From: Myxococcota bacterium
Lineage (GTDB): Bacteria > Myxococcota_A > UBA9042
Direction of reading: 5' to 3'
Assembly: GCA_044347905.1 (NCBI GenBank)
Contig: JBIKTV010000001.1
Location: forward strand, 1-55,126
Length of the DNA stretch: 55,126 nucleotides
Every line of letters begins with the position of its first letter. Within the stretch, counting starts at the first letter, position 1. Below the pieces are notes generated by a model. It did not search any database. It was not told the DNA's origin and worked only from the letters and a program-made list of their open reading frames with translations. Shown one piece after another: positions 1 through 55,126 of the stretch. A program made the position numbers and the translations under genes.

Positions 1-160
1 GCTTCTTGGCGACCGGAGATCGACTAGGTCCCGGGGGCAAGAAAACCACCCCGGAAAACCTAACCCTGCTCCCGGGCTTGCGCTGGGCGAAATACGGCTC
101 AGGCGACTGCGCGGGCTCGAGAAGGTCTCTCTTTCGCGGCCCAAACCCGCGCCCAAGCGC

Positions 161-1054
<894 letters not shown>

Positions 1055-1132
1055 GGGGTCCTCTGCAAGTGGGCAGGGCCACAGGCGAGTCACCCAGACT
1101 CCGCGAGGGCGCTGCAGAAAGGGGAGGGGCCG

Positions 1133-2899
1133 CTATTGGACGAGGAGGGGCGCGACCACGTCCTTGGTGCTGCCGTTGCCGATTTGGCCAAGGTTGTTGC
1201 CGCCCCAGCAGTACAGCTCACCCGCGGTGGTGCGCACGCAAGAGTGCTGATCGCCCAGCGCCATGCTGCTCGGGTTGGGGAGGCCGGTGATCTCTGTGGG
1301 GGTGAGCACGTAGATCGCCGCGCTGGCCGGGGCGCTCTGGCGCTTGCCGTTGTCGCCCCAGCACATCACCTTGCCGCCAACCCAGGCGCAAGTGTGGGCG
1401 CCGCCTGCGGCAATCTGGCTCGCACCGTTGATGCTTGGCACGCTGGCTGGGGTCAGCTGGCCCATGCTGGAGCCGCTGCGGCCGGTCTGCTGGGCGTTGT
1501 TGGCGCCCCAGCACATCACTTTGCCGCCGCCGACCACGGCACAGGCGTGATCCGAACCCGTGGCGATTTGCGAGGCGCCGCTGACGCCCTTGGCCAAAGT
1601 TGGAGGCGTATTGGCGGAATTGCTGTAGCCAAGGCCGATCTGGCCGTTGCCGTTGACGCCCCAGCAAGAAACGCCGCCGCCGCTGACCACGGCGCAGCAG
1701 AAGTTGTTGCCACAGTCCAGGTCGATGGCCGAGGCGCCGATCTTGGCGACAACCGCGGCCGATCCCGTGGTCTGGCTGACTTCGCCGAGCTCGCCGTTGG
1801 CCGCTAGGCCCCAACAGCGCACCGTGCCACCGGAATCGCGCGCGCAGGTGTGGTTGAGGCCTACCGCAACTTGGGCGGCGGGCTGCAGGACTTTGTACGG
1901 CGTCGGCATCGGCTTGGCTTGGCCGGCGGGTGGGGCGCCCGTAGCAGTGATCTGGCCAAACTCGTTGTTGCCCCAGCAGTACAGGCCGGTGGAGGTGACC
2001 GCACAGCAGTGGTTGCCGCCGCAATCCACTTGGTTGGCGCCGGCGAGGTTGACCACCGCCTGAGGGCTGGTGGCCCATTTGCCTTGGGTGCTGCCGCCGC
2101 CGAGTTGGCCGGATTTGTCATCGCCCCAGCAGAACACCTTGCCGTCTTTGTTGACGACGGCACAGCTTTCATCGCCCCCCGCGCCCACCCAGGTGACCCC
2201 GCTGGCCACGCCGCCGCCACAGCTGCCATTGGTGCAGGTTTTTCCGCCGCCGCAGTCGCTGCCTTCCTTGAGTTGTGTGTGGGAACAGCCTGCGCTAGAG
2301 TTGCAACCATCTGATGTGCAGGGATTATTGTCGTCACAGTTGCTCTGGCCGCCGGCCTGGCAGCTGCCCGCAAAGCACACGTCGTCGCTGGTGCAGGCGT
2401 TGCCGTCTTCGCAAGGGCCCGAATTCTTCAGCAGCGGATAGCAGCTGCCGCCAGAGCATTGCCAGCCCTGGCATGGCCCTGTTTCACCAGTGCAACTGCT
2501 TGCGTTGGCACAGGTTTGCGGTGCCCCAGTGTCCGCCGGAGCCGTGTCCTTGGGGCTGGTGTCCGGCTGGGCGGTGTCCGGCTTGGCTGTGTCGGGTTGG
2601 GTTGTGTCAACTAGATTTATGTCTACTTGATCTTTGTCTACCTGACCGCCATCTGTCACCGCCGTGTCCGCCAGGGTTTGGCCATCGTCGGCGTCATTGG
2701 CGCTCTGGTCCAGCCCGCTGGCCTGGTCCGCGGCGGCAATGTCCGCGTTGGTGTCGGCGCCCCCAAGGATATCGACGCCAGCAAAGTTCTGCTGATCAGG
2801 GACTTCGCTTGGGCATGCGCTCAGCGTGGTCGCTGCGACCGCCCCAAGGCAGAGCTGCAAGAGGCGCATCGGGAACGGCAATGGGCGGACAGTGGGCAT
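1133..2899 (-). CDS. Secreted/lipoprotein RCC1-repeat protein with an N-terminal Asp/Thr/Pro-rich linker and Cys-rich (CxDxNxCTxDxC) repeats
   Basis: ORF 1133..3103. Signal/lipobox MRLLQLCLGAVAATTLSAC (ATG at 2869 or 2899). About 7 repeats of the RCC1 signature (CWGxNxxGQ[IL]G, HxCAV). Myxococcus-type cysteine-rich repeats (CEDGNACTSDDVC, CDDNNPCTSDGC). Confidence 0.8.
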   Translation of the reverse strand: MPTVRPLPFPMRLLQLCLGAVAATTLSACPSEVPDQQNFAGVDILGGADTNADIAAADQASGLDQSANDADDGQTLADTAVTDGGQVDKDQVDINLVDTTQPDTAKPDTAQPDTSPKDTAPADTGAPQTCANASSCTGETGPCQGWQCSGGSCYPLLKNSGPCEDGNACTSDDVCFAGSCQAGGQSNCDDNNPCTSDGCNSSAGCSHTQLKEGSDCGGGKTCTNGSCGGGVASGVTWVGAGGDESCAVVNKDGKVFCWGDDKSGQLGGGSTQGKWATSPQAVVNLAGANQVDCGGNHCCAVTSTGLYCWGNNEFGQITATGAPPAGQAKPMPTPYKVLQPAAQVAVGLNHTCARDSGGTVRCWGLAANGELGEVSQTTGSAAVVAKIGASAIDLDCGNNFCCAVVSGGGVSCWGVNGNGQIGLGYSNSANTPPTLAKGVSGASQIATGSDHACAVVGGGKVMCWGANNAQQTGRSGSSMGQLTPASVPSINGASQIAAGGAHTCAWVGGKVMCWGDNGKRQSAPASAAIYVLTPTEITGLPNPSSMALGDQHSCVRTTAGELYCWGGNNLGQIGNGSTKDVVAPLLVQ

Positions 2900-3011
2900 G
2901 GTTTTGCGACTCGCAAGCAGATCTGCCGCCAAGCTTAGGGCCGCAGCCGGCGCTTGCCAACCCCAGCCGGCGCCGCTAACCTCCGGTGCTAGCGACCTCC
3001 AAGGCGGTGCC

Positions 3012-3449
3012 GTGCTGAAGACCTGGGCCATGCTGCTGACCGCGCTGATCGCCATCCAGGCGATGGGCCTGCAGTTGCTGTGCTTTTGCGGCCATTGCCC
3101 CACCAGCTTGGCCCTTGGGGTCCACGCTCAAGAAAGCGGCGAAGGCGACCACAGCTGTTGCGCGGGTGCGCTCGACGACCAAGCCGCGGCCCAGGGCATT
3201 GGCCAGCTGAGCGATGGCGCGCCCTGCTGCGGCGATGAGCACCAATTGCACAACCAAGACGCCAACATCCACGAAGCGGACAAGGCTTGCACCGGCCCGC
3301 TGCTGGTGGCGACCGCGCTGGACACAGGCGCCTGGATGGCCCAACGGCGCTTTGCCCAGGGCGAGCTTGCAGGGCTGCGCGGGGCCCGCGGTCCGCCCGA
3401 TGCGCCGCCGCCAAAGCTGATCCTTTCGCTCCAACACCTGCTGATTTAG
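3012..3449 (+). CDS. Small hydrophobic-N-terminus Cys/His-rich protein, candidate metal-associated accessory protein of the downstream efflux operon
   Basis: In-frame part of ORF 2826..3449, with a GTG at 3012 or an ATG at 3030. Third codon positions are G/C-rich, as in true genes. Motifs CFCGHC, HSCCAG, CCGDEH. Same strand as the efflux operon and 130 nt upstream of the TolC-like gene. Confidence 0.45.
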   Translation: MLKTWAMLLTALIAIQAMGLQLLCFCGHCPTSLALGVHAQESGEGDHSCCAGALDDQAAAQGIGQLSDGAPCCGDEHQLHNQDANIHEADKACTGPLLVATALDTGAWMAQRRFAQGELAGLRGARGPPDAPPPKLILSLQHLLI

Positions 3450-3581
3450 CCCCCCGCGTCCATTTGGCGGGGCAGGCTGAGGCGCGTCGACAACGGGTCG
3501 GCGTCCCAGTGGATTAAACTATCCATTGATGGCTCCCCGCTTCCTGGCGCAGTCCCAGCGACTGCACTGAAAGGGGGAACT

Positions 3582-4871
3582 GTGTTGAAATGGATGGGGA
3601 TCGCCATGGGCCTGCTGCTGGCGGGTCAACTGCAAGCCGCGCCGCTGGCCGAGCACCAGGCGGTGCAGCAGGCGCTGGGGCGGGCGCCGTCGCTCCACGG
3701 GGTCCAAGCCCGCGTGAGGGCTGCAGAAAAGAACATCGCCTCGGCCGGTGGCCTGCCGCCGCCGATGATTCGCATGACGATCAGCGAATTGACCTACAGC
3801 GAACACCACCAGAAGCAGCCGACGGCCTGGGTGATGGTCGAACAGCCGCTGCCCCTGGGCGGGCAGGTGGATGCGCCGCGGACTCTGGCGCGCACCCAGG
3901 TGGCTCAGGCCCAAGCCGAGGAGCCGGGGCAGGCGGGCGAGGTGGCCTATGCGGCGCGGGTGGCCTTTGGCGCGTGGCGGGCGGCGGCGCACAAGTTAGC
4001 GATTCTCAAACACCATGTGGGCATTGCCGAGGCGATTGAGGGGGTGCTGGTGCGGGCGATGGCTGGGGGCCGGCCGGTGTCGACCCTGCGGCTGGCCCAG
4101 GCCCAGGCCGATGCGGAAGGGCTGCGCGCAGAAGAGGCGGCGGTCCAGGCGGCGCTGCCGGGGCTCAAGCAACAGCTGGCTCTGTGGATGGGGATATCTG
4201 CTGATGAGCTGGGCGAGCCCGAGCTGAGCCTGCCCGCGGCGCCGACGCAGGTGCTGGATTGGCCGCGGCACCCGGCGCTGCAGAAGGTCGACGTGGCGCG
4301 GCGCTCGCTTCTGGCGCGGGCTCAGGCGGAGGCGGCGGCGGCGGGCTGGACGGTCACGCCGGGCCTGGGCCTGATGACCATGGACCAGATGCCCTGGGGC
4401 CTGATGCTGAGCCTGGCGCTGCGGCCGGGCGATTGGCCAGATCGCCAGCGCAGCACAGCGAAAGCCGCCGCGACGCAAGGAGAATCGGATGCGCTCATGC
4501 CGATGCAGCGCGACCGCCTTCAGCGCTTGCAGGGGGCGATGGTGCAGGCGGAGAGCGAGCTGCGCCAGCTCGAGCTGCGGCGGGAGTCCTTGACTCTCAA
4601 AGTGATCCCCGCGCTGCGTCGTGCGGTTCAGGCGGCGTTGCCGGGGCTGGCGAGCGGAGCCGTGTCGGTGGCCGATGTGGTGGAGGCGGAACACCGCCTA
4701 CTGACCTTTGACCTGCAACTGGCTGATCTTGAAGCACAGTGGCTGCTGGCCCGCGCCCGGCGCATCCGCTTGGAGACCAGCGATGGCGACGGCCCTTCGC
4801 TCAGCGCCGGCGGCTCGGCGATGTCCAGTGGCACGATGGCGGCCGATACCGGTTCGCAGATGAGCCATTAG
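3582..4871 (+). CDS. Outer-membrane efflux protein, TolC/CusC/CzcC family
   Basis: ORF 3582..4871 (GTG start preceded by aaggggga). Signal peptide MGIAMGLLLAGQLQAAP. Ala/Leu/Gln-rich coiled repeats typical of OEP family. First gene of a C-B-A efflux arrangement. Confidence 0.75.
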   Translation: MLKWMGIAMGLLLAGQLQAAPLAEHQAVQQALGRAPSLHGVQARVRAAEKNIASAGGLPPPMIRMTISELTYSEHHQKQPTAWVMVEQPLPLGGQVDAPRTLARTQVAQAQAEEPGQAGEVAYAARVAFGAWRAAAHKLAILKHHVGIAEAIEGVLVRAMAGGRPVSTLRLAQAQADAEGLRAEEAAVQAALPGLKQQLALWMGISADELGEPELSLPAAPTQVLDWPRHPALQKVDVARRSLLARAQAEAAAAGWTVTPGLGLMTMDQMPWGLMLSLALRPGDWPDRQRSTAKAAATQGESDALMPMQRDRLQRLQGAMVQAESELRQLELRRESLTLKVIPALRRAVQAALPGLASGAVSVADVVEAEHRLLTFDLQLADLEAQWLLARARRIRLETSDGDGPSLSAGGSAMSSGTMAADTGSQMSH

Positions 4872-4910
4872 ACCCCCTATTCTCAACGGTTTGTTGACGC
4901 GAGGTATGCC

Positions 4911-6704
4911 ATGGACAGTCAAGAACAAGGGGATCGCCCAGAGAATCTAGCGCAAAAGCCCCCAAGTGTGCTGGCGCTGCGGCTGGCGGGGTTGGCGCGC
5001 TGGGCGCTGGTGCTGGCCCTGGGCGGCGGCGCGGCGGTGGTGTGGTGGCAAGCGACGCGGCCGGTGCAGGCGGCGGGTGAGACCTACACCTGCCCGATGC
5101 ACCCGACGTATCAGCAGCCCGGCAAGGGCGCGTGCCCTGTCTGCGGCATGGACCTGGTGCCCAAAGCCTCTCTGGCGGGGGATACCTCCGAAACTCCGGA
5201 CCCCGGCAAGGGTTTTCGCCTAGAGGGCATCGCCGGGGTGGCGCCGACTCGCGTTGACGTGGGGCGCCTGCAGCGCGCCGGGGTGCGTTCAGCGGCGGTG
5301 GCCAAGCGCGATCTCCGCGTAGAGACCCTGCTGGCGGGCCAGTTAGCCCTGGATCCCACGCGCAAATTCGCTGTTACGGCGCGCACCGCAGGGTGGCTGC
5401 AGAAGGTGGCCGAGCGGCGTCCGGGCGAATTGTTCAAGGCGGGGGAGGTCTTGGCGGTGCTCTACTCGCGCGAGCTTCACGAAGCCCAGGCCGAGTATCT
5501 CGCCACTGCGGCGCTGGACATGGGCGGCCACGGCGCCACGCCGGGCGGTGAGGTCAAGTCGGCGGCGGGGGAGCGGTTGCTGCGCCTGGGCATGGGCAAA
5601 GGCGGCGTGGCGGGGCTGGGCAAAGCCCGCGGCGTGGCGGTGGTTTCTGCGCCCAAGGCCGGCATGGTGCTAGAGAGGCCGTTTGAAGTTGGCCGCTATG
5701 TGTCGGTGGCCGACCCGCTGTGGCTGGCGGCGGACCTGGCGTATCTGCTGGCGATCGCTGATGTTCCCCAGGCTTTGGCCGCCCAGCTCCAGCCGGGGCA
5801 GACCATTGAGCTCGTCTTGGCGGACGACCGCGTCCTGCAAGCCCAGGTGCTGACGCCTGAAGTTGAGGCGCGGGCGGATTTGCGCACGGTGCGGGTGCGG
5901 GCGCTGGTGCACAACGGCGACGGTGCGCTGCGGCCCGGCATGTTGGCGCGCTGGCGCCTGCTGCAGAAGGCCGAACAAGTGCTTGCCGTGCCTGAGGATG
6001 CCCTCATCGATGTGGGCCACGCGCGCTATGTGCAGCGCCTGGGCAAAGGCGGTCTGGTCACGCCCACGCGGGTGGAGACGGGGTTGCGAGACGGCGGCTG
6101 GGTCGAAATTCGCGCGGGGCTGGTGGAGGGCGACCGCATCGCCGTCAGCGGGGTGTTTCTGGTCGACGCGGAGACACGCCTGGCGGCGGGCGTACCCGAG
6201 CCGGCGACCAGTACCCAGCTGGCACCGAGCGAGACCGCGGCCGAGCACCGCGCCGCCGGCCACCGCGACCACCAGCACGGCGGCGGCGCCGGGGGGCCGC
6301 AGCCGGTGCCCGGGCAGGTCCAGCCGCTGATCCAGGCCTACCTGGCCCTGGGCGACGCCCTGGTGGCCAGCGACGCTAAGCTGGCCCTGGCCAAGGCCGC
6401 CGAGCTGCGCACCGCCGCCGACAAGGCGGGGCTGCCGCTGCCGGGGCTCGGCGACTTCCCGGCCGAGCTTGCGGCGCAGCGCCTGCGCCTGGGGCCGCTG
6501 TCCGAGGAAGTGATCGCCTTGGCGCGGCGCGCAGGGCTATCTAGCGACCTGCAGGTCGTCTGGTGTTCGATGGCCCCGGGGCGCTGGCTGCAGCGGGCGG
6601 GCGAGGTGGCCAACCCCTACTACGGCCAAGAGATGCTGCGCTGTGGCGATATCCAGGGCGCGCCGACGGCCGCTCCAGCGCAACCGCCCGCGACGGAGCT
6701 CTAG
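4911..6704 (+). CDS. RND efflux periplasmic adaptor (CusB/CzcB-like) with an N-terminal heavy-metal-binding domain and a C-terminal DUF3347-like domain
   Basis: YTCPMHPTYQQPGKGACPVCGMDL metal-binding motif after a TM/signal segment. MFP-type barrel-sandwich and beta-barrel region. C-terminal QPLIQAYLALGDALVASD... resembles DUF3347. The stop abuts the cusA start. Confidence 0.85.
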   Translation: MDSQEQGDRPENLAQKPPSVLALRLAGLARWALVLALGGGAAVVWWQATRPVQAAGETYTCPMHPTYQQPGKGACPVCGMDLVPKASLAGDTSETPDPGKGFRLEGIAGVAPTRVDVGRLQRAGVRSAAVAKRDLRVETLLAGQLALDPTRKFAVTARTAGWLQKVAERRPGELFKAGEVLAVLYSRELHEAQAEYLATAALDMGGHGATPGGEVKSAAGERLLRLGMGKGGVAGLGKARGVAVVSAPKAGMVLERPFEVGRYVSVADPLWLAADLAYLLAIADVPQALAAQLQPGQTIELVLADDRVLQAQVLTPEVEARADLRTVRVRALVHNGDGALRPGMLARWRLLQKAEQVLAVPEDALIDVGHARYVQRLGKGGLVTPTRVETGLRDGGWVEIRAGLVEGDRIAVSGVFLVDAETRLAAGVPEPATSTQLAPSETAAEHRAAGHRDHQHGGGAGGPQPVPGQVQPLIQAYLALGDALVASDAKLALAKAAELRTAADKAGLPLPGLGDFPAELAAQRLRLGPLSEEVIALARRAGLSSDLQVVWCSMAPGRWLQRAGEVANPYYGQEMLRCGDIQGAPTAAPAQPPATEL

Positions 6705-9700
6705 ATGATACTCGACAAAATTATCCGCTCTAGCGTGATGCACCCTTGGGTGGTGGTGGCGCTCAGCCTGGCGGCCACTTTGGTCGGCTGGCACTCGCTG
6801 CGCACCGGCAGCCTGGACGCCATCCCCGACCTCAGCGACACCCAGGTGATCCTGCTGGCCGATTGGATGGGCAACCCCCCGGATCGCATTGAAGATCGCC
6901 TGACCCGGCCGGTCGTCTCTGCGCTGGTGGGCGCCCCTGGGGTCAAGGCGGTGCGCGGCTATGCCATGTACGGAATGGCCTTTATTTACGTGCTATTTGA
7001 CGACGACACTGACCTGGAAGACGCGCGCAACCGCGTGCAACAGCAGCTCGGCCAGCTTCAGGGCCTGCTGCCGCCGGGGGCGCGGCTGAACCTGGGGCCA
7101 GACGCCTCTGGGGTCGGTTGGGCCTATCAGTACGCGCTGGTGGATGAGTCGGGGCGGCTCGATGTCGCCGATCTCCGCGATCTGCAAGATGGAACTGTGC
7201 GCTTGGCCCTGGCCAGCGTGCCGGGCATCGCGGAGATCGCCACGGTGGGCGGCTATCAGCGCCAGGTGCAGGTCGATGGCGACGTGCAGAAAATGGCCAG
7301 CTGGGGCGCGACTTTGCCAGAGTTGGCGGCAGCGGTGCAAAAAGCCAGTTCCACGGCCTCCGGCAGCCTGATTGAGATGAGCCAGCGCGAGTATTTTGTG
7401 CGCGTGCAGGGCCAACCGCCAGATCTGCAAGCGTTGCGCGATACTCCGCTGCGGCCTGGTTCCAACCAGCCGGGGCCGACGATTGGCGATGTGGCTGCGG
7501 TCAGCTACGGCCCGGCAGCGCGGCGCGGCACCGCGGATTTTGACGGCCTGGGCGAAGCGGTGGGCGGCATCGCCGTGGTGCGAAGTGGCCAAAACACCTT
7601 GAAGGTCATGGAGAAGCTCAAGGCGCGCATCGCCGAACTGGCGCCGAGCCTGCCCGCCGGGGTCAAGCTGGTGCCGGTCTACGACCGCTCGCGACTCATT
7701 CACGCCGCGGTGGACACGCTCACCCGCGCCTTGGCCGAGCAGCTCATCACCGTGGTGGCGGTGATTCTGCTGTTTTTGATGCACTTTCGCTCCACCTTGG
7801 TGCCCGCGCTGATGCTGCCCGCGGCGGTGCTGCTGGCCTTTGCGCCGATGAAGTGGCTGGGCGTGTCGAGCAACCTGATGAGCTTGGGCGGAATTGTCTT
7901 GGCTGTGGGCGATCTTGTGGACGCAGCGGTGGTCTTGGTCGATGACGCGCACCGCAAGCTCGAACAGCTCAAGTACCCGTACACCCGCCAGCAGCGCATT
8001 GACGCGATTCTGCAAGCTTGCCGCGGTGTTGGCCCGCCGATCTTCTTCTCGCTCCTGCTGTTGGTGGTGAGCTTCTTGCCGGTGTTTGCCCTGGAAGGCC
8101 AGGGGCGGCGTCTGTTCCAACCCCTGGCGATGACAAAGACTTTTGCCATGGCTGGGGCGGCAGTGCTGTCGATCACCTTGGCGCCGGCGCTCATCCGCCT
8201 GTTGGTGCGCGGCCGCATTCGCAAAGAGAGCGACCACCCCGTGAGCAAGATCCTGCTGCGCGTCTACCGGCCGATGGCGTGGGTGGCGCTGCACAACCCC
8301 AAAACCACGTTGCTGATGGGGGTTTTTGCCGTGCTGAGTGCGATTCCGCTGGCCGCCAACCTGGGCAGCGAGTTCATGCCGGCGCTGCAAGAGGGCGACA
8401 TCCTCTACATGCCGACCACGGCCAACGGCCTGGCGATTGGCGAAGCCCAGCGGGCCCTGCAGGTTCAGGACCGGGTGCTGCGGGCCTTTCCTGAGGTGGT
8501 GAGCGTGTTTGGCAAGGCCGGGCGGGCAGAGACGGCCACCGATCCGGCGCCCCTGTCGATGATCGAGACGGCGGTGCAGCTCAAGCCGCGGGCGGAGTGG
8601 CGGCGCATCCAGGTCCAGCGCTGGTGGCATGCCAAGAAGGGCGAACCTGCAGGCTGGGTGCTGGGCGGCGGCGATGGCGCCCTGGCGGGGCTGCTGGAGC
8701 GGCTGTTCCCGTCAGAAAGGCCCATGAACTTTGACGAATTGACCCGGCAGATGCAGAGCGCTCTGGATCAGGCCGGCTGGACCCACGCTTGGACCATGCC
8801 GATCAAGGCGCGCATCGACATGCTGAGCACTGGCATCCGCACTCCGGTGGGCATCAAGCTGTTTGGCAAAGATCCCGCAGAGTTGGATAGGGCGGCGGTG
8901 GTGCTGGAGAAGGGCCTGGCCGATCTGCCCGGCACCCGCAGCGTGTTTGCCGAGCGCAACCTGGGGCAGTGGTACATTGATGTCGAGCCCGACCGCCAAA
9001 AGCTGCACGCCCTGGGGCTGACGGTGGGCGACGTCGACCAAGCGGTGGGCCTGGGCCTGGGCGGTGCGGTGGTGGCGAGGCTGCCCAGCGGCCGTCTTTC
9101 TGTGGATGTGCAAGTCCGTTTAGCCCGCGGCTATCGCCAGAGCCCGCAGGACGTGGCCGATCTGCTGCTGCCGCTGCGACCGAGCCAAGCGGGAGCTGTG
9201 CAAAATCTGCAGCAGAGTCAAGGATCAGACAATGCCCAGGGGAGTGTCGGATCGGCGATGGGCGGCATGGGCGGCATGGGCTCAGCGGACCCGGCGCCGT
9301 CGAGTCAGCAGATAGGAAAGTCCAATGGTGCCGCCCAGCCTTTGCCCGCGAGTGTCCGTCTGGGCGACGTGGCCAAAGTGGTGGTGCGAGAAGGGCCGCC
9401 CATGCTCAAGAACGAAGACGGCCAGCTGGTGGGCTACGTGTACGTCGATGTCGCGACGGATCTGGTGGACGTGGGCCGCTGGGTCGATGAGGCCAAGGCG
9501 CGCACGGCCAAGCTGACCTTGCCGGCGGGGGTGCGGCTGGCGTGGACCGGCCAGTACGAGCTGTTGATCGCCATGCAGGAGCGGATGCAGGTGCTGGTGC
9601 CGTTGACCTTGGCGCTGATGCTGCTGCTGCTGTGGCTGAACTTCCGCAACTTTGCCCAGCCGCTGATTGTTTTGGGCACCGTGCCGTTCGCTTTGGTGGG

Positions 9701-10151
9701 CAGCATCTGGCTGCTGGCCGCGCTGGATTACCGCTTGAGCACCGCCGTTTGGGTCGGGCTAATTGCCCTGGTGGGCGTGGCGGCGGAGACCGGCATTGTG
9801 ATGCTGATGTACCTGGACGAGGCCTATGACCGCTGGAAGCAGGAGGGGCGCCTCAACAGCGTGGACGACCTGCGATCTGCCGTGCTGGAGGGGGCGGTGC
9901 AGCGCGTGCGGCCTAAGCTCATGACTGTAGGCATGAATATTCTGGGTCTTGGGCCAGTGCTGTGGGCCACAGGCGCCGGCTCCGAAGTGACCCAGCGCAT
10001 TTGCGCGCCGCTGGTGGGCGGGCTTTTGACGAGCACGTTCTTGACGTTAGAGATCATTCCGGTCGTCTACGTGCTCTGGCGCGGCCGGGGTCTGCGCTTG
10101 CCGGCCAGCGCGGTCAGGCCGCCCGATCAAACTGGGCAAACCGCATCGTGA
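6705..10151 (+). CDS. cusA: Heavy-metal efflux RND transporter, CusA/CzcA family (1148 aa, with a Met/Gly-rich insertion)
   Basis: Full-length similarity to HME-RND pumps (MILDKIIRSSV..., 12-TM layout, LMSLGGIVLAVGDLVDAAVV, VGVAAETGIVMLMYLDEA). Position after the adaptor gene. Confidence 0.95.
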   Translation: MILDKIIRSSVMHPWVVVALSLAATLVGWHSLRTGSLDAIPDLSDTQVILLADWMGNPPDRIEDRLTRPVVSALVGAPGVKAVRGYAMYGMAFIYVLFDDDTDLEDARNRVQQQLGQLQGLLPPGARLNLGPDASGVGWAYQYALVDESGRLDVADLRDLQDGTVRLALASVPGIAEIATVGGYQRQVQVDGDVQKMASWGATLPELAAAVQKASSTASGSLIEMSQREYFVRVQGQPPDLQALRDTPLRPGSNQPGPTIGDVAAVSYGPAARRGTADFDGLGEAVGGIAVVRSGQNTLKVMEKLKARIAELAPSLPAGVKLVPVYDRSRLIHAAVDTLTRALAEQLITVVAVILLFLMHFRSTLVPALMLPAAVLLAFAPMKWLGVSSNLMSLGGIVLAVGDLVDAAVVLVDDAHRKLEQLKYPYTRQQRIDAILQACRGVGPPIFFSLLLLVVSFLPVFALEGQGRRLFQPLAMTKTFAMAGAAVLSITLAPALIRLLVRGRIRKESDHPVSKILLRVYRPMAWVALHNPKTTLLMGVFAVLSAIPLAANLGSEFMPALQEGDILYMPTTANGLAIGEAQRALQVQDRVLRAFPEVVSVFGKAGRAETATDPAPLSMIETAVQLKPRAEWRRIQVQRWWHAKKGEPAGWVLGGGDGALAGLLERLFPSERPMNFDELTRQMQSALDQAGWTHAWTMPIKARIDMLSTGIRTPVGIKLFGKDPAELDRAAVVLEKGLADLPGTRSVFAERNLGQWYIDVEPDRQKLHALGLTVGDVDQAVGLGLGGAVVARLPSGRLSVDVQVRLARGYRQSPQDVADLLLPLRPSQAGAVQNLQQSQGSDNAQGSVGSAMGGMGGMGSADPAPSSQQIGKSNGAAQPLPASVRLGDVAKVVVREGPPMLKNEDGQLVGYVYVDVATDLVDVGRWVDEAKARTAKLTLPAGVRLAWTGQYELLIAMQERMQVLVPLTLALMLLLLWLNFRNFAQPLIVLGTVPFALVGSIWLLAALDYRLSTAVWVGLIALVGVAAETGIVMLMYLDEAYDRWKQEGRLNSVDDLRSAVLEGAVQRVRPKLMTVGMNILGLGPVLWATGAGSEVTQRICAPLVGGLLTSTFLTLEIIPVVYVLWRGRGLRLPASAVRPPDQTGQTAS

Positions 10152-12246
10152 AGGTTCCGCGCCCCTGGGTCAGCGAACGCAATTCCGTCGCGTAGCCAAA
10201 CATTTGCCGCAGGGGCGCCTGGGCCAGCACTGCGCGAAAGCCGCCGCTTCGCTCGACCACATCGCTGACCACGCCGCGCCGACCGCTCAGGCTAGAGAGG
10301 GCCTCCCCCAGCGCGTCCCCCGGCACTTGAACCTCAACATCCATAATGGGTTCCAGCATCACCGGCCCGGCGTGGCGCACCGCTTCTCGCACCGCCTTGG
10401 CCGTGGCGATCTGGTAGGCCATGGGCCTCGATTGCCCGTCTTTCCAAAGTCCGTCGATCAGGGTGACCTTGAGGTCGTCGAGCGGATAGCCTTCGACCAC
10501 CCCCGCGTGCATCGCGTCATACGCCCCTTGCCGACACATCGCCGCGGTCTCGCCCTGGGTAAAGTGCCGCTCCGTCACGCCGGGATCAATGGCAAATTCA
10601 AAGCCTTGGCCGCGAGGCAGCGGCTCTACCCGCACCTTGACCGAGCCAAACAGGTGCAGCTCTTCGCCGTGCTTCTCGCCTTGGTGCTTTTCCACGTGCC
10701 GCTCAAAAATACCCTGCGCTTCAGCGGCTTTACTGATGGTCTCGCGCAGCATCACCTGCGGCTTGCCCACGCGCACTTCCAGGCCATAGGTGCGCCGCAG
10801 CCGGTCGACCGCCACCTCCAGGTGCAGTTCGCCCATGCCGCTGATGACCAACTGCCCGGTATCCTTGTCCTCTCCGCTGCGCAACGTCGGATCCTCGTCC
10901 ACCAGCTTGGCCAGCGCTTCGATCAGACCGTCGCGGTCCTTGAGCGCCCCGGGCTCGATCGCCTGGGTGACCACCGGCTCGTAGCCCGTCATCTGCTCCA
11001 GCAGAATCGGCTGGTGGGTATCCGCCAAGGTATCGCCGGTCATGGTCGTTTTGAGGCCCATCACCGCGCAAATCTGCCCCGCGCTCACACTGGCCACCCG
11101 GGTCTTTTGCACCGCGTGCAGCAGCACCAGCCGCGAGACCTTTTCGCTTATGCCGCGGCTGGCGTTCCACACGTCATCGCCTTCGCGCAGCGTACCGGAG
11201 TAAAGCCGCAGAAATACAAAGCGCCGGCCTTCATCCAGCGGCGAAACCTTAAACGCTAGGGCGCACAGCGGACCGTTGGGGTCGGCATCGCGGTGGAGCA
11301 ATTCGCCGGTGCGCGGATGCAGTCCCTCCACCGCCGGCACGTCTAGCGGCGAAGGCAGCCAGTCGACAATCGCGTCCAACAGCGGCGGAATCCCTCGGTT
11401 TTTTAGCGCGGATCCGCACAGCAACGGCACAAACCGCCCGGACACGGTGGCGCGGCGAATCGCTTGGCTCAGCTCCTCTGGCTCCAAGTCGCGGCCCTCC
11501 AACCACGCATCGGCCACGGCGTCGTCGACATCGGCCAGCACCTCAATCAGCTCCTGGCGGCGCAGCAATTGGTCGCTCGTCAGGCCAATTTCCTCTTGCA
11601 TTGCCTTGGGATCTTCCGGGTCTGGAAAGAGCAGCTGCCGGCGCCACACCAGGTCGGCACAGCCCACAAACTCCGCCTCACTGCCCAGCGGCCACTGCAC
11701 CGCGGCGATGCGCTTGTCGATGCCAGCCGGCAGGCCAGGGGCGCTCAGGGCGTGGTTGGGCCCGGCAAAGTGCTGGCGCATCGACGCCAAGGTCATGGCA
11801 AAATCGGCGCCTACCCGGTCCATTTTGTTGGCAAAAGCGATGCGCGGCACCCTCCAACGGTCGGCCTGGCGCCACACCGTCTCGCTCTGGGGCTCTACGC
11901 CGTTGGCCGCGTCAAACACCGCCACTGCGCCGTCCAGCACGCGCAGAGACCGCTCAACTTCCACCGTGAAATCAACGTGTCCAGGCGTATCGATCAGGTG
12001 CAGGTCGCAGTCGCGCCAGGTCAAGCTGGTGGCCGCAGAGGTGATGGTGATGCCGCGCTCGCGCTCTTGGGGCATCCAGTCCAGCACCGCCTCACCGTCG
12101 TGGACCTCGCCCATGCGGTAACTGCGGCCCGCGACAAACAAAAGCCGCTCGCCCACCGTGGTCTTGCCGGCGTCGATGTGGGCCATGATGCCCAGGTTGC
12201 GCATCTGCCGCAGCTTGAATTGGCTAGGGGCTTCCTTGTGGCTCAT
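10114..12246 (-). CDS. Elongation factor G family GTPase (EF-G paralog)
   Basis: G1 AHIDAGKTT, G3 DTPGHVDF, G4 NKMD. Domains II-V recognisable over 710 aa. N-terminus diverges from canonical FusA. The 3' end overlaps cusA by 38 nt (convergent). Confidence 0.9.
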   Translation of the reverse strand: MSHKEAPSQFKLRQMRNLGIMAHIDAGKTTVGERLLFVAGRSYRMGEVHDGEAVLDWMPQERERGITITSAATSLTWRDCDLHLIDTPGHVDFTVEVERSLRVLDGAVAVFDAANGVEPQSETVWRQADRWRVPRIAFANKMDRVGADFAMTLASMRQHFAGPNHALSAPGLPAGIDKRIAAVQWPLGSEAEFVGCADLVWRRQLLFPDPEDPKAMQEEIGLTSDQLLRRQELIEVLADVDDAVADAWLEGRDLEPEELSQAIRRATVSGRFVPLLCGSALKNRGIPPLLDAIVDWLPSPLDVPAVEGLHPRTGELLHRDADPNGPLCALAFKVSPLDEGRRFVFLRLYSGTLREGDDVWNASRGISEKVSRLVLLHAVQKTRVASVSAGQICAVMGLKTTMTGDTLADTHQPILLEQMTGYEPVVTQAIEPGALKDRDGLIEALAKLVDEDPTLRSGEDKDTGQLVISGMGELHLEVAVDRLRRTYGLEVRVGKPQVMLRETISKAAEAQGIFERHVEKHQGEKHGEELHLFGSVKVRVEPLPRGQGFEFAIDPGVTERHFTQGETAAMCRQGAYDAMHAGVVEGYPLDDLKVTLIDGLWKDGQSRPMAYQIATAKAVREAVRHAGPVMLEPIMDVEVQVPGDALGEALSSLSGRRGVVSDVVERSGGFRAVLAQAPLRQMFGYATELRSLTQGRGTFTMRFAQFDRAA

Positions 12247-12288
12247 GGGGCGACCTCGCTCTGGCGTGCCGCGATGCTACACGAAATC

Positions 12289-13506
12289 TCAGCCCAATTC
12301 GACGTACACAAGCTCGACGATGCGCCGCAGGCCCTGTTCCACCACTTTGGTCTCCGGGTGGCGCAGCAGGGCAAAACCGTCGCCCTCATAGCTGCTGTTG
12401 GGCCGCGCGCCCAGGTGCGGCAGCTTGGTCTCTACCACCAGGTGGCCCAGCTCGCGCTGCGCCTGTTCCAGGCCGTGGATCGCCTTGATGCGCCCCTGAC
12501 CCTGCCCGCGGAAAAATGCGGCGCCGGCTGCGTACTTGCGCTGCGGCACAGTGAACTGGCCGTGGGTCATCAGCAGCGCCCAGGCCTTGTACAGGTCAAA
12601 ATCGCAGGCCAGGCTGTTGAGGCTGACGATCTGCGCCCCCGGCGGCCGTGCGGCAATTTCGCTAATGGCCAAGCGCCCATCGGGGCGGCGAAACCACTCC
12701 ATGTGCGACATGCCGGTGTCCATCCCCAGGGCCTGCAGGGCGGCAAAACCGGCCTTGCGCACGTCGTCATAGCGGGCGTCGTCGACCTCGCGGGGCAGCA
12801 AGACGCACCACTGAATCCAGGGATTGCGCACGGCATCCAGGGGGTTGGGCAGATAGCGCGTCAGCGACTGCCAGAGCGGCTTGCCCTGAAAGCTCAGGAC
12901 TTCAAAGCTATATTCATCGCCGGTGATGAACTCTTCGATCACCGCCGGGCGATTCTCCGCCGGCCGCACGTTGAGCAGCGCTTCGGCCAGCTGCTTGTCA
13001 TTGTCCACGCGGAAGGTGCCCTTGGAGCCAGCCCCTTCGCGCGGCTTAATCACCAAGGGATAGCCGACCTTGCCCGCAAACTGCCAGGCGTCTGAAGACG
13101 ACTTGACCTCGCGGTGGCGGGCGCACGGAAGCTCGGCTTGCTGCAGCACGTCCTTCATCCGCGCTTTGTCCCGGAAATTGCGCGCTGCAGCGGGGGTCAA
13201 GCCGCCCAGGCCCAGCGCCGCCCGCACGTCGGCCAGCTGCACCTGGATGTGCTCCAAGGCCCCAAAAAGCTTGTCGATCTTGCCGTGCTTGCTCTCCAAC
13301 AGCTTGGCACCGCGCTCGATGTGGCGGGCGTCCAGGGCGTCGTCGATCTGGCAGAAGCCGCAGAGCTGGGCGCGCAGGTCGTCCGGCACTTTGAACGGCG
13401 GCTCCTGGGTCAGCAGCGAGCAGCGCACCCCAGGCGTAGTGGCCACGGCGCGGACAAAGCGCAGCGTGGTGTCCATGAAGAACGGCGCGACAAAAACAAC
13501 ATGCAT
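12289..13506 (-). CDS. ATP-grasp domain protein (carboxylate-amine ligase-like)
   Basis: 405 aa. NFRDKARMKDVL..., GYPLVIKPREGAGSKG, EEFITGDEYSFE, HMEWFRRPDGRLAISEIAARPPG are typical ATP-grasp blocks. Confidence 0.8.
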   Translation of the reverse strand: MHVVFVAPFFMDTTLRFVRAVATTPGVRCSLLTQEPPFKVPDDLRAQLCGFCQIDDALDARHIERGAKLLESKHGKIDKLFGALEHIQVQLADVRAALGLGGLTPAAARNFRDKARMKDVLQQAELPCARHREVKSSSDAWQFAGKVGYPLVIKPREGAGSKGTFRVDNDKQLAEALLNVRPAENRPAVIEEFITGDEYSFEVLSFQGKPLWQSLTRYLPNPLDAVRNPWIQWCVLLPREVDDARYDDVRKAGFAALQALGMDTGMSHMEWFRRPDGRLAISEIAARPPGAQIVSLNSLACDFDLYKAWALLMTHGQFTVPQRKYAAGAAFFRGQGQGRIKAIHGLEQAQRELGHLVVETKLPHLGARPNSSYEGDGFALLRHPETKVVEQGLRRIVELVYVELG

Positions 13507-13569
13507 AGCAAGGCCTTTCTTGCTCAGGAGCGGGGCCTGAGGGGTGTTGGCGACGGGAATGGGCGGCGG

Positions 13570-14973
13570 CTAGGCTTTCTTTGCGCGCGCGGCCTTCTTC
13601 TTGGCGGGCTCGGCCAGCACCAGCGGCTCAGCGGCCGATTCCACGGGTATTTCCGCGACAACCGCCGGCGCAGGTGCCACCTCAGCCACGGGCACGCCCA
13701 GCCGCACGTCGCGCTGCGCTTTGGCCACGGCCATGCGGTCGACTTCGGTCTTGCGCCAGAACTGCACGAGCCCGTAGAAGTGATCGGTGAACTGCTCGAC
13801 CTCATGGGCCGGGAACAGCGCCGCCACCTTGGCGCGGACGATCTCCTTGGCCTTGGGGGTGCCAAAGAATTCCCAAACGACTTCATCGATGTGCGGCAGG
13901 TGCTTGTCGCAGAACTCCACAAAGCGGTCGGTCTCAAAGCGCTGATGGGCGATCTTGGTGTACTCGCGCATGCGGTCTTCGAGCGAGAGGTCCTTCTTGA
14001 CCACGGCGTAGTACGGCGCCCAATCGAGGTTTGGCTTGAATTCGCGCTTGGTTGCGGCACAGAACAGCGACCACTTGATCATGTTCTTGACCATGACCGG
14101 GAAGTGGTAGTGCAGCGACGTGACCTGGAAGTCCGGGCAAGCGTTGGCAAAGTCGATGGGATAGAAGGTGCCGTTCTGCCGCAGCGACTCGCAGGAGTTG
14201 AACTCCCACTGAAAGAAGCTGTTGATCGTCAGGCACATATCGCTCAAGCGCTGGTACTCGGCGCCGTCGACAAAGTTGAACGCCACCTCATAGCGACCGT
14301 GCAGCGGCGCGTCGGGGTTGTACTTGACGATGTGGGTCTGCGGCCCAATGCCAATCGCGCGGACAAACAGGTCAAACGGCGCCACGGCCTTCTGCACGTG
14401 CATGAGCCGCTGCCCGGATTTCTCATACGCCGCCTTGAGTTCCTGGTCATTGTTGATCTTGGTCACGCCCACCCAGGCGCCGCCGTCGTAGGGCTTCATG
14501 AACACGGGGTAGCCCAGCGACTGGCCGACCTTGGTCAGGTCAAAAAGCCGGGCGTAGCGGTTCAAGGTGGTCTTGGCATCGCTGAGATCTTGGCTGTATT
14601 CCTTGGGCGGCACCATCCAGGTCTCGGGCACCTGCAGGCCCAGGTGCATCATCGCCGCGTAGGACGTGTGCTTCTCCATCGACTGCAGAGACCATGGATT
14701 ATTCAGCACATACAGACCGTCCATGATCACGGCTTTCTTGATCCACTCGCGGGTGGTCTGGTACCAGTGGGTCAGGCGGTCGATGACGACGTCGTACTTA
14801 ACGGGCTGCTTGAGGTCAAAAGGCTCAATCGTCACCCGCTCGATCTCAAATTCCACCGAATCGCCGTCGATGGGCAGGGTCAGCTTGAGGTTCTTGACGA
14901 TCTCTTCATAGGCTGCGGGCCAGCACAGGTCGGCACCAAGCGACAATCCGATTTTACGCGTGTAGTTGGCCAT
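13570..14973 (-). CDS. Divergent ATP-grasp-like protein (RimK/glutathione-synthetase-like core) with an Ala/Pro/Lys-rich C-terminal tail
   Basis: ORF 13570..15033 trimmed to the ATG at 14973 (MANYTRKIGLSLG...). GYPVFMKPYDGGAWVGVTKI and downstream blocks fit an ATP-grasp fold. Directly upstream of the first ATP-grasp gene. Confidence 0.7.
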   Translation of the reverse strand: MANYTRKIGLSLGADLCWPAAYEEIVKNLKLTLPIDGDSVEFEIERVTIEPFDLKQPVKYDVVIDRLTHWYQTTREWIKKAVIMDGLYVLNNPWSLQSMEKHTSYAAMMHLGLQVPETWMVPPKEYSQDLSDAKTTLNRYARLFDLTKVGQSLGYPVFMKPYDGGAWVGVTKINNDQELKAAYEKSGQRLMHVQKAVAPFDLFVRAIGIGPQTHIVKYNPDAPLHGRYEVAFNFVDGAEYQRLSDMCLTINSFFQWEFNSCESLRQNGTFYPIDFANACPDFQVTSLHYHFPVMVKNMIKWSLFCAATKREFKPNLDWAPYYAVVKKDLSLEDRMREYTKIAHQRFETDRFVEFCDKHLPHIDEVVWEFFGTPKAKEIVRAKVAALFPAHEVEQFTDHFYGLVQFWRKTEVDRMAVAKAQRDVRLGVPVAEVAPAPAVVAEIPVESAAEPLVLAEPAKKKAARAKKA

Positions 14974-15128
14974 GATCGCCCTCACTTTTTTGAGCTGCCC
15001 GTGGATACCTTGCGGTCCATGCCCCCCAAGCACCGCCGCGGCGCGGGAGACGGACTTCGCGCTGACGGCCAGCAGTAAGCGGCCTGCTCAGACTGGCCGC
15101 GGATGGTAAGGGATTTGGTGCGTTCGCG

Positions 15129-16088
15129 CTACAGCGGCAAGGTTCGCACGCAGCGAAAACCCAGGTACTCCACGCGCACCGGCGGCCCGTAGGCGCTGCG
15201 GAAGGCAAAGCTGGCCTCGCCCTTGCCATAGCGGTAGTTGCCGCCGCGGAACACCCGATTATCGCCGGTCTTTGGCCCAAGCGGATCGCTGACGGCGCTG
15301 CGCGGGTATTCGCCTTGCCAGTCCCACACCCACTCGCCGGCGTTGCCTAGCATGTCATAAAGGCCAAATGCATTTGCGCGTTTACCCTTTATAGCCTGAA
15401 GCTTTAGATTCGAGTTCTCATCAAACCATGCGGAGTCCATGATATTAGCCGGAGCACTAGCCGTCTCACCTGCGCGTGCGGCGTGTTCCCACTCCGCTTC
15501 TGTCGGCAGGCGATAGCCGCTGCAGGCCACGCCCTCCGGCCAATGCACCGCGAAGCCGTCGATGCGGTAACACGGCGCCAACGCTTGCTTCTTGGACAGT
15601 TCATTGCAGAACGTCGCCGCCTGGTACCAGGACACCATCGTCGCCGGGCAATTGGCGCAGCCGCTGAGCTGATCTGCAGAAGTAGCCATCACAGAAGCGT
15701 AATACTGCGCGGTGACCTCGGCGCTCATCATCTCAAACGGCCGGCTCAGGGTGACCGGGTGCTTGGGGGCGTCATTGTAGCCCGGGCCGTTGTCTTCATC
15801 GCTTTGGCCCATGTCAAAGCGGCCGGCGGGGACCACGACAAACCCTTCGGTTTTTCCGGCCTTGACGCGCTTGGGCGCCGCTGACTCTTGAACCGCTGGG
15901 TCTTGGCCTGCTGGGCTGGGCGCTTCAGCCAGCGCCGTTTCGCCCGCAGCGGCCGTGGCAGGGGCCTGGAGCGCAGCGCCCAGCTGGGCGGCTGGGGCCT
16001 TGGCTTTGCACCCCAGGCCAGCCACGGCGCTCAGCGACCAGAGCAGGGCAATGCGCAAAAAACGCTGGGAGCAGCTAGGATTGTACAT
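15129..16088 (-). CDS. Formylglycine-generating-enzyme (SUMF1/FGE-sulfatase) domain lipoprotein
   Basis: Lipobox SAVAGLGC. PAGRFDMGQ, HPVTLSRPFEM, NAFGLYDMLGNAGEWVWDW and RVFRGGNYRY are FGE-family blocks. The start overlaps the GH15 stop by 14 nt. Confidence 0.85.
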   Translation of the reverse strand: MYNPSCSQRFLRIALLWSLSAVAGLGCKAKAPAAQLGAALQAPATAAAGETALAEAPSPAGQDPAVQESAAPKRVKAGKTEGFVVVPAGRFDMGQSDEDNGPGYNDAPKHPVTLSRPFEMMSAEVTAQYYASVMATSADQLSGCANCPATMVSWYQAATFCNELSKKQALAPCYRIDGFAVHWPEGVACSGYRLPTEAEWEHAARAGETASAPANIMDSAWFDENSNLKLQAIKGKRANAFGLYDMLGNAGEWVWDWQGEYPRSAVSDPLGPKTGDNRVFRGGNYRYGKGEASFAFRSAYGPPVRVEYLGFRCVRTLPL

Positions 16089-18714
16089 GGGTCCCCCTTC
16101 GACGCGCGGCGATCAGTGCGGCCGCGGTCAGCAGCGAGACCAGGCTAGCGAGCTGACCTTGCGGTGAGGTGTGGCAGCCGCTGTCGACTGCGGGCGGTGC
16201 GGGGCTGGGCGGCGATGGAGCGTCTTTGATAAACGTCAAGTCGCTATTTGTCAATTCCTTGGCCGCGTCACCGGCCTCGGCGGACGGGGCATCGCCGGAC
16301 GGGGCATCGGCGGCGTCGGAGATATCGCCAGCAGAATCAAAGGTATCTGCGGGGCCAGCGTCTGTCGGGTTGGCGTCTGTCGGGCCAGCGTCTGTCGGCT
16401 CGCTGTCTGCGGGAGCGACATCGCCGGCATCGACGGGCCCACCGGCGTCTGGCCCAGCGCCCGCATCGGGGCCCACCGGCTCGCCCGCCTGAAGGCACGC
16501 GCTGAGGTCATCGCCATACGCCTCGCCGCCCAGGGCCAGCAGCGCCGCGCCTGCGCCAAAGCCCATCATCGGCACCGCCCCGGCAAATTGCCCGGCGTTT
16601 GCGCCCACATTGCCCAGCAGTTCAGGAAGGATGCCGCCGCCTTGCCGGGCCACGAGCCGCAGCCGCTCCCGCAGCTGATCGAGCTGAACCTGAAGAGGGG
16701 CGCCCGCAGCGACGGCGCGGTCCAGCCAGCGCAGCACCCGCAGGTCGATGAACAGCCACTCCTGACTGTCGTACTCGCCGCCGTCGTCGTTGCGGAAGAA
16801 GCCCGGCCCGCCCCCTGCGGCCAGCTGCTGCCAGGCGCTCCACGAGGCCTGCGCCACCTGGCCCCACGGGGAAAACTGGCCGTCGACAAAGGCTTCTACC
16901 GCGGCAAGGTCCAGGGCCTTGGCGGGCGGTTCCTCAAGATTGCCCAGAAGAAAGCTATTTCCAGGAGCGAGCTTAAGCTGGATAGCTTGATGTATCGCCT
17001 TCGCTTTACTCCGATACTGCCCAGCCAGCTTGCCTTCTCCCGCCGCAGTGGCCAGCCTCGCCGCGCCGCACAGCCCGCGCACCGCCGTCAGCGAGGTGTA
17101 GGCGAAGTGCTTTTCCTGGCCGTTCCAGTGCACTTCCCAAATCGAGGAGTCTTTCTTCACCAAACCAGTGTCATCCGTCGAATTCATCAGAGGATTTGCG
17201 ATGAGATCGCGGATCGACGGCCACCACTGCGCCAGAAAGTCGCTATCCGCGGAAGCGTCGAAGTAGCGCGCCGCCTGCCACAGCACCAGACCAAAGCCGT
17301 CTAGCTCAATGTTGGGGCCAAACTCATTGAAATCGCTTTCTTCTGTCCCGCCGCCCCAGTAGCGCGTGGCTGAGATCAGATAGGGCGCGCCCACCTCCTT
17401 TTGGAACTGGCCCACCTTGCCGCGCAGCAGGAATTCCAGAGCCGCCTTGGCCTCTTGCAGGTGACCTGTCGCCGCCAGCGCCACGCCCGCGTAGGACTGG
17501 TCGCGCGGCCAGGTGATGTTCCACATGCCCGGCGGCAGGCTCGCGACGATCTGGCCTTGGGGAGCCAGACCCGATCCGGCCGGCCCCAGGTTGTCTTCGC
17601 GGCACTGGGCCATGCGCAAAAGCATCAGCGATCGCCGGTAGATCAGCAGGTCTTCCGCAGATAGACCCGGAAGTTCTGCAGCTTTGGCGTGCCAAGTCTG
17701 CCAATCGGTCTGCTCGTCTTGCAGCAACTGCCCGGCGCTGCGCCCTTGCAGCCACTGGTCGCCTTGGCTCGCCAGCTGGACCGCAGTGGCCCCGTCGCCG
17801 TAGAGGGCCAGCAGCGCCACCGTCGCCGATTTGCCAGCGGGCACCTGGAGTTTCCACAGCATCCCGCCTACGCGATCCGCGCCCGGCCCAGCGTCAGCGC
17901 TTGTGCCCAGCGGGGCGCCGCTCTGGAAGCTGTTGTAGGGATTGAGGCTTTCCAGGGTCTGTGGCGTCCCAGGCCCGCTCTGCGCCGCGTCGGCCGCCAG
18001 ACCATCCACCGCGCGCACCCACAGCCGGTGAGGCGAGGCGGAGCTGCGTTCATACAGGGCTCGCGGCGCGTGCTTGGAAATTTCCTCTGGCGTGTCGGCA
18101 GGTTGAGGAGCCCCCGGGCCGACATGAAAATTCAACAGCGCCGCCAGCTCCAGGGTCTGGTCGGCGGAGTCGCCATTGACCACCTGGGCCAGCAGCACAA
18201 AACCGCGGCCCTTGAGGCTCTGCGGCACCCAGGCAAAAGTGTGAAGCTCTACTTTAGGATTGGCAGTCCAACTGCGCTTGTCAACGATGATTCCAGAGGC
18301 ATCTAAATAGCCAAAGCTCGGCTGGTCTCCCAGGCAAGCTTGGCCCTTGGCACAGCCCACCAGGGCCATGTCCTTGCCCCATTGGCCGCCCGTTCCGGCC
18401 GCGCTTCGCAGACCAAAGTAGGCGTCGTGCAACACGTCTTGGCTCAGCTGCCCGGGCAGAATCGCCTGGTAGGGGTGCAGCCAGAGGTCGGTCAGCGCGC
18501 CTTTTGCGTGGTCCATCACCGCCACAGCCCGGCCATTGGCGGCGATCCTGAGCGGATACGGCTTGGGCGGCGGCAGAGCAGCGAGGGCAACGGAGGTCGA
18601 CAGAAATGCAAAAAGCGCAGCCACTGCCGTGTGTTTGAGGAGGGTCCCCCCGGCGATGGGCCAGGTGCGGGACGTGCTTTGCTTGCGGGCCAGAGGCGGG
18701 AGTTGCAGCTTCAT
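16075..18714 (-). CDS. Glycoside hydrolase family 15 (glucoamylase/glucodextranase-like) with an Asp/Ala/Pro-rich linker and a GC-hydrophobic-Arg C-terminal tail
   Basis: ORF 16075..18753 trimmed to the ATG at 18714 (MKLQLPP...). GH15-like blocks NITWPRDQSYAGVAL and DSSIWEVHWNGQEKHFAYTS. Tail DSGCHTSPQGQLASLVSLLTAAALIAARRRG. Confidence 0.75.
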   Translation of the reverse strand: MKLQLPPLARKQSTSRTWPIAGGTLLKHTAVAALFAFLSTSVALAALPPPKPYPLRIAANGRAVAVMDHAKGALTDLWLHPYQAILPGQLSQDVLHDAYFGLRSAAGTGGQWGKDMALVGCAKGQACLGDQPSFGYLDASGIIVDKRSWTANPKVELHTFAWVPQSLKGRGFVLLAQVVNGDSADQTLELAALLNFHVGPGAPQPADTPEEISKHAPRALYERSSASPHRLWVRAVDGLAADAAQSGPGTPQTLESLNPYNSFQSGAPLGTSADAGPGADRVGGMLWKLQVPAGKSATVALLALYGDGATAVQLASQGDQWLQGRSAGQLLQDEQTDWQTWHAKAAELPGLSAEDLLIYRRSLMLLRMAQCREDNLGPAGSGLAPQGQIVASLPPGMWNITWPRDQSYAGVALAATGHLQEAKAALEFLLRGKVGQFQKEVGAPYLISATRYWGGGTEESDFNEFGPNIELDGFGLVLWQAARYFDASADSDFLAQWWPSIRDLIANPLMNSTDDTGLVKKDSSIWEVHWNGQEKHFAYTSLTAVRGLCGAARLATAAGEGKLAGQYRSKAKAIHQAIQLKLAPGNSFLLGNLEEPPAKALDLAAVEAFVDGQFSPWGQVAQASWSAWQQLAAGGGPGFFRNDDGGEYDSQEWLFIDLRVLRWLDRAVAAGAPLQVQLDQLRERLRLVARQGGGILPELLGNVGANAGQFAGAVPMMGFGAGAALLALGGEAYGDDLSACLQAGEPVGPDAGAGPDAGGPVDAGDVAPADSEPTDAGPTDANPTDAGPADTFDSAGDISDAADAPSGDAPSAEAGDAAKELTNSDLTFIKDAPSPPSPAPPAVDSGCHTSPQGQLASLVSLLTAAALIAARRRGTHVQS

Positions 18715-18756
18715 GCCCCGGAGCCTATACCCCTCGCCGGGCCAAGTCGACACAGG

Positions 18757-19086
18757 CTAACTGGGCAAATCAATAGCGATCGTCACGCCCGCCAGTTGGC
18801 TCAGGGTGCTCGCCAGGATCTGCGCCAGCTCATCGCCGTGGCGCGGGTCGACCCAGCGGCCGTCGGCCTGCCGCTCAAAGTGCCAAGCGCGGTCGCCCGC
18901 GGCGTACCAGATCTGGCTCACGGGCACCTGGTGGTTGAGCACGTAGATCTGGCCCTTGGCGTTGCGGATCTTGACGACCCCGGCGGACAATTCGCCTTCA
19001 ATCACATCGGGATCTTCGCGATCGAGCCGGTTGAGCACGCTGCGGTACAGCCGGTCCGTGTACTGGCGGAATTCGAGCTCGTTCAT
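18757..19086 (-). CDS. cyaY: Frataxin homolog, iron-sulfur cluster assembly protein CyaY
   Basis: 109 aa. MNELEFRQYTD..., GVVKIRNAKGQIYVLNHQVPVSQIWYA, WHFE..DGRWVD match the CyaY family pattern. Confidence 0.85.
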   Translation of the reverse strand: MNELEFRQYTDRLYRSVLNRLDREDPDVIEGELSAGVVKIRNAKGQIYVLNHQVPVSQIWYAAGDRAWHFERQADGRWVDPRHGDELAQILASTLSQLAGVTIAIDLPS

Positions 19087-19500
19087 CTAGTCGGTCTCCT
19101 TGACCTGATTGCGGTTCCACGCCGGGATCTCCACCACGATGTCCTGGCTGCCGTCCGGCACCGCCTGGCAGGCGAGGCGCGACTGGGTGGTCAGGCCCGG
19201 CGCGGTGTCCAGCATGTCTTCCTCCGCCTCTTCGGGCGGGTTGCAGCTAGAATAGCCTTGGCGAATCACCACATGGCAGGTCGAGCAGCTGACGACACCG
19301 CCGCACGCGTGGTCCACTTTGGCGCCGTGGTGCAGCAAAATATCCAGCAGTGAGCCGGGCCGACCGTCGCGGCCAAACGGCAGCTGCGCCGGATCGACCT
19401 CGATCACCTGATCGCTGCCTGCGACCGTGACACGGTAAGGCCGCTTGGGCAAAGGGATAGAACTGGTCCGAATGTAGGGGTTGACGCCGCCCATGAGCAT
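19087..19500 (-). CDS. fdx: 2Fe-2S ferredoxin (adrenodoxin/ISC Fdx type)
   Basis: ORF 19087..19758 trimmed to the ATG at 19500. Cys ligand pattern ACGGVVSCSTCH...LACQ. The stop abuts the cyaY start. Confidence 0.8.
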   Translation of the reverse strand: MLMGGVNPYIRTSSIPLPKRPYRVTVAGSDQVIEVDPAQLPFGRDGRPGSLLDILLHHGAKVDHACGGVVSCSTCHVVIRQGYSSCNPPEEAEEDMLDTAPGLTTQSRLACQAVPDGSQDIVVEIPAWNRNQVKETD

Positions 19501-19629
19501 GTCCTCGGGGCCCTCGCCCCATTGACGGACCATTTTAGTCCGAGAATGGCGCCGCAGCAACCTTCGCCGCGCAGCCACCTGGAAAGCTTGGCGTTTGGTT
19601 GGGGTTTGGAACTGCTGCACCTTCGCGCT

Positions 19630-21312
19630 ATGCTGCCGCCCATGCATTTGCACCGCCCTTCCGCTCCTAGCTTTAAGAAGACCCCACCACCGCTGCGGCG
19701 GATCGGCCGTGTTGCGACTTTGGTCGCCGCGCTCTCGCTGATCTCCGCGCCAGTGCAAGCGTTTTCAGTGGACGTACACCGTTGGCTGACCGAGCAAGCG
19801 CTGCGCGGCGTGGTGCCCATCGGCCCGCTCATGACGCCGACGGAAGAGCAGTACATGCAGTGGTGGCTGTGGTTTGGCCGGGCCATGGCCTCGCCGTCCG
19901 GCAGCGCGGAGCTGGACGGCAGCGATCCCAAGCGCTTTGCCAGCCGCTATCCGGGGCCGCGCAGCTTTGACGCCTTTGCCATCCGCGGCTTTCTGGGGCT
20001 GTCTCAGGAGCCGACCCCTGCCGTCATGGGCCTAGATGACTATGATCGCGAAGGCGAAATTGACCGGTTCAACCTGGTGGTGCGCGGCTCGGCCCAGCCC
20101 GATGTCGACCGGCGCAACCAGGAGCGATTTGCCTATGACGCCAAGCGCTTGCCGCTCAAGACTGCGGATGGTCGGCGGGTGCCGGCGGATCCTGCGGCGC
20201 TGAACATGGGCGGGCCCACTGGGCTGGACAGTCAGGCCCACGCCCACTACCAGCTGGCGACGGAAAAGCCCAGCGATGACCCGGAGATCCTCCAGACCGA
20301 GCCGTGGAACTTTGCCGTGGCCCTGGGTTTTGACGGGCCGGTGGAGACTTCTGCGGCAGAGATGGCCCAGGCCCACTTGGATATGGCGATTGTGATGCGC
20401 GCGTGGGTGGACGAGCAGCAGGGGGTGGTCAGCGACTACCTGCCGATCCTTTGGGCGTCTGCGGGGTTGCACTACGTTCAGGACGCGGCGGGGCCTTTGC
20501 ACAATGTCCAGGTGGGCAGCTACGACGTGTTCAAGCGCGCCAAGCTGATGTGGTATCTGCAGGGGCTGAAGACCGCCGGCGGCTATCTGGGCGATCTGCC
20601 GACATTTATGTCCATTGGCGTCGATCTGCTGGGCAACCTTCACCTTTTTAGCGAAGCGTGGATGGCTCGCGAGCTGGACCAGCTGCGCCTGGGCAAGCCG
20701 GGGGTCAAGCCGCTGCAGGCCGTGTGGGCCGCGCCGGACAAGCCCGACAGCGAATTGATCAAGGCGTTGGGGCAAAAGCTCGACCCCCACTTGGCGGATC
20801 CCTTCAAGGTGCAGCCGTGGCAGGACGGGCAGGGCGCGGCGACGATCCTGGTCCACACCCTGGCGCGCTTGGGCAGTCGCGACGGCGCGGCGATCTACAA
20901 GGCGGCCTTGGACCTAGCGGACGGTGAGGTCCTGCAGGTCGGCTACCGGCTGTCAGACAAAATGCCTCTGCAGGCCAAGCACTTGGCTAGCGGCGAAGCG
21001 GCGGAGCAGGCCGCGGCGCAGATGGGCGAGCTGCACGCGCGCTCCCTGGCCCGGGCGATGACGGCGACCCGCTTGTATTGGCGGGCTTATGAACAAGGCA
21101 ACGCCGACACGGCGGCGCGGCGGCTGCGGCGGTTTTCGCTAAATCGCCTTGAGAAAGAGGCGGTTCGCCAGAAGGCGTGGATGGCCGCGGCGCCCAAGAA
21201 CGCCCTGAAGGCCGAGCAAAGGCCGGAGTTTGCCGCGGGGCTGGCGGTTGCGGCGACGCTGCTGTCCGGTCTGACGGTCTGGTGGCTTCGCCGCCGCAAG
21301 GGGAACGCATGA
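19630..21312 (+). CDS. Secreted, C-terminally anchored protein with zinc-dependent phospholipase C / S1-P1 nuclease-like motifs
   Basis: ORF 19522..21312, ATG at 19630 or 19642. Signal peptide ...LISAPVQA. Mature N-terminus VDVHRWLTEQAL and LHYVQDAAGPLHNV resemble the zinc-ligand motifs of the PLC family. C-terminal TM plus RRRK. Confidence 0.5.
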   Translation: MLPPMHLHRPSAPSFKKTPPPLRRIGRVATLVAALSLISAPVQAFSVDVHRWLTEQALRGVVPIGPLMTPTEEQYMQWWLWFGRAMASPSGSAELDGSDPKRFASRYPGPRSFDAFAIRGFLGLSQEPTPAVMGLDDYDREGEIDRFNLVVRGSAQPDVDRRNQERFAYDAKRLPLKTADGRRVPADPAALNMGGPTGLDSQAHAHYQLATEKPSDDPEILQTEPWNFAVALGFDGPVETSAAEMAQAHLDMAIVMRAWVDEQQGVVSDYLPILWASAGLHYVQDAAGPLHNVQVGSYDVFKRAKLMWYLQGLKTAGGYLGDLPTFMSIGVDLLGNLHLFSEAWMARELDQLRLGKPGVKPLQAVWAAPDKPDSELIKALGQKLDPHLADPFKVQPWQDGQGAATILVHTLARLGSRDGAAIYKAALDLADGEVLQVGYRLSDKMPLQAKHLASGEAAEQAAAQMGELHARSLARAMTATRLYWRAYEQGNADTAARRLRRFSLNRLEKEAVRQKAWMAAAPKNALKAEQRPEFAAGLAVAATLLSGLTVWWLRRRKGNA

Positions 21313-22523
21313 GTTCGCAATCGCCAAAGGCCGAGACCTGGGCCAAGCTCGACGCGCACATCGCGAGCCTGGTAGAGCGCCCGGATCAGCTGCAACACCA
21401 GCTGCGGGCTGTGCGCGGCGAGATCCACGAATTGATCCGCCAAAACCCTGAGGAATTGGATCGGCTCGCGGCGAATTGGTGGGCGTCCAACGGCGCTCCG
21501 GCGCGGCGGCTGGTGCTGGAACCCGTGCTGGAAGGCAATGAGGTCGGGGCACTGCTGGCGGAGGCGCTGCTAAAAAGCGTTGAGACGGCCGACGATCGCT
21601 CGGCCAATGCGGCGCTTGCTCTCCTGGCTGGGGAGGCGGAGCTGGACCAGGCCCAGTGGCAGCGCTTGGCTCGGGTGGCGCGGCGGCAGCGCTCGGCTTG
21701 GTTGCCGGACATCGACGCGGTGCAGCTTTTGGCCCGCCGCGGTCCGCCCCAGGCCCTGGCGACCGTTGCGTTGACGGCTTTTCGCCAAGGCCCAGAGGAT
21801 GCGGATGACCGGTTGGCGTGCATCGCCGCGCTGGGCCGCTATGACGACGACCGCGTGCTGGGCTGGCTGACTTCGCTTGCGCGCACGGGATCCTGTTCGA
21901 TGGAGGTCTTGCAGGCGGCGGCGCAGGCCATGGCGCTGGGGCTGCACGGCGGCCAGAGAGCAAAGCCATTGGAACATCTGCTGTTTACCTTGGCCCGCGG
22001 CGATGAAGGGCTGGACGCGCTGCTGCGCTGGTCGGCGCTGGAAGGGCTCAGTCACTTGCGCGGCACGGAAGCGCTGCCTGCTGTCTTGGCGGCCCACCGC
22101 GCGGGCGGGAGCGATCTGCCGGAAGGGTATGCGCAGGGCCTCGCGGCGTTGGCGATGTCGCTAGAGCCCAGCTTGGCCAAAGGCGGGGATACCGGGCTGG
22201 CGGCAGCGGCCGAGGCCATCGCGGCGGGTGACCGCTGGCCCCCAGTGCCGGGGCGCGACCAGAGGGCCATGTCCCGCGACGCCCGGGTGGCGCGCCAGGC
22301 GGCCTTTGAGGAACCCCAGCCCAGCGCAGAGGTTTTGCACGCCCGCGCCGGCTTAGAGGCCGCCCTGGTGGCGCGCAAGCAGCTGGTCGGGACGCTGCTG
22401 GCCGCCGCCGCGCCTGCGCCGATTCCGGAGCGTTTTGCCGCGAATTGGCGCTGCCTGTCGCAAACAGAGCGCGATCAGCTCGCCAACGAAGAGGCGAGCT
22501 GGCTAGGTGCCGAGCGGGCGTGA
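21309..22523 (+). CDS. Hypothetical alpha-helical (HEAT/ARM-like repeat) protein
   Basis: In-frame ATG at 21309 overlapping the upstream stop (ATGA). Leu/Ala-rich helical repeats (ALLAGEAELDQ.., IAALGRYDDDRVLGWL.., ALEGLSHLRGTEALPAVL). No catalytic motif seen. Confidence 0.6.
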   Translation: MSSQSPKAETWAKLDAHIASLVERPDQLQHQLRAVRGEIHELIRQNPEELDRLAANWWASNGAPARRLVLEPVLEGNEVGALLAEALLKSVETADDRSANAALALLAGEAELDQAQWQRLARVARRQRSAWLPDIDAVQLLARRGPPQALATVALTAFRQGPEDADDRLACIAALGRYDDDRVLGWLTSLARTGSCSMEVLQAAAQAMALGLHGGQRAKPLEHLLFTLARGDEGLDALLRWSALEGLSHLRGTEALPAVLAAHRAGGSDLPEGYAQGLAALAMSLEPSLAKGGDTGLAAAAEAIAAGDRWPPVPGRDQRAMSRDARVARQAAFEEPQPSAEVLHARAGLEAALVARKQLVGTLLAAAAPAPIPERFAANWRCLSQTERDQLANEEASWLGAERA

Positions 22524-22549
22524 CGTCGGCGGCGGCAAGAACACCAACT

Positions 22550-22742
22550 GAATTCGCCGCAGGGCTATCGCAAGAACCGCTGGACCGCCCACACCGTCAT
22601 TCCCGCGAAGGCGGGAACCCAGGCGAATGGTTTGGTTTTAGCCTGGGCCCCCGCCTCCGCGGGGGTGACGAAGGGGGCCAATTGGACCGCGCGGTCGTCT
22701 TGTGACCGCAGATCCATGCTTCTTGCGATAGCCCTGGAATTC
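22550..22742. repeat. REP/MITE-like structured element: 16-nt perfect inverted repeats flanking three nested hairpins
   Basis: agggctatcgcaagaa (22561..22576) has its exact reverse complement at 22720..22735, and each copy has an adjacent gaattc. Internal hairpins: tcccgc-gaag-gcggga (22601..22616), cccaggc...gcctggg (22617..22647), ccccgc-ctcc-gcgggg (22649..22664). Confidence 0.55.
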
Positions 22743-22832
22743 ACCGGCGTCAAGGTTGCCGATCGCCAAGCTGATTGGCTATGCTATTGGCGCTTGCGGC
22801 CAGAGTTCTGGTCGGGCTGGGTGGTTCGACTT

Positions 22833-25800
22833 ATGGTGCTGTTTCTCCGCGTTCAGCTTGGGCATTTTGCCGTTCGCGGGGTGGCCAATTGGGCGCTAAC
22901 GCTCATGGCGCTGGTGGTGCTGGGCGGTTGCCTGGAGACCGAATTTGGCCCTGCCATCGGCGACGGCGGCGGCCAAGACCTCGCGCAACTGACCGACAGT
23001 CAAGGCGATGGCGCTGCGTCGACCGATAGTTCCGCGGGAAGCGACGCTCAGGAAGACACCGCGGTCATTGCGGATGCCGACGCTGGCCTCAGTTGCCCCG
23101 GAAATCCAGGGTGTTCCTGCAAAGACTACGCCGATTGCGGCGCGGGAGCCTGTGTGCAGACCGCGGCCGGCAAGCGCTGCGCGGCGTTTTGCGTGGAGGG
23201 CAACTGTGACCCCGGGGCGATATGCGGGGCCCTGGCCGTCGACATCCCTGGCGCAGCCACCTCGACCAAATTTGGCATCTGCTTGCCGCGTTGGCCCACC
23301 GATTGCGTGGCGTGCAAGGACAACAGCGTTTGCGCAAATCCAGCCGATCCCTTGGCAGCGTGCGTTGATCCGACCGGTAGCCCTGCCGCAAGCGCCGGGG
23401 CCGGGGGCTGGTTCTGCGCGGCATCGTGCAAGCAAGACGCGGACTGTTCGCCCGGCCGCAAGTGCAAGACCAGCGCCGGCCGCGACGGAAAGGATCACCA
23501 GGCTTGCGTCCCAACCGACGGACTTTGCAGCTGTAGTCCTCTCGCCATTGACGTCTCTGCCACGACCGACTGCTTCAATACGGGCGCGAGCGGCGGCGCG
23601 GGGGTCGGCAAGTGCAAGGGCGTGCGCGCTTGCCTCAGCAGTGGCCTGAGCGCCTGTAGCGCCGCGGTGCCCAAGCTTGAAACCTGCAACGGTGCCGACG
23701 ACGACTGCGATGGAAGCATCGACGAATCCTCTGACGCGACGCCGATTTGCGACGATCAGCAGGCGTGCACGCAGGACAGCTGCAGCGGCAAAGGCGGCTG
23801 CGTGCACCTGCCGACCAGTGTCACCTGTAGCGATGACGACCCTTGCACGGGCCCAGACGGCTGCGAAATGGGAGAATGCACAGGCGCCAAGCTGGATTGC
23901 GGCGATGGCAACCCGTGTACCGCCGACTCGTGTGCCCAAGACACCGGCTGCAGCTACGCGGCGGTCAACGGCGGGTGCGACGACGGTGACAAGTGCAGTC
24001 TGTCCGACCAATGCCTCAACGGCCAGTGCGTGGGCGGCAAATCGGCGACTTGCGACGACGACAATCCCTGCACCAACGACTGGTGCGATCCCGCCAAGGG
24101 CTGCACCGCGCTGCCCAACGACGCCACGTGCACAGACGACAACGCCTGCACCGGCGCGGATTTCTGCAAAGGCGGCGCGTGCTTTGGCCCGGTGCTTGCG
24201 TGTGACGACGGCTGGGGCTGCACCCTGGACAGCTGCGATCCTGCGGGCGGCTGCTCGTTTAAGCCCACGTCCAGCGGCTGTGGCCAAGCCCAGGTGCCCT
24301 ACGCTTTGGCGATGGACTGTTCCGAGACCGCCTTTGAGGGCTGGCGGGTCACCGCCCAGGGAGTCGGCCTCGCCGAGCCGCAACCGCCGCTCGTGGCTTG
24401 GAAACTCGACGACCAGCCGGCCATGGGTGGCACTGGCCAGTGCACGCTCAACATCAACAACGGCAAGAATCTGGCCTGCGGTTGGGGGCAGAACCAGATC
24501 GAAGCCTACGCTGACTCGCCGTGGCTTGACCTCATGGCGGTGCCTGGCGGATCGGCGCTGGTGCTTCGCTTTGAGAGCGCCGGTTTGTGGGGCAGCGGCT
24601 GGTCCGCTTCGGTGCAGACGCGCGAGCAAGGACAGGCGTGGAAGCCTTTGATCGCCAAGATGGATCCCTCGGGCGCGCTGTGGGGCAAGGTCAACTTGAA
24701 TGTGCCGCAGTTGGCCGGCAAGCTGGTGCAATTGCGCTTTCAGTTCACCAACGCCAGCTGCAGCGACTCCACCGGCACGGGCTGGTTCCTGCGCAAAGTC
24801 TCTCTGGCCGTGGACCCGTGCGCGAACAACAACGGCGGCTGTGCCTCCACCGCCCTGTGTTCTGTCGGCGGCGACGGCTCGGCGATCTGCACCTGCAAGA
24901 CCGGCTACAGCGGCAACGGCAAAACCTGTGCAGATATCGATGAGTGCAAGAATCCAGCCCCAGTGTGCGCTTCTGGCAAGACCTGCACCAACACCCCCGG
25001 CGGCTACACCTGCGGCTGCCCGGCGGGCTATACCGGCGACGGCACGACCTGCACGGACATCAACGAATGCGCCAACGGCACCGCGGGTTGCGCCAGCACC
25101 GCCACCTGCACCAACACCCAGGGCAGCTTCAGTTGCACCTGCAAGTCAGGCTACAGCGGCAATGGCAAGATCTGCTCGGACATCAATGAATGTGCTGTTG
25201 GCTTAGCGGGTTGTGCGACATCCACTCAAGCGACCTGCACCAATTTGCCCGGCAGTTTTCAGTGCGCGTGCAAGGCCGGCTACACGGGCAACGGCAAGAC
25301 CTGCGCCGATGTGAACGAATGCGCCGTCGGTTTGGCCGATTGTGCGACCACCACCGCGGCGACCTGCACCAACGTCCCGGGATCATTTACCTGTGCCTGC
25401 AAGCCGGGCTATCTGGGCAACGGCAAGACCTGCCAGTTTTACGGCAGCCTGGAGCTGCCCGCACCGTCCTGCAAAGCGATCAAGACGGCCAATCCTGCGG
25501 CAACAAGCGGGACCTACTGGCTTTTGCTAGCTGGTTCGCCGGTTCAGGTCAGCTGCGACATGGTTACGGAGGGCGGCGGGTGGACGCTGGTGACGTACAA
25601 GAACGATCTCGCGCTTAGTGCGTGGAACAAGGTCCCGGGGTGGCAATGGCTCGCGGCCGATTTTCAGACCGCGTTGACGGCTGCGCAGATCAAGGCGCTT
25701 CAGGCGGTCTCGACTGAGGGGCGGCAGACCTATGTGGGCCTGTGTTCGCGGCAAGCGCATTACTTCAGCGCACAGTCGAACCTCTACGACCGAGCTTTTG

Positions 25801-26030
25801 GCTTCCGCTTCGCCGACGGCAGCATTTCCGTCAACGGCAAGCAGAGTTACTCGCCGCTGGACATCACTGTCCCCAGCGACGCGTGCAAGAGCCTGTCCAC
25901 CGGCACCCAGAGCACGGTGTTTATGGTCAAGTCGGCTAAGCTGCCGATTGTCAACGTATTTTCAATGTACTCGCTGATTTCCGGCAAGTTTGGCTCGCCG
26001 CTCATGCAGAACCCGGCGATGCTGCGCTAG
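22833..26030 (+). CDS. Large Cys-rich lipoprotein: Myxococcus-type cysteine-rich repeats, a central beta-rich domain, about 5 EGF/cbEGF repeats and a C-terminal fibrinogen-like (CDM..GGGW) domain
   Basis: ORF 22632..26030 trimmed to the ATG at 22833. Lipobox LVVLGGC. Repeats CxDxNPCTxDxC. cbEGF signatures DIDEC/DINEC/DVNEC with CxCxxGYxGNGxxC. SGTYWLLLAGSPVQVSCDMVTEGGGWTLV matches the fibrinogen-related-domain core. Confidence 0.85.
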   Translation: MVLFLRVQLGHFAVRGVANWALTLMALVVLGGCLETEFGPAIGDGGGQDLAQLTDSQGDGAASTDSSAGSDAQEDTAVIADADAGLSCPGNPGCSCKDYADCGAGACVQTAAGKRCAAFCVEGNCDPGAICGALAVDIPGAATSTKFGICLPRWPTDCVACKDNSVCANPADPLAACVDPTGSPAASAGAGGWFCAASCKQDADCSPGRKCKTSAGRDGKDHQACVPTDGLCSCSPLAIDVSATTDCFNTGASGGAGVGKCKGVRACLSSGLSACSAAVPKLETCNGADDDCDGSIDESSDATPICDDQQACTQDSCSGKGGCVHLPTSVTCSDDDPCTGPDGCEMGECTGAKLDCGDGNPCTADSCAQDTGCSYAAVNGGCDDGDKCSLSDQCLNGQCVGGKSATCDDDNPCTNDWCDPAKGCTALPNDATCTDDNACTGADFCKGGACFGPVLACDDGWGCTLDSCDPAGGCSFKPTSSGCGQAQVPYALAMDCSETAFEGWRVTAQGVGLAEPQPPLVAWKLDDQPAMGGTGQCTLNINNGKNLACGWGQNQIEAYADSPWLDLMAVPGGSALVLRFESAGLWGSGWSASVQTREQGQAWKPLIAKMDPSGALWGKVNLNVPQLAGKLVQLRFQFTNASCSDSTGTGWFLRKVSLAVDPCANNNGGCASTALCSVGGDGSAICTCKTGYSGNGKTCADIDECKNPAPVCASGKTCTNTPGGYTCGCPAGYTGDGTTCTDINECANGTAGCASTATCTNTQGSFSCTCKSGYSGNGKICSDINECAVGLAGCATSTQATCTNLPGSFQCACKAGYTGNGKTCADVNECAVGLADCATTTAATCTNVPGSFTCACKPGYLGNGKTCQFYGSLELPAPSCKAIKTANPAATSGTYWLLLAGSPVQVSCDMVTEGGGWTLVTYKNDLALSAWNKVPGWQWLAADFQTALTAAQIKALQAVSTEGRQTYVGLCSRQAHYFSAQSNLYDRAFGFRFADGSISVNGKQSYSPLDITVPSDACKSLSTGTQSTVFMVKSAKLPIVNVFSMYSLISGKFGSPLMQNPAMLR
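24813..25440 (+). repeat. Tandem EGF-module coding repeats (about 126 nt each) inside the 22833..26030 CDS
   Basis: Five successive CxxxxxCTN.PGS[FY]xCxCxxGYxGNGKxCxDI[ND]EC units are visible in the translation. Confidence 0.7.
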
Positions 26031-26147
26031 CTGGTCATTGCCAACCCGCTGATAGGGCTTGCAGCGCCAGCAGTTTTCATTCACAATTCGCCGCCTGCGC
26101 GCCCAAGTTGCGGCCCGCCCAGCCACTGCAGTCATGCACCGGAGTCT

Positions 26148-27029
26148 ATGCCCATGCGCCTGTTTTCCAAGCGTTCGTCCCTGTCTGCCTCGACCGTCGG
26201 CCTGTGCGCTGCGGCGTTGGCCCTGACCGTTGGCTGCAAGAACAAGGAAGAGCCTAAGCCGGCCGAGCCCCCCAAGACGGAGGAGCCCAAGGCTGAAGTG
26301 CCCAAGGCGGAAGAGAAGCCGATCGAGCCGCCGGCTGCGGTTTCGCCAACGGAAGCCGCGTCGCCCGCCACCGCCCCGGTGGAAGCCACCCCGGCCGCTG
26401 CGGGTGCTGTTGCTCCCGCCGCTCCTGCCGCTGGCGCCGCTCCTGCGGTCAACGAGGCGGCGATGAAAGACCCCAAGCTGGCCGTGGAAGTCGCCCCGGA
26501 AGAGTTCCGCGTCAAGGTTGAAACCACCAAGGGCGCGTTCACCATCGCCGTGCACAAGAAGTGGTCGCCCAAGGGCGCGGATCGCTTCTACAATTTGGTG
26601 AAGATCGGCTACTTCCAGGACGTGGCTTTCTTCCGCGCGATCGCCGGCTTCATGGCCCAGTTTGGCATCCACGGCGATCCGGCGGTCAACAACGTGTGGA
26701 AAGAGGCGTCGATCGACGACGATCCGTCGGCCGGCCAGTCGAACAAGGCCTACACGGTCACGTTCGCCAAGAAGGGCATGCCGAACTCGCGCTCGGTGCA
26801 ATTCTTCCTCAATTTCAAAGACAACGCCATGCTCGATCAGATGGGCTTTACGCCGTTTGGCGAGGTCATCGAGGGCAAAGACGTCGTCGACAAGATCAAC
26901 ACCGAGTACGGCGAAGGCGCGCCGCGCGGCATGGGCCCGGACCAGATGCGCGTGCAGGCAGAAGGCAACGCCTACCTCAAGAAGGACTTCCCCAACCTCG
27001 ACTACATCAAGTCGATCACCGCCCTGTGA
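26148..27029 (+). CDS. Cyclophilin-type peptidyl-prolyl cis-trans isomerase lipoprotein with a Pro/Glu/Lys/Ala-rich linker
   Basis: Lipobox ALTVGC. Cyclophilin blocks FYNLVKIGYFQDVAFFRAIAGFMAQFG, VTFAKKGMPNSRSVQFFLNF, FGEVIEGKDVVDKI. Confidence 0.9.
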   Translation: MPMRLFSKRSSLSASTVGLCAAALALTVGCKNKEEPKPAEPPKTEEPKAEVPKAEEKPIEPPAAVSPTEAASPATAPVEATPAAAGAVAPAAPAAGAAPAVNEAAMKDPKLAVEVAPEEFRVKVETTKGAFTIAVHKKWSPKGADRFYNLVKIGYFQDVAFFRAIAGFMAQFGIHGDPAVNNVWKEASIDDDPSAGQSNKAYTVTFAKKGMPNSRSVQFFLNFKDNAMLDQMGFTPFGEVIEGKDVVDKINTEYGEGAPRGMGPDQMRVQAEGNAYLKKDFPNLDYIKSITAL

Positions 27030-29047
27030 AGCGGAGCTCGATACCGAGCGCAGGTGCGGCCTGGATCGCGGTTATGGCGATCTGGGCCGTGCCTGTTTTT
27101 GCCCAGCCGGCAATTCCTCCGGTTCGCCAAGGGGACCAAGCTGCCGTCAAGGCGGCCGCACCTCTGCCGGCCCTGCTGGAGCCCTACGCCGGCTTTGACG
27201 TGGTGTTTGGCCCCGGTGGCCCGCGGGTGTTGGGCCCTGATGCGGCGCCGCAGGTGCAGGCGATGCTGCTGGGCCCGGGGCTCGATCTCGGTTCGCCGGC
27301 GTGCCAGATCGGCGATGTGCGCATTGAGGCCCGCCGCTTGCTGGTGCAAATCAGCTGCGCGGACGGCAAGGCGACGGCGATCCTGGCCGTGCGCGAGCCC
27401 GGCGAGCCCAGCAAGAATTCCGCTGATACGGTGTGGTTTTCGCTTGCTCTGCCGCCGTCATGGCAACAGCCCGCTGCGGCAGATTTGCAGCTCGCCCGCA
27501 CGGCCGCGCAAACGGAGCTGCTGAGGCGCGTGCAGGCGGGGGAGGCCAAGCTGCCCTGGCAACGGGTGAGACCTGCGCCTGGCAGCCCGGCGGATGCGTG
27601 GATGAGCGCACTGCTTTTGGCCCAACGCGCTGCAGCCACAGGCGATCTGCCGGGCGCCCGCCGCGCTCTGCAACAAGCCAAGAGCGTGCGGCCGTTGACC
27701 GAATTGCGCGCCACCGAGCTCTTTGACTTTGCCCTGCTGACCCTGGCTTCGGCAGAAAAAGCTCTATTACAAGAGGTCTTGCAGGCCTTACAGGCCAAGC
27801 TGGCCGCCCAAGCGCAGCCGACTCCCCAGGGCTTTGCCGGCAGCGACGCGGCGGACCTGAGGGCCCTGGCGGCGGCGATTCCAGCGCTATCGGGCGACCC
27901 GACGTCTACGGTGACCAAGGCCAATAGCTGCCTATCTCCGCCTGGTTGCGACGTGCTGCCGGCGGTGCGGGCCCTGGCTGCGTCGCGCGCGTATGCCCAA
28001 GCGGCAGACGTTCTGGACGGTGGGCCGCTGGCCGGGCAGGGCAAGGTAGCGTTTGATTTGCTGAAATTGCGTTTTGGCCTGGCGAGCGCGCTCAACGACG
28101 CCGCGGTCGAGCTAGCCGTCGCAGAGCGCATGACCGTTGAGCATCCGGAGATGGCTGAAGGCCTGGATTTGCGCGCGGCGGGTCTGGGTCGGGCAGGGCG
28201 ATATCGCGAAGCCATTGAGATTTTGCATGAACTCAGCCAGCGCCATGCCGATCGCGACATCGTGCTGGGGCGGATTGCCGGGCTGTTGGCCTTCCTGACC
28301 GCGGAGGCTCTTGAGGACCCCAGCAAAAAAGCAGAGCTAGAGCTGGTAGAGCGGCGGATGCGCGAGGCAGCCCAGCGCGACAACGACATCGTTGCCCGCT
28401 TCATTGTCGCCACCCGCGGCTATTATGCTGGCGAATTTGCCAAGGCTCTTCCTGAGTTACAGGCGCTGGCCGCTACAGCCAATCGCGATCCGCGCATCCC
28501 GCTCTACTTGGCGATGGCCCATTTCTGGCTAGGTCACCAAGCGGACGCGGAGAAGTGGATCGCCAAGGCCGTGGAGATCGGGCCTTCTGATCCGGACGTG
28601 TTTTACTGCCGCAGTCAGATCGTGCGGCGCTCAAATTTGCCCCTGGCAATTGCCGACTTGGAGCGCTACGAGGCGATGACCAAGCAGCCCTGGGCCCTGG
28701 GGCCGCGGCAGAAGTCGGAGCGCGTAGAGGCGGAGCTGGCGCTGATGCGCAAGGGGCGGATTCCGCCGGACTGGGACAAGCCGGGCCCGGACCGCGCGGT
28801 GTTCTTGCCCGCGGAACAGACCGGTACTGCCGCGTCAGAGCTGGCGATCCGCGGCCCGGATGGCGCCGGGGCCACGGCAAAGACCGCGGAGTCCGCCCAG
28901 CCCCAAGCGAGCGCGACGGCGACGCAGAGCGAAAATCCCCAGCCTTTGAGCGGGCCAACCCCTAAGACGCCGTGGACGCTGATCGGCCTAGGGGCGGCGA
29001 TTGCCGCAGCGCTGGGGTTGCGCTTCGTTCGCGCGCGTCGCAAATAG
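27026..29047 (+). CDS. Secreted TPR-repeat protein with a C-terminal hydrophobic anchor
   Basis: In-frame GTG at 27026 overlapping the cyclophilin stop (GTGA). Signal peptide AAWIAVMAIWAVPVFAQP. TPR-like helical pairs (e.g. ALPELQALAATANRDPRIPLYLAMAHFWLGHQADAEKWIAKAVEIGPSDPDVFY). Tail WTLIGLGAAIAAALGLRFVRARRK. Confidence 0.7.
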   Translation: MKRSSIPSAGAAWIAVMAIWAVPVFAQPAIPPVRQGDQAAVKAAAPLPALLEPYAGFDVVFGPGGPRVLGPDAAPQVQAMLLGPGLDLGSPACQIGDVRIEARRLLVQISCADGKATAILAVREPGEPSKNSADTVWFSLALPPSWQQPAAADLQLARTAAQTELLRRVQAGEAKLPWQRVRPAPGSPADAWMSALLLAQRAAATGDLPGARRALQQAKSVRPLTELRATELFDFALLTLASAEKALLQEVLQALQAKLAAQAQPTPQGFAGSDAADLRALAAAIPALSGDPTSTVTKANSCLSPPGCDVLPAVRALAASRAYAQAADVLDGGPLAGQGKVAFDLLKLRFGLASALNDAAVELAVAERMTVEHPEMAEGLDLRAAGLGRAGRYREAIEILHELSQRHADRDIVLGRIAGLLAFLTAEALEDPSKKAELELVERRMREAAQRDNDIVARFIVATRGYYAGEFAKALPELQALAATANRDPRIPLYLAMAHFWLGHQADAEKWIAKAVEIGPSDPDVFYCRSQIVRRSNLPLAIADLERYEAMTKQPWALGPRQKSERVEAELALMRKGRIPPDWDKPGPDRAVFLPAEQTGTAASELAIRGPDGAGATAKTAESAQPQASATATQSENPQPLSGPTPKTPWTLIGLGAAIAAALGLRFVRARRK

Positions 29048-29074
29048 CCGGGACGTCGGGCGGTTGCGCCCTAC

Positions 29075-29617
29075 CTACGCCAGCGACAGCGGGTACGTCT
29101 CCAGGCGGGTATAGCGCGAGCCCTCGTCGCCCGGAGTGCTTGAATACAGGTGGAATTCCTCGACCTGCCACGGCCGACTCTTCAAGAGCGAGTGGGCGGC
29201 TAGAAACGCGGCGACATCGCTGTCCGCAGCGCGATCCAGCCGAGCCAAGGTGACATGCGGGGCGAAATTGCGCTTTTCCGGCGGCGCCCCGGCCTGGCGC
29301 ACCAGGTGCTCGACCTTGCTCTGCAGCCGCTCCAGGGGCTCGCTGGCCTGCACGCCGGTCCACAGGGAGTGCGGATGGCCGCGCGGCGGAAAGAAGCCAA
29401 CGCCACAAAGACTCAGGGAAAATGCGGGGAAGCGCAGGCACTCCAGCAATTCGTGGATATCGCGGCTGCGGCTGGCGTCGGTGGGGCCCAGAAACCGCAG
29501 CGTCAGATGCAAGTCATCGGGGTGAGTCCAGCGCGCCCCGGGAAGGGGACCGTAGAGCTCGATCAGCTGGTCGGCGATGTCGTCGGGGAGCCCCAGGGCG
29601 ATAAACAGGCGCATCAC
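29075..29617 (-). CDS. thpR: RNA 2',3'-cyclic phosphodiesterase (2H phosphoesterase, ThpR/LigT)
   Basis: 180 aa. Two HxT/S motifs (HLTLRFLG and HVTLARL) at the canonical spacing. MRLFIALGLP start typical of the family. Confidence 0.85.
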   Translation of the reverse strand: MMRLFIALGLPDDIADQLIELYGPLPGARWTHPDDLHLTLRFLGPTDASRSRDIHELLECLRFPAFSLSLCGVGFFPPRGHPHSLWTGVQASEPLERLQSKVEHLVRQAGAPPEKRNFAPHVTLARLDRAADSDVAAFLAAHSLLKSRPWQVEEFHLYSSTPGDEGSRYTRLETYPLSLA

Positions 29618-29620
29618 AGG

Positions 29621-30571
29621 CTATGCGACCTCGCCAAAGCCAAGGACGGTGCCCATGCCGCGGTTCTTCTCAAACACGCCTTCCTGCGCGCGGTTCTGCG
29701 GGTTAGCGGTGTTGCCTTCAATCGTGGTGATCGAGCCGTCGCCGTTCACGGACTTGACGATGCCGACGTGGTCCGCGCTCTTGTCGCCGTCCCAGTCAAA
29801 GAACACCAGATCGCCGGGCTGCGGGTCGTTCTTGCCCTTCCAGCGGCCCTGCTTTTTGAGCTGTTGCACAAAAGTCGGGGTGTACGGGCTATTGGTGGAC
29901 TTGCCGGCCTGGGTGTAGACCCAAGAGACAAAGTCGGCGCACCACGGCTCCGGACCGCGGCCAAAAAACTGCTGGTATTTCAGAGCTGCACCGCGGTTTT
30001 CGCCGCGCTCCGTCGTGCCGATTTGCGACTCGGCCACCCGCAGAATCTCTTTGCGCAGCTGCGCCTCGTCGCGGGGATTGGCCGGCGGCCGACGACTGCC
30101 CTGCTGGCCCGGCTCGCGCTGCTGACTTGGATTGCGCGGACTCTGGCCTTCGCCGCCCGGATCGCGCGAAGGCGTGCCGTATTGCGAGACGTCTAGCTCC
30201 ATCCCGGAACGCTCGCGCAGGGCGGCCCAGGACTGCGGACCGATGATGCCGTCGACCTCAAGGCCGCGTTTCTCTTGAAACTGAACCACGGCGCCGTGGG
30301 TCGCGGGGCCAAAAATGCCATCCGCAGGACCGGGCTGAAGGCCAGTCTTCTTGAGCAGCGTCTGGGCCATGCGGACTTCCGCACCCGTAGAGCCGCGGCG
30401 GATCATCTTGGGCAGGTGGGCCATGCCCGGGGCGACGCGGCCCTGTTGACCTTGCTGGCCCTGTTGGCCCTGTTGGCCCTGTTGACCTTGCTGGCCCTGT
30501 TGGCCTTGTTGACCCTGTTGGCCTTGCTGACCCTGCTGCTGAGGGCGGATGGGAGCTTGTTGGGCGGGCAT
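29621..30571 (-). CDS. Cell-wall hydrolase: (QQG)n tract, peptidoglycan-binding domain (PG_binding_1) and a CHAP amidase/peptidase domain
   Basis: GAEVRMAQTLLKKTGLQPGPADGIFGPATHGAVVQFQ (PG-binding). CADFVSWVY ... GDLVFFDWDGDKSADHVGIV (CHAP Cys/His). Confidence 0.85.
   Translation of the reverse strand: MPAQQAPIRPQQQGQQGQQGQQGQQGQQGQQGQQGQQGQQGQQGRVAPGMAHLPKMIRRGSTGAEVRMAQTLLKKTGLQPGPADGIFGPATHGAVVQFQEKRGLEVDGIIGPQSWAALRERSGMELDVSQYGTPSRDPGGEGQSPRNPSQQREPGQQGSRRPPANPRDEAQLRKEILRVAESQIGTTERGENRGAALKYQQFFGRGPEPWCADFVSWVYTQAGKSTNSPYTPTFVQQLKKQGRWKGKNDPQPGDLVFFDWDGDKSADHVGIVKSVNGDGSITTIEGNTANPQNRAQEGVFEKNRGMGTVLGFGEVA
30442..30540. repeat. About 11 tandem 9-nt units (cctgttggc and variants) encoding (QQG)n on the minus strand
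   Basis: Direct reading of 30442..30540. Units differ only at synonymous or near-synonymous positions. Confidence 0.9.
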
Positions 30572-30792
30572 CGGAGACTCCAGCAGACCGCGTCGGCAGC
30601 GGCTGATCCATCAATAGCCGGGCCCGCCCGTCGCGTCAATCGAGCCGCTAGCCTGCGGTGCTACAGTTGGGGTCCGCGGGCCCCACAGGCGGATCAGCTG
30701 GCGGGGACTCGCAGCCTGCCGGGGCGCCTGACGGCGACGGAGCGAAGTGGTACAAGAGCCGCGCCTGCGCCGTGCGGGCCAGGGGGACCCCA

Positions 30793-32061
30793 GTGGAACA
30801 CCAAACAAAGGTTGAGTTTTTGGCCATTGGCGATGAACTGCTGCGCGGCGAGTCGCGCGAAGGCAACGGCGCTTGGCTGGCTGGACAGCTGGCGCAACGA
30901 GGGGTGACCCTGGCGCAACTGCAAGTGATCCCTGATGATAGTCAGCGAATTGCCCTGGCGATCAGCGACGCTTCGCGGCGGCCGACCCTGCTCATCTGCA
31001 GCGGTGGTCTGGGGCCCACAGACGATGACTTTACCCGGGCGGCGGTCGCGGAGGCCCTGGGTGTCCCGCTGCGCCAAAGGGCCGAGGCGCTGGCGGCGAT
31101 CGAGGCGCGCTTTGCCAAGCTGGGGCGGGCGATGCACCCGCTCAATGCGAGGCAGGCCGAGTTTCCTGAGGGATCAACAGTAATTCCAAATGCCTTTGGC
31201 ACCGCGCCGGGGTTCGCGCTGCGCCGCGGCGATCTGACCCTGGTCTGCCTGCCGGGGGTGCCGCGGGAGTTTTGCGGAATGGCAGAAGCCGGCCTGGACC
31301 AGTGGCTCGCCGACCGTCGGATTGAAGTGGGGGCCGCAAAAACTGAGGTTACGCTTCGGCTTTTTGGTATTCCGGAGAGCAACATGCAGGGGATCTTGCA
31401 GGGCCTGCCCCACTACCACGCGGCCAAGCTGCGCTCGCTGCCCAGCTGGCCGGAGATCCGCCTCAAGCTCGCGCCAGTTAGCAGTCAAGCCCATGCAGAG
31501 TTTGATGAATTGCTTGCTGAAGTCCGCGCGGCCTTGCAGTGGCGCATTTACGGCGAAGGCGACGGCGACAGCCACGCGGCGGCGGTGTTGAGGGCGCTAC
31601 AGGCCCGGCAATTGCGCGTGGCGATTGCTGAATCGTGTACGGGTGGCCTGGTGGCCCAGCTGATCACCCAGGAGCCCGGGGCAAGTGAGACGCTGATCGC
31701 CGGCGTGGTCGCGTACGCGAATTCGGCAAAGACTCAAATCCTTGGGGTCGATGCTGCCGAGCTGGAAGAACACGGAGCCGTGTCGCAAGCGGTGGCGGAA
31801 GCGATGGCCCGCGGGGCTTTGCGCATCAGCGGCGCCGATGTGGCGATTGCGACAACGGGAATTGCCGGGCCCACCGGAGGCTCGCCAGACAAGCCGGTGG
31901 GCACCCTGTGGTTGGCGCTGGCCTGGCCTGGGGGCGTGGTGAGCCGCTCCTTCCTGTTTGCCGGCGTGGATCGCCAGCGCTTTCAGAGCTCTGCGGCCCA
32001 CACCGCGCTCAGTTGGCTGCGGCGCTACGCTCAGGGCCAGCTGGACGGCGAGCAGTTGTAG
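30793..32061 (+). CDS. cinA: CinA family protein (MoCF-like N-domain plus nicotinamide-nucleotide amidohydrolase PncC domain)
   Basis: ORF 30658..32061 trimmed to the GTG at 30793. FLAIGDELLRGE, LLICSGGLGPTDDDFT, VAIAESCTGGLVAQLIT, IATTGIAGPTGG. Confidence 0.85.
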   Translation: MEHQTKVEFLAIGDELLRGESREGNGAWLAGQLAQRGVTLAQLQVIPDDSQRIALAISDASRRPTLLICSGGLGPTDDDFTRAAVAEALGVPLRQRAEALAAIEARFAKLGRAMHPLNARQAEFPEGSTVIPNAFGTAPGFALRRGDLTLVCLPGVPREFCGMAEAGLDQWLADRRIEVGAAKTEVTLRLFGIPESNMQGILQGLPHYHAAKLRSLPSWPEIRLKLAPVSSQAHAEFDELLAEVRAALQWRIYGEGDGDSHAAAVLRALQARQLRVAIAESCTGGLVAQLITQEPGASETLIAGVVAYANSAKTQILGVDAAELEEHGAVSQAVAEAMARGALRISGADVAIATTGIAGPTGGSPDKPVGTLWLALAWPGGVVSRSFLFAGVDRQRFQSSAAHTALSWLRRYAQGQLDGEQL

Positions 32062-32112
32062 AATTCCTCCCCACAGGTGTAGAAATGGTCGACATTCACG
32101 AGGTCGATCGCC

Positions 32113-35100
32113 ATGTCGCCTGCCCGCCGGACCGCTGCACAACTGCATGATGATACTGCGTTGCCCCTAGGGGCTGCCGACCCGCCGCGGGTAGGGCCGT
32201 GGCAAGCCGTGGAGGCCTTGACGCCGGGGGGCAGCAGCCAAGTGTGGCTGGCGCGTCGCGGCGATCAACCGCCTGCGTGGGTCATCAAGGTCGCCCGGCC
32301 AGAGCTGCAGGATGTGCTGAGCCGCGAATGGCGGGCGCTGCTAGAAGTGCCGCTGGCGATGATCCCCGAACCGGCGTGGATCAGCCCTGTTCTTAAAGGG
32401 TTACAGCCTGCACAGCCCGGTGATCCCCGCGGACGCGCCCAGGCTCTGGTGCTGCAGCGCTGCCCTGGCGAGCCCTTAAGCCTAGCGCTGGCCGGCAGAA
32501 CGGCTGCCGAGGTGCGCCAAGTGGGCGCGGCGCTCCTGCGCGGACTGGCGGTGCTGCACGGCCGCGGCTGGGTGCACGGCGACCTGCATCCCGGCAACGT
32601 GCTAGTGCAGTGGCGGGGAACCCAGCCTCAGGTCACGCTTTTGGATCTTGGGCTGGCCGATCGCTGCGGCGAGTCGATTCGCGGTCCGGGGCGGCTGGAT
32701 TGCGCGGCTCCGGAGCGGCTTCGCGGCGGGCGCGCCGATCCCCGCGATGATCTGTTTGCGGTCGCTGCGGCCCTGTGGCAGGCCTGGCTGGGCTCGCCCG
32801 CTTGGCCGGGGTATCCGCTGCAGATGCCGGAGTCGCAACAGCGCCCAGAGGTGCCGGCGGGCTTAGAGCTAGAGAAGCACAGGCTTTTGCTGGCCCTGTC
32901 TGCGATGCTTGCCCCAGAGCGCGACCATCGCCCTCAAGACGCGGAGGCGGCGCTGCGGCTGTGGCAAGGGCGCGACGACCAAGACGACAATCGCCAATGG
33001 TGGGCCCAGGCCCTGCGCAGCCTGAGCCATCGCAAAACCTTTTGGATACCTCAAGAATTTCCGGTCGCAGGCCCCCTGTGGCTTGCTGGGCCGGCGGGCT
33101 CTGGCCGCACTTCGCTGCTGACGAGCCTGGCCACGGTGGCGGCGGAAGCTGGGCAGCCGTGCGCGTGGTTGAGCGTCGCGAGCGACGGCGCGCTGGAACT
33201 CGCTTCGGCGATGCGGTTTGTTCGCCACTGCCCGGCGGCGCTAACGGGCTCCATGCTCGGCGACGGTCTAGCTCAACTGGCAGAGCAAGGCGCGCGCTGG
33301 CTGGGCGAACAGTTGGCGGATCTGGGCGGGCCCGGCCTGCTGTTGGTCGACGACGCGGACCGACTGGGCGCGCTGGCGGCGGCGTTGCTGCAGCGCGTGG
33401 TGGCGGACCCGGAGCCCCTCTGCGGCTGGCGCCTGATTGCGGTGGGCGGGCAAATTCCTCAGGGAGCCAGCAGCTTTTTGCTGGGTGCCCAGACGGAAGC
33501 TGAGCTGGCCGATCGCTTGAGCGCGGCGAGCGGCGGGCGGCGCTGGGACGCAGCGGTGGTCGCAGCGCTGAGCCAAGTGACCGGAGCGCGGCGCGGAGAA
33601 GTGTTTGAGCTGGCGTCTGAATTGCTTGAGCGTTCGGCCTTGCAGCTGGGCTCTGGGCTGGTCAGCTGGGGTGTGGATACCTCAGAGCCGCAGGCCATGG
33701 TCGCGGAGCTGGCCCTGGAGCGGCGGGTTTGGAGCTTGCCGGCGGAGTCGCACTGGCCTCTTCTGGCGCGGGCTGCGGTGGCGGCTTGCGCGCTAGGCGG
33801 TGTCGTCGGGGATATTACCGATGAAGAACGCGAGTTTGCCGAGCGCTCTCCGCTCGTGGCGCTGCGGGGGGCGGGCCAATTGGCCATGGCCGACGAGGCG
33901 GCGCGCGAGTTTGCCCTGGGCCAGCTTCCGGCGGCTCTAGTGGCGGCGGAAATGCGCAAGCGCGGGCAAGCGGCTCTGCGGCCAGACGAGGCGGCGCTCT
34001 GGCAGGCGCGCGCTTGGCAGCTCGACGCTCAGCAAGAACCTTCGCCAGAGCAGATGGCGGCGGCCGTGGTGGGGCTGCAGGCGCGCGGAGAATTCGCTGC
34101 GGTAGACGGGCTTTGCGCGCGGTGGCTGCCGGCCCAAGCGGTTAACAGCGCCGATCTGAAGCTGGCCGACGTGGCCGCGGCTTGGCTGGGGGCGCGGGTC
34201 GCCCAGGGGCGTTTGGCCGAAGCGGAGGCGCTGAGCGCCCAGTGGCCCCTGAGCTGGCGCGGCCATCGCGGCCTGCTTTTGGCCCGGGCTGAGGCGGCGT
34301 TTCGCGGCGGGCTGTATCCGCAATGCCGCGAGTTGGCACAGGATTTGACTGGGCGAGATCCCGGCGATGTCGACGGCTGGCTGTGGTTGGTGTTTGCGGC
34401 CACCTGGCAGGGCGACCGCCAGTTTGCGGCCGAAGCCCTGGATCGCGCCGTGCAACTGGCGAGCGGGCAGCCCGACAAACTGGCGATCTGCCAATACCTC
34501 AGCGGCTTGCACAGCTATTACGCCGGCCGCCTAGATGATGCCCAGGAGAGCCTGTCAGAGCTGTTGCCGCATGTGTCGGCGGGTCTGCTGTCGGCGGTGC
34601 TGGGCGCGCTGGGCCTTGTGAGTCATCGGCGCGGCGAATTGGCCCAGGCCCGCAGCCACTATCAGCGCGCAGCCGGCGTGGCCGAGGCGATCGGCGATCG
34701 CTTGAGGGCGATCAATATGTCCATGAATTCAGCCGTTGTTGACCACGAGGCCGGCGAGCTCGGCCGGGCTCTCGCGGGCTACGCGCGGGTCATCCAGCTG
34801 GCGGAACACGCGGGCAATCCCGGCGCGGAAGCCCGTGCGCGCAATAACCGTGCCAATCTCCTAACGACAATCGGCCTCTTTGCCTCTGCCCAGCGCGACT
34901 TGGAGGCAGCCCTGCGCCTGTGGTTGCAGGTGGGCAACGGCTACATGGAGGGCAACGCCCGCTGCCTGCTGGGCGAAATTGCCCGGCGCGAGGGACACTT
35001 GGCCGAGGCAGACCTGCAGTTGTCGCAGGCGGACGCGGCGCTTGAGAGCGCTGGCGCGGTCCATGAACGCTCCGAAATCCTCTTGGAACGCGCCCATTTG

Positions 35101-37188
35101 CTCCTGCTCCGCGGCGATCTCGCAGGGGCGCGGGCCCTTGTGCAGCGGCTGCGCGGCGAGGCTTCTGCGGCGGGGCAGCGCGAATTGCACGGGCGCGCGC
35201 TGGTGTTGTCCGCCCAGACGGAGCTGGAGTCGGCGCCGTTTCGCCCGCTCCAGACGGAAAAGCTCGCGCAAATCGACGACGACCTGCGCCTCGCCCTGGA
35301 GCTGTTGCCCACCAGCAAGCCCCTGCACCGCACCCTGGCGGCGGCGTTGCGCGTGCGATTGCTGTTGCAGCGCGGTAGGTTGCAGGAGGCCGTTGAGCTG
35401 GCTGCGGAGCAGATGGCCCTGGTGGAGCGGGTCGCGCTGACCTTGGAAGGGCCGGAGCGAACCGCCTTTGAGCGGGCTCCGGGCGATGCGGCGCCGCGGG
35501 CCGTGTTGATCGCCGTGGCTCAGCTTCACCTCGATCCGGCCACCCAAGGCGGGCGCAGCGGCCTGTTGCCGACCCTGGTGGCGATCAATCGCCGGCTCGG
35601 CGGCCAGAGGGATGTGGCTGAACTGCTAGAGACAGTTATGGATTCTGCGGTCCTGCTCACAGGAGCGGAGCGCGGCTTTCTCCTGATCGACGACGGCGAC
35701 TGCGCCGATCCCCCCGAGCTTCGCGCGGCGCGGCTGCGGGTGGCGGTGGCGCGCAACCTCGATCGCGAAAACCTCAAGCGCCCCCAGCACAAGCTCAGCC
35801 ACAGCGTCGCAGAGCAGGTGTTCGCCTCCGGGGAAACCGTGCTGTCTCTGGACGCGCAACTGGACGCGCGCTTTGCCGAGCAGGCCAGCGTCCACACCGG
35901 CAGCCTGAGGTCGATTCTGTGCGTGCCGCTGAGGGCCCAGAGCGGTGCCCTTGGGGTGGTCTATGTCGACAATCGCTTTGCTTCAGGCGCTTTTACGGCG
36001 GAGCACGCCGCGCTGCTGGCCGCACTGGCCGATCAGGCCGCCATCGCCTTGCAGACCGCGAGGTTGATCGCCGAACAGCGGGCGACTGCAGAAGCCCTGG
36101 AGAAGGCCCGCGCCGAAGTCGAGTCGCTCAATGGGCAATTGCGCGCTCAGCTGGCTGAAGTGGAAGATCAGCTCGATCACGCCCGCGCGGATCTCGATGC
36201 CCAGCGCCTCGCCATCGTCCGCCGCAGCGATTACTCGCAGATTAAGGGCGAAAGTCCCCATCTCCTTAGGCTTTTTGGCCTGATGGATCGGGTGCGCGAC
36301 CACGATTTTCCGGTGCTTCTGCGCGGCGAGTCGGGCACGGGCAAGGAGCTGGTGGCGCGGGCCATCCACTTTACCGGGCGGCGCAAACGCGGGCCGTTTG
36401 TCGCGGTCAATTGCGGGGCGTTGCCGCCGAATCTCTTGGAATCCGAACTGTTTGGCCATACCCGCGGCGCCTTTACCGGGGCCGTAGCGGAGAGGCGCGG
36501 GCTGTTTGAGGCGGCCCACGGCGGCACGCTGCTGCTCGATGAAGTGGGCGAAATGCCGCTAGAAATGCAGGTCAAGCTGCTGCGGGTGCTGCAGACCGGA
36601 GAGATCACCCGGGTGGGCGAGACGGCGTCGCGCAAGGTGGACGCGCGGGTAGTGGCGGCGACGCATAGAGATTTGCAGGCGATGGTCGGGCAGGGCAGCT
36701 TTCGCGAGGACCTGCTGTACCGGCTCAAGGTCGTCGAACTGGTGATTCCGCCGCTGCGCCAGAGGCCAGAGGATATTCCCCTGCTGGTGGAGTACTTTAC
36801 CGCAGAGAATCGCAAGGCTTCTCTGGGCAATGTGCAGCGCGTTTCCAAGGCGGCCATGGCCCGGCTCGTGCAGTTTTCCTGGCCGGGCAACATTCGCCAG
36901 CTGGAGACGGTGCTCAAGGCGGCCTGCCTGTTTGCCGACAGCACCGTGCTGGAGCTGCTGGATATCGAGCCGTTGCTGTCGCGAGAACGCGCCGATGTCG
37001 CGGTGGCCCATGGGCAAAGTGACCCTGGCGCTTGGTGGGAGAGCGCGAGCCTGCTGGAGATCGAAGAGCGCTTGCTGGCCAGCCGCCTCGCCCGCTTTGA
37101 CGGCAACAAGAAGCGCGCGGCGGAGAGCTTGGGCATCGATCGCGGCACCCTCTACAACAAGTTGCGGGAAAAAGGGGGCAGACCGTGA
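32113..37188 (+). CDS. 1691-aa multidomain regulator: Ser/Thr-kinase-like domain, STAND/AAA ATPase-like region, TPR array, GAF domain, sigma54-interaction AAA+ domain and a Fis-type HTH
   Basis: Kinase-like VIKVARPE, HGDLHPGN (32575..32598), DLG, APE. P-loop-like GPAGSGRTS (33088..33114) and LLLVDDADRLG. TPR-like repeats. GAF (LLETVMDSAVLLTGAERGFLLIDD). LLRGESGTGKELVARAIH, GAFTGA, LLLDEVGEM. HTH GNKKRAAESLGIDRGTLYNKL. Confidence 0.9.
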   Translation: MSPARRTAAQLHDDTALPLGAADPPRVGPWQAVEALTPGGSSQVWLARRGDQPPAWVIKVARPELQDVLSREWRALLEVPLAMIPEPAWISPVLKGLQPAQPGDPRGRAQALVLQRCPGEPLSLALAGRTAAEVRQVGAALLRGLAVLHGRGWVHGDLHPGNVLVQWRGTQPQVTLLDLGLADRCGESIRGPGRLDCAAPERLRGGRADPRDDLFAVAAALWQAWLGSPAWPGYPLQMPESQQRPEVPAGLELEKHRLLLALSAMLAPERDHRPQDAEAALRLWQGRDDQDDNRQWWAQALRSLSHRKTFWIPQEFPVAGPLWLAGPAGSGRTSLLTSLATVAAEAGQPCAWLSVASDGALELASAMRFVRHCPAALTGSMLGDGLAQLAEQGARWLGEQLADLGGPGLLLVDDADRLGALAAALLQRVVADPEPLCGWRLIAVGGQIPQGASSFLLGAQTEAELADRLSAASGGRRWDAAVVAALSQVTGARRGEVFELASELLERSALQLGSGLVSWGVDTSEPQAMVAELALERRVWSLPAESHWPLLARAAVAACALGGVVGDITDEEREFAERSPLVALRGAGQLAMADEAAREFALGQLPAALVAAEMRKRGQAALRPDEAALWQARAWQLDAQQEPSPEQMAAAVVGLQARGEFAAVDGLCARWLPAQAVNSADLKLADVAAAWLGARVAQGRLAEAEALSAQWPLSWRGHRGLLLARAEAAFRGGLYPQCRELAQDLTGRDPGDVDGWLWLVFAATWQGDRQFAAEALDRAVQLASGQPDKLAICQYLSGLHSYYAGRLDDAQESLSELLPHVSAGLLSAVLGALGLVSHRRGELAQARSHYQRAAGVAEAIGDRLRAINMSMNSAVVDHEAGELGRALAGYARVIQLAEHAGNPGAEARARNNRANLLTTIGLFASAQRDLEAALRLWLQVGNGYMEGNARCLLGEIARREGHLAEADLQLSQADAALESAGAVHERSEILLERAHLLLLRGDLAGARALVQRLRGEASAAGQRELHGRALVLSAQTELESAPFRPLQTEKLAQIDDDLRLALELLPTSKPLHRTLAAALRVRLLLQRGRLQEAVELAAEQMALVERVALTLEGPERTAFERAPGDAAPRAVLIAVAQLHLDPATQGGRSGLLPTLVAINRRLGGQRDVAELLETVMDSAVLLTGAERGFLLIDDGDCADPPELRAARLRVAVARNLDRENLKRPQHKLSHSVAEQVFASGETVLSLDAQLDARFAEQASVHTGSLRSILCVPLRAQSGALGVVYVDNRFASGAFTAEHAALLAALADQAAIALQTARLIAEQRATAEALEKARAEVESLNGQLRAQLAEVEDQLDHARADLDAQRLAIVRRSDYSQIKGESPHLLRLFGLMDRVRDHDFPVLLRGESGTGKELVARAIHFTGRRKRGPFVAVNCGALPPNLLESELFGHTRGAFTGAVAERRGLFEAAHGGTLLLDEVGEMPLEMQVKLLRVLQTGEITRVGETASRKVDARVVAATHRDLQAMVGQGSFREDLLYRLKVVELVIPPLRQRPEDIPLLVEYFTAENRKASLGNVQRVSKAAMARLVQFSWPGNIRQLETVLKAACLFADSTVLELLDIEPLLSRERADVAVAHGQSDPGAWWESASLLEIEERLLASRLARFDGNKKRAAESLGIDRGTLYNKLREKGGRP

Positions 37189-38162
37189 GCGCACCGCCGC
37201 GGGTTTTTGCGGGCTGGCTGTTGCTGCAGCGGGTGGCGATCGGCGCGATGGCTGAGGTGTTTCGCGCGCGCAAGTTTGGCGGCGGGCCGCTGGCGCCAGA
37301 TGTCGCGCTCAAGCGCTTGCTGCCCGGCTTGGCCGGCGATGCCCGCGGAACTCTGCTCTATCAGCGCGAAATGGAAGCGCTTCGCCGCATTCGCCATCCC
37401 GGCGTCGTGGCGCTGATGGAGGTTGGCGAGGCCGACGGGTTGCCCTACGCCGTCATGCCGTGGCTGGGCGGTGCCAACCTGCGCCAGCTGCTGCGCGCGG
37501 ATCTCACTGCACCGCAAGGGCAAATTCCCCTTCCGCCGGGGCCGGCTCTCATGCTGGCGGCGCAATTGGCGGATGGTTTGGCGGCGGCCCATGCGGCGGG
37601 AATCGTTCACCGCGACCTCTCTCCGACCAATGTGCAGATCACGGACCAAGGCCAAGTGGTGCTGCTGGATTTTGGCATCGCCCGCGTCGCCGGCTTGGCC
37701 CTGACCGATCGCGGCGATCAGCTGCCGGGCAAGCGCGCCTACGCTTCGCCGGAACAACTCCGCGGTGAGCCAGTCGACGCCCGCTCTGACCTGTACCAAC
37801 TGGGCTTGATCCTTGCAGAATGTCTGGTCGACCACCCTCTGGAGAGGGACGCAGCGGCGGCGGCAGCTGGTCTGGGCCCGCGCGCAGGGCAGTTGCTGTG
37901 CGCTCTGCTGGAGGCGGACAGGACTCGGCGTCCGGCCGATGCCGCGGAATTGGCGCAACAGCTGAGGAAATGTGCCCAAGAGGCCTATGGCGAGGCCGAC
38001 GCCCTGCAGGAGGCCAGCCTGTGGTTTCGCCAGCGACTGCAGCTTGTGCCGCCGCCGCCCGCGGAAACAGCTTGGAGCGCCGCGGAGTTGCGCGGAGAAG
38101 AGGTGACCCACCCGCACCTGGACCCCGATGCGACAGCCGTGCATATGGGCGATGAGGCGTAA
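37185..38162 (+). CDS. Ser/Thr protein kinase (catalytic domain plus a short tail)
   Basis: GTG at 37185 overlaps the upstream stop (GTGA). GAMAEVFRA, VALKRL, HRDLSPTNVQI, DFGIARV, YASPEQLRG, DLYQLG. Confidence 0.9.
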   Translation: MSAPPRVFAGWLLLQRVAIGAMAEVFRARKFGGGPLAPDVALKRLLPGLAGDARGTLLYQREMEALRRIRHPGVVALMEVGEADGLPYAVMPWLGGANLRQLLRADLTAPQGQIPLPPGPALMLAAQLADGLAAAHAAGIVHRDLSPTNVQITDQGQVVLLDFGIARVAGLALTDRGDQLPGKRAYASPEQLRGEPVDARSDLYQLGLILAECLVDHPLERDAAAAAAGLGPRAGQLLCALLEADRTRRPADAAELAQQLRKCAQEAYGEADALQEASLWFRQRLQLVPPPPAETAWSAAELRGEEVTHPHLDPDATAVHMGDEA

Positions 38163-38250
38163 ATCCTAAGGATTTTCAAATGGACACCGCAGCAGCCGCT
38201 GCAATTTCCCGCGGTGGTTGTAGCATCGCCCGTGCCCCCTCTGGAGACCC

Positions 38251-39339
38251 ATGGCCAGCTCCTCCCCGTCCGCACCGCCGCCCAGCCGCCTGCGCTGGCT
38301 TGAAATCTCGCCAGGTTATGCGTGCAACTGCCGGTGTCTAGGCTGCTATTCGTGTAGCGCCGACGGCAAGGACCAGATGGAGTGGCCCGAGGTGTCGCAC
38401 TGGCTGCAGAAGGGCCGGCGCATGGGGGCGCAGCACTTGTGGCTCTCTGGCGGCGAACCAACGCTGCGCAAAGATTTTTTGTCGACACTGCAAGCGGCTC
38501 GCCAGCTGGGCTATCAGCGCATCAAGGTGCAGACAAACGGGATGCTGTTTAGTTACCCGCAGTTTGTCGCCAAGGCCAGGGCCGCCGGGATGACCGAAGT
38601 CAACCTGCTGCTCAAGAGCCTGGACCCCAAAGTCCACGACGCCCTGAACCGCACGCCCGGCTCGCACGCGCTGCTGGACAAGGCGGTCGATGTGCTGGCC
38701 AAGACCGATCTGCGCCTTGAGGGCGACGTGCTGATGACCACCAGAAACGCTGAGGAATTGCCCCAGCTCGTGCAGCACTACGCCCAGCGCGGCCTGCGCC
38801 ATTTCAACTTCTGGCTGTTTTCGCTGGTCGATCAGGGCGATCGCGATCTCGCGCGGCTGATCCCGCGGCTGACGGACCTCGCGCCGCTGATGCTGCAAGC
38901 CCGCGAGCTGGCCCATCGCCACGGTGCAAGCGTTTGTTCTCTCAATACGCCCCACTGCAGCGTGCCGCCAGAGGCCTGGGACCTGCAGTTTGACGCCAAG
39001 GGCATGGGCCTGCTGGTGGTCAATCCGGGCGGGCAGGCCTTTGCCCTGGAGACGAGCTCGATCGAGCAGGGGCGTTATGTGGGCGCGTGCGAGACCTGTG
39101 CGGCGCGGCCCTGGTGCCACGGCATGCGCGACGACTATCTCAGGGTCCATGGGGAATCGGAACTTCATGCGCTGACGGCGGATCAGCTGGCGCTCGGTCG
39201 GCCTCAGGGCTCGCGACTTGAGCTGCCGCTGCCTCGGGCGGAACCGCTGCCTCGGACGGAGCTGTTGGCTGATCGTCCAGACCTGCGGGGCTCTGACCCG
39301 GTGCCGGCGGAAGAGGCGATGCGGCCAAGCGATTCTTGA
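38251..39339 (+). CDS. Radical SAM enzyme with a C-terminal Cys cluster (SPASM/twitch-like)
   Basis: CNCRCLGC = CxxxCxxC at 38323..38346. LWLSGGEPTL (SAM-binding GGE). C-terminal CETCAARPWCHG. Pro/Leu/Arg-rich tail. Confidence 0.8.
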   Translation: MASSSPSAPPPSRLRWLEISPGYACNCRCLGCYSCSADGKDQMEWPEVSHWLQKGRRMGAQHLWLSGGEPTLRKDFLSTLQAARQLGYQRIKVQTNGMLFSYPQFVAKARAAGMTEVNLLLKSLDPKVHDALNRTPGSHALLDKAVDVLAKTDLRLEGDVLMTTRNAEELPQLVQHYAQRGLRHFNFWLFSLVDQGDRDLARLIPRLTDLAPLMLQARELAHRHGASVCSLNTPHCSVPPEAWDLQFDAKGMGLLVVNPGGQAFALETSSIEQGRYVGACETCAARPWCHGMRDDYLRVHGESELHALTADQLALGRPQGSRLELPLPRAEPLPRTELLADRPDLRGSDPVPAEEAMRPSDS

Positions 39340-40291
39340 GGATCAGCGCGGCCTTGGTTGCGTTGCCCTCTAGCACAGCGACAAAGGCGACCGTCAACAT
39401 AAAGGCGATGTTGGCGTAGAACATCCACAGGAGCAGCGCCACAACGCCGGTCAGCGCGCCGTAAACCGCGTCCATGTGCACCACGGACTTCACGTACAGC
39501 GTAAAGACCTGCTGGCCGACCATCCACAGCAGGCCAAAAGCCAGTGCCGTCAGCGAAAGCCGCCGCTTGCCCACCCGGCCGACAGACCAGCGCACCAGCA
39601 GGTAAAACACCAGCGATACCGGCACCGCTTGCGACACCATCACCAGCAGCGCCACCCCGTCCAAATAGCCCAAGCTCACCGTGCGCACGCTGGTTTTGGC
39701 CACATAGGCGCCCAGCTCCACCAACGGGCCCAACAGGTTGATCAGCAGGGCAAACACCACCATGATCGACACCAACCCGGCCATGTAACCGGCGGCGCGA
39801 ATGGTCGATCGGCGCGGCTTGCCAAACAGGTCGCGCACCAGATCGTCGATGCTGCCAAACACGGTCAAGCCCAAGAAGATCGCCAGCACAAAGCCCACCA
39901 GACCGTGGGTCGTGCGGTGGCGCACCAGCGCGGCGGCGAATTCCGCAGGGTTCCAGGTGATTCCCGGCAAGGATTGGCGCATCCACAGGGTCAGCTGGCT
40001 CAGGGTGGACGACTGCAGCTCCAGGTCCAAGCCTGTGACATTGCCGGCTTTATCCACTGCTCCCAGCAGATAGCCGATGACGGAGAAAGCCGCCAGCAGG
40101 GTCGGCACCGCCGCGAGCATGGAGTAGGCCGCCAGCGCCGCCGCCCGATCGAGCACGTGGAGCTGCACGCAGCGCTGCCAGACTTGACCCATCAGCGGGT
40201 GATCGAGCAACAGCTGCCGCACGCGCTGGCCCAAATGAGCGGCGCGGCGAAGGGGCGCAACGAGGCTTTGAACGGCAGAGAGCGGCTTCAT
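39140..40291 (-). CDS. YihY/BrkB family inner-membrane protein with a Pro/Ala-rich C-terminal tail
   Basis: LDRAAALAAYSMLAAVPTLLAAFSVIGY and about 6 TM segments typical of the YihY family. The tail overlaps the radical SAM 3' end (convergent, 200 nt). Confidence 0.8.
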   Translation of the reverse strand: MKPLSAVQSLVAPLRRAAHLGQRVRQLLLDHPLMGQVWQRCVQLHVLDRAAALAAYSMLAAVPTLLAAFSVIGYLLGAVDKAGNVTGLDLELQSSTLSQLTLWMRQSLPGITWNPAEFAAALVRHRTTHGLVGFVLAIFLGLTVFGSIDDLVRDLFGKPRRSTIRAAGYMAGLVSIMVVFALLINLLGPLVELGAYVAKTSVRTVSLGYLDGVALLVMVSQAVPVSLVFYLLVRWSVGRVGKRRLSLTALAFGLLWMVGQQVFTLYVKSVVHMDAVYGALTGVVALLLWMFYANIAFMLTVAFVAVLEGNATKAALILKNRLAASPLPPAPGQSPAGLDDQPTAPSEAAVPPEAAAAQVASPEADRAPADPPSAHEVPIPHGP

Positions 40292-40346
40292 GGCCGGACC
40301 ATAGCACGTTCGCGCGGCGGCGATGAGTGGCGCGGGCGCGGTTCCA

Positions 40347-40524
40347 ATTCAGGGGTCAAGAAAATGACCCCTGAAATCCTGGCCCCGCGCCCCTACTAGG
40401 TGGGCCGCAAGCGCTCCGGCCCCGCACGATGTCCCCCTATTGGCCGAGTCCATCTGGGCAGAGTCACCGCTTCCATGGCCGGCAGCGCCGCGGCGAGCCC
40501 TGGCCCCCTTTTTTGGATCCTCAC
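40347..40524 (+). repeat. Copy A of a ~178-nt intergenic repeat (hairpin plus a 58-nt invariant core); candidate cis-regulatory element, sRNA or MITE
   Basis: Aligns with 49309..49485. The first 97 nt differ at 8 positions. The 58-nt run ggccccgcgcccctactaggtgggccgcaagcgctccggccccgcacgatgtccccct (40381..40438) is identical in both copies. Confidence 0.8.
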
Positions 40525-40586
40525 CCGAGTGGCGCAGTCCCGGGGCCTTCGCTATTCTGCGGGCGGGGTCAAAAGGCGGTGGGCGG

Positions 40587-41330
40587 ATGCAGAGCGGGTT
40601 TTCGCGACGGGAATTTCTGGGTGCCGCGGCCGCGGGTGGCTTGCTGCTGCCGCGACTGATCCAGGCGGAAGAACCCGAGCTGCGCCGGGCGACGGCAGAG
40701 GACGAGAGCCGCTGGCAGCACCTCATGACGGAGAGCGGTGTGTCCGTGTGGCTGCGCGATGAGCCCGGGCGATCCCTGCCGATTTTCAAGGGCATCTCCA
40801 CGATCGACGCCGGCATGTTTGAGTGCTTGGCGGTGCTGGATGACACGGCCCGCCATGTCGATTGGATGAGCAACTGCAAGGTTTCGCGGGTGATCAAGTC
40901 GGTCGACGAGTTTGAGCGCTACGTCTACAACCGCACCCGCGCGCCGTGGCCGGTCAGCGATCGCGACGCCGTGGTCCATGGGACGATCCAGGGCAGCGTG
41001 GCCAAACGCGAAGTCTGGAGCCGCTTTCAGGCCGTGGCGCTGCCGCAGATGCCGCCGGTCGACGGGGTGGTGCGCATGCCGGTGCTGCGGGGCTATTACC
41101 GCATGCAGTCCCTCGACGAGAAGCACACGCGCATCACCTACCAGATCGACGCCGATTCCGGAGGGATGTTGCCCAATTGGCTGGTGTCGCGCACGGTGCG
41201 GCGGTTGCCAGTGGAGACGATCGTCGGGCTGCGAGCTCAGGTCGGGCGAACGCGCGGCAAGTACATGGGCTTCTTGCAGAAATACGATCCGACTTTTGGC
41301 GGCACGGTGCCGGAGCGGTTTCGCGATTAG
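40587..41330 (+). CDS. Tat-signal START/SRPBCC-superfamily lipid-binding domain protein
   Basis: ORF 40440..41330 trimmed to the ATG at 40587. Twin-arginine signal SRREFLGAAAAGG. START-like blocks FKGISTIDAGMFECLAVLDD...WM, RDAVVHG, ITYQIDADSGGMLPNWLV. Confidence 0.75.
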   Translation: MQSGFSRREFLGAAAAGGLLLPRLIQAEEPELRRATAEDESRWQHLMTESGVSVWLRDEPGRSLPIFKGISTIDAGMFECLAVLDDTARHVDWMSNCKVSRVIKSVDEFERYVYNRTRAPWPVSDRDAVVHGTIQGSVAKREVWSRFQAVALPQMPPVDGVVRMPVLRGYYRMQSLDEKHTRITYQIDADSGGMLPNWLVSRTVRRLPVETIVGLRAQVGRTRGKYMGFLQKYDPTFGGTVPERFRD

Positions 41331-41338
41331 GCCTGGCG

Positions 41339-42304
41339 CTATGGCGCGTTGCGCGGGCCTGCGGTGTACGGCGAGGCGAACACGCTCAGGTGGCTGCGGC
41401 TGGCGTCAATCGAGCGCAGTTCCATGTGCAGGCCCAGAGGTTCGCGCTGGGCCGTCAGCAGCAATTTGGCTGGCAGCAGAATGGGTTTGCGAAAGCGCGC
41501 CTCGACGACCAGCGGCGATCTGGGCAGGTCGTCTTCGCACTCGGCCAGGGTCCGCGCCAGGCTCCACATGCCGTGGGCAATCGCCTTGGGAAAGCCGAAG
41601 AGCCGCGCCGTCGCCGCGTGGAGGTGGATGGGATTCAGATCGCCGCTGATGGCCGCGTAGCGCCGCCCCGTGTCCTCAGGCACCCGGAGCAGGGTCGAGC
41701 GCAGAAGCGCGGGCTGGGCGGCCTGCTGGGGCCCTTGGTCGGGCAATTGCCCCTCTTGGGGCGGCGCTTGGGGCGCAATGGCCTCGCTCTGGACCGGCCG
41801 GCGCGCCAGCATGGTAAAGACGGAGCGCCACACCACCTCGCCGTGCACCGAGGCCTGGGTCACCAGATCGAACTCAATGCCGCGGTGGCTCTGGCGCGCA
41901 GGCTCAAAATGGCACGCCAAGTGCAGCGGATCCTCGGCCCGAATCGGCTGACGTTGATCAATGCGGTTGGCCACATGCACCAGCCCGAGCGCCGGCACGG
42001 GAAACTGCGGGTCTGTGACCATGATCAGGTGCAGCGGGCTCGCCATGACCTGGGGAAAAGTCAGCGGTAGCCAAGGGGAATCGACAAAGCCGCACAGGCG
42101 TCGATAGCGCGCCAGCAGCTGCAGATCGGCCTTTTGCGGCAGCATTTCAAGGTGCTGCGTGGGCTCGGTGGGCAAAGGGCCCTGGGGCTTGCGCGCCTGA
42201 GTCACGCCTCTGACCCACGCGGGCACGGTGCTGGGCGCGCGCTCATAAACGCGGCGGCTGGGACTAGTCACGGCTGGCCTCCGGTGCTGCGATGGGCCGG
42301 CCAC
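41339..42304 (-). CDS. MaoC-like (R)-specific enoyl-CoA hydratase/dehydratase, double hot-dog
   Basis: N-terminal pseudo-hotdog (LLARYRRLCGF, FPVPALGLVHVANRI) and C-terminal hydratase motif YAAISGDLNPIHL...AIAHGMW. GTG start at 42304 is uncertain (alternative ATG at 42145). Overlaps the upstream gene by 37 nt. Confidence 0.8.
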   Translation of the reverse strand: MAGPSQHRRPAVTSPSRRVYERAPSTVPAWVRGVTQARKPQGPLPTEPTQHLEMLPQKADLQLLARYRRLCGFVDSPWLPLTFPQVMASPLHLIMVTDPQFPVPALGLVHVANRIDQRQPIRAEDPLHLACHFEPARQSHRGIEFDLVTQASVHGEVVWRSVFTMLARRPVQSEAIAPQAPPQEGQLPDQGPQQAAQPALLRSTLLRVPEDTGRRYAAISGDLNPIHLHAATARLFGFPKAIAHGMWSLARTLAECEDDLPRSPLVVEARFRKPILLPAKLLLTAQREPLGLHMELRSIDASRSHLSVFASPYTAGPRNAP

Positions 42305-44166
42305 AGCGGCTCCTGACTCCAGGCGGCGGGCCAGGGCGATCCGCGGTTGCCGGCGATGTCCTCACCTTGGCTGCCCACGGCAAAGTTGTTGAAATCGCTA
42401 AAGGCGCGCTCGCGGTTGGTGCGGCCGTCGCGCTGTCGCATGGGTCTGAGGCGGGTGCTTGCGGGGCCGGTGGATTCGGATTCACCGCTCGCTTCCAGCT
42501 GGCAAACCTCGTGGGGCCCCAGCCGCAGATCCACCAGCGCCCCTTGGCGAGCCGGATTGAGCAATTGCTCTTCATTGCCAATGGGATCGCTGACCGTCTT
42601 GGCCTTTAGCGTCCACACCAGCAGCGAAGTCGGATCCTGATCGGGATACGTCTCTGCCAGCAGATCGCGTTCGCCGTAGAACTGTTTGCCGATGTCGTTC
42701 TGGTTCACTGGCCCAGCCATCAGGCACAAACCGCAAAGCAAATCGCAGTCTTCTGGTAGGTCGACCACGCCCATCAGCTCGGCCACCAACGCCGATCGCG
42801 CCGCCGCGGCCCCGGTGGCCCTGACCGCGTGCTCCCAGTCCAGGTGGTAGCGGTCCACGCCCTTGCGCGACAGCCCGCCGATGTAGATGCGCTGACCCAC
42901 CAAGGCAAAGGCCTTTCGGCCCTTTTCAGCGTTGCGAGACAGAGCCTTGCCCGTCGGCAGATCCGCCCACAGCGGCAGGTTGGCGATCAGCTTGTCGGTC
43001 ACGCGGTTCTGCTGGTCGCTCATCTCTGCCAGGCGCCGCTCGCCATCGGCTGTGAGCACATCCACCCGGTCCAAAAGCAGAAGATCCTTGGCTTTATCCC
43101 GCCCGCAATTGGTCCAGTGGTCAAAGGCGTTGTAGGCCGCGCGGCCGCACTGCGTGACCAATTCGTCTGGCACATCCATGGTCTGCCGCGCCTGGTATTC
43201 GGCCGGCGCCGTCTTTTCCGCGTTGACCCCCGGCAGAATGCGCTCGCTGCGAAAGGCCAGCAGGTTCGCTCCGACTTTCCTCAGGGTTTGCGCGGCGATC
43301 GGCGGGCGCTCCGCTGCTGCCACCTGGCCGACCTGCACCACCAGCGCCACCTTCCAGCCCTGGGCGCGCTGCTGCAGAGTCAGCCCGCACAGTTCTTCAA
43401 GCGCGTGGGCCACCGGCTTGTTGTCCCGCCGACCGCGACCGCAGAACGGCTGCATGAACACCTGGGCCATGCGCTCACCGCCCGAGGCGATCACCGCGGC
43501 CCTCTCCATCGCATCGGCCAAAATTCCCACGTGCAGGTGCTGCAGGTAGCCGATGGTCGGAATATCGTCGCTGTGGTGCACGCGTTTCTGATACGCGCGT
43601 TGGGCGACACTCGCCAGAGAAAGCAGCGGCTTGTGGCCCACAAAGGTGAGCAGAAGGGTAAAGGGCGTGCGGTACGGCCGCGCCAGCACGACATGGGTAT
43701 ACGCTGCGTTGTCAAGCACTTCTGCTTCGCGGTACAGCAAAGAGCGCAGCAAGTGGCCGATCTGCACCGACGTCTCTGGACCAAAGCTCATCTGGCGGTG
43801 GCCGGCAAAGTTGGTCGACTGCCGCGAAGACAGCACGCCCAGGCTGGATTCCTCAAACAGTTCGCGCTCTGACACCGTGCCGCTGGGCTCAAACTGCTTG
43901 GGACGGGGCAGGGCGAGCAGGGTCAACGCCTGGCGCGCTTCGGCAGAACTGAGCGCCAAGCGCGTGCGATAGCCCACGGGCGAAGCGCTGTCCAGGCTCG
44001 ACGGCAAGCTGTAGCGCGTGCGCTTTTCACCAGGGCCCGCGGCGCGGATCTGCCGGCGCTGGCGCTCTTGGCTAGGCGGTGGGGCGATCGCCACGACCTC
44101 GATCGGCTTGCCGTCGCCGCGATCGGCAAAAGGCGGGCTGTGGCGGCTGCTGCTGGGGCTGCGCAT
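42268..44166 (-). CDS. Hypothetical 632-aa protein, no family recognised by eye
   Basis: Part of ORF 42268..44616, with the start set at the ATG at 44166 so it does not overlap mgtE. Strong G/C third-position bias across the whole length. No P-loop, signal peptide or TM segment seen. The antisense ORF 42829..43872 is Arg/Gln/His-rich shadow. Confidence 0.6.
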   Translation of the reverse strand: MRSPSSSRHSPPFADRGDGKPIEVVAIAPPPSQERQRRQIRAAGPGEKRTRYSLPSSLDSASPVGYRTRLALSSAEARQALTLLALPRPKQFEPSGTVSERELFEESSLGVLSSRQSTNFAGHRQMSFGPETSVQIGHLLRSLLYREAEVLDNAAYTHVVLARPYRTPFTLLLTFVGHKPLLSLASVAQRAYQKRVHHSDDIPTIGYLQHLHVGILADAMERAAVIASGGERMAQVFMQPFCGRGRRDNKPVAHALEELCGLTLQQRAQGWKVALVVQVGQVAAAERPPIAAQTLRKVGANLLAFRSERILPGVNAEKTAPAEYQARQTMDVPDELVTQCGRAAYNAFDHWTNCGRDKAKDLLLLDRVDVLTADGERRLAEMSDQQNRVTDKLIANLPLWADLPTGKALSRNAEKGRKAFALVGQRIYIGGLSRKGVDRYHLDWEHAVRATGAAAARSALVAELMGVVDLPEDCDLLCGLCLMAGPVNQNDIGKQFYGERDLLAETYPDQDPTSLLVWTLKAKTVSDPIGNEEQLLNPARQGALVDLRLGPHEVCQLEASGESESTGPASTRLRPMRQRDGRTNRERAFSDFNNFAVGSQGEDIAGNRGSPWPAAWSQEPLWPAHRSTGGQP

Positions 44167-44344
44167 CGGGACTCCGCGGCAAAGATGGCCGGTCAAGATG
44201 GGCAATTGCGACAGACGGACGGCCTGCGTGTCAACCCTGCATCGGTCGCCTAACGATCGCGGGCCGCACCAGGGTAGGCGGCGCCGCCGTTTCGTGGTAT
44301 CGACGCGCGCCCCGGGGCTCGAGCCCGCGGCAGGAGGGGGTCTC

Positions 44345-45643
44345 ATGTCGGTCACAGAGCTGGTTGAACTGTGGGCAGATCTGAGCCAAGAGGCGCAGCT
44401 ACAAGGGTTCCGCGCTCTTGGCCGCGATGACGCGGAGGCGTTCTTCTCGTCCATTGCCTCCCGCGATGCCGCCGAGCTGCTGCTCTGCCTGCCGCCGTCC
44501 GAGCGCCGGACCTGGATGCGCTTGCTCGCCCCCGACGACGCCGCCGACCTTTTGCAGGAGGTCTCTGCGGAAGAGCGCATCGCCCTCCTTGGGCTGTTGG
44601 ATGAAGTAAATCGCAAGGAAGTCGCGGTCTTGCTCGCCTATGCTGAAGACGACGCCGGCGGCCTGATGTCGACCCGCTATGCGCGCTTGCGGCCAGAACT
44701 GCGCGTTGACGAAGCGCTCTTGTACCTCCGGCGCCAGGCAAAAGAGCACTTGGAGACCATCTACTACGTCTACGTCACCGATCAAGAGCAGCGCCTGCTC
44801 GGGGTTGTGTCGCTCCGGCAGCTGTTCCAGGCCCCTGCCCAGGCCACGGTGCGCGAAGTCATGCAACCGGCGGTGGTCACCGTACGCGAAGATAGCGATC
44901 AGGAAGCGGTTTCTCGGCTTTTTCGCCACTACGGCTTTCTCGCCATCCCGGTAGTCGACGGCGAAGATCACATCAAGGGCATCGTGACCATGGACGACAT
45001 CGTCGACGTGGTTGATGAAGAAGCTACCGAGGATGCACAGAAATTCGGCGGTATGGAGGCTCTGGATGACGCCTACCTGGACACGGGCCTTTGGCAAATG
45101 TTCAAGAAGCGCGCCGGTTGGCTCGCGGTGCTATTTGTCGGCGAAATGCTCACTGCCAGCGCCATGGCCCACTTTGAAGACGAGATCGCCAAGGCGGTCG
45201 TGCTGGCCCTGTTTGTGCCGCTGATCATCAGTTCTGGCGGCAATTCCGGCTCCCAGGCCTCGACATTGGTCATTCGCGCCATGGCCTTGGGCGAATTGCG
45301 GATGCGCGACGCCCTCAAAGTCGCCAAGCGCGAATTAGTGACAGGTTTTGCCCTGGGCGGCGTTCTGGCGGTCCTCGGCCTGCTTCGCGTGACATTGTGG
45401 GATGTTTTCTTTGGCAGTTATGGCGACCACGCCTTGCGGATCGGCTTTGTCGTCGGCATTTCTCTCATCGGCGTGGTGATGTTCGGCACCTTTGTCGGCT
45501 CGATGTTGCCAATCTTTTTGCGGCGGATGGGCTTCGATCCGGCCTCGGCCTCGGCCCCCTTTGTGGCGACTTTGGTCGACGTCACCGGCCTGCTGATCTA
45601 CTTCTCTGTTGCAAGTGCGGTTCTTGGTGGCACACTACTGTGA
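44345..45643 (+). CDS. mgtE: Magnesium transporter MgtE
   Basis: ORF 44018..45643 trimmed to the ATG at 44345 (ggaggggg RBS upstream). MgtE N-domain, tandem CBS (LLGVVSLRQL, IKGIVTMDDIVDV), TM domain with PLIISSGGNSGSQ and DVTGLLIYF. Confidence 0.95.
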   Translation: MSVTELVELWADLSQEAQLQGFRALGRDDAEAFFSSIASRDAAELLLCLPPSERRTWMRLLAPDDAADLLQEVSAEERIALLGLLDEVNRKEVAVLLAYAEDDAGGLMSTRYARLRPELRVDEALLYLRRQAKEHLETIYYVYVTDQEQRLLGVVSLRQLFQAPAQATVREVMQPAVVTVREDSDQEAVSRLFRHYGFLAIPVVDGEDHIKGIVTMDDIVDVVDEEATEDAQKFGGMEALDDAYLDTGLWQMFKKRAGWLAVLFVGEMLTASAMAHFEDEIAKAVVLALFVPLIISSGGNSGSQASTLVIRAMALGELRMRDALKVAKRELVTGFALGGVLAVLGLLRVTLWDVFFGSYGDHALRIGFVVGISLIGVVMFGTFVGSMLPIFLRRMGFDPASASAPFVATLVDVTGLLIYFSVASAVLGGTLL

Positions 45644-45748
45644 CGCGCGGGTGACGCCTGCGTCAATTCGTTGGTCGATGGGCCCCGGGGTGGTCAGCCT
45701 ACCAACCGACGAACCCTGACGCACAGTCGCCCGGCAGGAGCGGTTCAC

Positions 45749-46051
45749 GTGAATCATTTTTCGCTGCCTCTGACTGAAAGCCAGCTGGCGTCCTTGTCGG
45801 TGCGCCTGCGGGTTCTGGGAGATCCTGTGCGTTTGCGCCTGGTTCACCGCCTCGCCACGGGGCCCTGCGGTGTCTCAGAGCTGAGCCGGCATGTCGGTTC
45901 GACCCAGCCCAATGTGAGCAAACACCTCAAGGTTTTGCTCGGCGAGGGGGTGGTGGGCCGCACCCAAGTGCGCAATACGGCTATCTACGCGCTGATTGAC
46001 GACCAGGTGGCCAGCATGTGGAAGCTCGTCAAGGCGGCCGACGTGGAGTGA
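45749..46051 (+). CDS. ArsR/SmtB family transcriptional regulator
   Basis: GTG at 45749 after ggcaggag. LRVLGDPVRLRLVHRL, winged HTH VSELSRHVGSTQPNVSKHLKVL. Confidence 0.85.
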   Translation: MNHFSLPLTESQLASLSVRLRVLGDPVRLRLVHRLATGPCGVSELSRHVGSTQPNVSKHLKVLLGEGVVGRTQVRNTAIYALIDDQVASMWKLVKAADVE

Positions 46052-46385
46052 TCCACCGCGATTGTCCATGGAGTGGTGGCTGCCGTGCGGTTTGATGAGC
46101 CGAATCTGAAGGTGCTCACACGTTTGGCGAATCACGAAACCCTGCAAGACCTTGAAGGTGGTTTGTTGCACTCATTTGCTTTTGTCCGCATATCCACGGA
46201 CATTGGCTCAGTGTCTATTTGGCTGGCGTGCCTGCCTAACGACCGTCGAGTCCCTCCTCCGGGTCGCCTGAGCGCCGCGCCGCGATCAGCCCCGAGTTAC
46301 AGGTCCGCGGGCCACAGCGATTGGTGATCGCCTTGGGGAAGCGCTACCCTGCGTGACCGACCCGTCCTGGGCCGCCCGGAAGCCC

Positions 46386-47645
46386 ATGCCGCCCAACCCG
46401 TCCCCTGTTGCCGATGTGCCCTCGCCCAAGGGCGCCGCGGCCCGCCCGCCGATGTCAGAGCAGGGGCTGGTGTGGATTGTCGGCGCCGTGCAGTTCGCAA
46501 ACATCCTAGATTTCATGATGGTCATGCCGCTCGGCCCCGACTTTTCCCGCGCTTTGGGCATTCCGACCTCGCAGTTGGGCGTCATCGGCGGCACCTACAC
46601 CGCGGCGGCAGCGCTGGCCGGGCTGTTGGGCATGTGGTGGCTCGAGCGCTTTGACCGCCGCAAGGCGCTGGTGCTCTCCATGCTCGGGTTGGCCGCCGGC
46701 ACCGCTGCAGGGGCGTTTGCCACGGACCTGCCCACCCTGGTGATGGCGCGGGCTCTGGCGGGCTTTTGGGGCGGCCCCGCGACTTCTCTGTCCATGTCCA
46801 TGATCGCCGACGGGGTGCCGCCAGAGCGCCGAGGCCGGGCCATGGGCGCCGTCATGGGGGCCTTCGCAGCGGCTTCCGTGTTGGGCGTGCCCGCGGGTCT
46901 GGAGCTGTCGCGCCAAGGCGGCTGGCGCCTGCCGTTCTTTGCCGTGGCGGTCTTGGTGCTGGTGTTGGCGGCGGCGGCGTGGCGGGTGCTGCCCTCTATG
47001 CGCGGGCACTTGATCCACGGCGCGATCAAGGTCGACCCGCGGGCCCTTCTCAGCCGCCGCGCGCCGCTGCTGGCTCTTGCCGTGACCGGCCTGCTGATGG
47101 CGTCTTCCTTTACCCTCGTTCCCAACATTGCATCCTATGTGCAAGGGAATATGGGGTTTCCCAGAGAGGACTTGGGCCTGATGTACCTGCTTGGCGGCAG
47201 CATCAGCTTCTTTGCCACCCGCTTGGCCGGCAGGGCCGCGGACCATCTGGGGCTGGCGCAAGTGTCTACCGCGGGCGCGCTGCTCTTTGCGGCGGTCGTG
47301 GCCAGCGGATTCTTTGTCGATCCGTCGCCGCTGCCCGTGCCGGCGCTTTTTGTCGGCGTGTTTCTCTCCATGGGCCTGCGCAACGTCCCGTATAACACCC
47401 TGATGACACTAGTGCCCGGGCCGCGCGAGCGCGCCACGTTCCTGTCCCTTCAGTCTGCGGCCCAGCACTTGGCGGCTTCGGCCGGGGCGTTTGCTTCGTC
47501 GCGCATGTTGAGCGAACTGCCCAACCATCGACTCATGGGAATGGGAAAAGTGGCGGTATTTTCAATGGGTTTAACCGCTCTGTCCCTGCCGTTTCTGTGG
47601 TGGCTCAATTACGCCGTTGGTGCAGATCGCCGGCGAACGTCGTAG
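46386..47645 (+). CDS. MFS transporter
   Basis: ORF 46353..47645. Start uncertain (GTG 46353, ATG 46386 or 46452). About 12 hydrophobic segments. MFS loop motif LERFDRRKALVLS between TM2 and TM3. Confidence 0.8.
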   Translation: MPPNPSPVADVPSPKGAAARPPMSEQGLVWIVGAVQFANILDFMMVMPLGPDFSRALGIPTSQLGVIGGTYTAAAALAGLLGMWWLERFDRRKALVLSMLGLAAGTAAGAFATDLPTLVMARALAGFWGGPATSLSMSMIADGVPPERRGRAMGAVMGAFAAASVLGVPAGLELSRQGGWRLPFFAVAVLVLVLAAAAWRVLPSMRGHLIHGAIKVDPRALLSRRAPLLALAVTGLLMASSFTLVPNIASYVQGNMGFPREDLGLMYLLGGSISFFATRLAGRAADHLGLAQVSTAGALLFAAVVASGFFVDPSPLPVPALFVGVFLSMGLRNVPYNTLMTLVPGPRERATFLSLQSAAQHLAASAGAFASSRMLSELPNHRLMGMGKVAVFSMGLTALSLPFLWWLNYAVGADRRRTS

Positions 47646-47659
47646 CATCTGCATAGAAA

Positions 47660-49126
47660 TCACTCATCTAACAGCACCACTTCTTCGGCCTGGTGGCGGG
47701 CGGGTTGCCAGTGCAGCAGCTCCGCTTGGGTCCCGCAAATCCTAAGGAAAGTGTACTGGACCCGCTCGCGGGGCAGCAGCACGTCGTGGGTAAAGACGGC
47801 GATCCACGTGCCCGTATTAAAGTACCAGCCGCGGTGGGTGGGCAAGGCCAAGCGCTGCACACTCTCGTCGTGGGTATGGCCAAAAGTCACCAACGGCACT
47901 TCAAGCAAGCGGGCTATCCGCTCGGCCGCATTGGGCATTGGCTGACCTGTGGTGGTCGGATTGTCCCGCAGCAACAGCAGGGTACCGCCAACGGTCAGGG
48001 TGCTAAAGAAGAAGAAGTTGAGGGCGACGAACCACAGGGTCTTTGAGGCTGACCCCAAATCGGCGTGCTGGATCACATCAAACGCAAAGAACCACAGCGC
48101 GATGAGCAGCAACGCGGCCAGCATGGAAATCCCCATGGTGCGCAAGAGATTGCGGGCGATCGACTCCACAGCGGCCACCACGTCTCCGCGCAGATCCTTG
48201 AGCGCTTCAATGTCCAGCAGGCGCCGACCCAGCCCCGATTGCTCTGCCAAGGCCTCAAGCTCCGCTGCGTGGACCGCAGGCAGAGCGCTGGGCGGCAGCA
48301 ATTTCTTGAGGGTGAGGCGGCGCAGCCACTTGAAGGCAAAGGGTAACTGGCTGGTCGCCGCGCTCAAGAGCAGGGCCGGATTGTTGAGCAGCAGCCAGCG
48401 GCCGTAGCGAAAATTCGCCCGCGAAGAAGGGACCATAAACGTGATGGGGCCAAAGCCGTTGTAGAGATAGCGCTGGAAGAAATTGCCCAAAGGCTGGTCG
48501 AGTTCGGTGTCATCTGCAGCCAATTCACTTAGCTGGCCGCGCAGATACCAGCGGAAGGCATTCTCTGGGTCATACTGGCAGCCGTGCTCGATCCACACCC
48601 GCCCATGCTCGTGATAGAACCACGGGCGAAACTCCATGGCCTCTTGCGCCAACTGCTGGCCAGGACCGCCCAAGCGATCGACCTCCGCCGCTACAGTACG
48701 CCGCAAAACCGCCTGCACGGGCGGCCATTGCAGCTCAATGTCGTGGTTGCCCGGCAGAAACAGCAGTGGCACGCCGCCCATCAAGGCTCGGGCCAGCGCT
48801 TCTACAAAAGTGGGGTGGCCCAGGAGAATTTGCTCAAGGATTCTGGCAGCCAAGGCCGGGGTCAAAAAGGCCGGCGTGCGCCCTTCGCCGCGGCCATCCT
48901 CCTCCGGTTCTACGCGCAGCAAGTCAAAGGTGTCGCCGTTGAAGATCAGTTGCGGCTTTAGCCCCGCTTGGTCGGCGCCGATCGGATACGTGTCGCCACA
49001 GAGCCATTGGACAAAGCTGAGAAAGTCCTTGTCATAGAAAAACGCTTCCAGCGACCAGTAGCGCCCCGTATCGAGGTTCTTGCCGCGTCCCAAGTGGAAA
49101 TCCGAAAGGACGATCAGATCGCGCAT
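47660..49126 (-). CDS. Membrane-associated calcineurin-like metallophosphoesterase
   Basis: ORF 47660..49201 trimmed to the ATG at 49126. Motifs LSDFHLG (DxH), NGDTFDL (GDxxD), PGNHDIE (GNHD), FGHTHD (GHxH). Two hydrophobic segments near residue 370-420. Confidence 0.8.
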   Translation of the reverse strand: MRDLIVLSDFHLGRGKNLDTGRYWSLEAFFYDKDFLSFVQWLCGDTYPIGADQAGLKPQLIFNGDTFDLLRVEPEEDGRGEGRTPAFLTPALAARILEQILLGHPTFVEALARALMGGVPLLFLPGNHDIELQWPPVQAVLRRTVAAEVDRLGGPGQQLAQEAMEFRPWFYHEHGRVWIEHGCQYDPENAFRWYLRGQLSELAADDTELDQPLGNFFQRYLYNGFGPITFMVPSSRANFRYGRWLLLNNPALLLSAATSQLPFAFKWLRRLTLKKLLPPSALPAVHAAELEALAEQSGLGRRLLDIEALKDLRGDVVAAVESIARNLLRTMGISMLAALLLIALWFFAFDVIQHADLGSASKTLWFVALNFFFFSTLTVGGTLLLLRDNPTTTGQPMPNAAERIARLLEVPLVTFGHTHDESVQRLALPTHRGWYFNTGTWIAVFTHDVLLPRERVQYTFLRICGTQAELLHWQPARHQAEEVVLLDE

Positions 49127-49308
49127 GGTGCGGAGTCCCTCGGGCGAGTCGGCTGCCCAGCTGCGGTCAAGGTGAGGATCCCGCGGGCCGGCGCCCATCA
49201 CCGGGTGCGCGGGCAGTTCCGCAGCAATGCCGCAGGGCTCGCTGGGGGCAAGGGTACGCCGTCGCAGCGCCGGCCGTCAAATGCCGGTCCATGGATGGCA
49301 CGGGGCCG

Positions 49309-49485
49309 ATTCAGGGGGCAAGGAGATGCCCCCTGAATACCCGGCCCCGCGCCCCTACTAGGTGGGCCGCAAGCGCTCCGGCCCCGCACGATGTCCCCCT
49401 GTTGGATTGACCGATTGGGCCACGGCCACGCTTCCACGGCCGGTAGCGCCGCGGCGAGCGCTGGCCACTTTCTTGGCACCTCAGC
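49309..49485 (+). repeat. Copy B of the ~178-nt intergenic repeat
   Basis: See copy A. The invariant 58-nt core lies at 49343..49400. Hairpin tcaggggg-caaggagatg-ccccctga at 49311..49336. Confidence 0.8.
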
Positions 49486-49588
49486 CAAAGCCAGCTTCAG
49501 CCCTTGACGGCCTGAGCCGCCAATGTGTACGGTGCGGTTGCTGGCCGTTCGGGACCAGCGCCCTACACCTGCCGATTCAGATTAAGAA

Positions 49589-50122
49589 ATGTCTCAAACT
49601 TCTTGCGCTCTGCCGCGCAACTATGCGCTCAAGTTGGGTCTGTTGGCTGCGCTGGTTGCGTTGGCTTGCGCCTGTGCGGTCGACAATCCGCCTCAAGACT
49701 GGGCTCCCGTGCAGCGGGCGTCCTTTGAGTGCGCCGTCCAGCCGATCTTTGCGCGCGAGTGCTCCATGCCCGACTGCCATGGCAACAGCGCGCGGCGTTT
49801 GCAGATTCTGGCTCCCGGCCGCATGCGCTTGGCCGCGGAGCTGACCAAAGCCCTGGCCGCTCAGCCCGCCGAAGAGAGGGAGGCCGGCCATCACCCGCTT
49901 TTGACGCCGGCAGAGATCGACTTCAACTTTGCCCAGGCCCGCAGCATGGTTATCCCGGGCCAGGCGCCTGAAGACAGCGCGTTGCTGAATCGGCCCCTGG
50001 CGGTCGCAGCGGGCGGCATGTACCACGTTGAGGCAGGAGACGTATTTGCAAGCGCACTTGACCTCGACTATGTGACCCTACAGGTTTGGATTGAAGGCGC
50101 AGGCAAGGAGATGTGCAAGTGA
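49589..50122 (+). CDS. Secreted/lipoprotein-like protein with a cytochrome-c-like CX4CH(G) motif
   Basis: Signal peptide LKLGLLAALVALACAC. VQPIFARECSMPDCHG (motif at 49760..49780) resembles planctomycete-type cytochrome-c-domain openings. First gene of a co-directional cluster. Confidence 0.6.
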   Translation: MSQTSCALPRNYALKLGLLAALVALACACAVDNPPQDWAPVQRASFECAVQPIFARECSMPDCHGNSARRLQILAPGRMRLAAELTKALAAQPAEEREAGHHPLLTPAEIDFNFAQARSMVIPGQAPEDSALLNRPLAVAAGGMYHVEAGDVFASALDLDYVTLQVWIEGAGKEMCK

Positions 50123-51048
50123 AACTGCATTTCTTTGCCGCAATCGGCCTCACCGCCGTTGGACCGCTGCTCTGCGGCTTTTCTGCCGGTTCCAGCTTTG
50201 AGACCTCTGCCGATGTGGGCGGCGGTGGCGGGTATACGTTTGTAGGATCAAGCACTTCCCATGGCCTCGACTGCGCTTCATGCCACCAGAGCAACGCTAC
50301 CTCCGGTCGACTGTCGCTCGCTAGCAACCCGCCCGGCCTGTTTGATCGCGGCTTTGTGCCCGGAACAAACTACCTCATTGCCGTGCGTTTAGCTCAGGAA
50401 GTCAAAGGTTTAGACCGCAACGGCACCTGTGAAGCAGAGCAGGGCGGCTGCAATCGCAACGGCTTTGTGGCGGAGTTTCTGGGGCAGAACGGCCAGCCGA
50501 TTGGGCAATTGTGCACAGATAATGGGGTGCTGAGCGATCAGGGCTGTGACAACGACGCTGGGAAGGAGACCACGCTGTTCAGCGGGGCCAAGGCCGTGAG
50601 CGGCGTGTCGCTGGAGCAACCGACGATCTGCAGCGGCAGCGCGGGCCAGGATCCGCCCGGGTGTGTCGACGTCGCCGCGCTGCAAGCGGCTGGAAAGTCC
50701 CAGAGCGAGATCGACAAAGTCCTCCTGTCAGCGGTCAAGGGCCGGACAAGTTGGCATTTTCGCTGGCGGGCGCCCCAGAGTGGTGCAGCGGTGGCCTTTC
50801 ACCTAGGCGCTGTGGACGGCGATGGCGGCGTGGGTACCTCACCAAACCTGAACGATTACAGCGGTGATGTCGTCTATGCCGTCCATCGTTCTGTGCCTGT
50901 GGAGGGCTCCGCAGCTGAGGTGGCCGCCGGTTGCGGTGCGGCGCGTCCGAGGCCAAGCACCGGCTGGAGCGCAATTCTCGCCGGGGCCTCGCTGGCGCTC
51001 ATCGCGCGTCGCTGGAACGGAAAAAGGAGAGAACGCAATGACTTCTGA
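50113..51048 (+). CDS. Lipoprotein-like protein with a single CXXCH heme-binding motif and a GC-hydrophobic-Arg C-terminal tail
   Basis: GTG at 50113 or 50119 (aggcaaggag RBS at 50101..50110). Signal FFAAIGLTAVGPLLCG. CASCH at 50272..50286. Tail AAGCGAARPRPSTGWSAILAGASLALIARRWNGKRR (50923..51048). Confidence 0.65.
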   Translation: MQVKLHFFAAIGLTAVGPLLCGFSAGSSFETSADVGGGGGYTFVGSSTSHGLDCASCHQSNATSGRLSLASNPPGLFDRGFVPGTNYLIAVRLAQEVKGLDRNGTCEAEQGGCNRNGFVAEFLGQNGQPIGQLCTDNGVLSDQGCDNDAGKETTLFSGAKAVSGVSLEQPTICSGSAGQDPPGCVDVAALQAAGKSQSEIDKVLLSAVKGRTSWHFRWRAPQSGAAVAFHLGAVDGDGGVGTSPNLNDYSGDVVYAVHRSVPVEGSAAEVAAGCGAARPRPSTGWSAILAGASLALIARRWNGKRRERNDF

Positions 51049-52180
51049 GTCGCAGTGGCGCGTACTGGCGCGTTCTGGCCTGGCCCTTGGGCTTGCGTGG
51101 GCGGCCCTTGGCGCTGCAGCTCCGGCCCTGGCGGTCGAGCCGACCTCTTGCGACGTCAAGACAGGCGCCTCCTGTGCTTGGAATGAGGGCTGCGACTGCG
51201 ACCACGACGGCTATGTGGTCAACAAGTCCAAGTCGATCAAGTATTGCCACCTTGAGAAATGCCCCCTCGACTCTGATGACAAGAACGTCAATAAGCTCGG
51301 GGTTGTATCGGCCAACAACGCCGATGGCGATGGCTGGACCAAGGCCTATGACTGCGACGACAACGACAAGTGCATCGGCAAAGTCTGTGGCGTGTCGACC
51401 TGCACAACCGCACCGCCAGACCCCGACAACGACAAAGACGGCGTCCCCGCCAGCCAGGACTGCAACGATGCTGACGCCAACATCAAGCCCGGATCGGGCG
51501 TAGCCTGCTGTAATTGCGCCAATTTGACCGATCCAGCCAAGGTCAAAGCGCTGGGCTGCAACGGTTGCCCGCTCAGCCAGACCGGGCCTGCCGACGCGGG
51601 ATCCACCGATACGACAGGCGCCGACGCGGGTTCCTCGCCTGCCGACACCTCAGCCCCGGACGTTGCAGCAGTCGATAGCGCCATTCCACCTGCGGACACA
51701 GCTGCCGAGGACGCGGCCACGGACGGCGGGCAGACGGGCGCCGAAACAGGAGCGGATAGCGCTAGTTCTGTTGCCAAAGACGCCGGCCCAGCGCTCACGG
51801 ACAGCGGCAGCTCCTTTGACCCCTCGGCGCAGGTATTTGTCGGCAGTGGCTCCGTCGTCCATGGCGACCCGCCCGCGCCGGGATGTACGGCCGCTCCGCA
51901 GGCTTCTCCAGCGATTCTCCCGCTTTTTGCGGGCCTATTGCTGGCCTTTGGGGCTCGCCGCTGGCGCTTGCGGCGTGCGCTCTGGACCCTTGGGCTGCTG
52001 GCCATGGCGACTGCGGGGTGTGTGCGGGTGGAGCCTTGGCAGCGCCAGCGCCTTGCCCATCGCTGCATGGTCCTGGGGCGCAACGGCGGCGAAAAAGACC
52101 TGGAGCAGCACGCTTTTCAGTATCGCGAAGGCTCCGCAGGCGGCTTTGGCGGTGGCGGCGGAGGCTGCGGGTGCAACTAG
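51038..52180 (+). CDS. Secreted Cys/Asp-rich protein with MopE-like putative metal-binding repeats and a GC-hydrophobic-Arg tail, reading in frame (no stop) into a DUF4266 lipoprotein module
   Basis: ATG at 51038 with an aaggaga RBS (51024..51030). Signal peptide ...AAPALA. Repeats NADGDGWTKAYDCDDNDKC and DNDKDGVPASQDCNDADANIKPG. Tail PGCTAAPQASPAILPLFAGLLLAFGARRWRLRR (51878..51976), then the DUF4266-like sequence up to the stop at 52180. Confidence 0.6.
   Translation: MTSESQWRVLARSGLALGLAWAALGAAAPALAVEPTSCDVKTGASCAWNEGCDCDHDGYVVNKSKSIKYCHLEKCPLDSDDKNVNKLGVVSANNADGDGWTKAYDCDDNDKCIGKVCGVSTCTTAPPDPDNDKDGVPASQDCNDADANIKPGSGVACCNCANLTDPAKVKALGCNGCPLSQTGPADAGSTDTTGADAGSSPADTSAPDVAAVDSAIPPADTAAEDAATDGGQTGAETGADSASSVAKDAGPALTDSGSSFDPSAQVFVGSGSVVHGDPPAPGCTAAPQASPAILPLFAGLLLAFGARRWRLRRALWTLGLLAMATAGCVRVEPWQRQRLAHRCMVLGRNGGEKDLEQHAFQYREGSAGGFGGGGGGCGCN
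51968..52180 (+). CDS. DUF4266-type small lipoprotein (possible independent TTG start; otherwise the C-terminal module of the 51038 ORF)
   Basis: An in-frame TTG at 51968 would give MRRALWTLGLLAMATAGC (lipobox), followed by VRVEPWQRQRLAHRCM...QYREGSAGGFGGGGGGCGCN, the characteristic DUF4266 ending. Confidence 0.5.
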   Translation: MRRALWTLGLLAMATAGCVRVEPWQRQRLAHRCMVLGRNGGEKDLEQHAFQYREGSAGGFGGGGGGCGCN

Positions 52181-52221
52181 TTTCCGATACACCGCCGTCT
52201 CGGCCTTGCCTATGGCTCGCT

Positions 52222-53430
52222 GTGGCGATGCTGGGGCAATTGACCTGCCTATCGGCCTTTGCCGCGCCTCGGCCTGCCGCCAAAGGGCCCGCTCACCCTG
52301 CTGCTGTAGCCCCGCCGCAAGCCAGCACCGCTGCTTTGGACGAAGCCGGTGCCGTCGACCCGGTGGTGGAATTCGTGCCGGCGCCTGAGCCCAGCGAGCC
52401 CGTCGAGCCGCCCACCCCCATTGGCATGTCTGCAGAAACAAGGACGAATTACTATACGGACAATGACAACAACCGCATCGTTACGCCTACGGTCAACGTC
52501 TCTGCCGACATAGGCGAGCGCTGGGCCGTCGCTGGCCACGCGGCGATTGACATGATGACTTGTGCTTCCGTCGATGTGGTCAGCGCCGCCACGGCCAAGG
52601 GCTACTTTCAGGAAAACCGTCAGGAATACGGCGGTTCCGTGACGACCCGTCGCGACCTGCTCAAGCTCACGCTGGGCGCAGTTCACTCGCAGGAGAACGA
52701 CTATTCCTCAGCCACCGGCTCGATCGCCATCAGCGACGAATTCGCCAAGCGCAACACCACCTTGAGCTTGGCCTACAGCTTTACCGGCTCCGATGTCGGC
52801 CGCGCCCACGACCCAAGTTTTTCGCGGCGTTTGGACAGCCACGCGCTGACCGCCTCTTGGACTCAGGTGCTGAGCCGCAGCTGGGTGGCGCAGTTTTCAG
52901 GCTTTGTGGGCGTGCTAGATGGCTTTCAGTCAAGCGTTTACCGCTTTGTGCATTTTGCCGACGGCACCTCCGGGCCTGAGGTGGCCCCCGATCTGCGGGT
53001 GCGTCAGGCGCTGGCTGCGGAAGTGCGCGGCTCGCTGACCCCCCAGTGGTTCACAGGCGCAAGCTATCGGCTTTACAGCGATTCGTGGGGGCTCCTCAGC
53101 CACACCGGCGAACTAACGGCGACCTACGCGCCCAACGACTGGCTCAGCCTGCGCCTGCGCGACCGCGTCTATCAGCAGCGCGGCGCCGACTTCTACCACT
53201 CCGTCTACGACCGGCCGATGCGCTACATGACCATCGACCGCGAGCTCGGGGCCCTTTACGGCAACCTGATCGGCTTGAAAGCGGCTATCGATCTGGGCGG
53301 TCTGGGCAGCACCCGCACCTGGCAGCTCGACCTCAAGTACGACTGGATGTGGCAGAAATTCGAAGACTTCCGCTGGCTGCCAGAGCGGCGGATGTCCATG
53401 GTCGAAGCTGGCCTGCAGTGCGCCTTCTGA
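52222..53430 (+). CDS. DUF3570 family protein (predicted outer-membrane beta-barrel)
   Basis: ORF 51883..53430 trimmed to the GTG at 52222 or ATG at 52228. Alternating beta-strand-like pattern with an aromatic C-terminus (MVEAGLQCAF). Canonical position after DUF4266 and before TlpA/ApbE. Confidence 0.7.
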   Translation: MAMLGQLTCLSAFAAPRPAAKGPAHPAAVAPPQASTAALDEAGAVDPVVEFVPAPEPSEPVEPPTPIGMSAETRTNYYTDNDNNRIVTPTVNVSADIGERWAVAGHAAIDMMTCASVDVVSAATAKGYFQENRQEYGGSVTTRRDLLKLTLGAVHSQENDYSSATGSIAISDEFAKRNTTLSLAYSFTGSDVGRAHDPSFSRRLDSHALTASWTQVLSRSWVAQFSGFVGVLDGFQSSVYRFVHFADGTSGPEVAPDLRVRQALAAEVRGSLTPQWFTGASYRLYSDSWGLLSHTGELTATYAPNDWLSLRLRDRVYQQRGADFYHSVYDRPMRYMTIDRELGALYGNLIGLKAAIDLGGLGSTRTWQLDLKYDWMWQKFEDFRWLPERRMSMVEAGLQCAF

Positions 53431-53516
53431 CCTCCGCTGAGTACCCACGCCGCCTCGCGCGTTGTCCGCACGGCCAGGGTCCAGCGCCCGGGCAAATTCC
53501 CCAAGGAGAATCCAAG

Positions 53517-54050
53517 ATGATCGCACCCCTGCTGACCGCCGTTGCCTGTCTTGCGCTGCTCGGCGCCCCCCAACTCGACGGGTCGACCCCGCTGCAGCCC
53601 CTGGCGGCCAGCCCCGCGCTGAATCAAGCGGCCCCGCCGATCAAGGGCGCGCTCATGGACGGAAAACCCTATGACCTCAGTGCGATGCGCGGCCAAGTCG
53701 TGCTGGTGGATTTCTGGGCGACCTGGTGCGAGCCGTGCAAGCTGAGCCTGCCGCGCTATGCCGCCCTGGAGAAGAAGCTGGGATCCCAGGGTTTTCACAT
53801 TCTGACCGTGAGCGTTGACGAAGAGACGGACGTGCTCAAGCGCTTTATCGCCGCGACCAAGCTGACCCTGCGGGTGCTGCACGACCCCGAGTCCAAGATC
53901 GCCGAGCGCTACCGCCCCGCCAAGATGCCGACCGCCTATCTGGTGGGCAAGGACGGCAAAATCACTTGGATACACTCGAGTTTTGTCGTGGGTGACGAAG
54001 CCAAGGTGGAAGCCGAAGTGATCAAGGCCCTGGCCCAGCCCGCGCCGTGA
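53517..54050 (+). CDS. TlpA/ResA-family periplasmic thiol:disulfide oxidoreductase (thioredoxin fold)
   Basis: ORF 53046..54050 trimmed to the ATG at 53517 (aaggag at 53503..53508). Signal peptide. VVLVDFWATWCEPCK active site. MPTAYLVGKDGKI. Confidence 0.9.
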   Translation: MIAPLLTAVACLALLGAPQLDGSTPLQPLAASPALNQAAPPIKGALMDGKPYDLSAMRGQVVLVDFWATWCEPCKLSLPRYAALEKKLGSQGFHILTVSVDEETDVLKRFIAATKLTLRVLHDPESKIAERYRPAKMPTAYLVGKDGKITWIHSSFVVGDEAKVEAEVIKALAQPAP

Positions 54051-55126
54051 GTCGCACCTTGCGCGCGTTGGCGGCGCTGGCGGCGGCGGTTGTCCTTTAT
54101 GCAGGGCAAGCTCGTGAATCCGTGGCTAGTGAGCCACAGACAAAGGCCAATTCCCAGTTTGAGGTGCCGCATCCCGACCACGCCAAGGGGCCATCGGTCG
54201 CCCAGTTGGCGCTGCGTCCTGGCGAACGGGTTGGCTTGGCTGTGGCCCGGCGGCTGGGCAAACCGAGTCGCGACCGGGCATTGTACAAGCTGATCGCACT
54301 ATTTGACGCCACAGGTCGATTTTCGACATCGCAACTGAACGATCAAGCTCTTAACTCTATGGATAAACCGCTTGATTCGTTGGTGTCGTCGCTGGCCCCA
54401 GGTGTCGACGCCCTCCTCATTGACCGCGCCAACCGCTGGCATTTTGCCGGTCAGATGCGCCAACGCCTCAGCGACGCCCGCGGCGACGAGCCGGCGATGC
54501 AGTCCTTTCGCCAGCCGATCATGAGCACGGCCATTGACGTGGTTCTGCCCGCGGGGCCTGAGGCGGAGCGCCAAGCCCAGAAGGTCTTTGCAATTTTCCG
54601 CGAGGTGGAAAGCGAAATGAATGAGTGGAAGCCGGAGTCGCCGACCTCTCTCATCAATCGCCAAGCTGGCATCGCCCCGGTGGCCGTGAGTGCCGAGCTT
54701 CGCCAGGTCCTGCGCGTGGGCTTGGAGGTCAGCCGCAAGAGCCATGGGGCCTTTGACCCGACCTGGGCGGCGCTGTGGGGCCTGTGGGATTTCTCAGCCA
54801 AATCGCAGGGTAGGGTGCCCACGGCCGACGAACTGGCGCCGCGCCTGCCGCTCATCGACTACCGCCAGGTGCAGATCGACGAGCCCGCCGGCACCGTCAA
54901 GCTGGCCAAAGCCGGCATGAAGCTGGGGCTGGGCGGCATCGCCAAGGGCTGGGCGCTGGCTCAGGCGGGGATTTGGCTTCGCGATCAAGGGGTGGCGAGC
55001 TTTTCTCTCTCTGCGGGAGGCCAAGTGCTGGTCGCAGGGCTGCACGGCCAGCGGCCCTGGCGCGTGGGGATCCGCCATCCGCGCGGTCCGGCGAGCGCGG
55101 TGTTGGCGGTGCTGAGCGTGCGGGAT
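54047..55126 (+). CDS. apbE: FAD:protein FMN transferase (ApbE family) with a ~165-aa N-terminal extension; partial, runs off the window end
   Basis: Not in the ORF track because there is no stop in the window. I translated the frame from the GTG at 54047 (GTGA overlap with the tlpA stop), and it stays open for 360 codons to 55126. Signal peptide LRALAALAAAVVLYAGQA. ApbE blocks MSTAIDVVLP, EVESEMNEWKPESPTSLINRQAG, GAFDPTWAALWGLWDF, LGLGGIAKGWALAQAG. Confidence 0.85.
   Translation, partial: MSRTLRALAALAAAVVLYAGQARESVASEPQTKANSQFEVPHPDHAKGPSVAQLALRPGERVGLAVARRLGKPSRDRALYKLIALFDATGRFSTSQLNDQALNSMDKPLDSLVSSLAPGVDALLIDRANRWHFAGQMRQRLSDARGDEPAMQSFRQPIMSTAIDVVLPAGPEAERQAQKVFAIFREVESEMNEWKPESPTSLINRQAGIAPVAVSAELRQVLRVGLEVSRKSHGAFDPTWAALWGLWDFSAKSQGRVPTADELAPRLPLIDYRQVQIDEPAGTVKLAKAGMKLGLGGIAKGWALAQAGIWLRDQGVASFSLSAGGQVLVAGLHGQRPWRVGIRHPRGPASAVLAVLSVRD

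Follow-up and report, generated by a model that had tools for sequence, protein, structure and literature searches.

Organization of the operon

The window, that is, the whole stretch of 55,126 nt analyzed here from a Myxococcota bacterium (contig JBIKTV010000001.1), contains at positions 49589-55126 six co-directional, mostly overlapping genes encoding seven protein modules (Table 1), which form, in this Myxococcota-type genome, one conserved operon of the flavinylation-associated envelope system of DUF3570, DUF4266, ApbE and a thioredoxin-like protein. The first-pass annotation had proposed six or seven genes; the seven modules are there, but the DUF4266 module, then taken as a gene of its own, is the C-terminal in-frame part of the g3 ORF (51038-52180), with no stop codon in between, and six genes are counted.

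Table 1. Features of the operon and of its upstream region, in positions of the window.
Feature	Position	Strand	Description
Nested palindrome	49297..49353	.	inside the 387 nt that separate g1 from the divergently oriented gene upstream
g1	49589..50122	+	177-aa lipoprotein; CX4CH-G motif (C58, C63, H64; nt 49760-49780)
g2	50113..51048	+	311-aa secreted protein; CXXCH at nt 50272-50286
g3, N-terminal part	51038..51886	+	signal peptide, Cys/Asp-rich domain, low-complexity linker, PAPGC Cys
Tail-to-signal junction	51887..52018	+	inside the g3 ORF; predicted TM hairpin
DUF4266 module	52019..52180	+	PF14086, E 3.7e-17; aa 331-380 of g3
DUF3570	52171..53430	+	PF12094, 8.8e-29; alternative start 52222 (first-pass annotation)
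TlpA/ResA-like periplasmic thioredoxin	53517..54050	+	signal peptide; WCEPC (nt 53724-53738)
ApbE, signal peptide and ~130-aa extension	54047..54520	+	lineage-specific
ApbE, FAD:protein FMN transferase domain	54521..55126	+	PF02424, 6.6e-47; from ORF residue 159

The overlaps of g1 with g2 (50113/50122, 10 nt, or a 4-nt GTGA overlap if g2 starts at the alternative GTG 50119) and of g2 with g3 (51038/51048, 11 nt), the 86 nt separating TlpA from the DUF3570 end, and the GTGA overlap at the GTG start of ApbE (54047), by which ApbE is translationally coupled to TlpA within the operon, were all confirmed by the ORF check, and the coordinates first given for the CX4CH, CXXCH and WCEPC motifs are exact. 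The Pfam matches to DUF4266, DUF3570, AhpC-TSA/Redoxin/Thioredoxin and ApbE all exceed their curated cut-offs. The 41-nt gap placed before DUF3570 is probably a 10-nt overlap via GTG 52171, since this start yields a proper signal peptide and independent gene calls begin DUF3570 at the equivalent overlapping codon in related contigs. The arrangement is not due to chance, as every related locus recovered shows the same gene set between other neighbors.

The palindrome upstream of g1 has a perfect core, ATTCAGGGGGCA-N6-TGCCCCCTGAAT (49309-49338), and a second copy with a compensatory change at 40348-40375, against a chance expectation of 0.01 matches; the contigs L001, L002 and L005 of the same organism also carry it, with no match in the other related loci compared, and it may be either an operator or a hairpin element that is repeated. 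ApbE runs past the window end and has a full length of 465 aa on L001, where a 13-bp-stem hairpin lies 42 nt past its stop codon; unrelated genes (holA-like, metallo-β-lactamase) follow downstream.

Constant partners of the DUF3570 subfamily

Synteny links the quartet formed by DUF4266, DUF3570, TlpA and ApbE to the three genes upstream of it, as their joint reading in the first-pass annotation had supposed: all three occur in the 12/12 loci with a g2 relative, in several orders and down to ~27-31% identity, and in each of these loci g1 and g2 lie beside DUF3570 genes. Four gene orders were found among the relatives, divergent operons included. In metagenomic loci, g1 and g2 flank DUF3570 in all 23 that are fully flanked (31-69% identity), and one or both are present in 45 of the 50 that are partly flanked. 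Rather than a local prefix, as the heme-motif genes had been described, g1 and g2, hitherto without annotation, constantly accompany this DUF3570 subfamily. No conserved donor or acceptor gene was found nearby in a neighbor census of 26 loci.

The Cys-His motif proteins, g3 and the fused DUF4266

The CX4CH motif of g1 reads CSMPDCH, and its C58, C63 and H64, together with P52, R80, E109 and H146, are kept in 55/55 homologues (median 29% identity), the lipobox C29 being kept in 52/55; the lipoprotein label, formerly attached to g2, belongs to g1. Pfam and PDB sequence searches with g1 gave no match, and no relative of known function was detected. Desulfovibrio cytochrome c3 attaches heme c through a CX4CH motif, and g1 is a putative monoheme c-type cytochrome, in which the invariant H146 would suit bis-His heme ligation, the alternative being a Cys/His metal site.

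In g2, where CXXCH reads CASCH, residues C54, C57, H58, G45, Y87, P221 and G236 are kept in 46/46 homologues (median 29% identity), with no invariant second His or Met as distal heme ligand in this broad family. The protein comprises an ordinary signal peptide, a β-sandwich core (~aa 65-260) and a Cys(274)-TM-Arg-rich sorting-type tail; its AF2 model has a pLDDT of 71.6, with the CXXCH segment at low confidence. By fold, the core resembles the reeler domain of F-spondin (2zot_A, E 1.5e-5, target-normalised TM 0.63) and, as modelled, would be a reeler-like β-sandwich, a fold that differs from those of known c-type cytochromes. NF041895 (choice_anch_V) is matched around the CXXCH segment by 15/15 g2 homologues, the window g2 scoring 29.4 bits, below the curated cut-off of 42 bits. 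Reeler-type folds are not known to bind heme.

The Cys/Asp-rich domain of g3 (aa 33-180) has ~16 conserved Cys, H56, H71 and DxDxDG-type motifs, and is followed by a linker of Ala, Asp, Thr, Ser, Pro and Gly and by the PAPGC Cys, C283 (nt 51884-51886). The earlier MopE-like label is weak at the level of the MopE model (PF11617), which the window g3 does not match even at an E-value limit of 10 and which matches 3/10 g3 homologues weakly (best E 0.004); a search of 5.8 billion proteins added just three homologues. The g3 position of two distant loci, L012 and L052, is filled by true MopE-repeat proteins (PF11617, Cu-binding_MopE), those of L012 bearing Cys-TM-Arg tails. Both g2 and g3 have many conserved, probably disulfide-forming cysteines.

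At the junction, a TM helix (PAILPLFAGLLLAFGA), the Arg cluster RRWRLRR, a second hydrophobic segment and the lipobox LLAMATAG-C succeed one another; the TM hairpin predicted here connects the sorting-type tail with the signal peptide of the lipoprotein. The junction is in frame without a stop in the window, L007, L008, L013, L014, L016, L019 and, for the tail part, L011, and no suitably placed internal start codon was found there in L013, L011 or L019. The mature DUF4266 lipoprotein has 53 aa and ends in GGGGGGCGCN, a C-terminal CXC; 19 metagenomic loci have the module as a fusion with g2, and it stands alone in L012, L020, L021 and 23 metagenomic loci. Judged from sequence, fusion of DUF4266 to the gene before it is frequent, the Cys-TM-Arg sorting-type tail of that gene running into the lipoprotein signal.

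The predicted DUF3570 barrel, the thioredoxin and ApbE

The AF2 model of DUF3570 (mean pLDDT 87, pTM 0.80) has 16 long strands, with 2-6 aa periplasmic-type turns alternating with loops of 3-24 aa. Foldseek retrieved OmpG, FadL, AlgE, OprD and BcsC at probability 1.00, and the best 50 matches listed are all outer-membrane barrels, none of them an MtrB- or Cyc2-type conduit barrel. The predicted 16-strand outer-membrane barrel ends in Phe, and a C-terminal aromatic is common in the family. The tandem acceptor motifs, IDMMTCAS-VDVVSAAT (nt 52549-52593), occupy the end of strand 3 and the β3-β4 loop, and the long-loop side of the model holds both Dxx[ST]xA[ST] motifs and most invariant residues; this flavin loop would face outside according to the general topology rule of outer-membrane proteins, rather than from coordinates. 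Among 150 representatives, Asp is found at sites 1/2 in 147/139, Ala in 146/140 and Ser/Thr in 144/141, while Gly is rare among the 150 closest family members (22/150 at site 1 and 5/150 at site 2).

The thioredoxin matches AhpC-TSA/Redoxin/Thioredoxin in Pfam (3e-23), and its best NCBIfam matches are ResA (6e-24) and TlpA (4.5e-18). It resembles ResA, CcmG and TlpA, thiol-disulfide oxidoreductases that act in cytochrome c and CuA maturation, in being secreted, in its WCxxC and in being encoded beside two CXXCH-type proteins, but differs from ResA and TlpA in scoring far under their equivalog cut-offs (85 vs 170 bits and 66 vs 230 bits, respectively).

ApbE lies within the operon in every complete locus of the window's clade, L016, L010 and L018 ending before its position, and is adjacent in just 2/26 broader loci (Pfam census), so that flavinylation may not be universal in the DUF3570 subfamily. 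The N-terminal extension noted in the first-pass annotation is present, but it is kept only in L014, the closest relative, at 36% identity (65% for the catalytic domain); the ApbE of other relatives have 336-403 aa, mostly 348-352, and no match to the extension, which also lacks Pfam and PDB matches. Limited to two organisms, it falls outside the conserved machine.

Relation to described systems

The quartet had been thought undescribed, yet the DUF4266-DUF3570-thioredoxin-ApbE association was published in 2021 by Méheust et al. in eLife, who performed a flavinylation experiment and counted 227 clusters that include DsbD and 316 that lack it (PMC8238504). The window cluster falls in the latter class, without adjacent DsbD, and shares with the published clusters the four Pfam families, the DUF4266 CXC end and the place of the tandem DUF3570 acceptor motifs; it differs in the motifs themselves (TCAS/SAAT instead of [S/T]GA[S/T]) and in an AhpC-TSA/Redoxin-type thioredoxin instead of PF13899 (PMC8238504). 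The Chlorobium DUF3570 was flavinylated by ApbE, and the modification was lost only when both acceptor residues were mutated; it took place although the protein was signal-peptide-less and in the insoluble pellet (PMC8238504), which fits modification of an unfolded precursor. The main text of that paper does not mention an outer-membrane barrel, and no mention of Cys-His motif partners, sorting-tail proteins or a polyprotein fusion was found in it (PMC8238504).

Surface sorting of Cys-TM-Arg tails has been described, and in a few Pseudomonadota, JDVT-CTERM proteins adjoin DUF4266/DUF3570/TlpA genes, for which Haft suggested a partnership (10.1101/2023.06.07.544157). MYXO-CTERM proteins require the type II secretion system. 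With both kinds of signal, g2 and g3 share the tripartite Cys, TM helix and Arg cluster. The g3 tail reaches 14.2 bits against MYXO-CTERM TIGR03901 (cut-off 20), the window g2 tail has no match to sorting-signal models, and 2/15 g2 homologues match weakly; unlike those sorting signals, the one in g3, and in g2 of 19 other loci, is not C-terminal but continues into the lipoprotein signal and DUF4266.

Porin-cytochrome conduits, such as MtrCAB, Geobacter Pcc and the fused Cyc2, offer a likeness in proposed logic only, combining a β-barrel with a periplasm-side and a surface redox protein, the latter, like its counterpart here, needing a dedicated sorting route. Cyc2 is a barrel of ~16 strands with a single cofactor, and the DUF3570 set resembles it in its predicted ~16-strand barrel. 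No sequence relationship to these conduits was detected; the partners in the window have single heme motifs instead of being multiheme wires, the barrel would bear covalent FMN, and a CXC lipoprotein and a thioredoxin join the set.

A possible flavin-cytochrome conduit and its alternatives

The reading tentatively favored, and largely inferred, is that the cluster encodes a porin-flavin-cytochrome electron conduit across the outer membrane, to which we give slightly less than an even chance. ApbE would load two FMN onto the unfolded barrel precursor in the periplasm, and the flavin-bearing loop L2 would end in or at the barrel mouth after insertion by BAM. The heme c lipoprotein g1 would dock at the periplasmic face, whereas g2, plus the Cys/Asp-rich g3 in the window's clade, would be sorted to the surface via MYXO-CTERM-like tails and accept electrons outside. 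The small CXC lipoprotein DUF4266, made in a fixed 1:1 ratio with the preceding tail-bearing protein as a polyprotein, would bind or plug the barrel, and the TlpA/ResA-like thioredoxin would keep the cysteines of CXXCH, CX4CH and CXC in the reduced state that heme ligation needs, or supply electrons. A metal outside the cell or at its surface, Fe(III) or Cu(II), would probably be the terminal partner, if not some other oxidant. Such a conduit would bridge the membrane with just two hemes and two flavins, which weighs against it. So do the deviation of TCAS and SAAT from the published motif form, the rarity of an adjacent ApbE in broader loci, the fold of g2 with its low-confidence CXXCH segment, the failure to detect a g1 relative of known function and the want of a conserved donor or acceptor gene nearby.

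The main rival, itself rather unlikely, is copper or iron handling, in which the Cys...Cys-His sites of g1 and g2 would bind Cu(I) or another metal, g3 and g2 capturing it outside and g1 receiving it in the periplasm, with DUF3570 as the passage, its flavins reducing surface Cu(II)/Fe(III), and TlpA holding the ligand cysteines reduced, a task that Bradyrhizobium TlpA performs on ScoI and CoxB. The richness of g3 in Cys, Asp and His, the PF11617 proteins in its position in L012 and L052, the copper protein YcnI among the weaker fold matches of g2 (E ~0.01), the missing invariant distal ligand in the g2 family, CusB/HMBD/OEP genes adjoining the cluster in 2/26 loci and VIT1 iron transporters in 25 published clusters (PMC8238504) agree with this; nevertheless, the window g3 misses the MopE model, and metal-related neighbors are sporadic. 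The occurrence of CXXCH and CX4CH on two folds that are not related is, moreover, the classical heme c signature, and H146 of g1 suits bis-His ligation. Cu(I) sites are typically CXXC, Met-rich or His-brace, not Cys-His dyads ending CXXCH or CX4CH.

A periplasmic thiol-flavin relay, after the 2021 paper, from DsbD/CcdA (encoded elsewhere) through the thioredoxin-like protein and the DUF4266 CXC, which 'may undergo redox cycling', to the DUF3570 flavins, would have periplasmic end targets and no outer-membrane crossing, g1 and g2 being mere substrates or terminal acceptors; we consider it improbable, even with the published DsbD-containing clusters on its side (PMC8238504). Thioredoxin-fold genes are also the commonest annotated neighbors (Thioredoxin 5, Thioredoxin_7 3 and DsbD_TM 3 of 101 ORFs in 26 loci), and TlpA is coupled to ApbE in the window, but DsbD was not found within the contig around the cluster, thioredoxin and DsbD are missing from most loci whereas g1 and g2 are always present, and the model of DUF3570 is, with good confidence, an integral outer-membrane barrel that carries its conserved residues on the side of the long loops. 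A ResA/CcmG-type thioredoxin and DsbD are what CXXCH-protein maturation needs, so their presence does not require a thiol-to-flavin step.

Least probable, and quite unlikely, is a non-redox platform in which the barrel, together with the DUF4266 lipoprotein, would be dedicated to exporting or anchoring g2 and g3 as surface proteins with tails, with the Ser/Thr-Ala and Cys-His motifs as structural loop and disulfide elements. The barrel is always paired with Cys-TM-Arg-tailed proteins, to which DUF4266 is translationally fused, the g2 and g3 cysteines fit disulfides, and in the wider subfamily most loci have no adjacent ApbE. Opposed to this are the in-operon ApbE of every complete locus in the window's clade, the experimental flavinylation of a homologous DUF3570 at equivalent tandem sites (PMC8238504) and the invariant His directly after the second Cys in g1 and g2, which has no disulfide role.

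Returning to the electron conduit, the first-pass annotation had proposed an undescribed envelope redox machine; the barrel, the in-operon ApbE and the acceptor motifs fit its span from periplasm to outer membrane and its dependence on flavinylation, whereas "undescribed" no longer applies to the quartet. It is the constant pairing of g1 and g2 with DUF3570 that suggests an undescribed electron route across the outer membrane.

Gene organization of the cluster

The six co-directional ORFs at 49589-55126 lie on the plus strand in GC-rich DNA (~64% G+C; Table), and four Pfam families are matched in them, each above its curated cut-off: DUF4266 (PF14086; E 3.7e-17, 63.4 bits against 27), DUF3570 (PF12094; E 8.8e-29, 101 bits against 25), AhpC-TSA/Redoxin/Thioredoxin in the TlpA-like protein (E 3e-23), and ApbE (PF02424; E 6.6e-47, 160.7 bits, from residue 159). 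The motif coordinates of the first-pass annotation are all exact, namely CSMPDCH (49760-49780), CASCH (50272-50286), and WCEPC in TlpA; two of its assignments have been revised, since DUF4266, taken there for a separate ORF, is the in-frame C-terminal 53 residues of g3, and the lipoprotein is g1 and not g2. A third revision concerns the start of DUF3570, which is most likely GTG 52171, overlapping the g3 stop by 10 nt; this start supplies the export signal, a signal peptide, and the same position is used by independent gene calls on related contigs.

Protein-coding features of the cluster, positions in the window
Feature	Position	Strand	Length	Remarks
g1	49589-50122	+	177 aa
g2	50113-51048	+	311 aa	alternative GTG at 50119 gives a GTGA overlap
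g3	51038-52180	+	380 aa
DUF3570 gene	52171-53430	+		probable GTG start
TlpA-like gene	53517-54050	+
ApbE gene	54047 to window end	+	incomplete	GTG start; GTGA overlap with the TlpA stop

The same contig was found again in several metagenomes, and in one of these same-organism contigs (L001) the ApbE gene is complete (465 aa); a strong hairpin comes after it, and the genes beyond (holA-like, metallo-β-lactamase) are unrelated, indicating that the unit ends there. Upstream, a divergently oriented gene is separated from g1 by a spacer of 387 nt. A search for DsbD that covered the window ORFs at 44000-55126 and the called genes of the same-organism contig from 10 kb upstream of TlpA to ~6 kb downstream gave none, which places the cluster in the DsbD-less class of 316 published clusters. 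No Rfam family, riboswitches included, was matched at 49000-55126, and no sigma-70-like promoter consensus was found.

The divergent promoter region upstream of g1 contains a perfect palindrome with 12-nt arms, TTCAGGGGGCA-N6-TGCCCCCTGAA, within a longer inverted repeat (49297-49353). A second intergenic copy with a compensatory G/C-to-T/A change lies 9 kb off (40348-40375; 0.01 matches expected by chance), and, of the loci compared, only the same-organism contigs L001, L002, and L005 contain a match to the element. An operator or a hairpin element present in repeated copies are both conceivable. Elsewhere, at a distance of ~40 kb, the window encodes a CusCBA-like operon for heavy-metal efflux (3582-10151), made up of OEP, a CusB-like protein that includes a heavy-metal-binding domain, and a pump of the AcrB/CusA type; similar CusB/HMBD/OEP genes adjoin the DUF3570 cluster in 2 of 26 other loci. 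The context is otherwise typical of Myxococcota, with large secreted EGF/cEGF and Dictyostelium-type repeat proteins, an RCC1-repeat protein, and a 1691-aa Ser/Thr kinase-GAF-sigma-54 activator fusion (22632-26030, 1133-3103, and 32113-37188).

Conservation of g1 and g2 beside DUF3570

Word-indexed homologue searches returned 18 protein clusters for g1, 21 for g2, and three for the N-terminal domain of g3, and all the g1 and g2 clusters came from Myxococcota or 'Deltaproteobacteria' MAGs. The resulting picture of tiny lineage-specific families proved wrong for g1 and g2, as profile HMMs built from the g1 and g2 alignments (A1 and A2), run on the ORFs of metagenomic DUF3570 loci, found both beside nearly every DUF3570. 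In all 12 distinct loci with a g2 relative, g1 and g2 are mutually adjacent, and DUF4266-DUF3570-(TlpA)-ApbE lies within a few kb wherever the contig reaches that far; the neighbours outside the cluster vary. Four gene orders occur in these loci: that of the window; TlpA-ApbE-g1-g2-g3/DUF4266-DUF3570 (L018, L019); g1-g2-DUF4266-DUF3570-ApbE, lacking g3 and TlpA (L020); and divergent operons (L012, L021).

The metagenome scan, carried out with a 20-sequence DUF3570 alignment, yielded 80 loci with DUF3570 proteins 31-69% identical to that of the window; these are the loci most similar to the window DUF3570, and the Gly-containing Chlorobium-type subfamily lies outside this test of g1 and g2. Both genes are present in 23/23 loci with at least 2.5 kb on both sides, and at least one of them in 45 of the 50 with at least 1.8 kb on one side. 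The proposal of the first-pass annotation that the upstream genes belong with the DUF4266-DUF3570-TlpA-ApbE quartet is thus borne out by the adjacency in the 12 loci and by the HMM search, and more strongly than it had been put. The position of the pair is variable, upstream of DUF3570 in 12 of the 23 fully flanked loci and downstream in 9, with two tandem g1-g2 pairs in five of the latter. This g1-g2-g1'-g2' tandem duplication is common where the pair follows DUF3570 (L032, L033, L045, L060, L066, L072, L095-L098, L100), and the second copies have motif variants of their own (e.g., CGQLACH, CSDCH) and a plain TM-Arg C-terminal anchor.

The annotated neighbours are, by comparison, sporadic: a Pfam census of the 101 nearest neighbouring ORFs in 26 metagenomic DUF3570 loci gave Thioredoxin (5), DsbD_TM (3), Thioredoxin_7 (3), Rieske (3), ECF sigma factor (3), ApbE (2), and CusB/HMBD/OEP (2). 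The constancy of g1 and g2 against these sporadic neighbours points to g1, g2, DUF4266, and DUF3570 as the constant core of this DUF3570 subfamily; ApbE and TlpA are within the operon in the clade of the window and often elsewhere in other clades. A tblastn search of DUF3570 against a plasmid collection gave no match. In one related locus (L007, 4058-7779, minus strand), the cluster divergently adjoins genes for a 789-aa di-heme oxidoreductase (DHOR) and a 450-aa multiheme cytochrome with Cytochrome_C554 and faint MtrC/MtrF-domain matches, which may be coincidental neighbours or a pointer to the electron partner.

The g1 and g2 proteins

Both proteins are exported and carry a c-type cytochrome motif, g1 with a conserved lipobox Cys and CSMPDCH, and g2 with a signal peptide and CASCH. 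Across the metagenomic loci, CX4CH is found in each g1 match spanning the motif region and CXXCH in each g2 match spanning the N-terminal part. In broad alignments, with a median identity of 29% to the window proteins, P52, C58, C63, H64, R80, E109, and H146 of g1 are kept in 55/55 sequences, and G45, C54, C57, H58, Y87, P221, and G236 of g2 in 46/46. Neither shows similarity to a known cytochrome c family in Pfam or PDB sequence searches: nothing was returned for g1, PSCyt-type models included, and for g2 the PDB search gave noise only and Pfam no match. The predicted fold of g2 is reeler-like and not that of a cytochrome; in a model that is moderate overall (pLDDT 71.6) and confident in the β-sandwich core (residues 65-260), the F-spondin reeler domain is the sole significant PDB fold match (E 1.5e-5). 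The NCBIfam model choice_anch_V is matched around the CXXCH segment by 15/15 g2 homologues, with the window g2 below the curated cut-off.

CX4CH is a genuine heme c motif in cytochrome c3, and this, together with the 'CH' dyad that closes the motifs of both g1 and g2, favours heme; g2, however, lacks both a cytochrome fold and an invariant distal ligand, which argues against it. Sequence by itself is unable to separate heme from metal binding at these sites.

The predicted DUF3570 barrel and its candidate flavin acceptor motifs

The AlphaFold2 model of DUF3570, obtained with a 74-sequence alignment, is confident (mean pLDDT 87, pTM 0.80) and has 16 long β-strands, with turns of 2-6 residues after the even-numbered strands and loops of 4, 14, 3, 7, 23, 4, 24, and 7 residues after the odd-numbered ones. 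Such an alternation of short turns and long loops is the usual topology of outer-membrane proteins. In Foldseek, the best 50 matches listed are all outer-membrane barrels, including OmpG, FadL, AlgE, OprD, and BcsC, each with a probability of 1.00, and a C-terminal Phe is present in the window protein and in 58/151 family sequences (150 representatives plus the window).

The candidate acceptor motifs IDMMTCAS and VDVVSAAT (residues 109-124, counted from the alternative start 52222) occupy the end of strand 3 and the 14-residue β3-β4 loop, and the topology rule would place them on the long-loop, normally external side, as judged from the secondary-structure pattern and not from coordinates. Most of the other invariant residues are also on the long-loop side (Y78/D80/D82, R133, S156/E158/D160, Y240/R241, E253/R259, and R283-W289). 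Among the 150 representatives, the family pattern is D-x-x-[ST]-x-A-[ST], twice in tandem, with Asp in 147 sequences at site 1 and 139 at site 2, Ala in 146 and 140, and the acceptor Ser/Thr in 144 and 141; Gly, a part of the motif as published, occurs in only 22 (site 1) and 5 (site 2) of these close DUF3570 representatives. The tandem window sites TCAS and SAAT stand at the family position, keep Asp at -6, Ser/Thr at -3, Ala at -1, and the acceptor Ser/Thr, and lack Gly; the window DUF3570 is typical of its own subfamily, yet not literally [S/T]GA[S/T]. A second TGAS, at residues 278-281 in the same numbering, is within a β-strand and was judged to be due to chance.

Putative sorting tails and the fusion of g3 to DUF4266

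The N-terminal domain of g3 (residues 33-180) is strongly conserved, with ~16 Cys, H56, H71, and acidic motifs of the DxDxDG type. Its description as MopE-like finds little backing in the Pfam model: PF11617 is unmatched by the window g3 even at an E-value limit of 10 and is matched by 3/10 homologues (best E 0.004), and true PF11617 MopE-repeat proteins with Cys-TM-Arg tails take the g3 position only in the distant loci L012 and L052. At the mature N-terminus, the invariant C38 and C46 enclose a canonical ApbE-type motif, D-V-K-T-G-A-S (51152-51172, residues 39-45), which might offer a third site for flavinylation; g3 was nevertheless rejected as a third ApbE substrate, as the Ala is replaced by Pro in L014, the closest relative, and in L026, and distant homologues have TAPS.

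The tails of g2 (from Cys274) and g3 have, by inspection, the MYXO-CTERM (TIGR03901) architecture of a Cys motif, a TM helix, and an Arg cluster, with scores short of the model cut-off (14.2 bits against 20 for g3, no match for g2); in the literature, Cys-TM-Arg tails direct proteins to the cell surface, aided by the type II secretion system. In g3 the tail is not terminal, as DUF4266, with its C-terminal CXC and the ending GCGCN, comes after it. In the window (51884-52030) and in L007, L008, L013, L014, L016, and L019, g3 runs free of stops through 'PPxPGC', the TM helix, the Arg cluster, a second hydrophobic segment, and the lipobox Cys into DUF4266; in L011 the tail part is likewise free of stops. 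Among the metagenomic loci with the arrangement g1-g2-DUF4266-DUF3570, 19 have g2 fused via its tail to DUF4266 (e.g., L049, L053, L056, L057, L086, L092), and in 23 others DUF4266 stands alone with its own Met, first in the cluster in all those examined in detail. The alternative of DUF4266 as a nested gene with its own start was rejected as a general explanation, because a usable start codon ahead of the charged region is missing from L013, L011, and L019 and because the same fusion recurs with the other partner, g2; in some other fusion loci, such a start codon is present.

The g3 or g2 fusion to DUF4266 looks, from its sequence, like a polyprotein yielding two lipid-anchored envelope proteins. 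The topology would be self-consistent: the tail helix would cross the membrane out-to-in, leaving the Arg loop in the cytoplasm, and the second segment would act as a lipoprotein signal re-exporting DUF4266. Cuts close to the tail Cys and at the lipobox would then release the two products, each with a lipid anchor, at a ratio of 1:1. The conserved Gly-Cys codons that close DUF4266 (...GCGCN-stop) supply the probable GTG start of DUF3570 (52171-52180), and gene calls in L007, L008, L003, and L006 likewise start DUF3570 ~10 nt before the DUF4266 stop, which implies translational coupling of a third protein, fixed by the protein motif itself.

The TlpA-like and ApbE proteins

The best NCBIfam matches of the TlpA-like protein are ResA and TlpA, each below the equivalog cut-off. 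The ApbE domain is preceded by an export signal, the N-terminus VSRTLRALAALAAAVVLYAG being signal-like, and does not reach the NCBIfam equivalog PRK10461 (49.9 against 498 bits). Between the signal peptide and the catalytic domain there is a coding insert of ~130 aa (window 54047-54520; L014 14058-14462), without a Pfam or PDB match, kept only in L014, where its identity is 36% compared with 65% for the catalytic domain. The ApbE proteins of the other relatives are 336-403 aa long (mostly 348-352 aa) and have no match to this extension, which is a lineage-specific addition.

Relation to known systems

The quartet is already known. Clusters of ApbE, DUF3570, a thioredoxin-like protein, and DUF4266 with its C-terminal CXC were described by Méheust et al. 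2021 (PMC8238504), 227 with DsbD and 316 without. In that study, Chlorobium luteolum DUF3570 was flavinylated by its own ApbE at two [S/T]GA[S/T] sites, even though expressed without its signal peptide and recovered in the insoluble fraction, which fits modification of the unfolded precursor before barrel assembly. The statement of the first-pass annotation that the quartet has no assigned function is therefore right as to its role, which 'remains uncertain' according to the same authors, and needs correction as to its biochemistry, which is partly established (PMC8238504). The window shares with this system the exported DUF3570, the in-cluster ApbE, the CXC DUF4266, and the thioredoxin-like protein, and differs in the in-frame fusion of DUF4266 to g3. 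In the literature searched, that paper is the only substantive source on DUF3570 with DUF4266, and its main text never speaks of a barrel or of copper, with a single reference to the outer membrane in a section on another matter. JDVT-CTERM proteins are encoded beside DUF4266/DUF3570/TlpA genes in a few Pseudomonadota, and it has been suggested that the mature sorted protein works with their products (Haft, 10.1101/2023.06.07.544157). In the literature available, there appears to be no description of the constant heme-motif partners, of the flavinylated protein as an outer-membrane barrel, of the tails for surface sorting, or of the tail-to-signal polyprotein.

With the porin-cytochrome conduits (MtrCAB/Pcc/Cyc2), the window shares an outer-membrane β-barrel, in predicted structure only. 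It differs from them in having one heme-type motif per partner, none in the barrel, and no threaded multiheme cytochrome, and no MtrB- or Cyc2-type conduit barrel is among the best 50 Foldseek matches listed for the DUF3570 model. Although it does not belong to this class, the cluster may operate in a similar way.

Possible function of the cluster

The conserved operon, the family memberships, the invariant motifs, and the predictions of a barrel and of a reeler fold are established. The most likely reading of the whole, though a tentative one, is a conduit spanning the outer membrane, in which g1 would face the periplasm as a heme c protein, loop L2 of the DUF3570 barrel would carry two FMN, g2 would be a heme c protein on the surface, where g3 would also be found, and DUF4266, with its CXC, would be bound to the barrel. 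In a bolder and less likely version, the DUF3570 proteins would be 'flavo-porins', barrels with covalent FMN on an inward- or outward-facing loop, which with the monoheme lipoprotein g1, the monoheme reeler-fold surface protein g2, and the CXC lipoprotein DUF4266 could form a widespread, unrecognised class of trans-outer-membrane electron conduits, mechanistically distinct from multiheme porin-cytochrome complexes, whose subunits would be made as a tail-to-signal polyprotein and then split into two proteins with lipid anchors.

If the Cys-His sites are metal ligands, the cluster would instead serve the capture and reduction of copper or iron; the missing distal ligand of g2 agrees with this reading and the CH dyads speak for heme, and we consider it rather unlikely. 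The published periplasmic thiol-flavin relay has the thioredoxin as its source of electrons. It is met by a flavinylated protein that is apparently an outer-membrane barrel and apparently always accompanied by two proteins with invariant heme-type motifs, which moves the model towards a possible route for electrons, or for redox-coupled metal, across the outer membrane, and the relay in its published form seems improbable. The mitochondrial Erv1-cytochrome c relay is a precedent for a thiol-to-flavin-to-heme order, and ResA and CcmG keep the cysteines of apocytochromes reduced. The thioredoxin, with DsbD where present, may only keep the cysteines of CXXCH, CX4CH, and CXC reduced and not be the electron source proposed in 2021. 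Very improbable, finally, is a non-redox export or anchoring platform.

DUF3570/ApbE is one of the flavinylation-associated systems catalogued in 2021, and a route of the kind envisaged in the conduit proposal could matter for extracellular electron transfer, for the acquisition of iron or copper, and for redox stress, both in Myxococcota and in other bacteria. The thioredoxin and DsbD genes of DUF3570 clusters may serve the maturation of CXXCH proteins rather than the supply of electrons. A gene architecture in which a C-terminal sorting tail is repeatedly found fused to a lipoprotein signal peptide is unusual, and the alignment models of g1 and g2 could annotate hundreds of genes now labelled 'hypothetical'.
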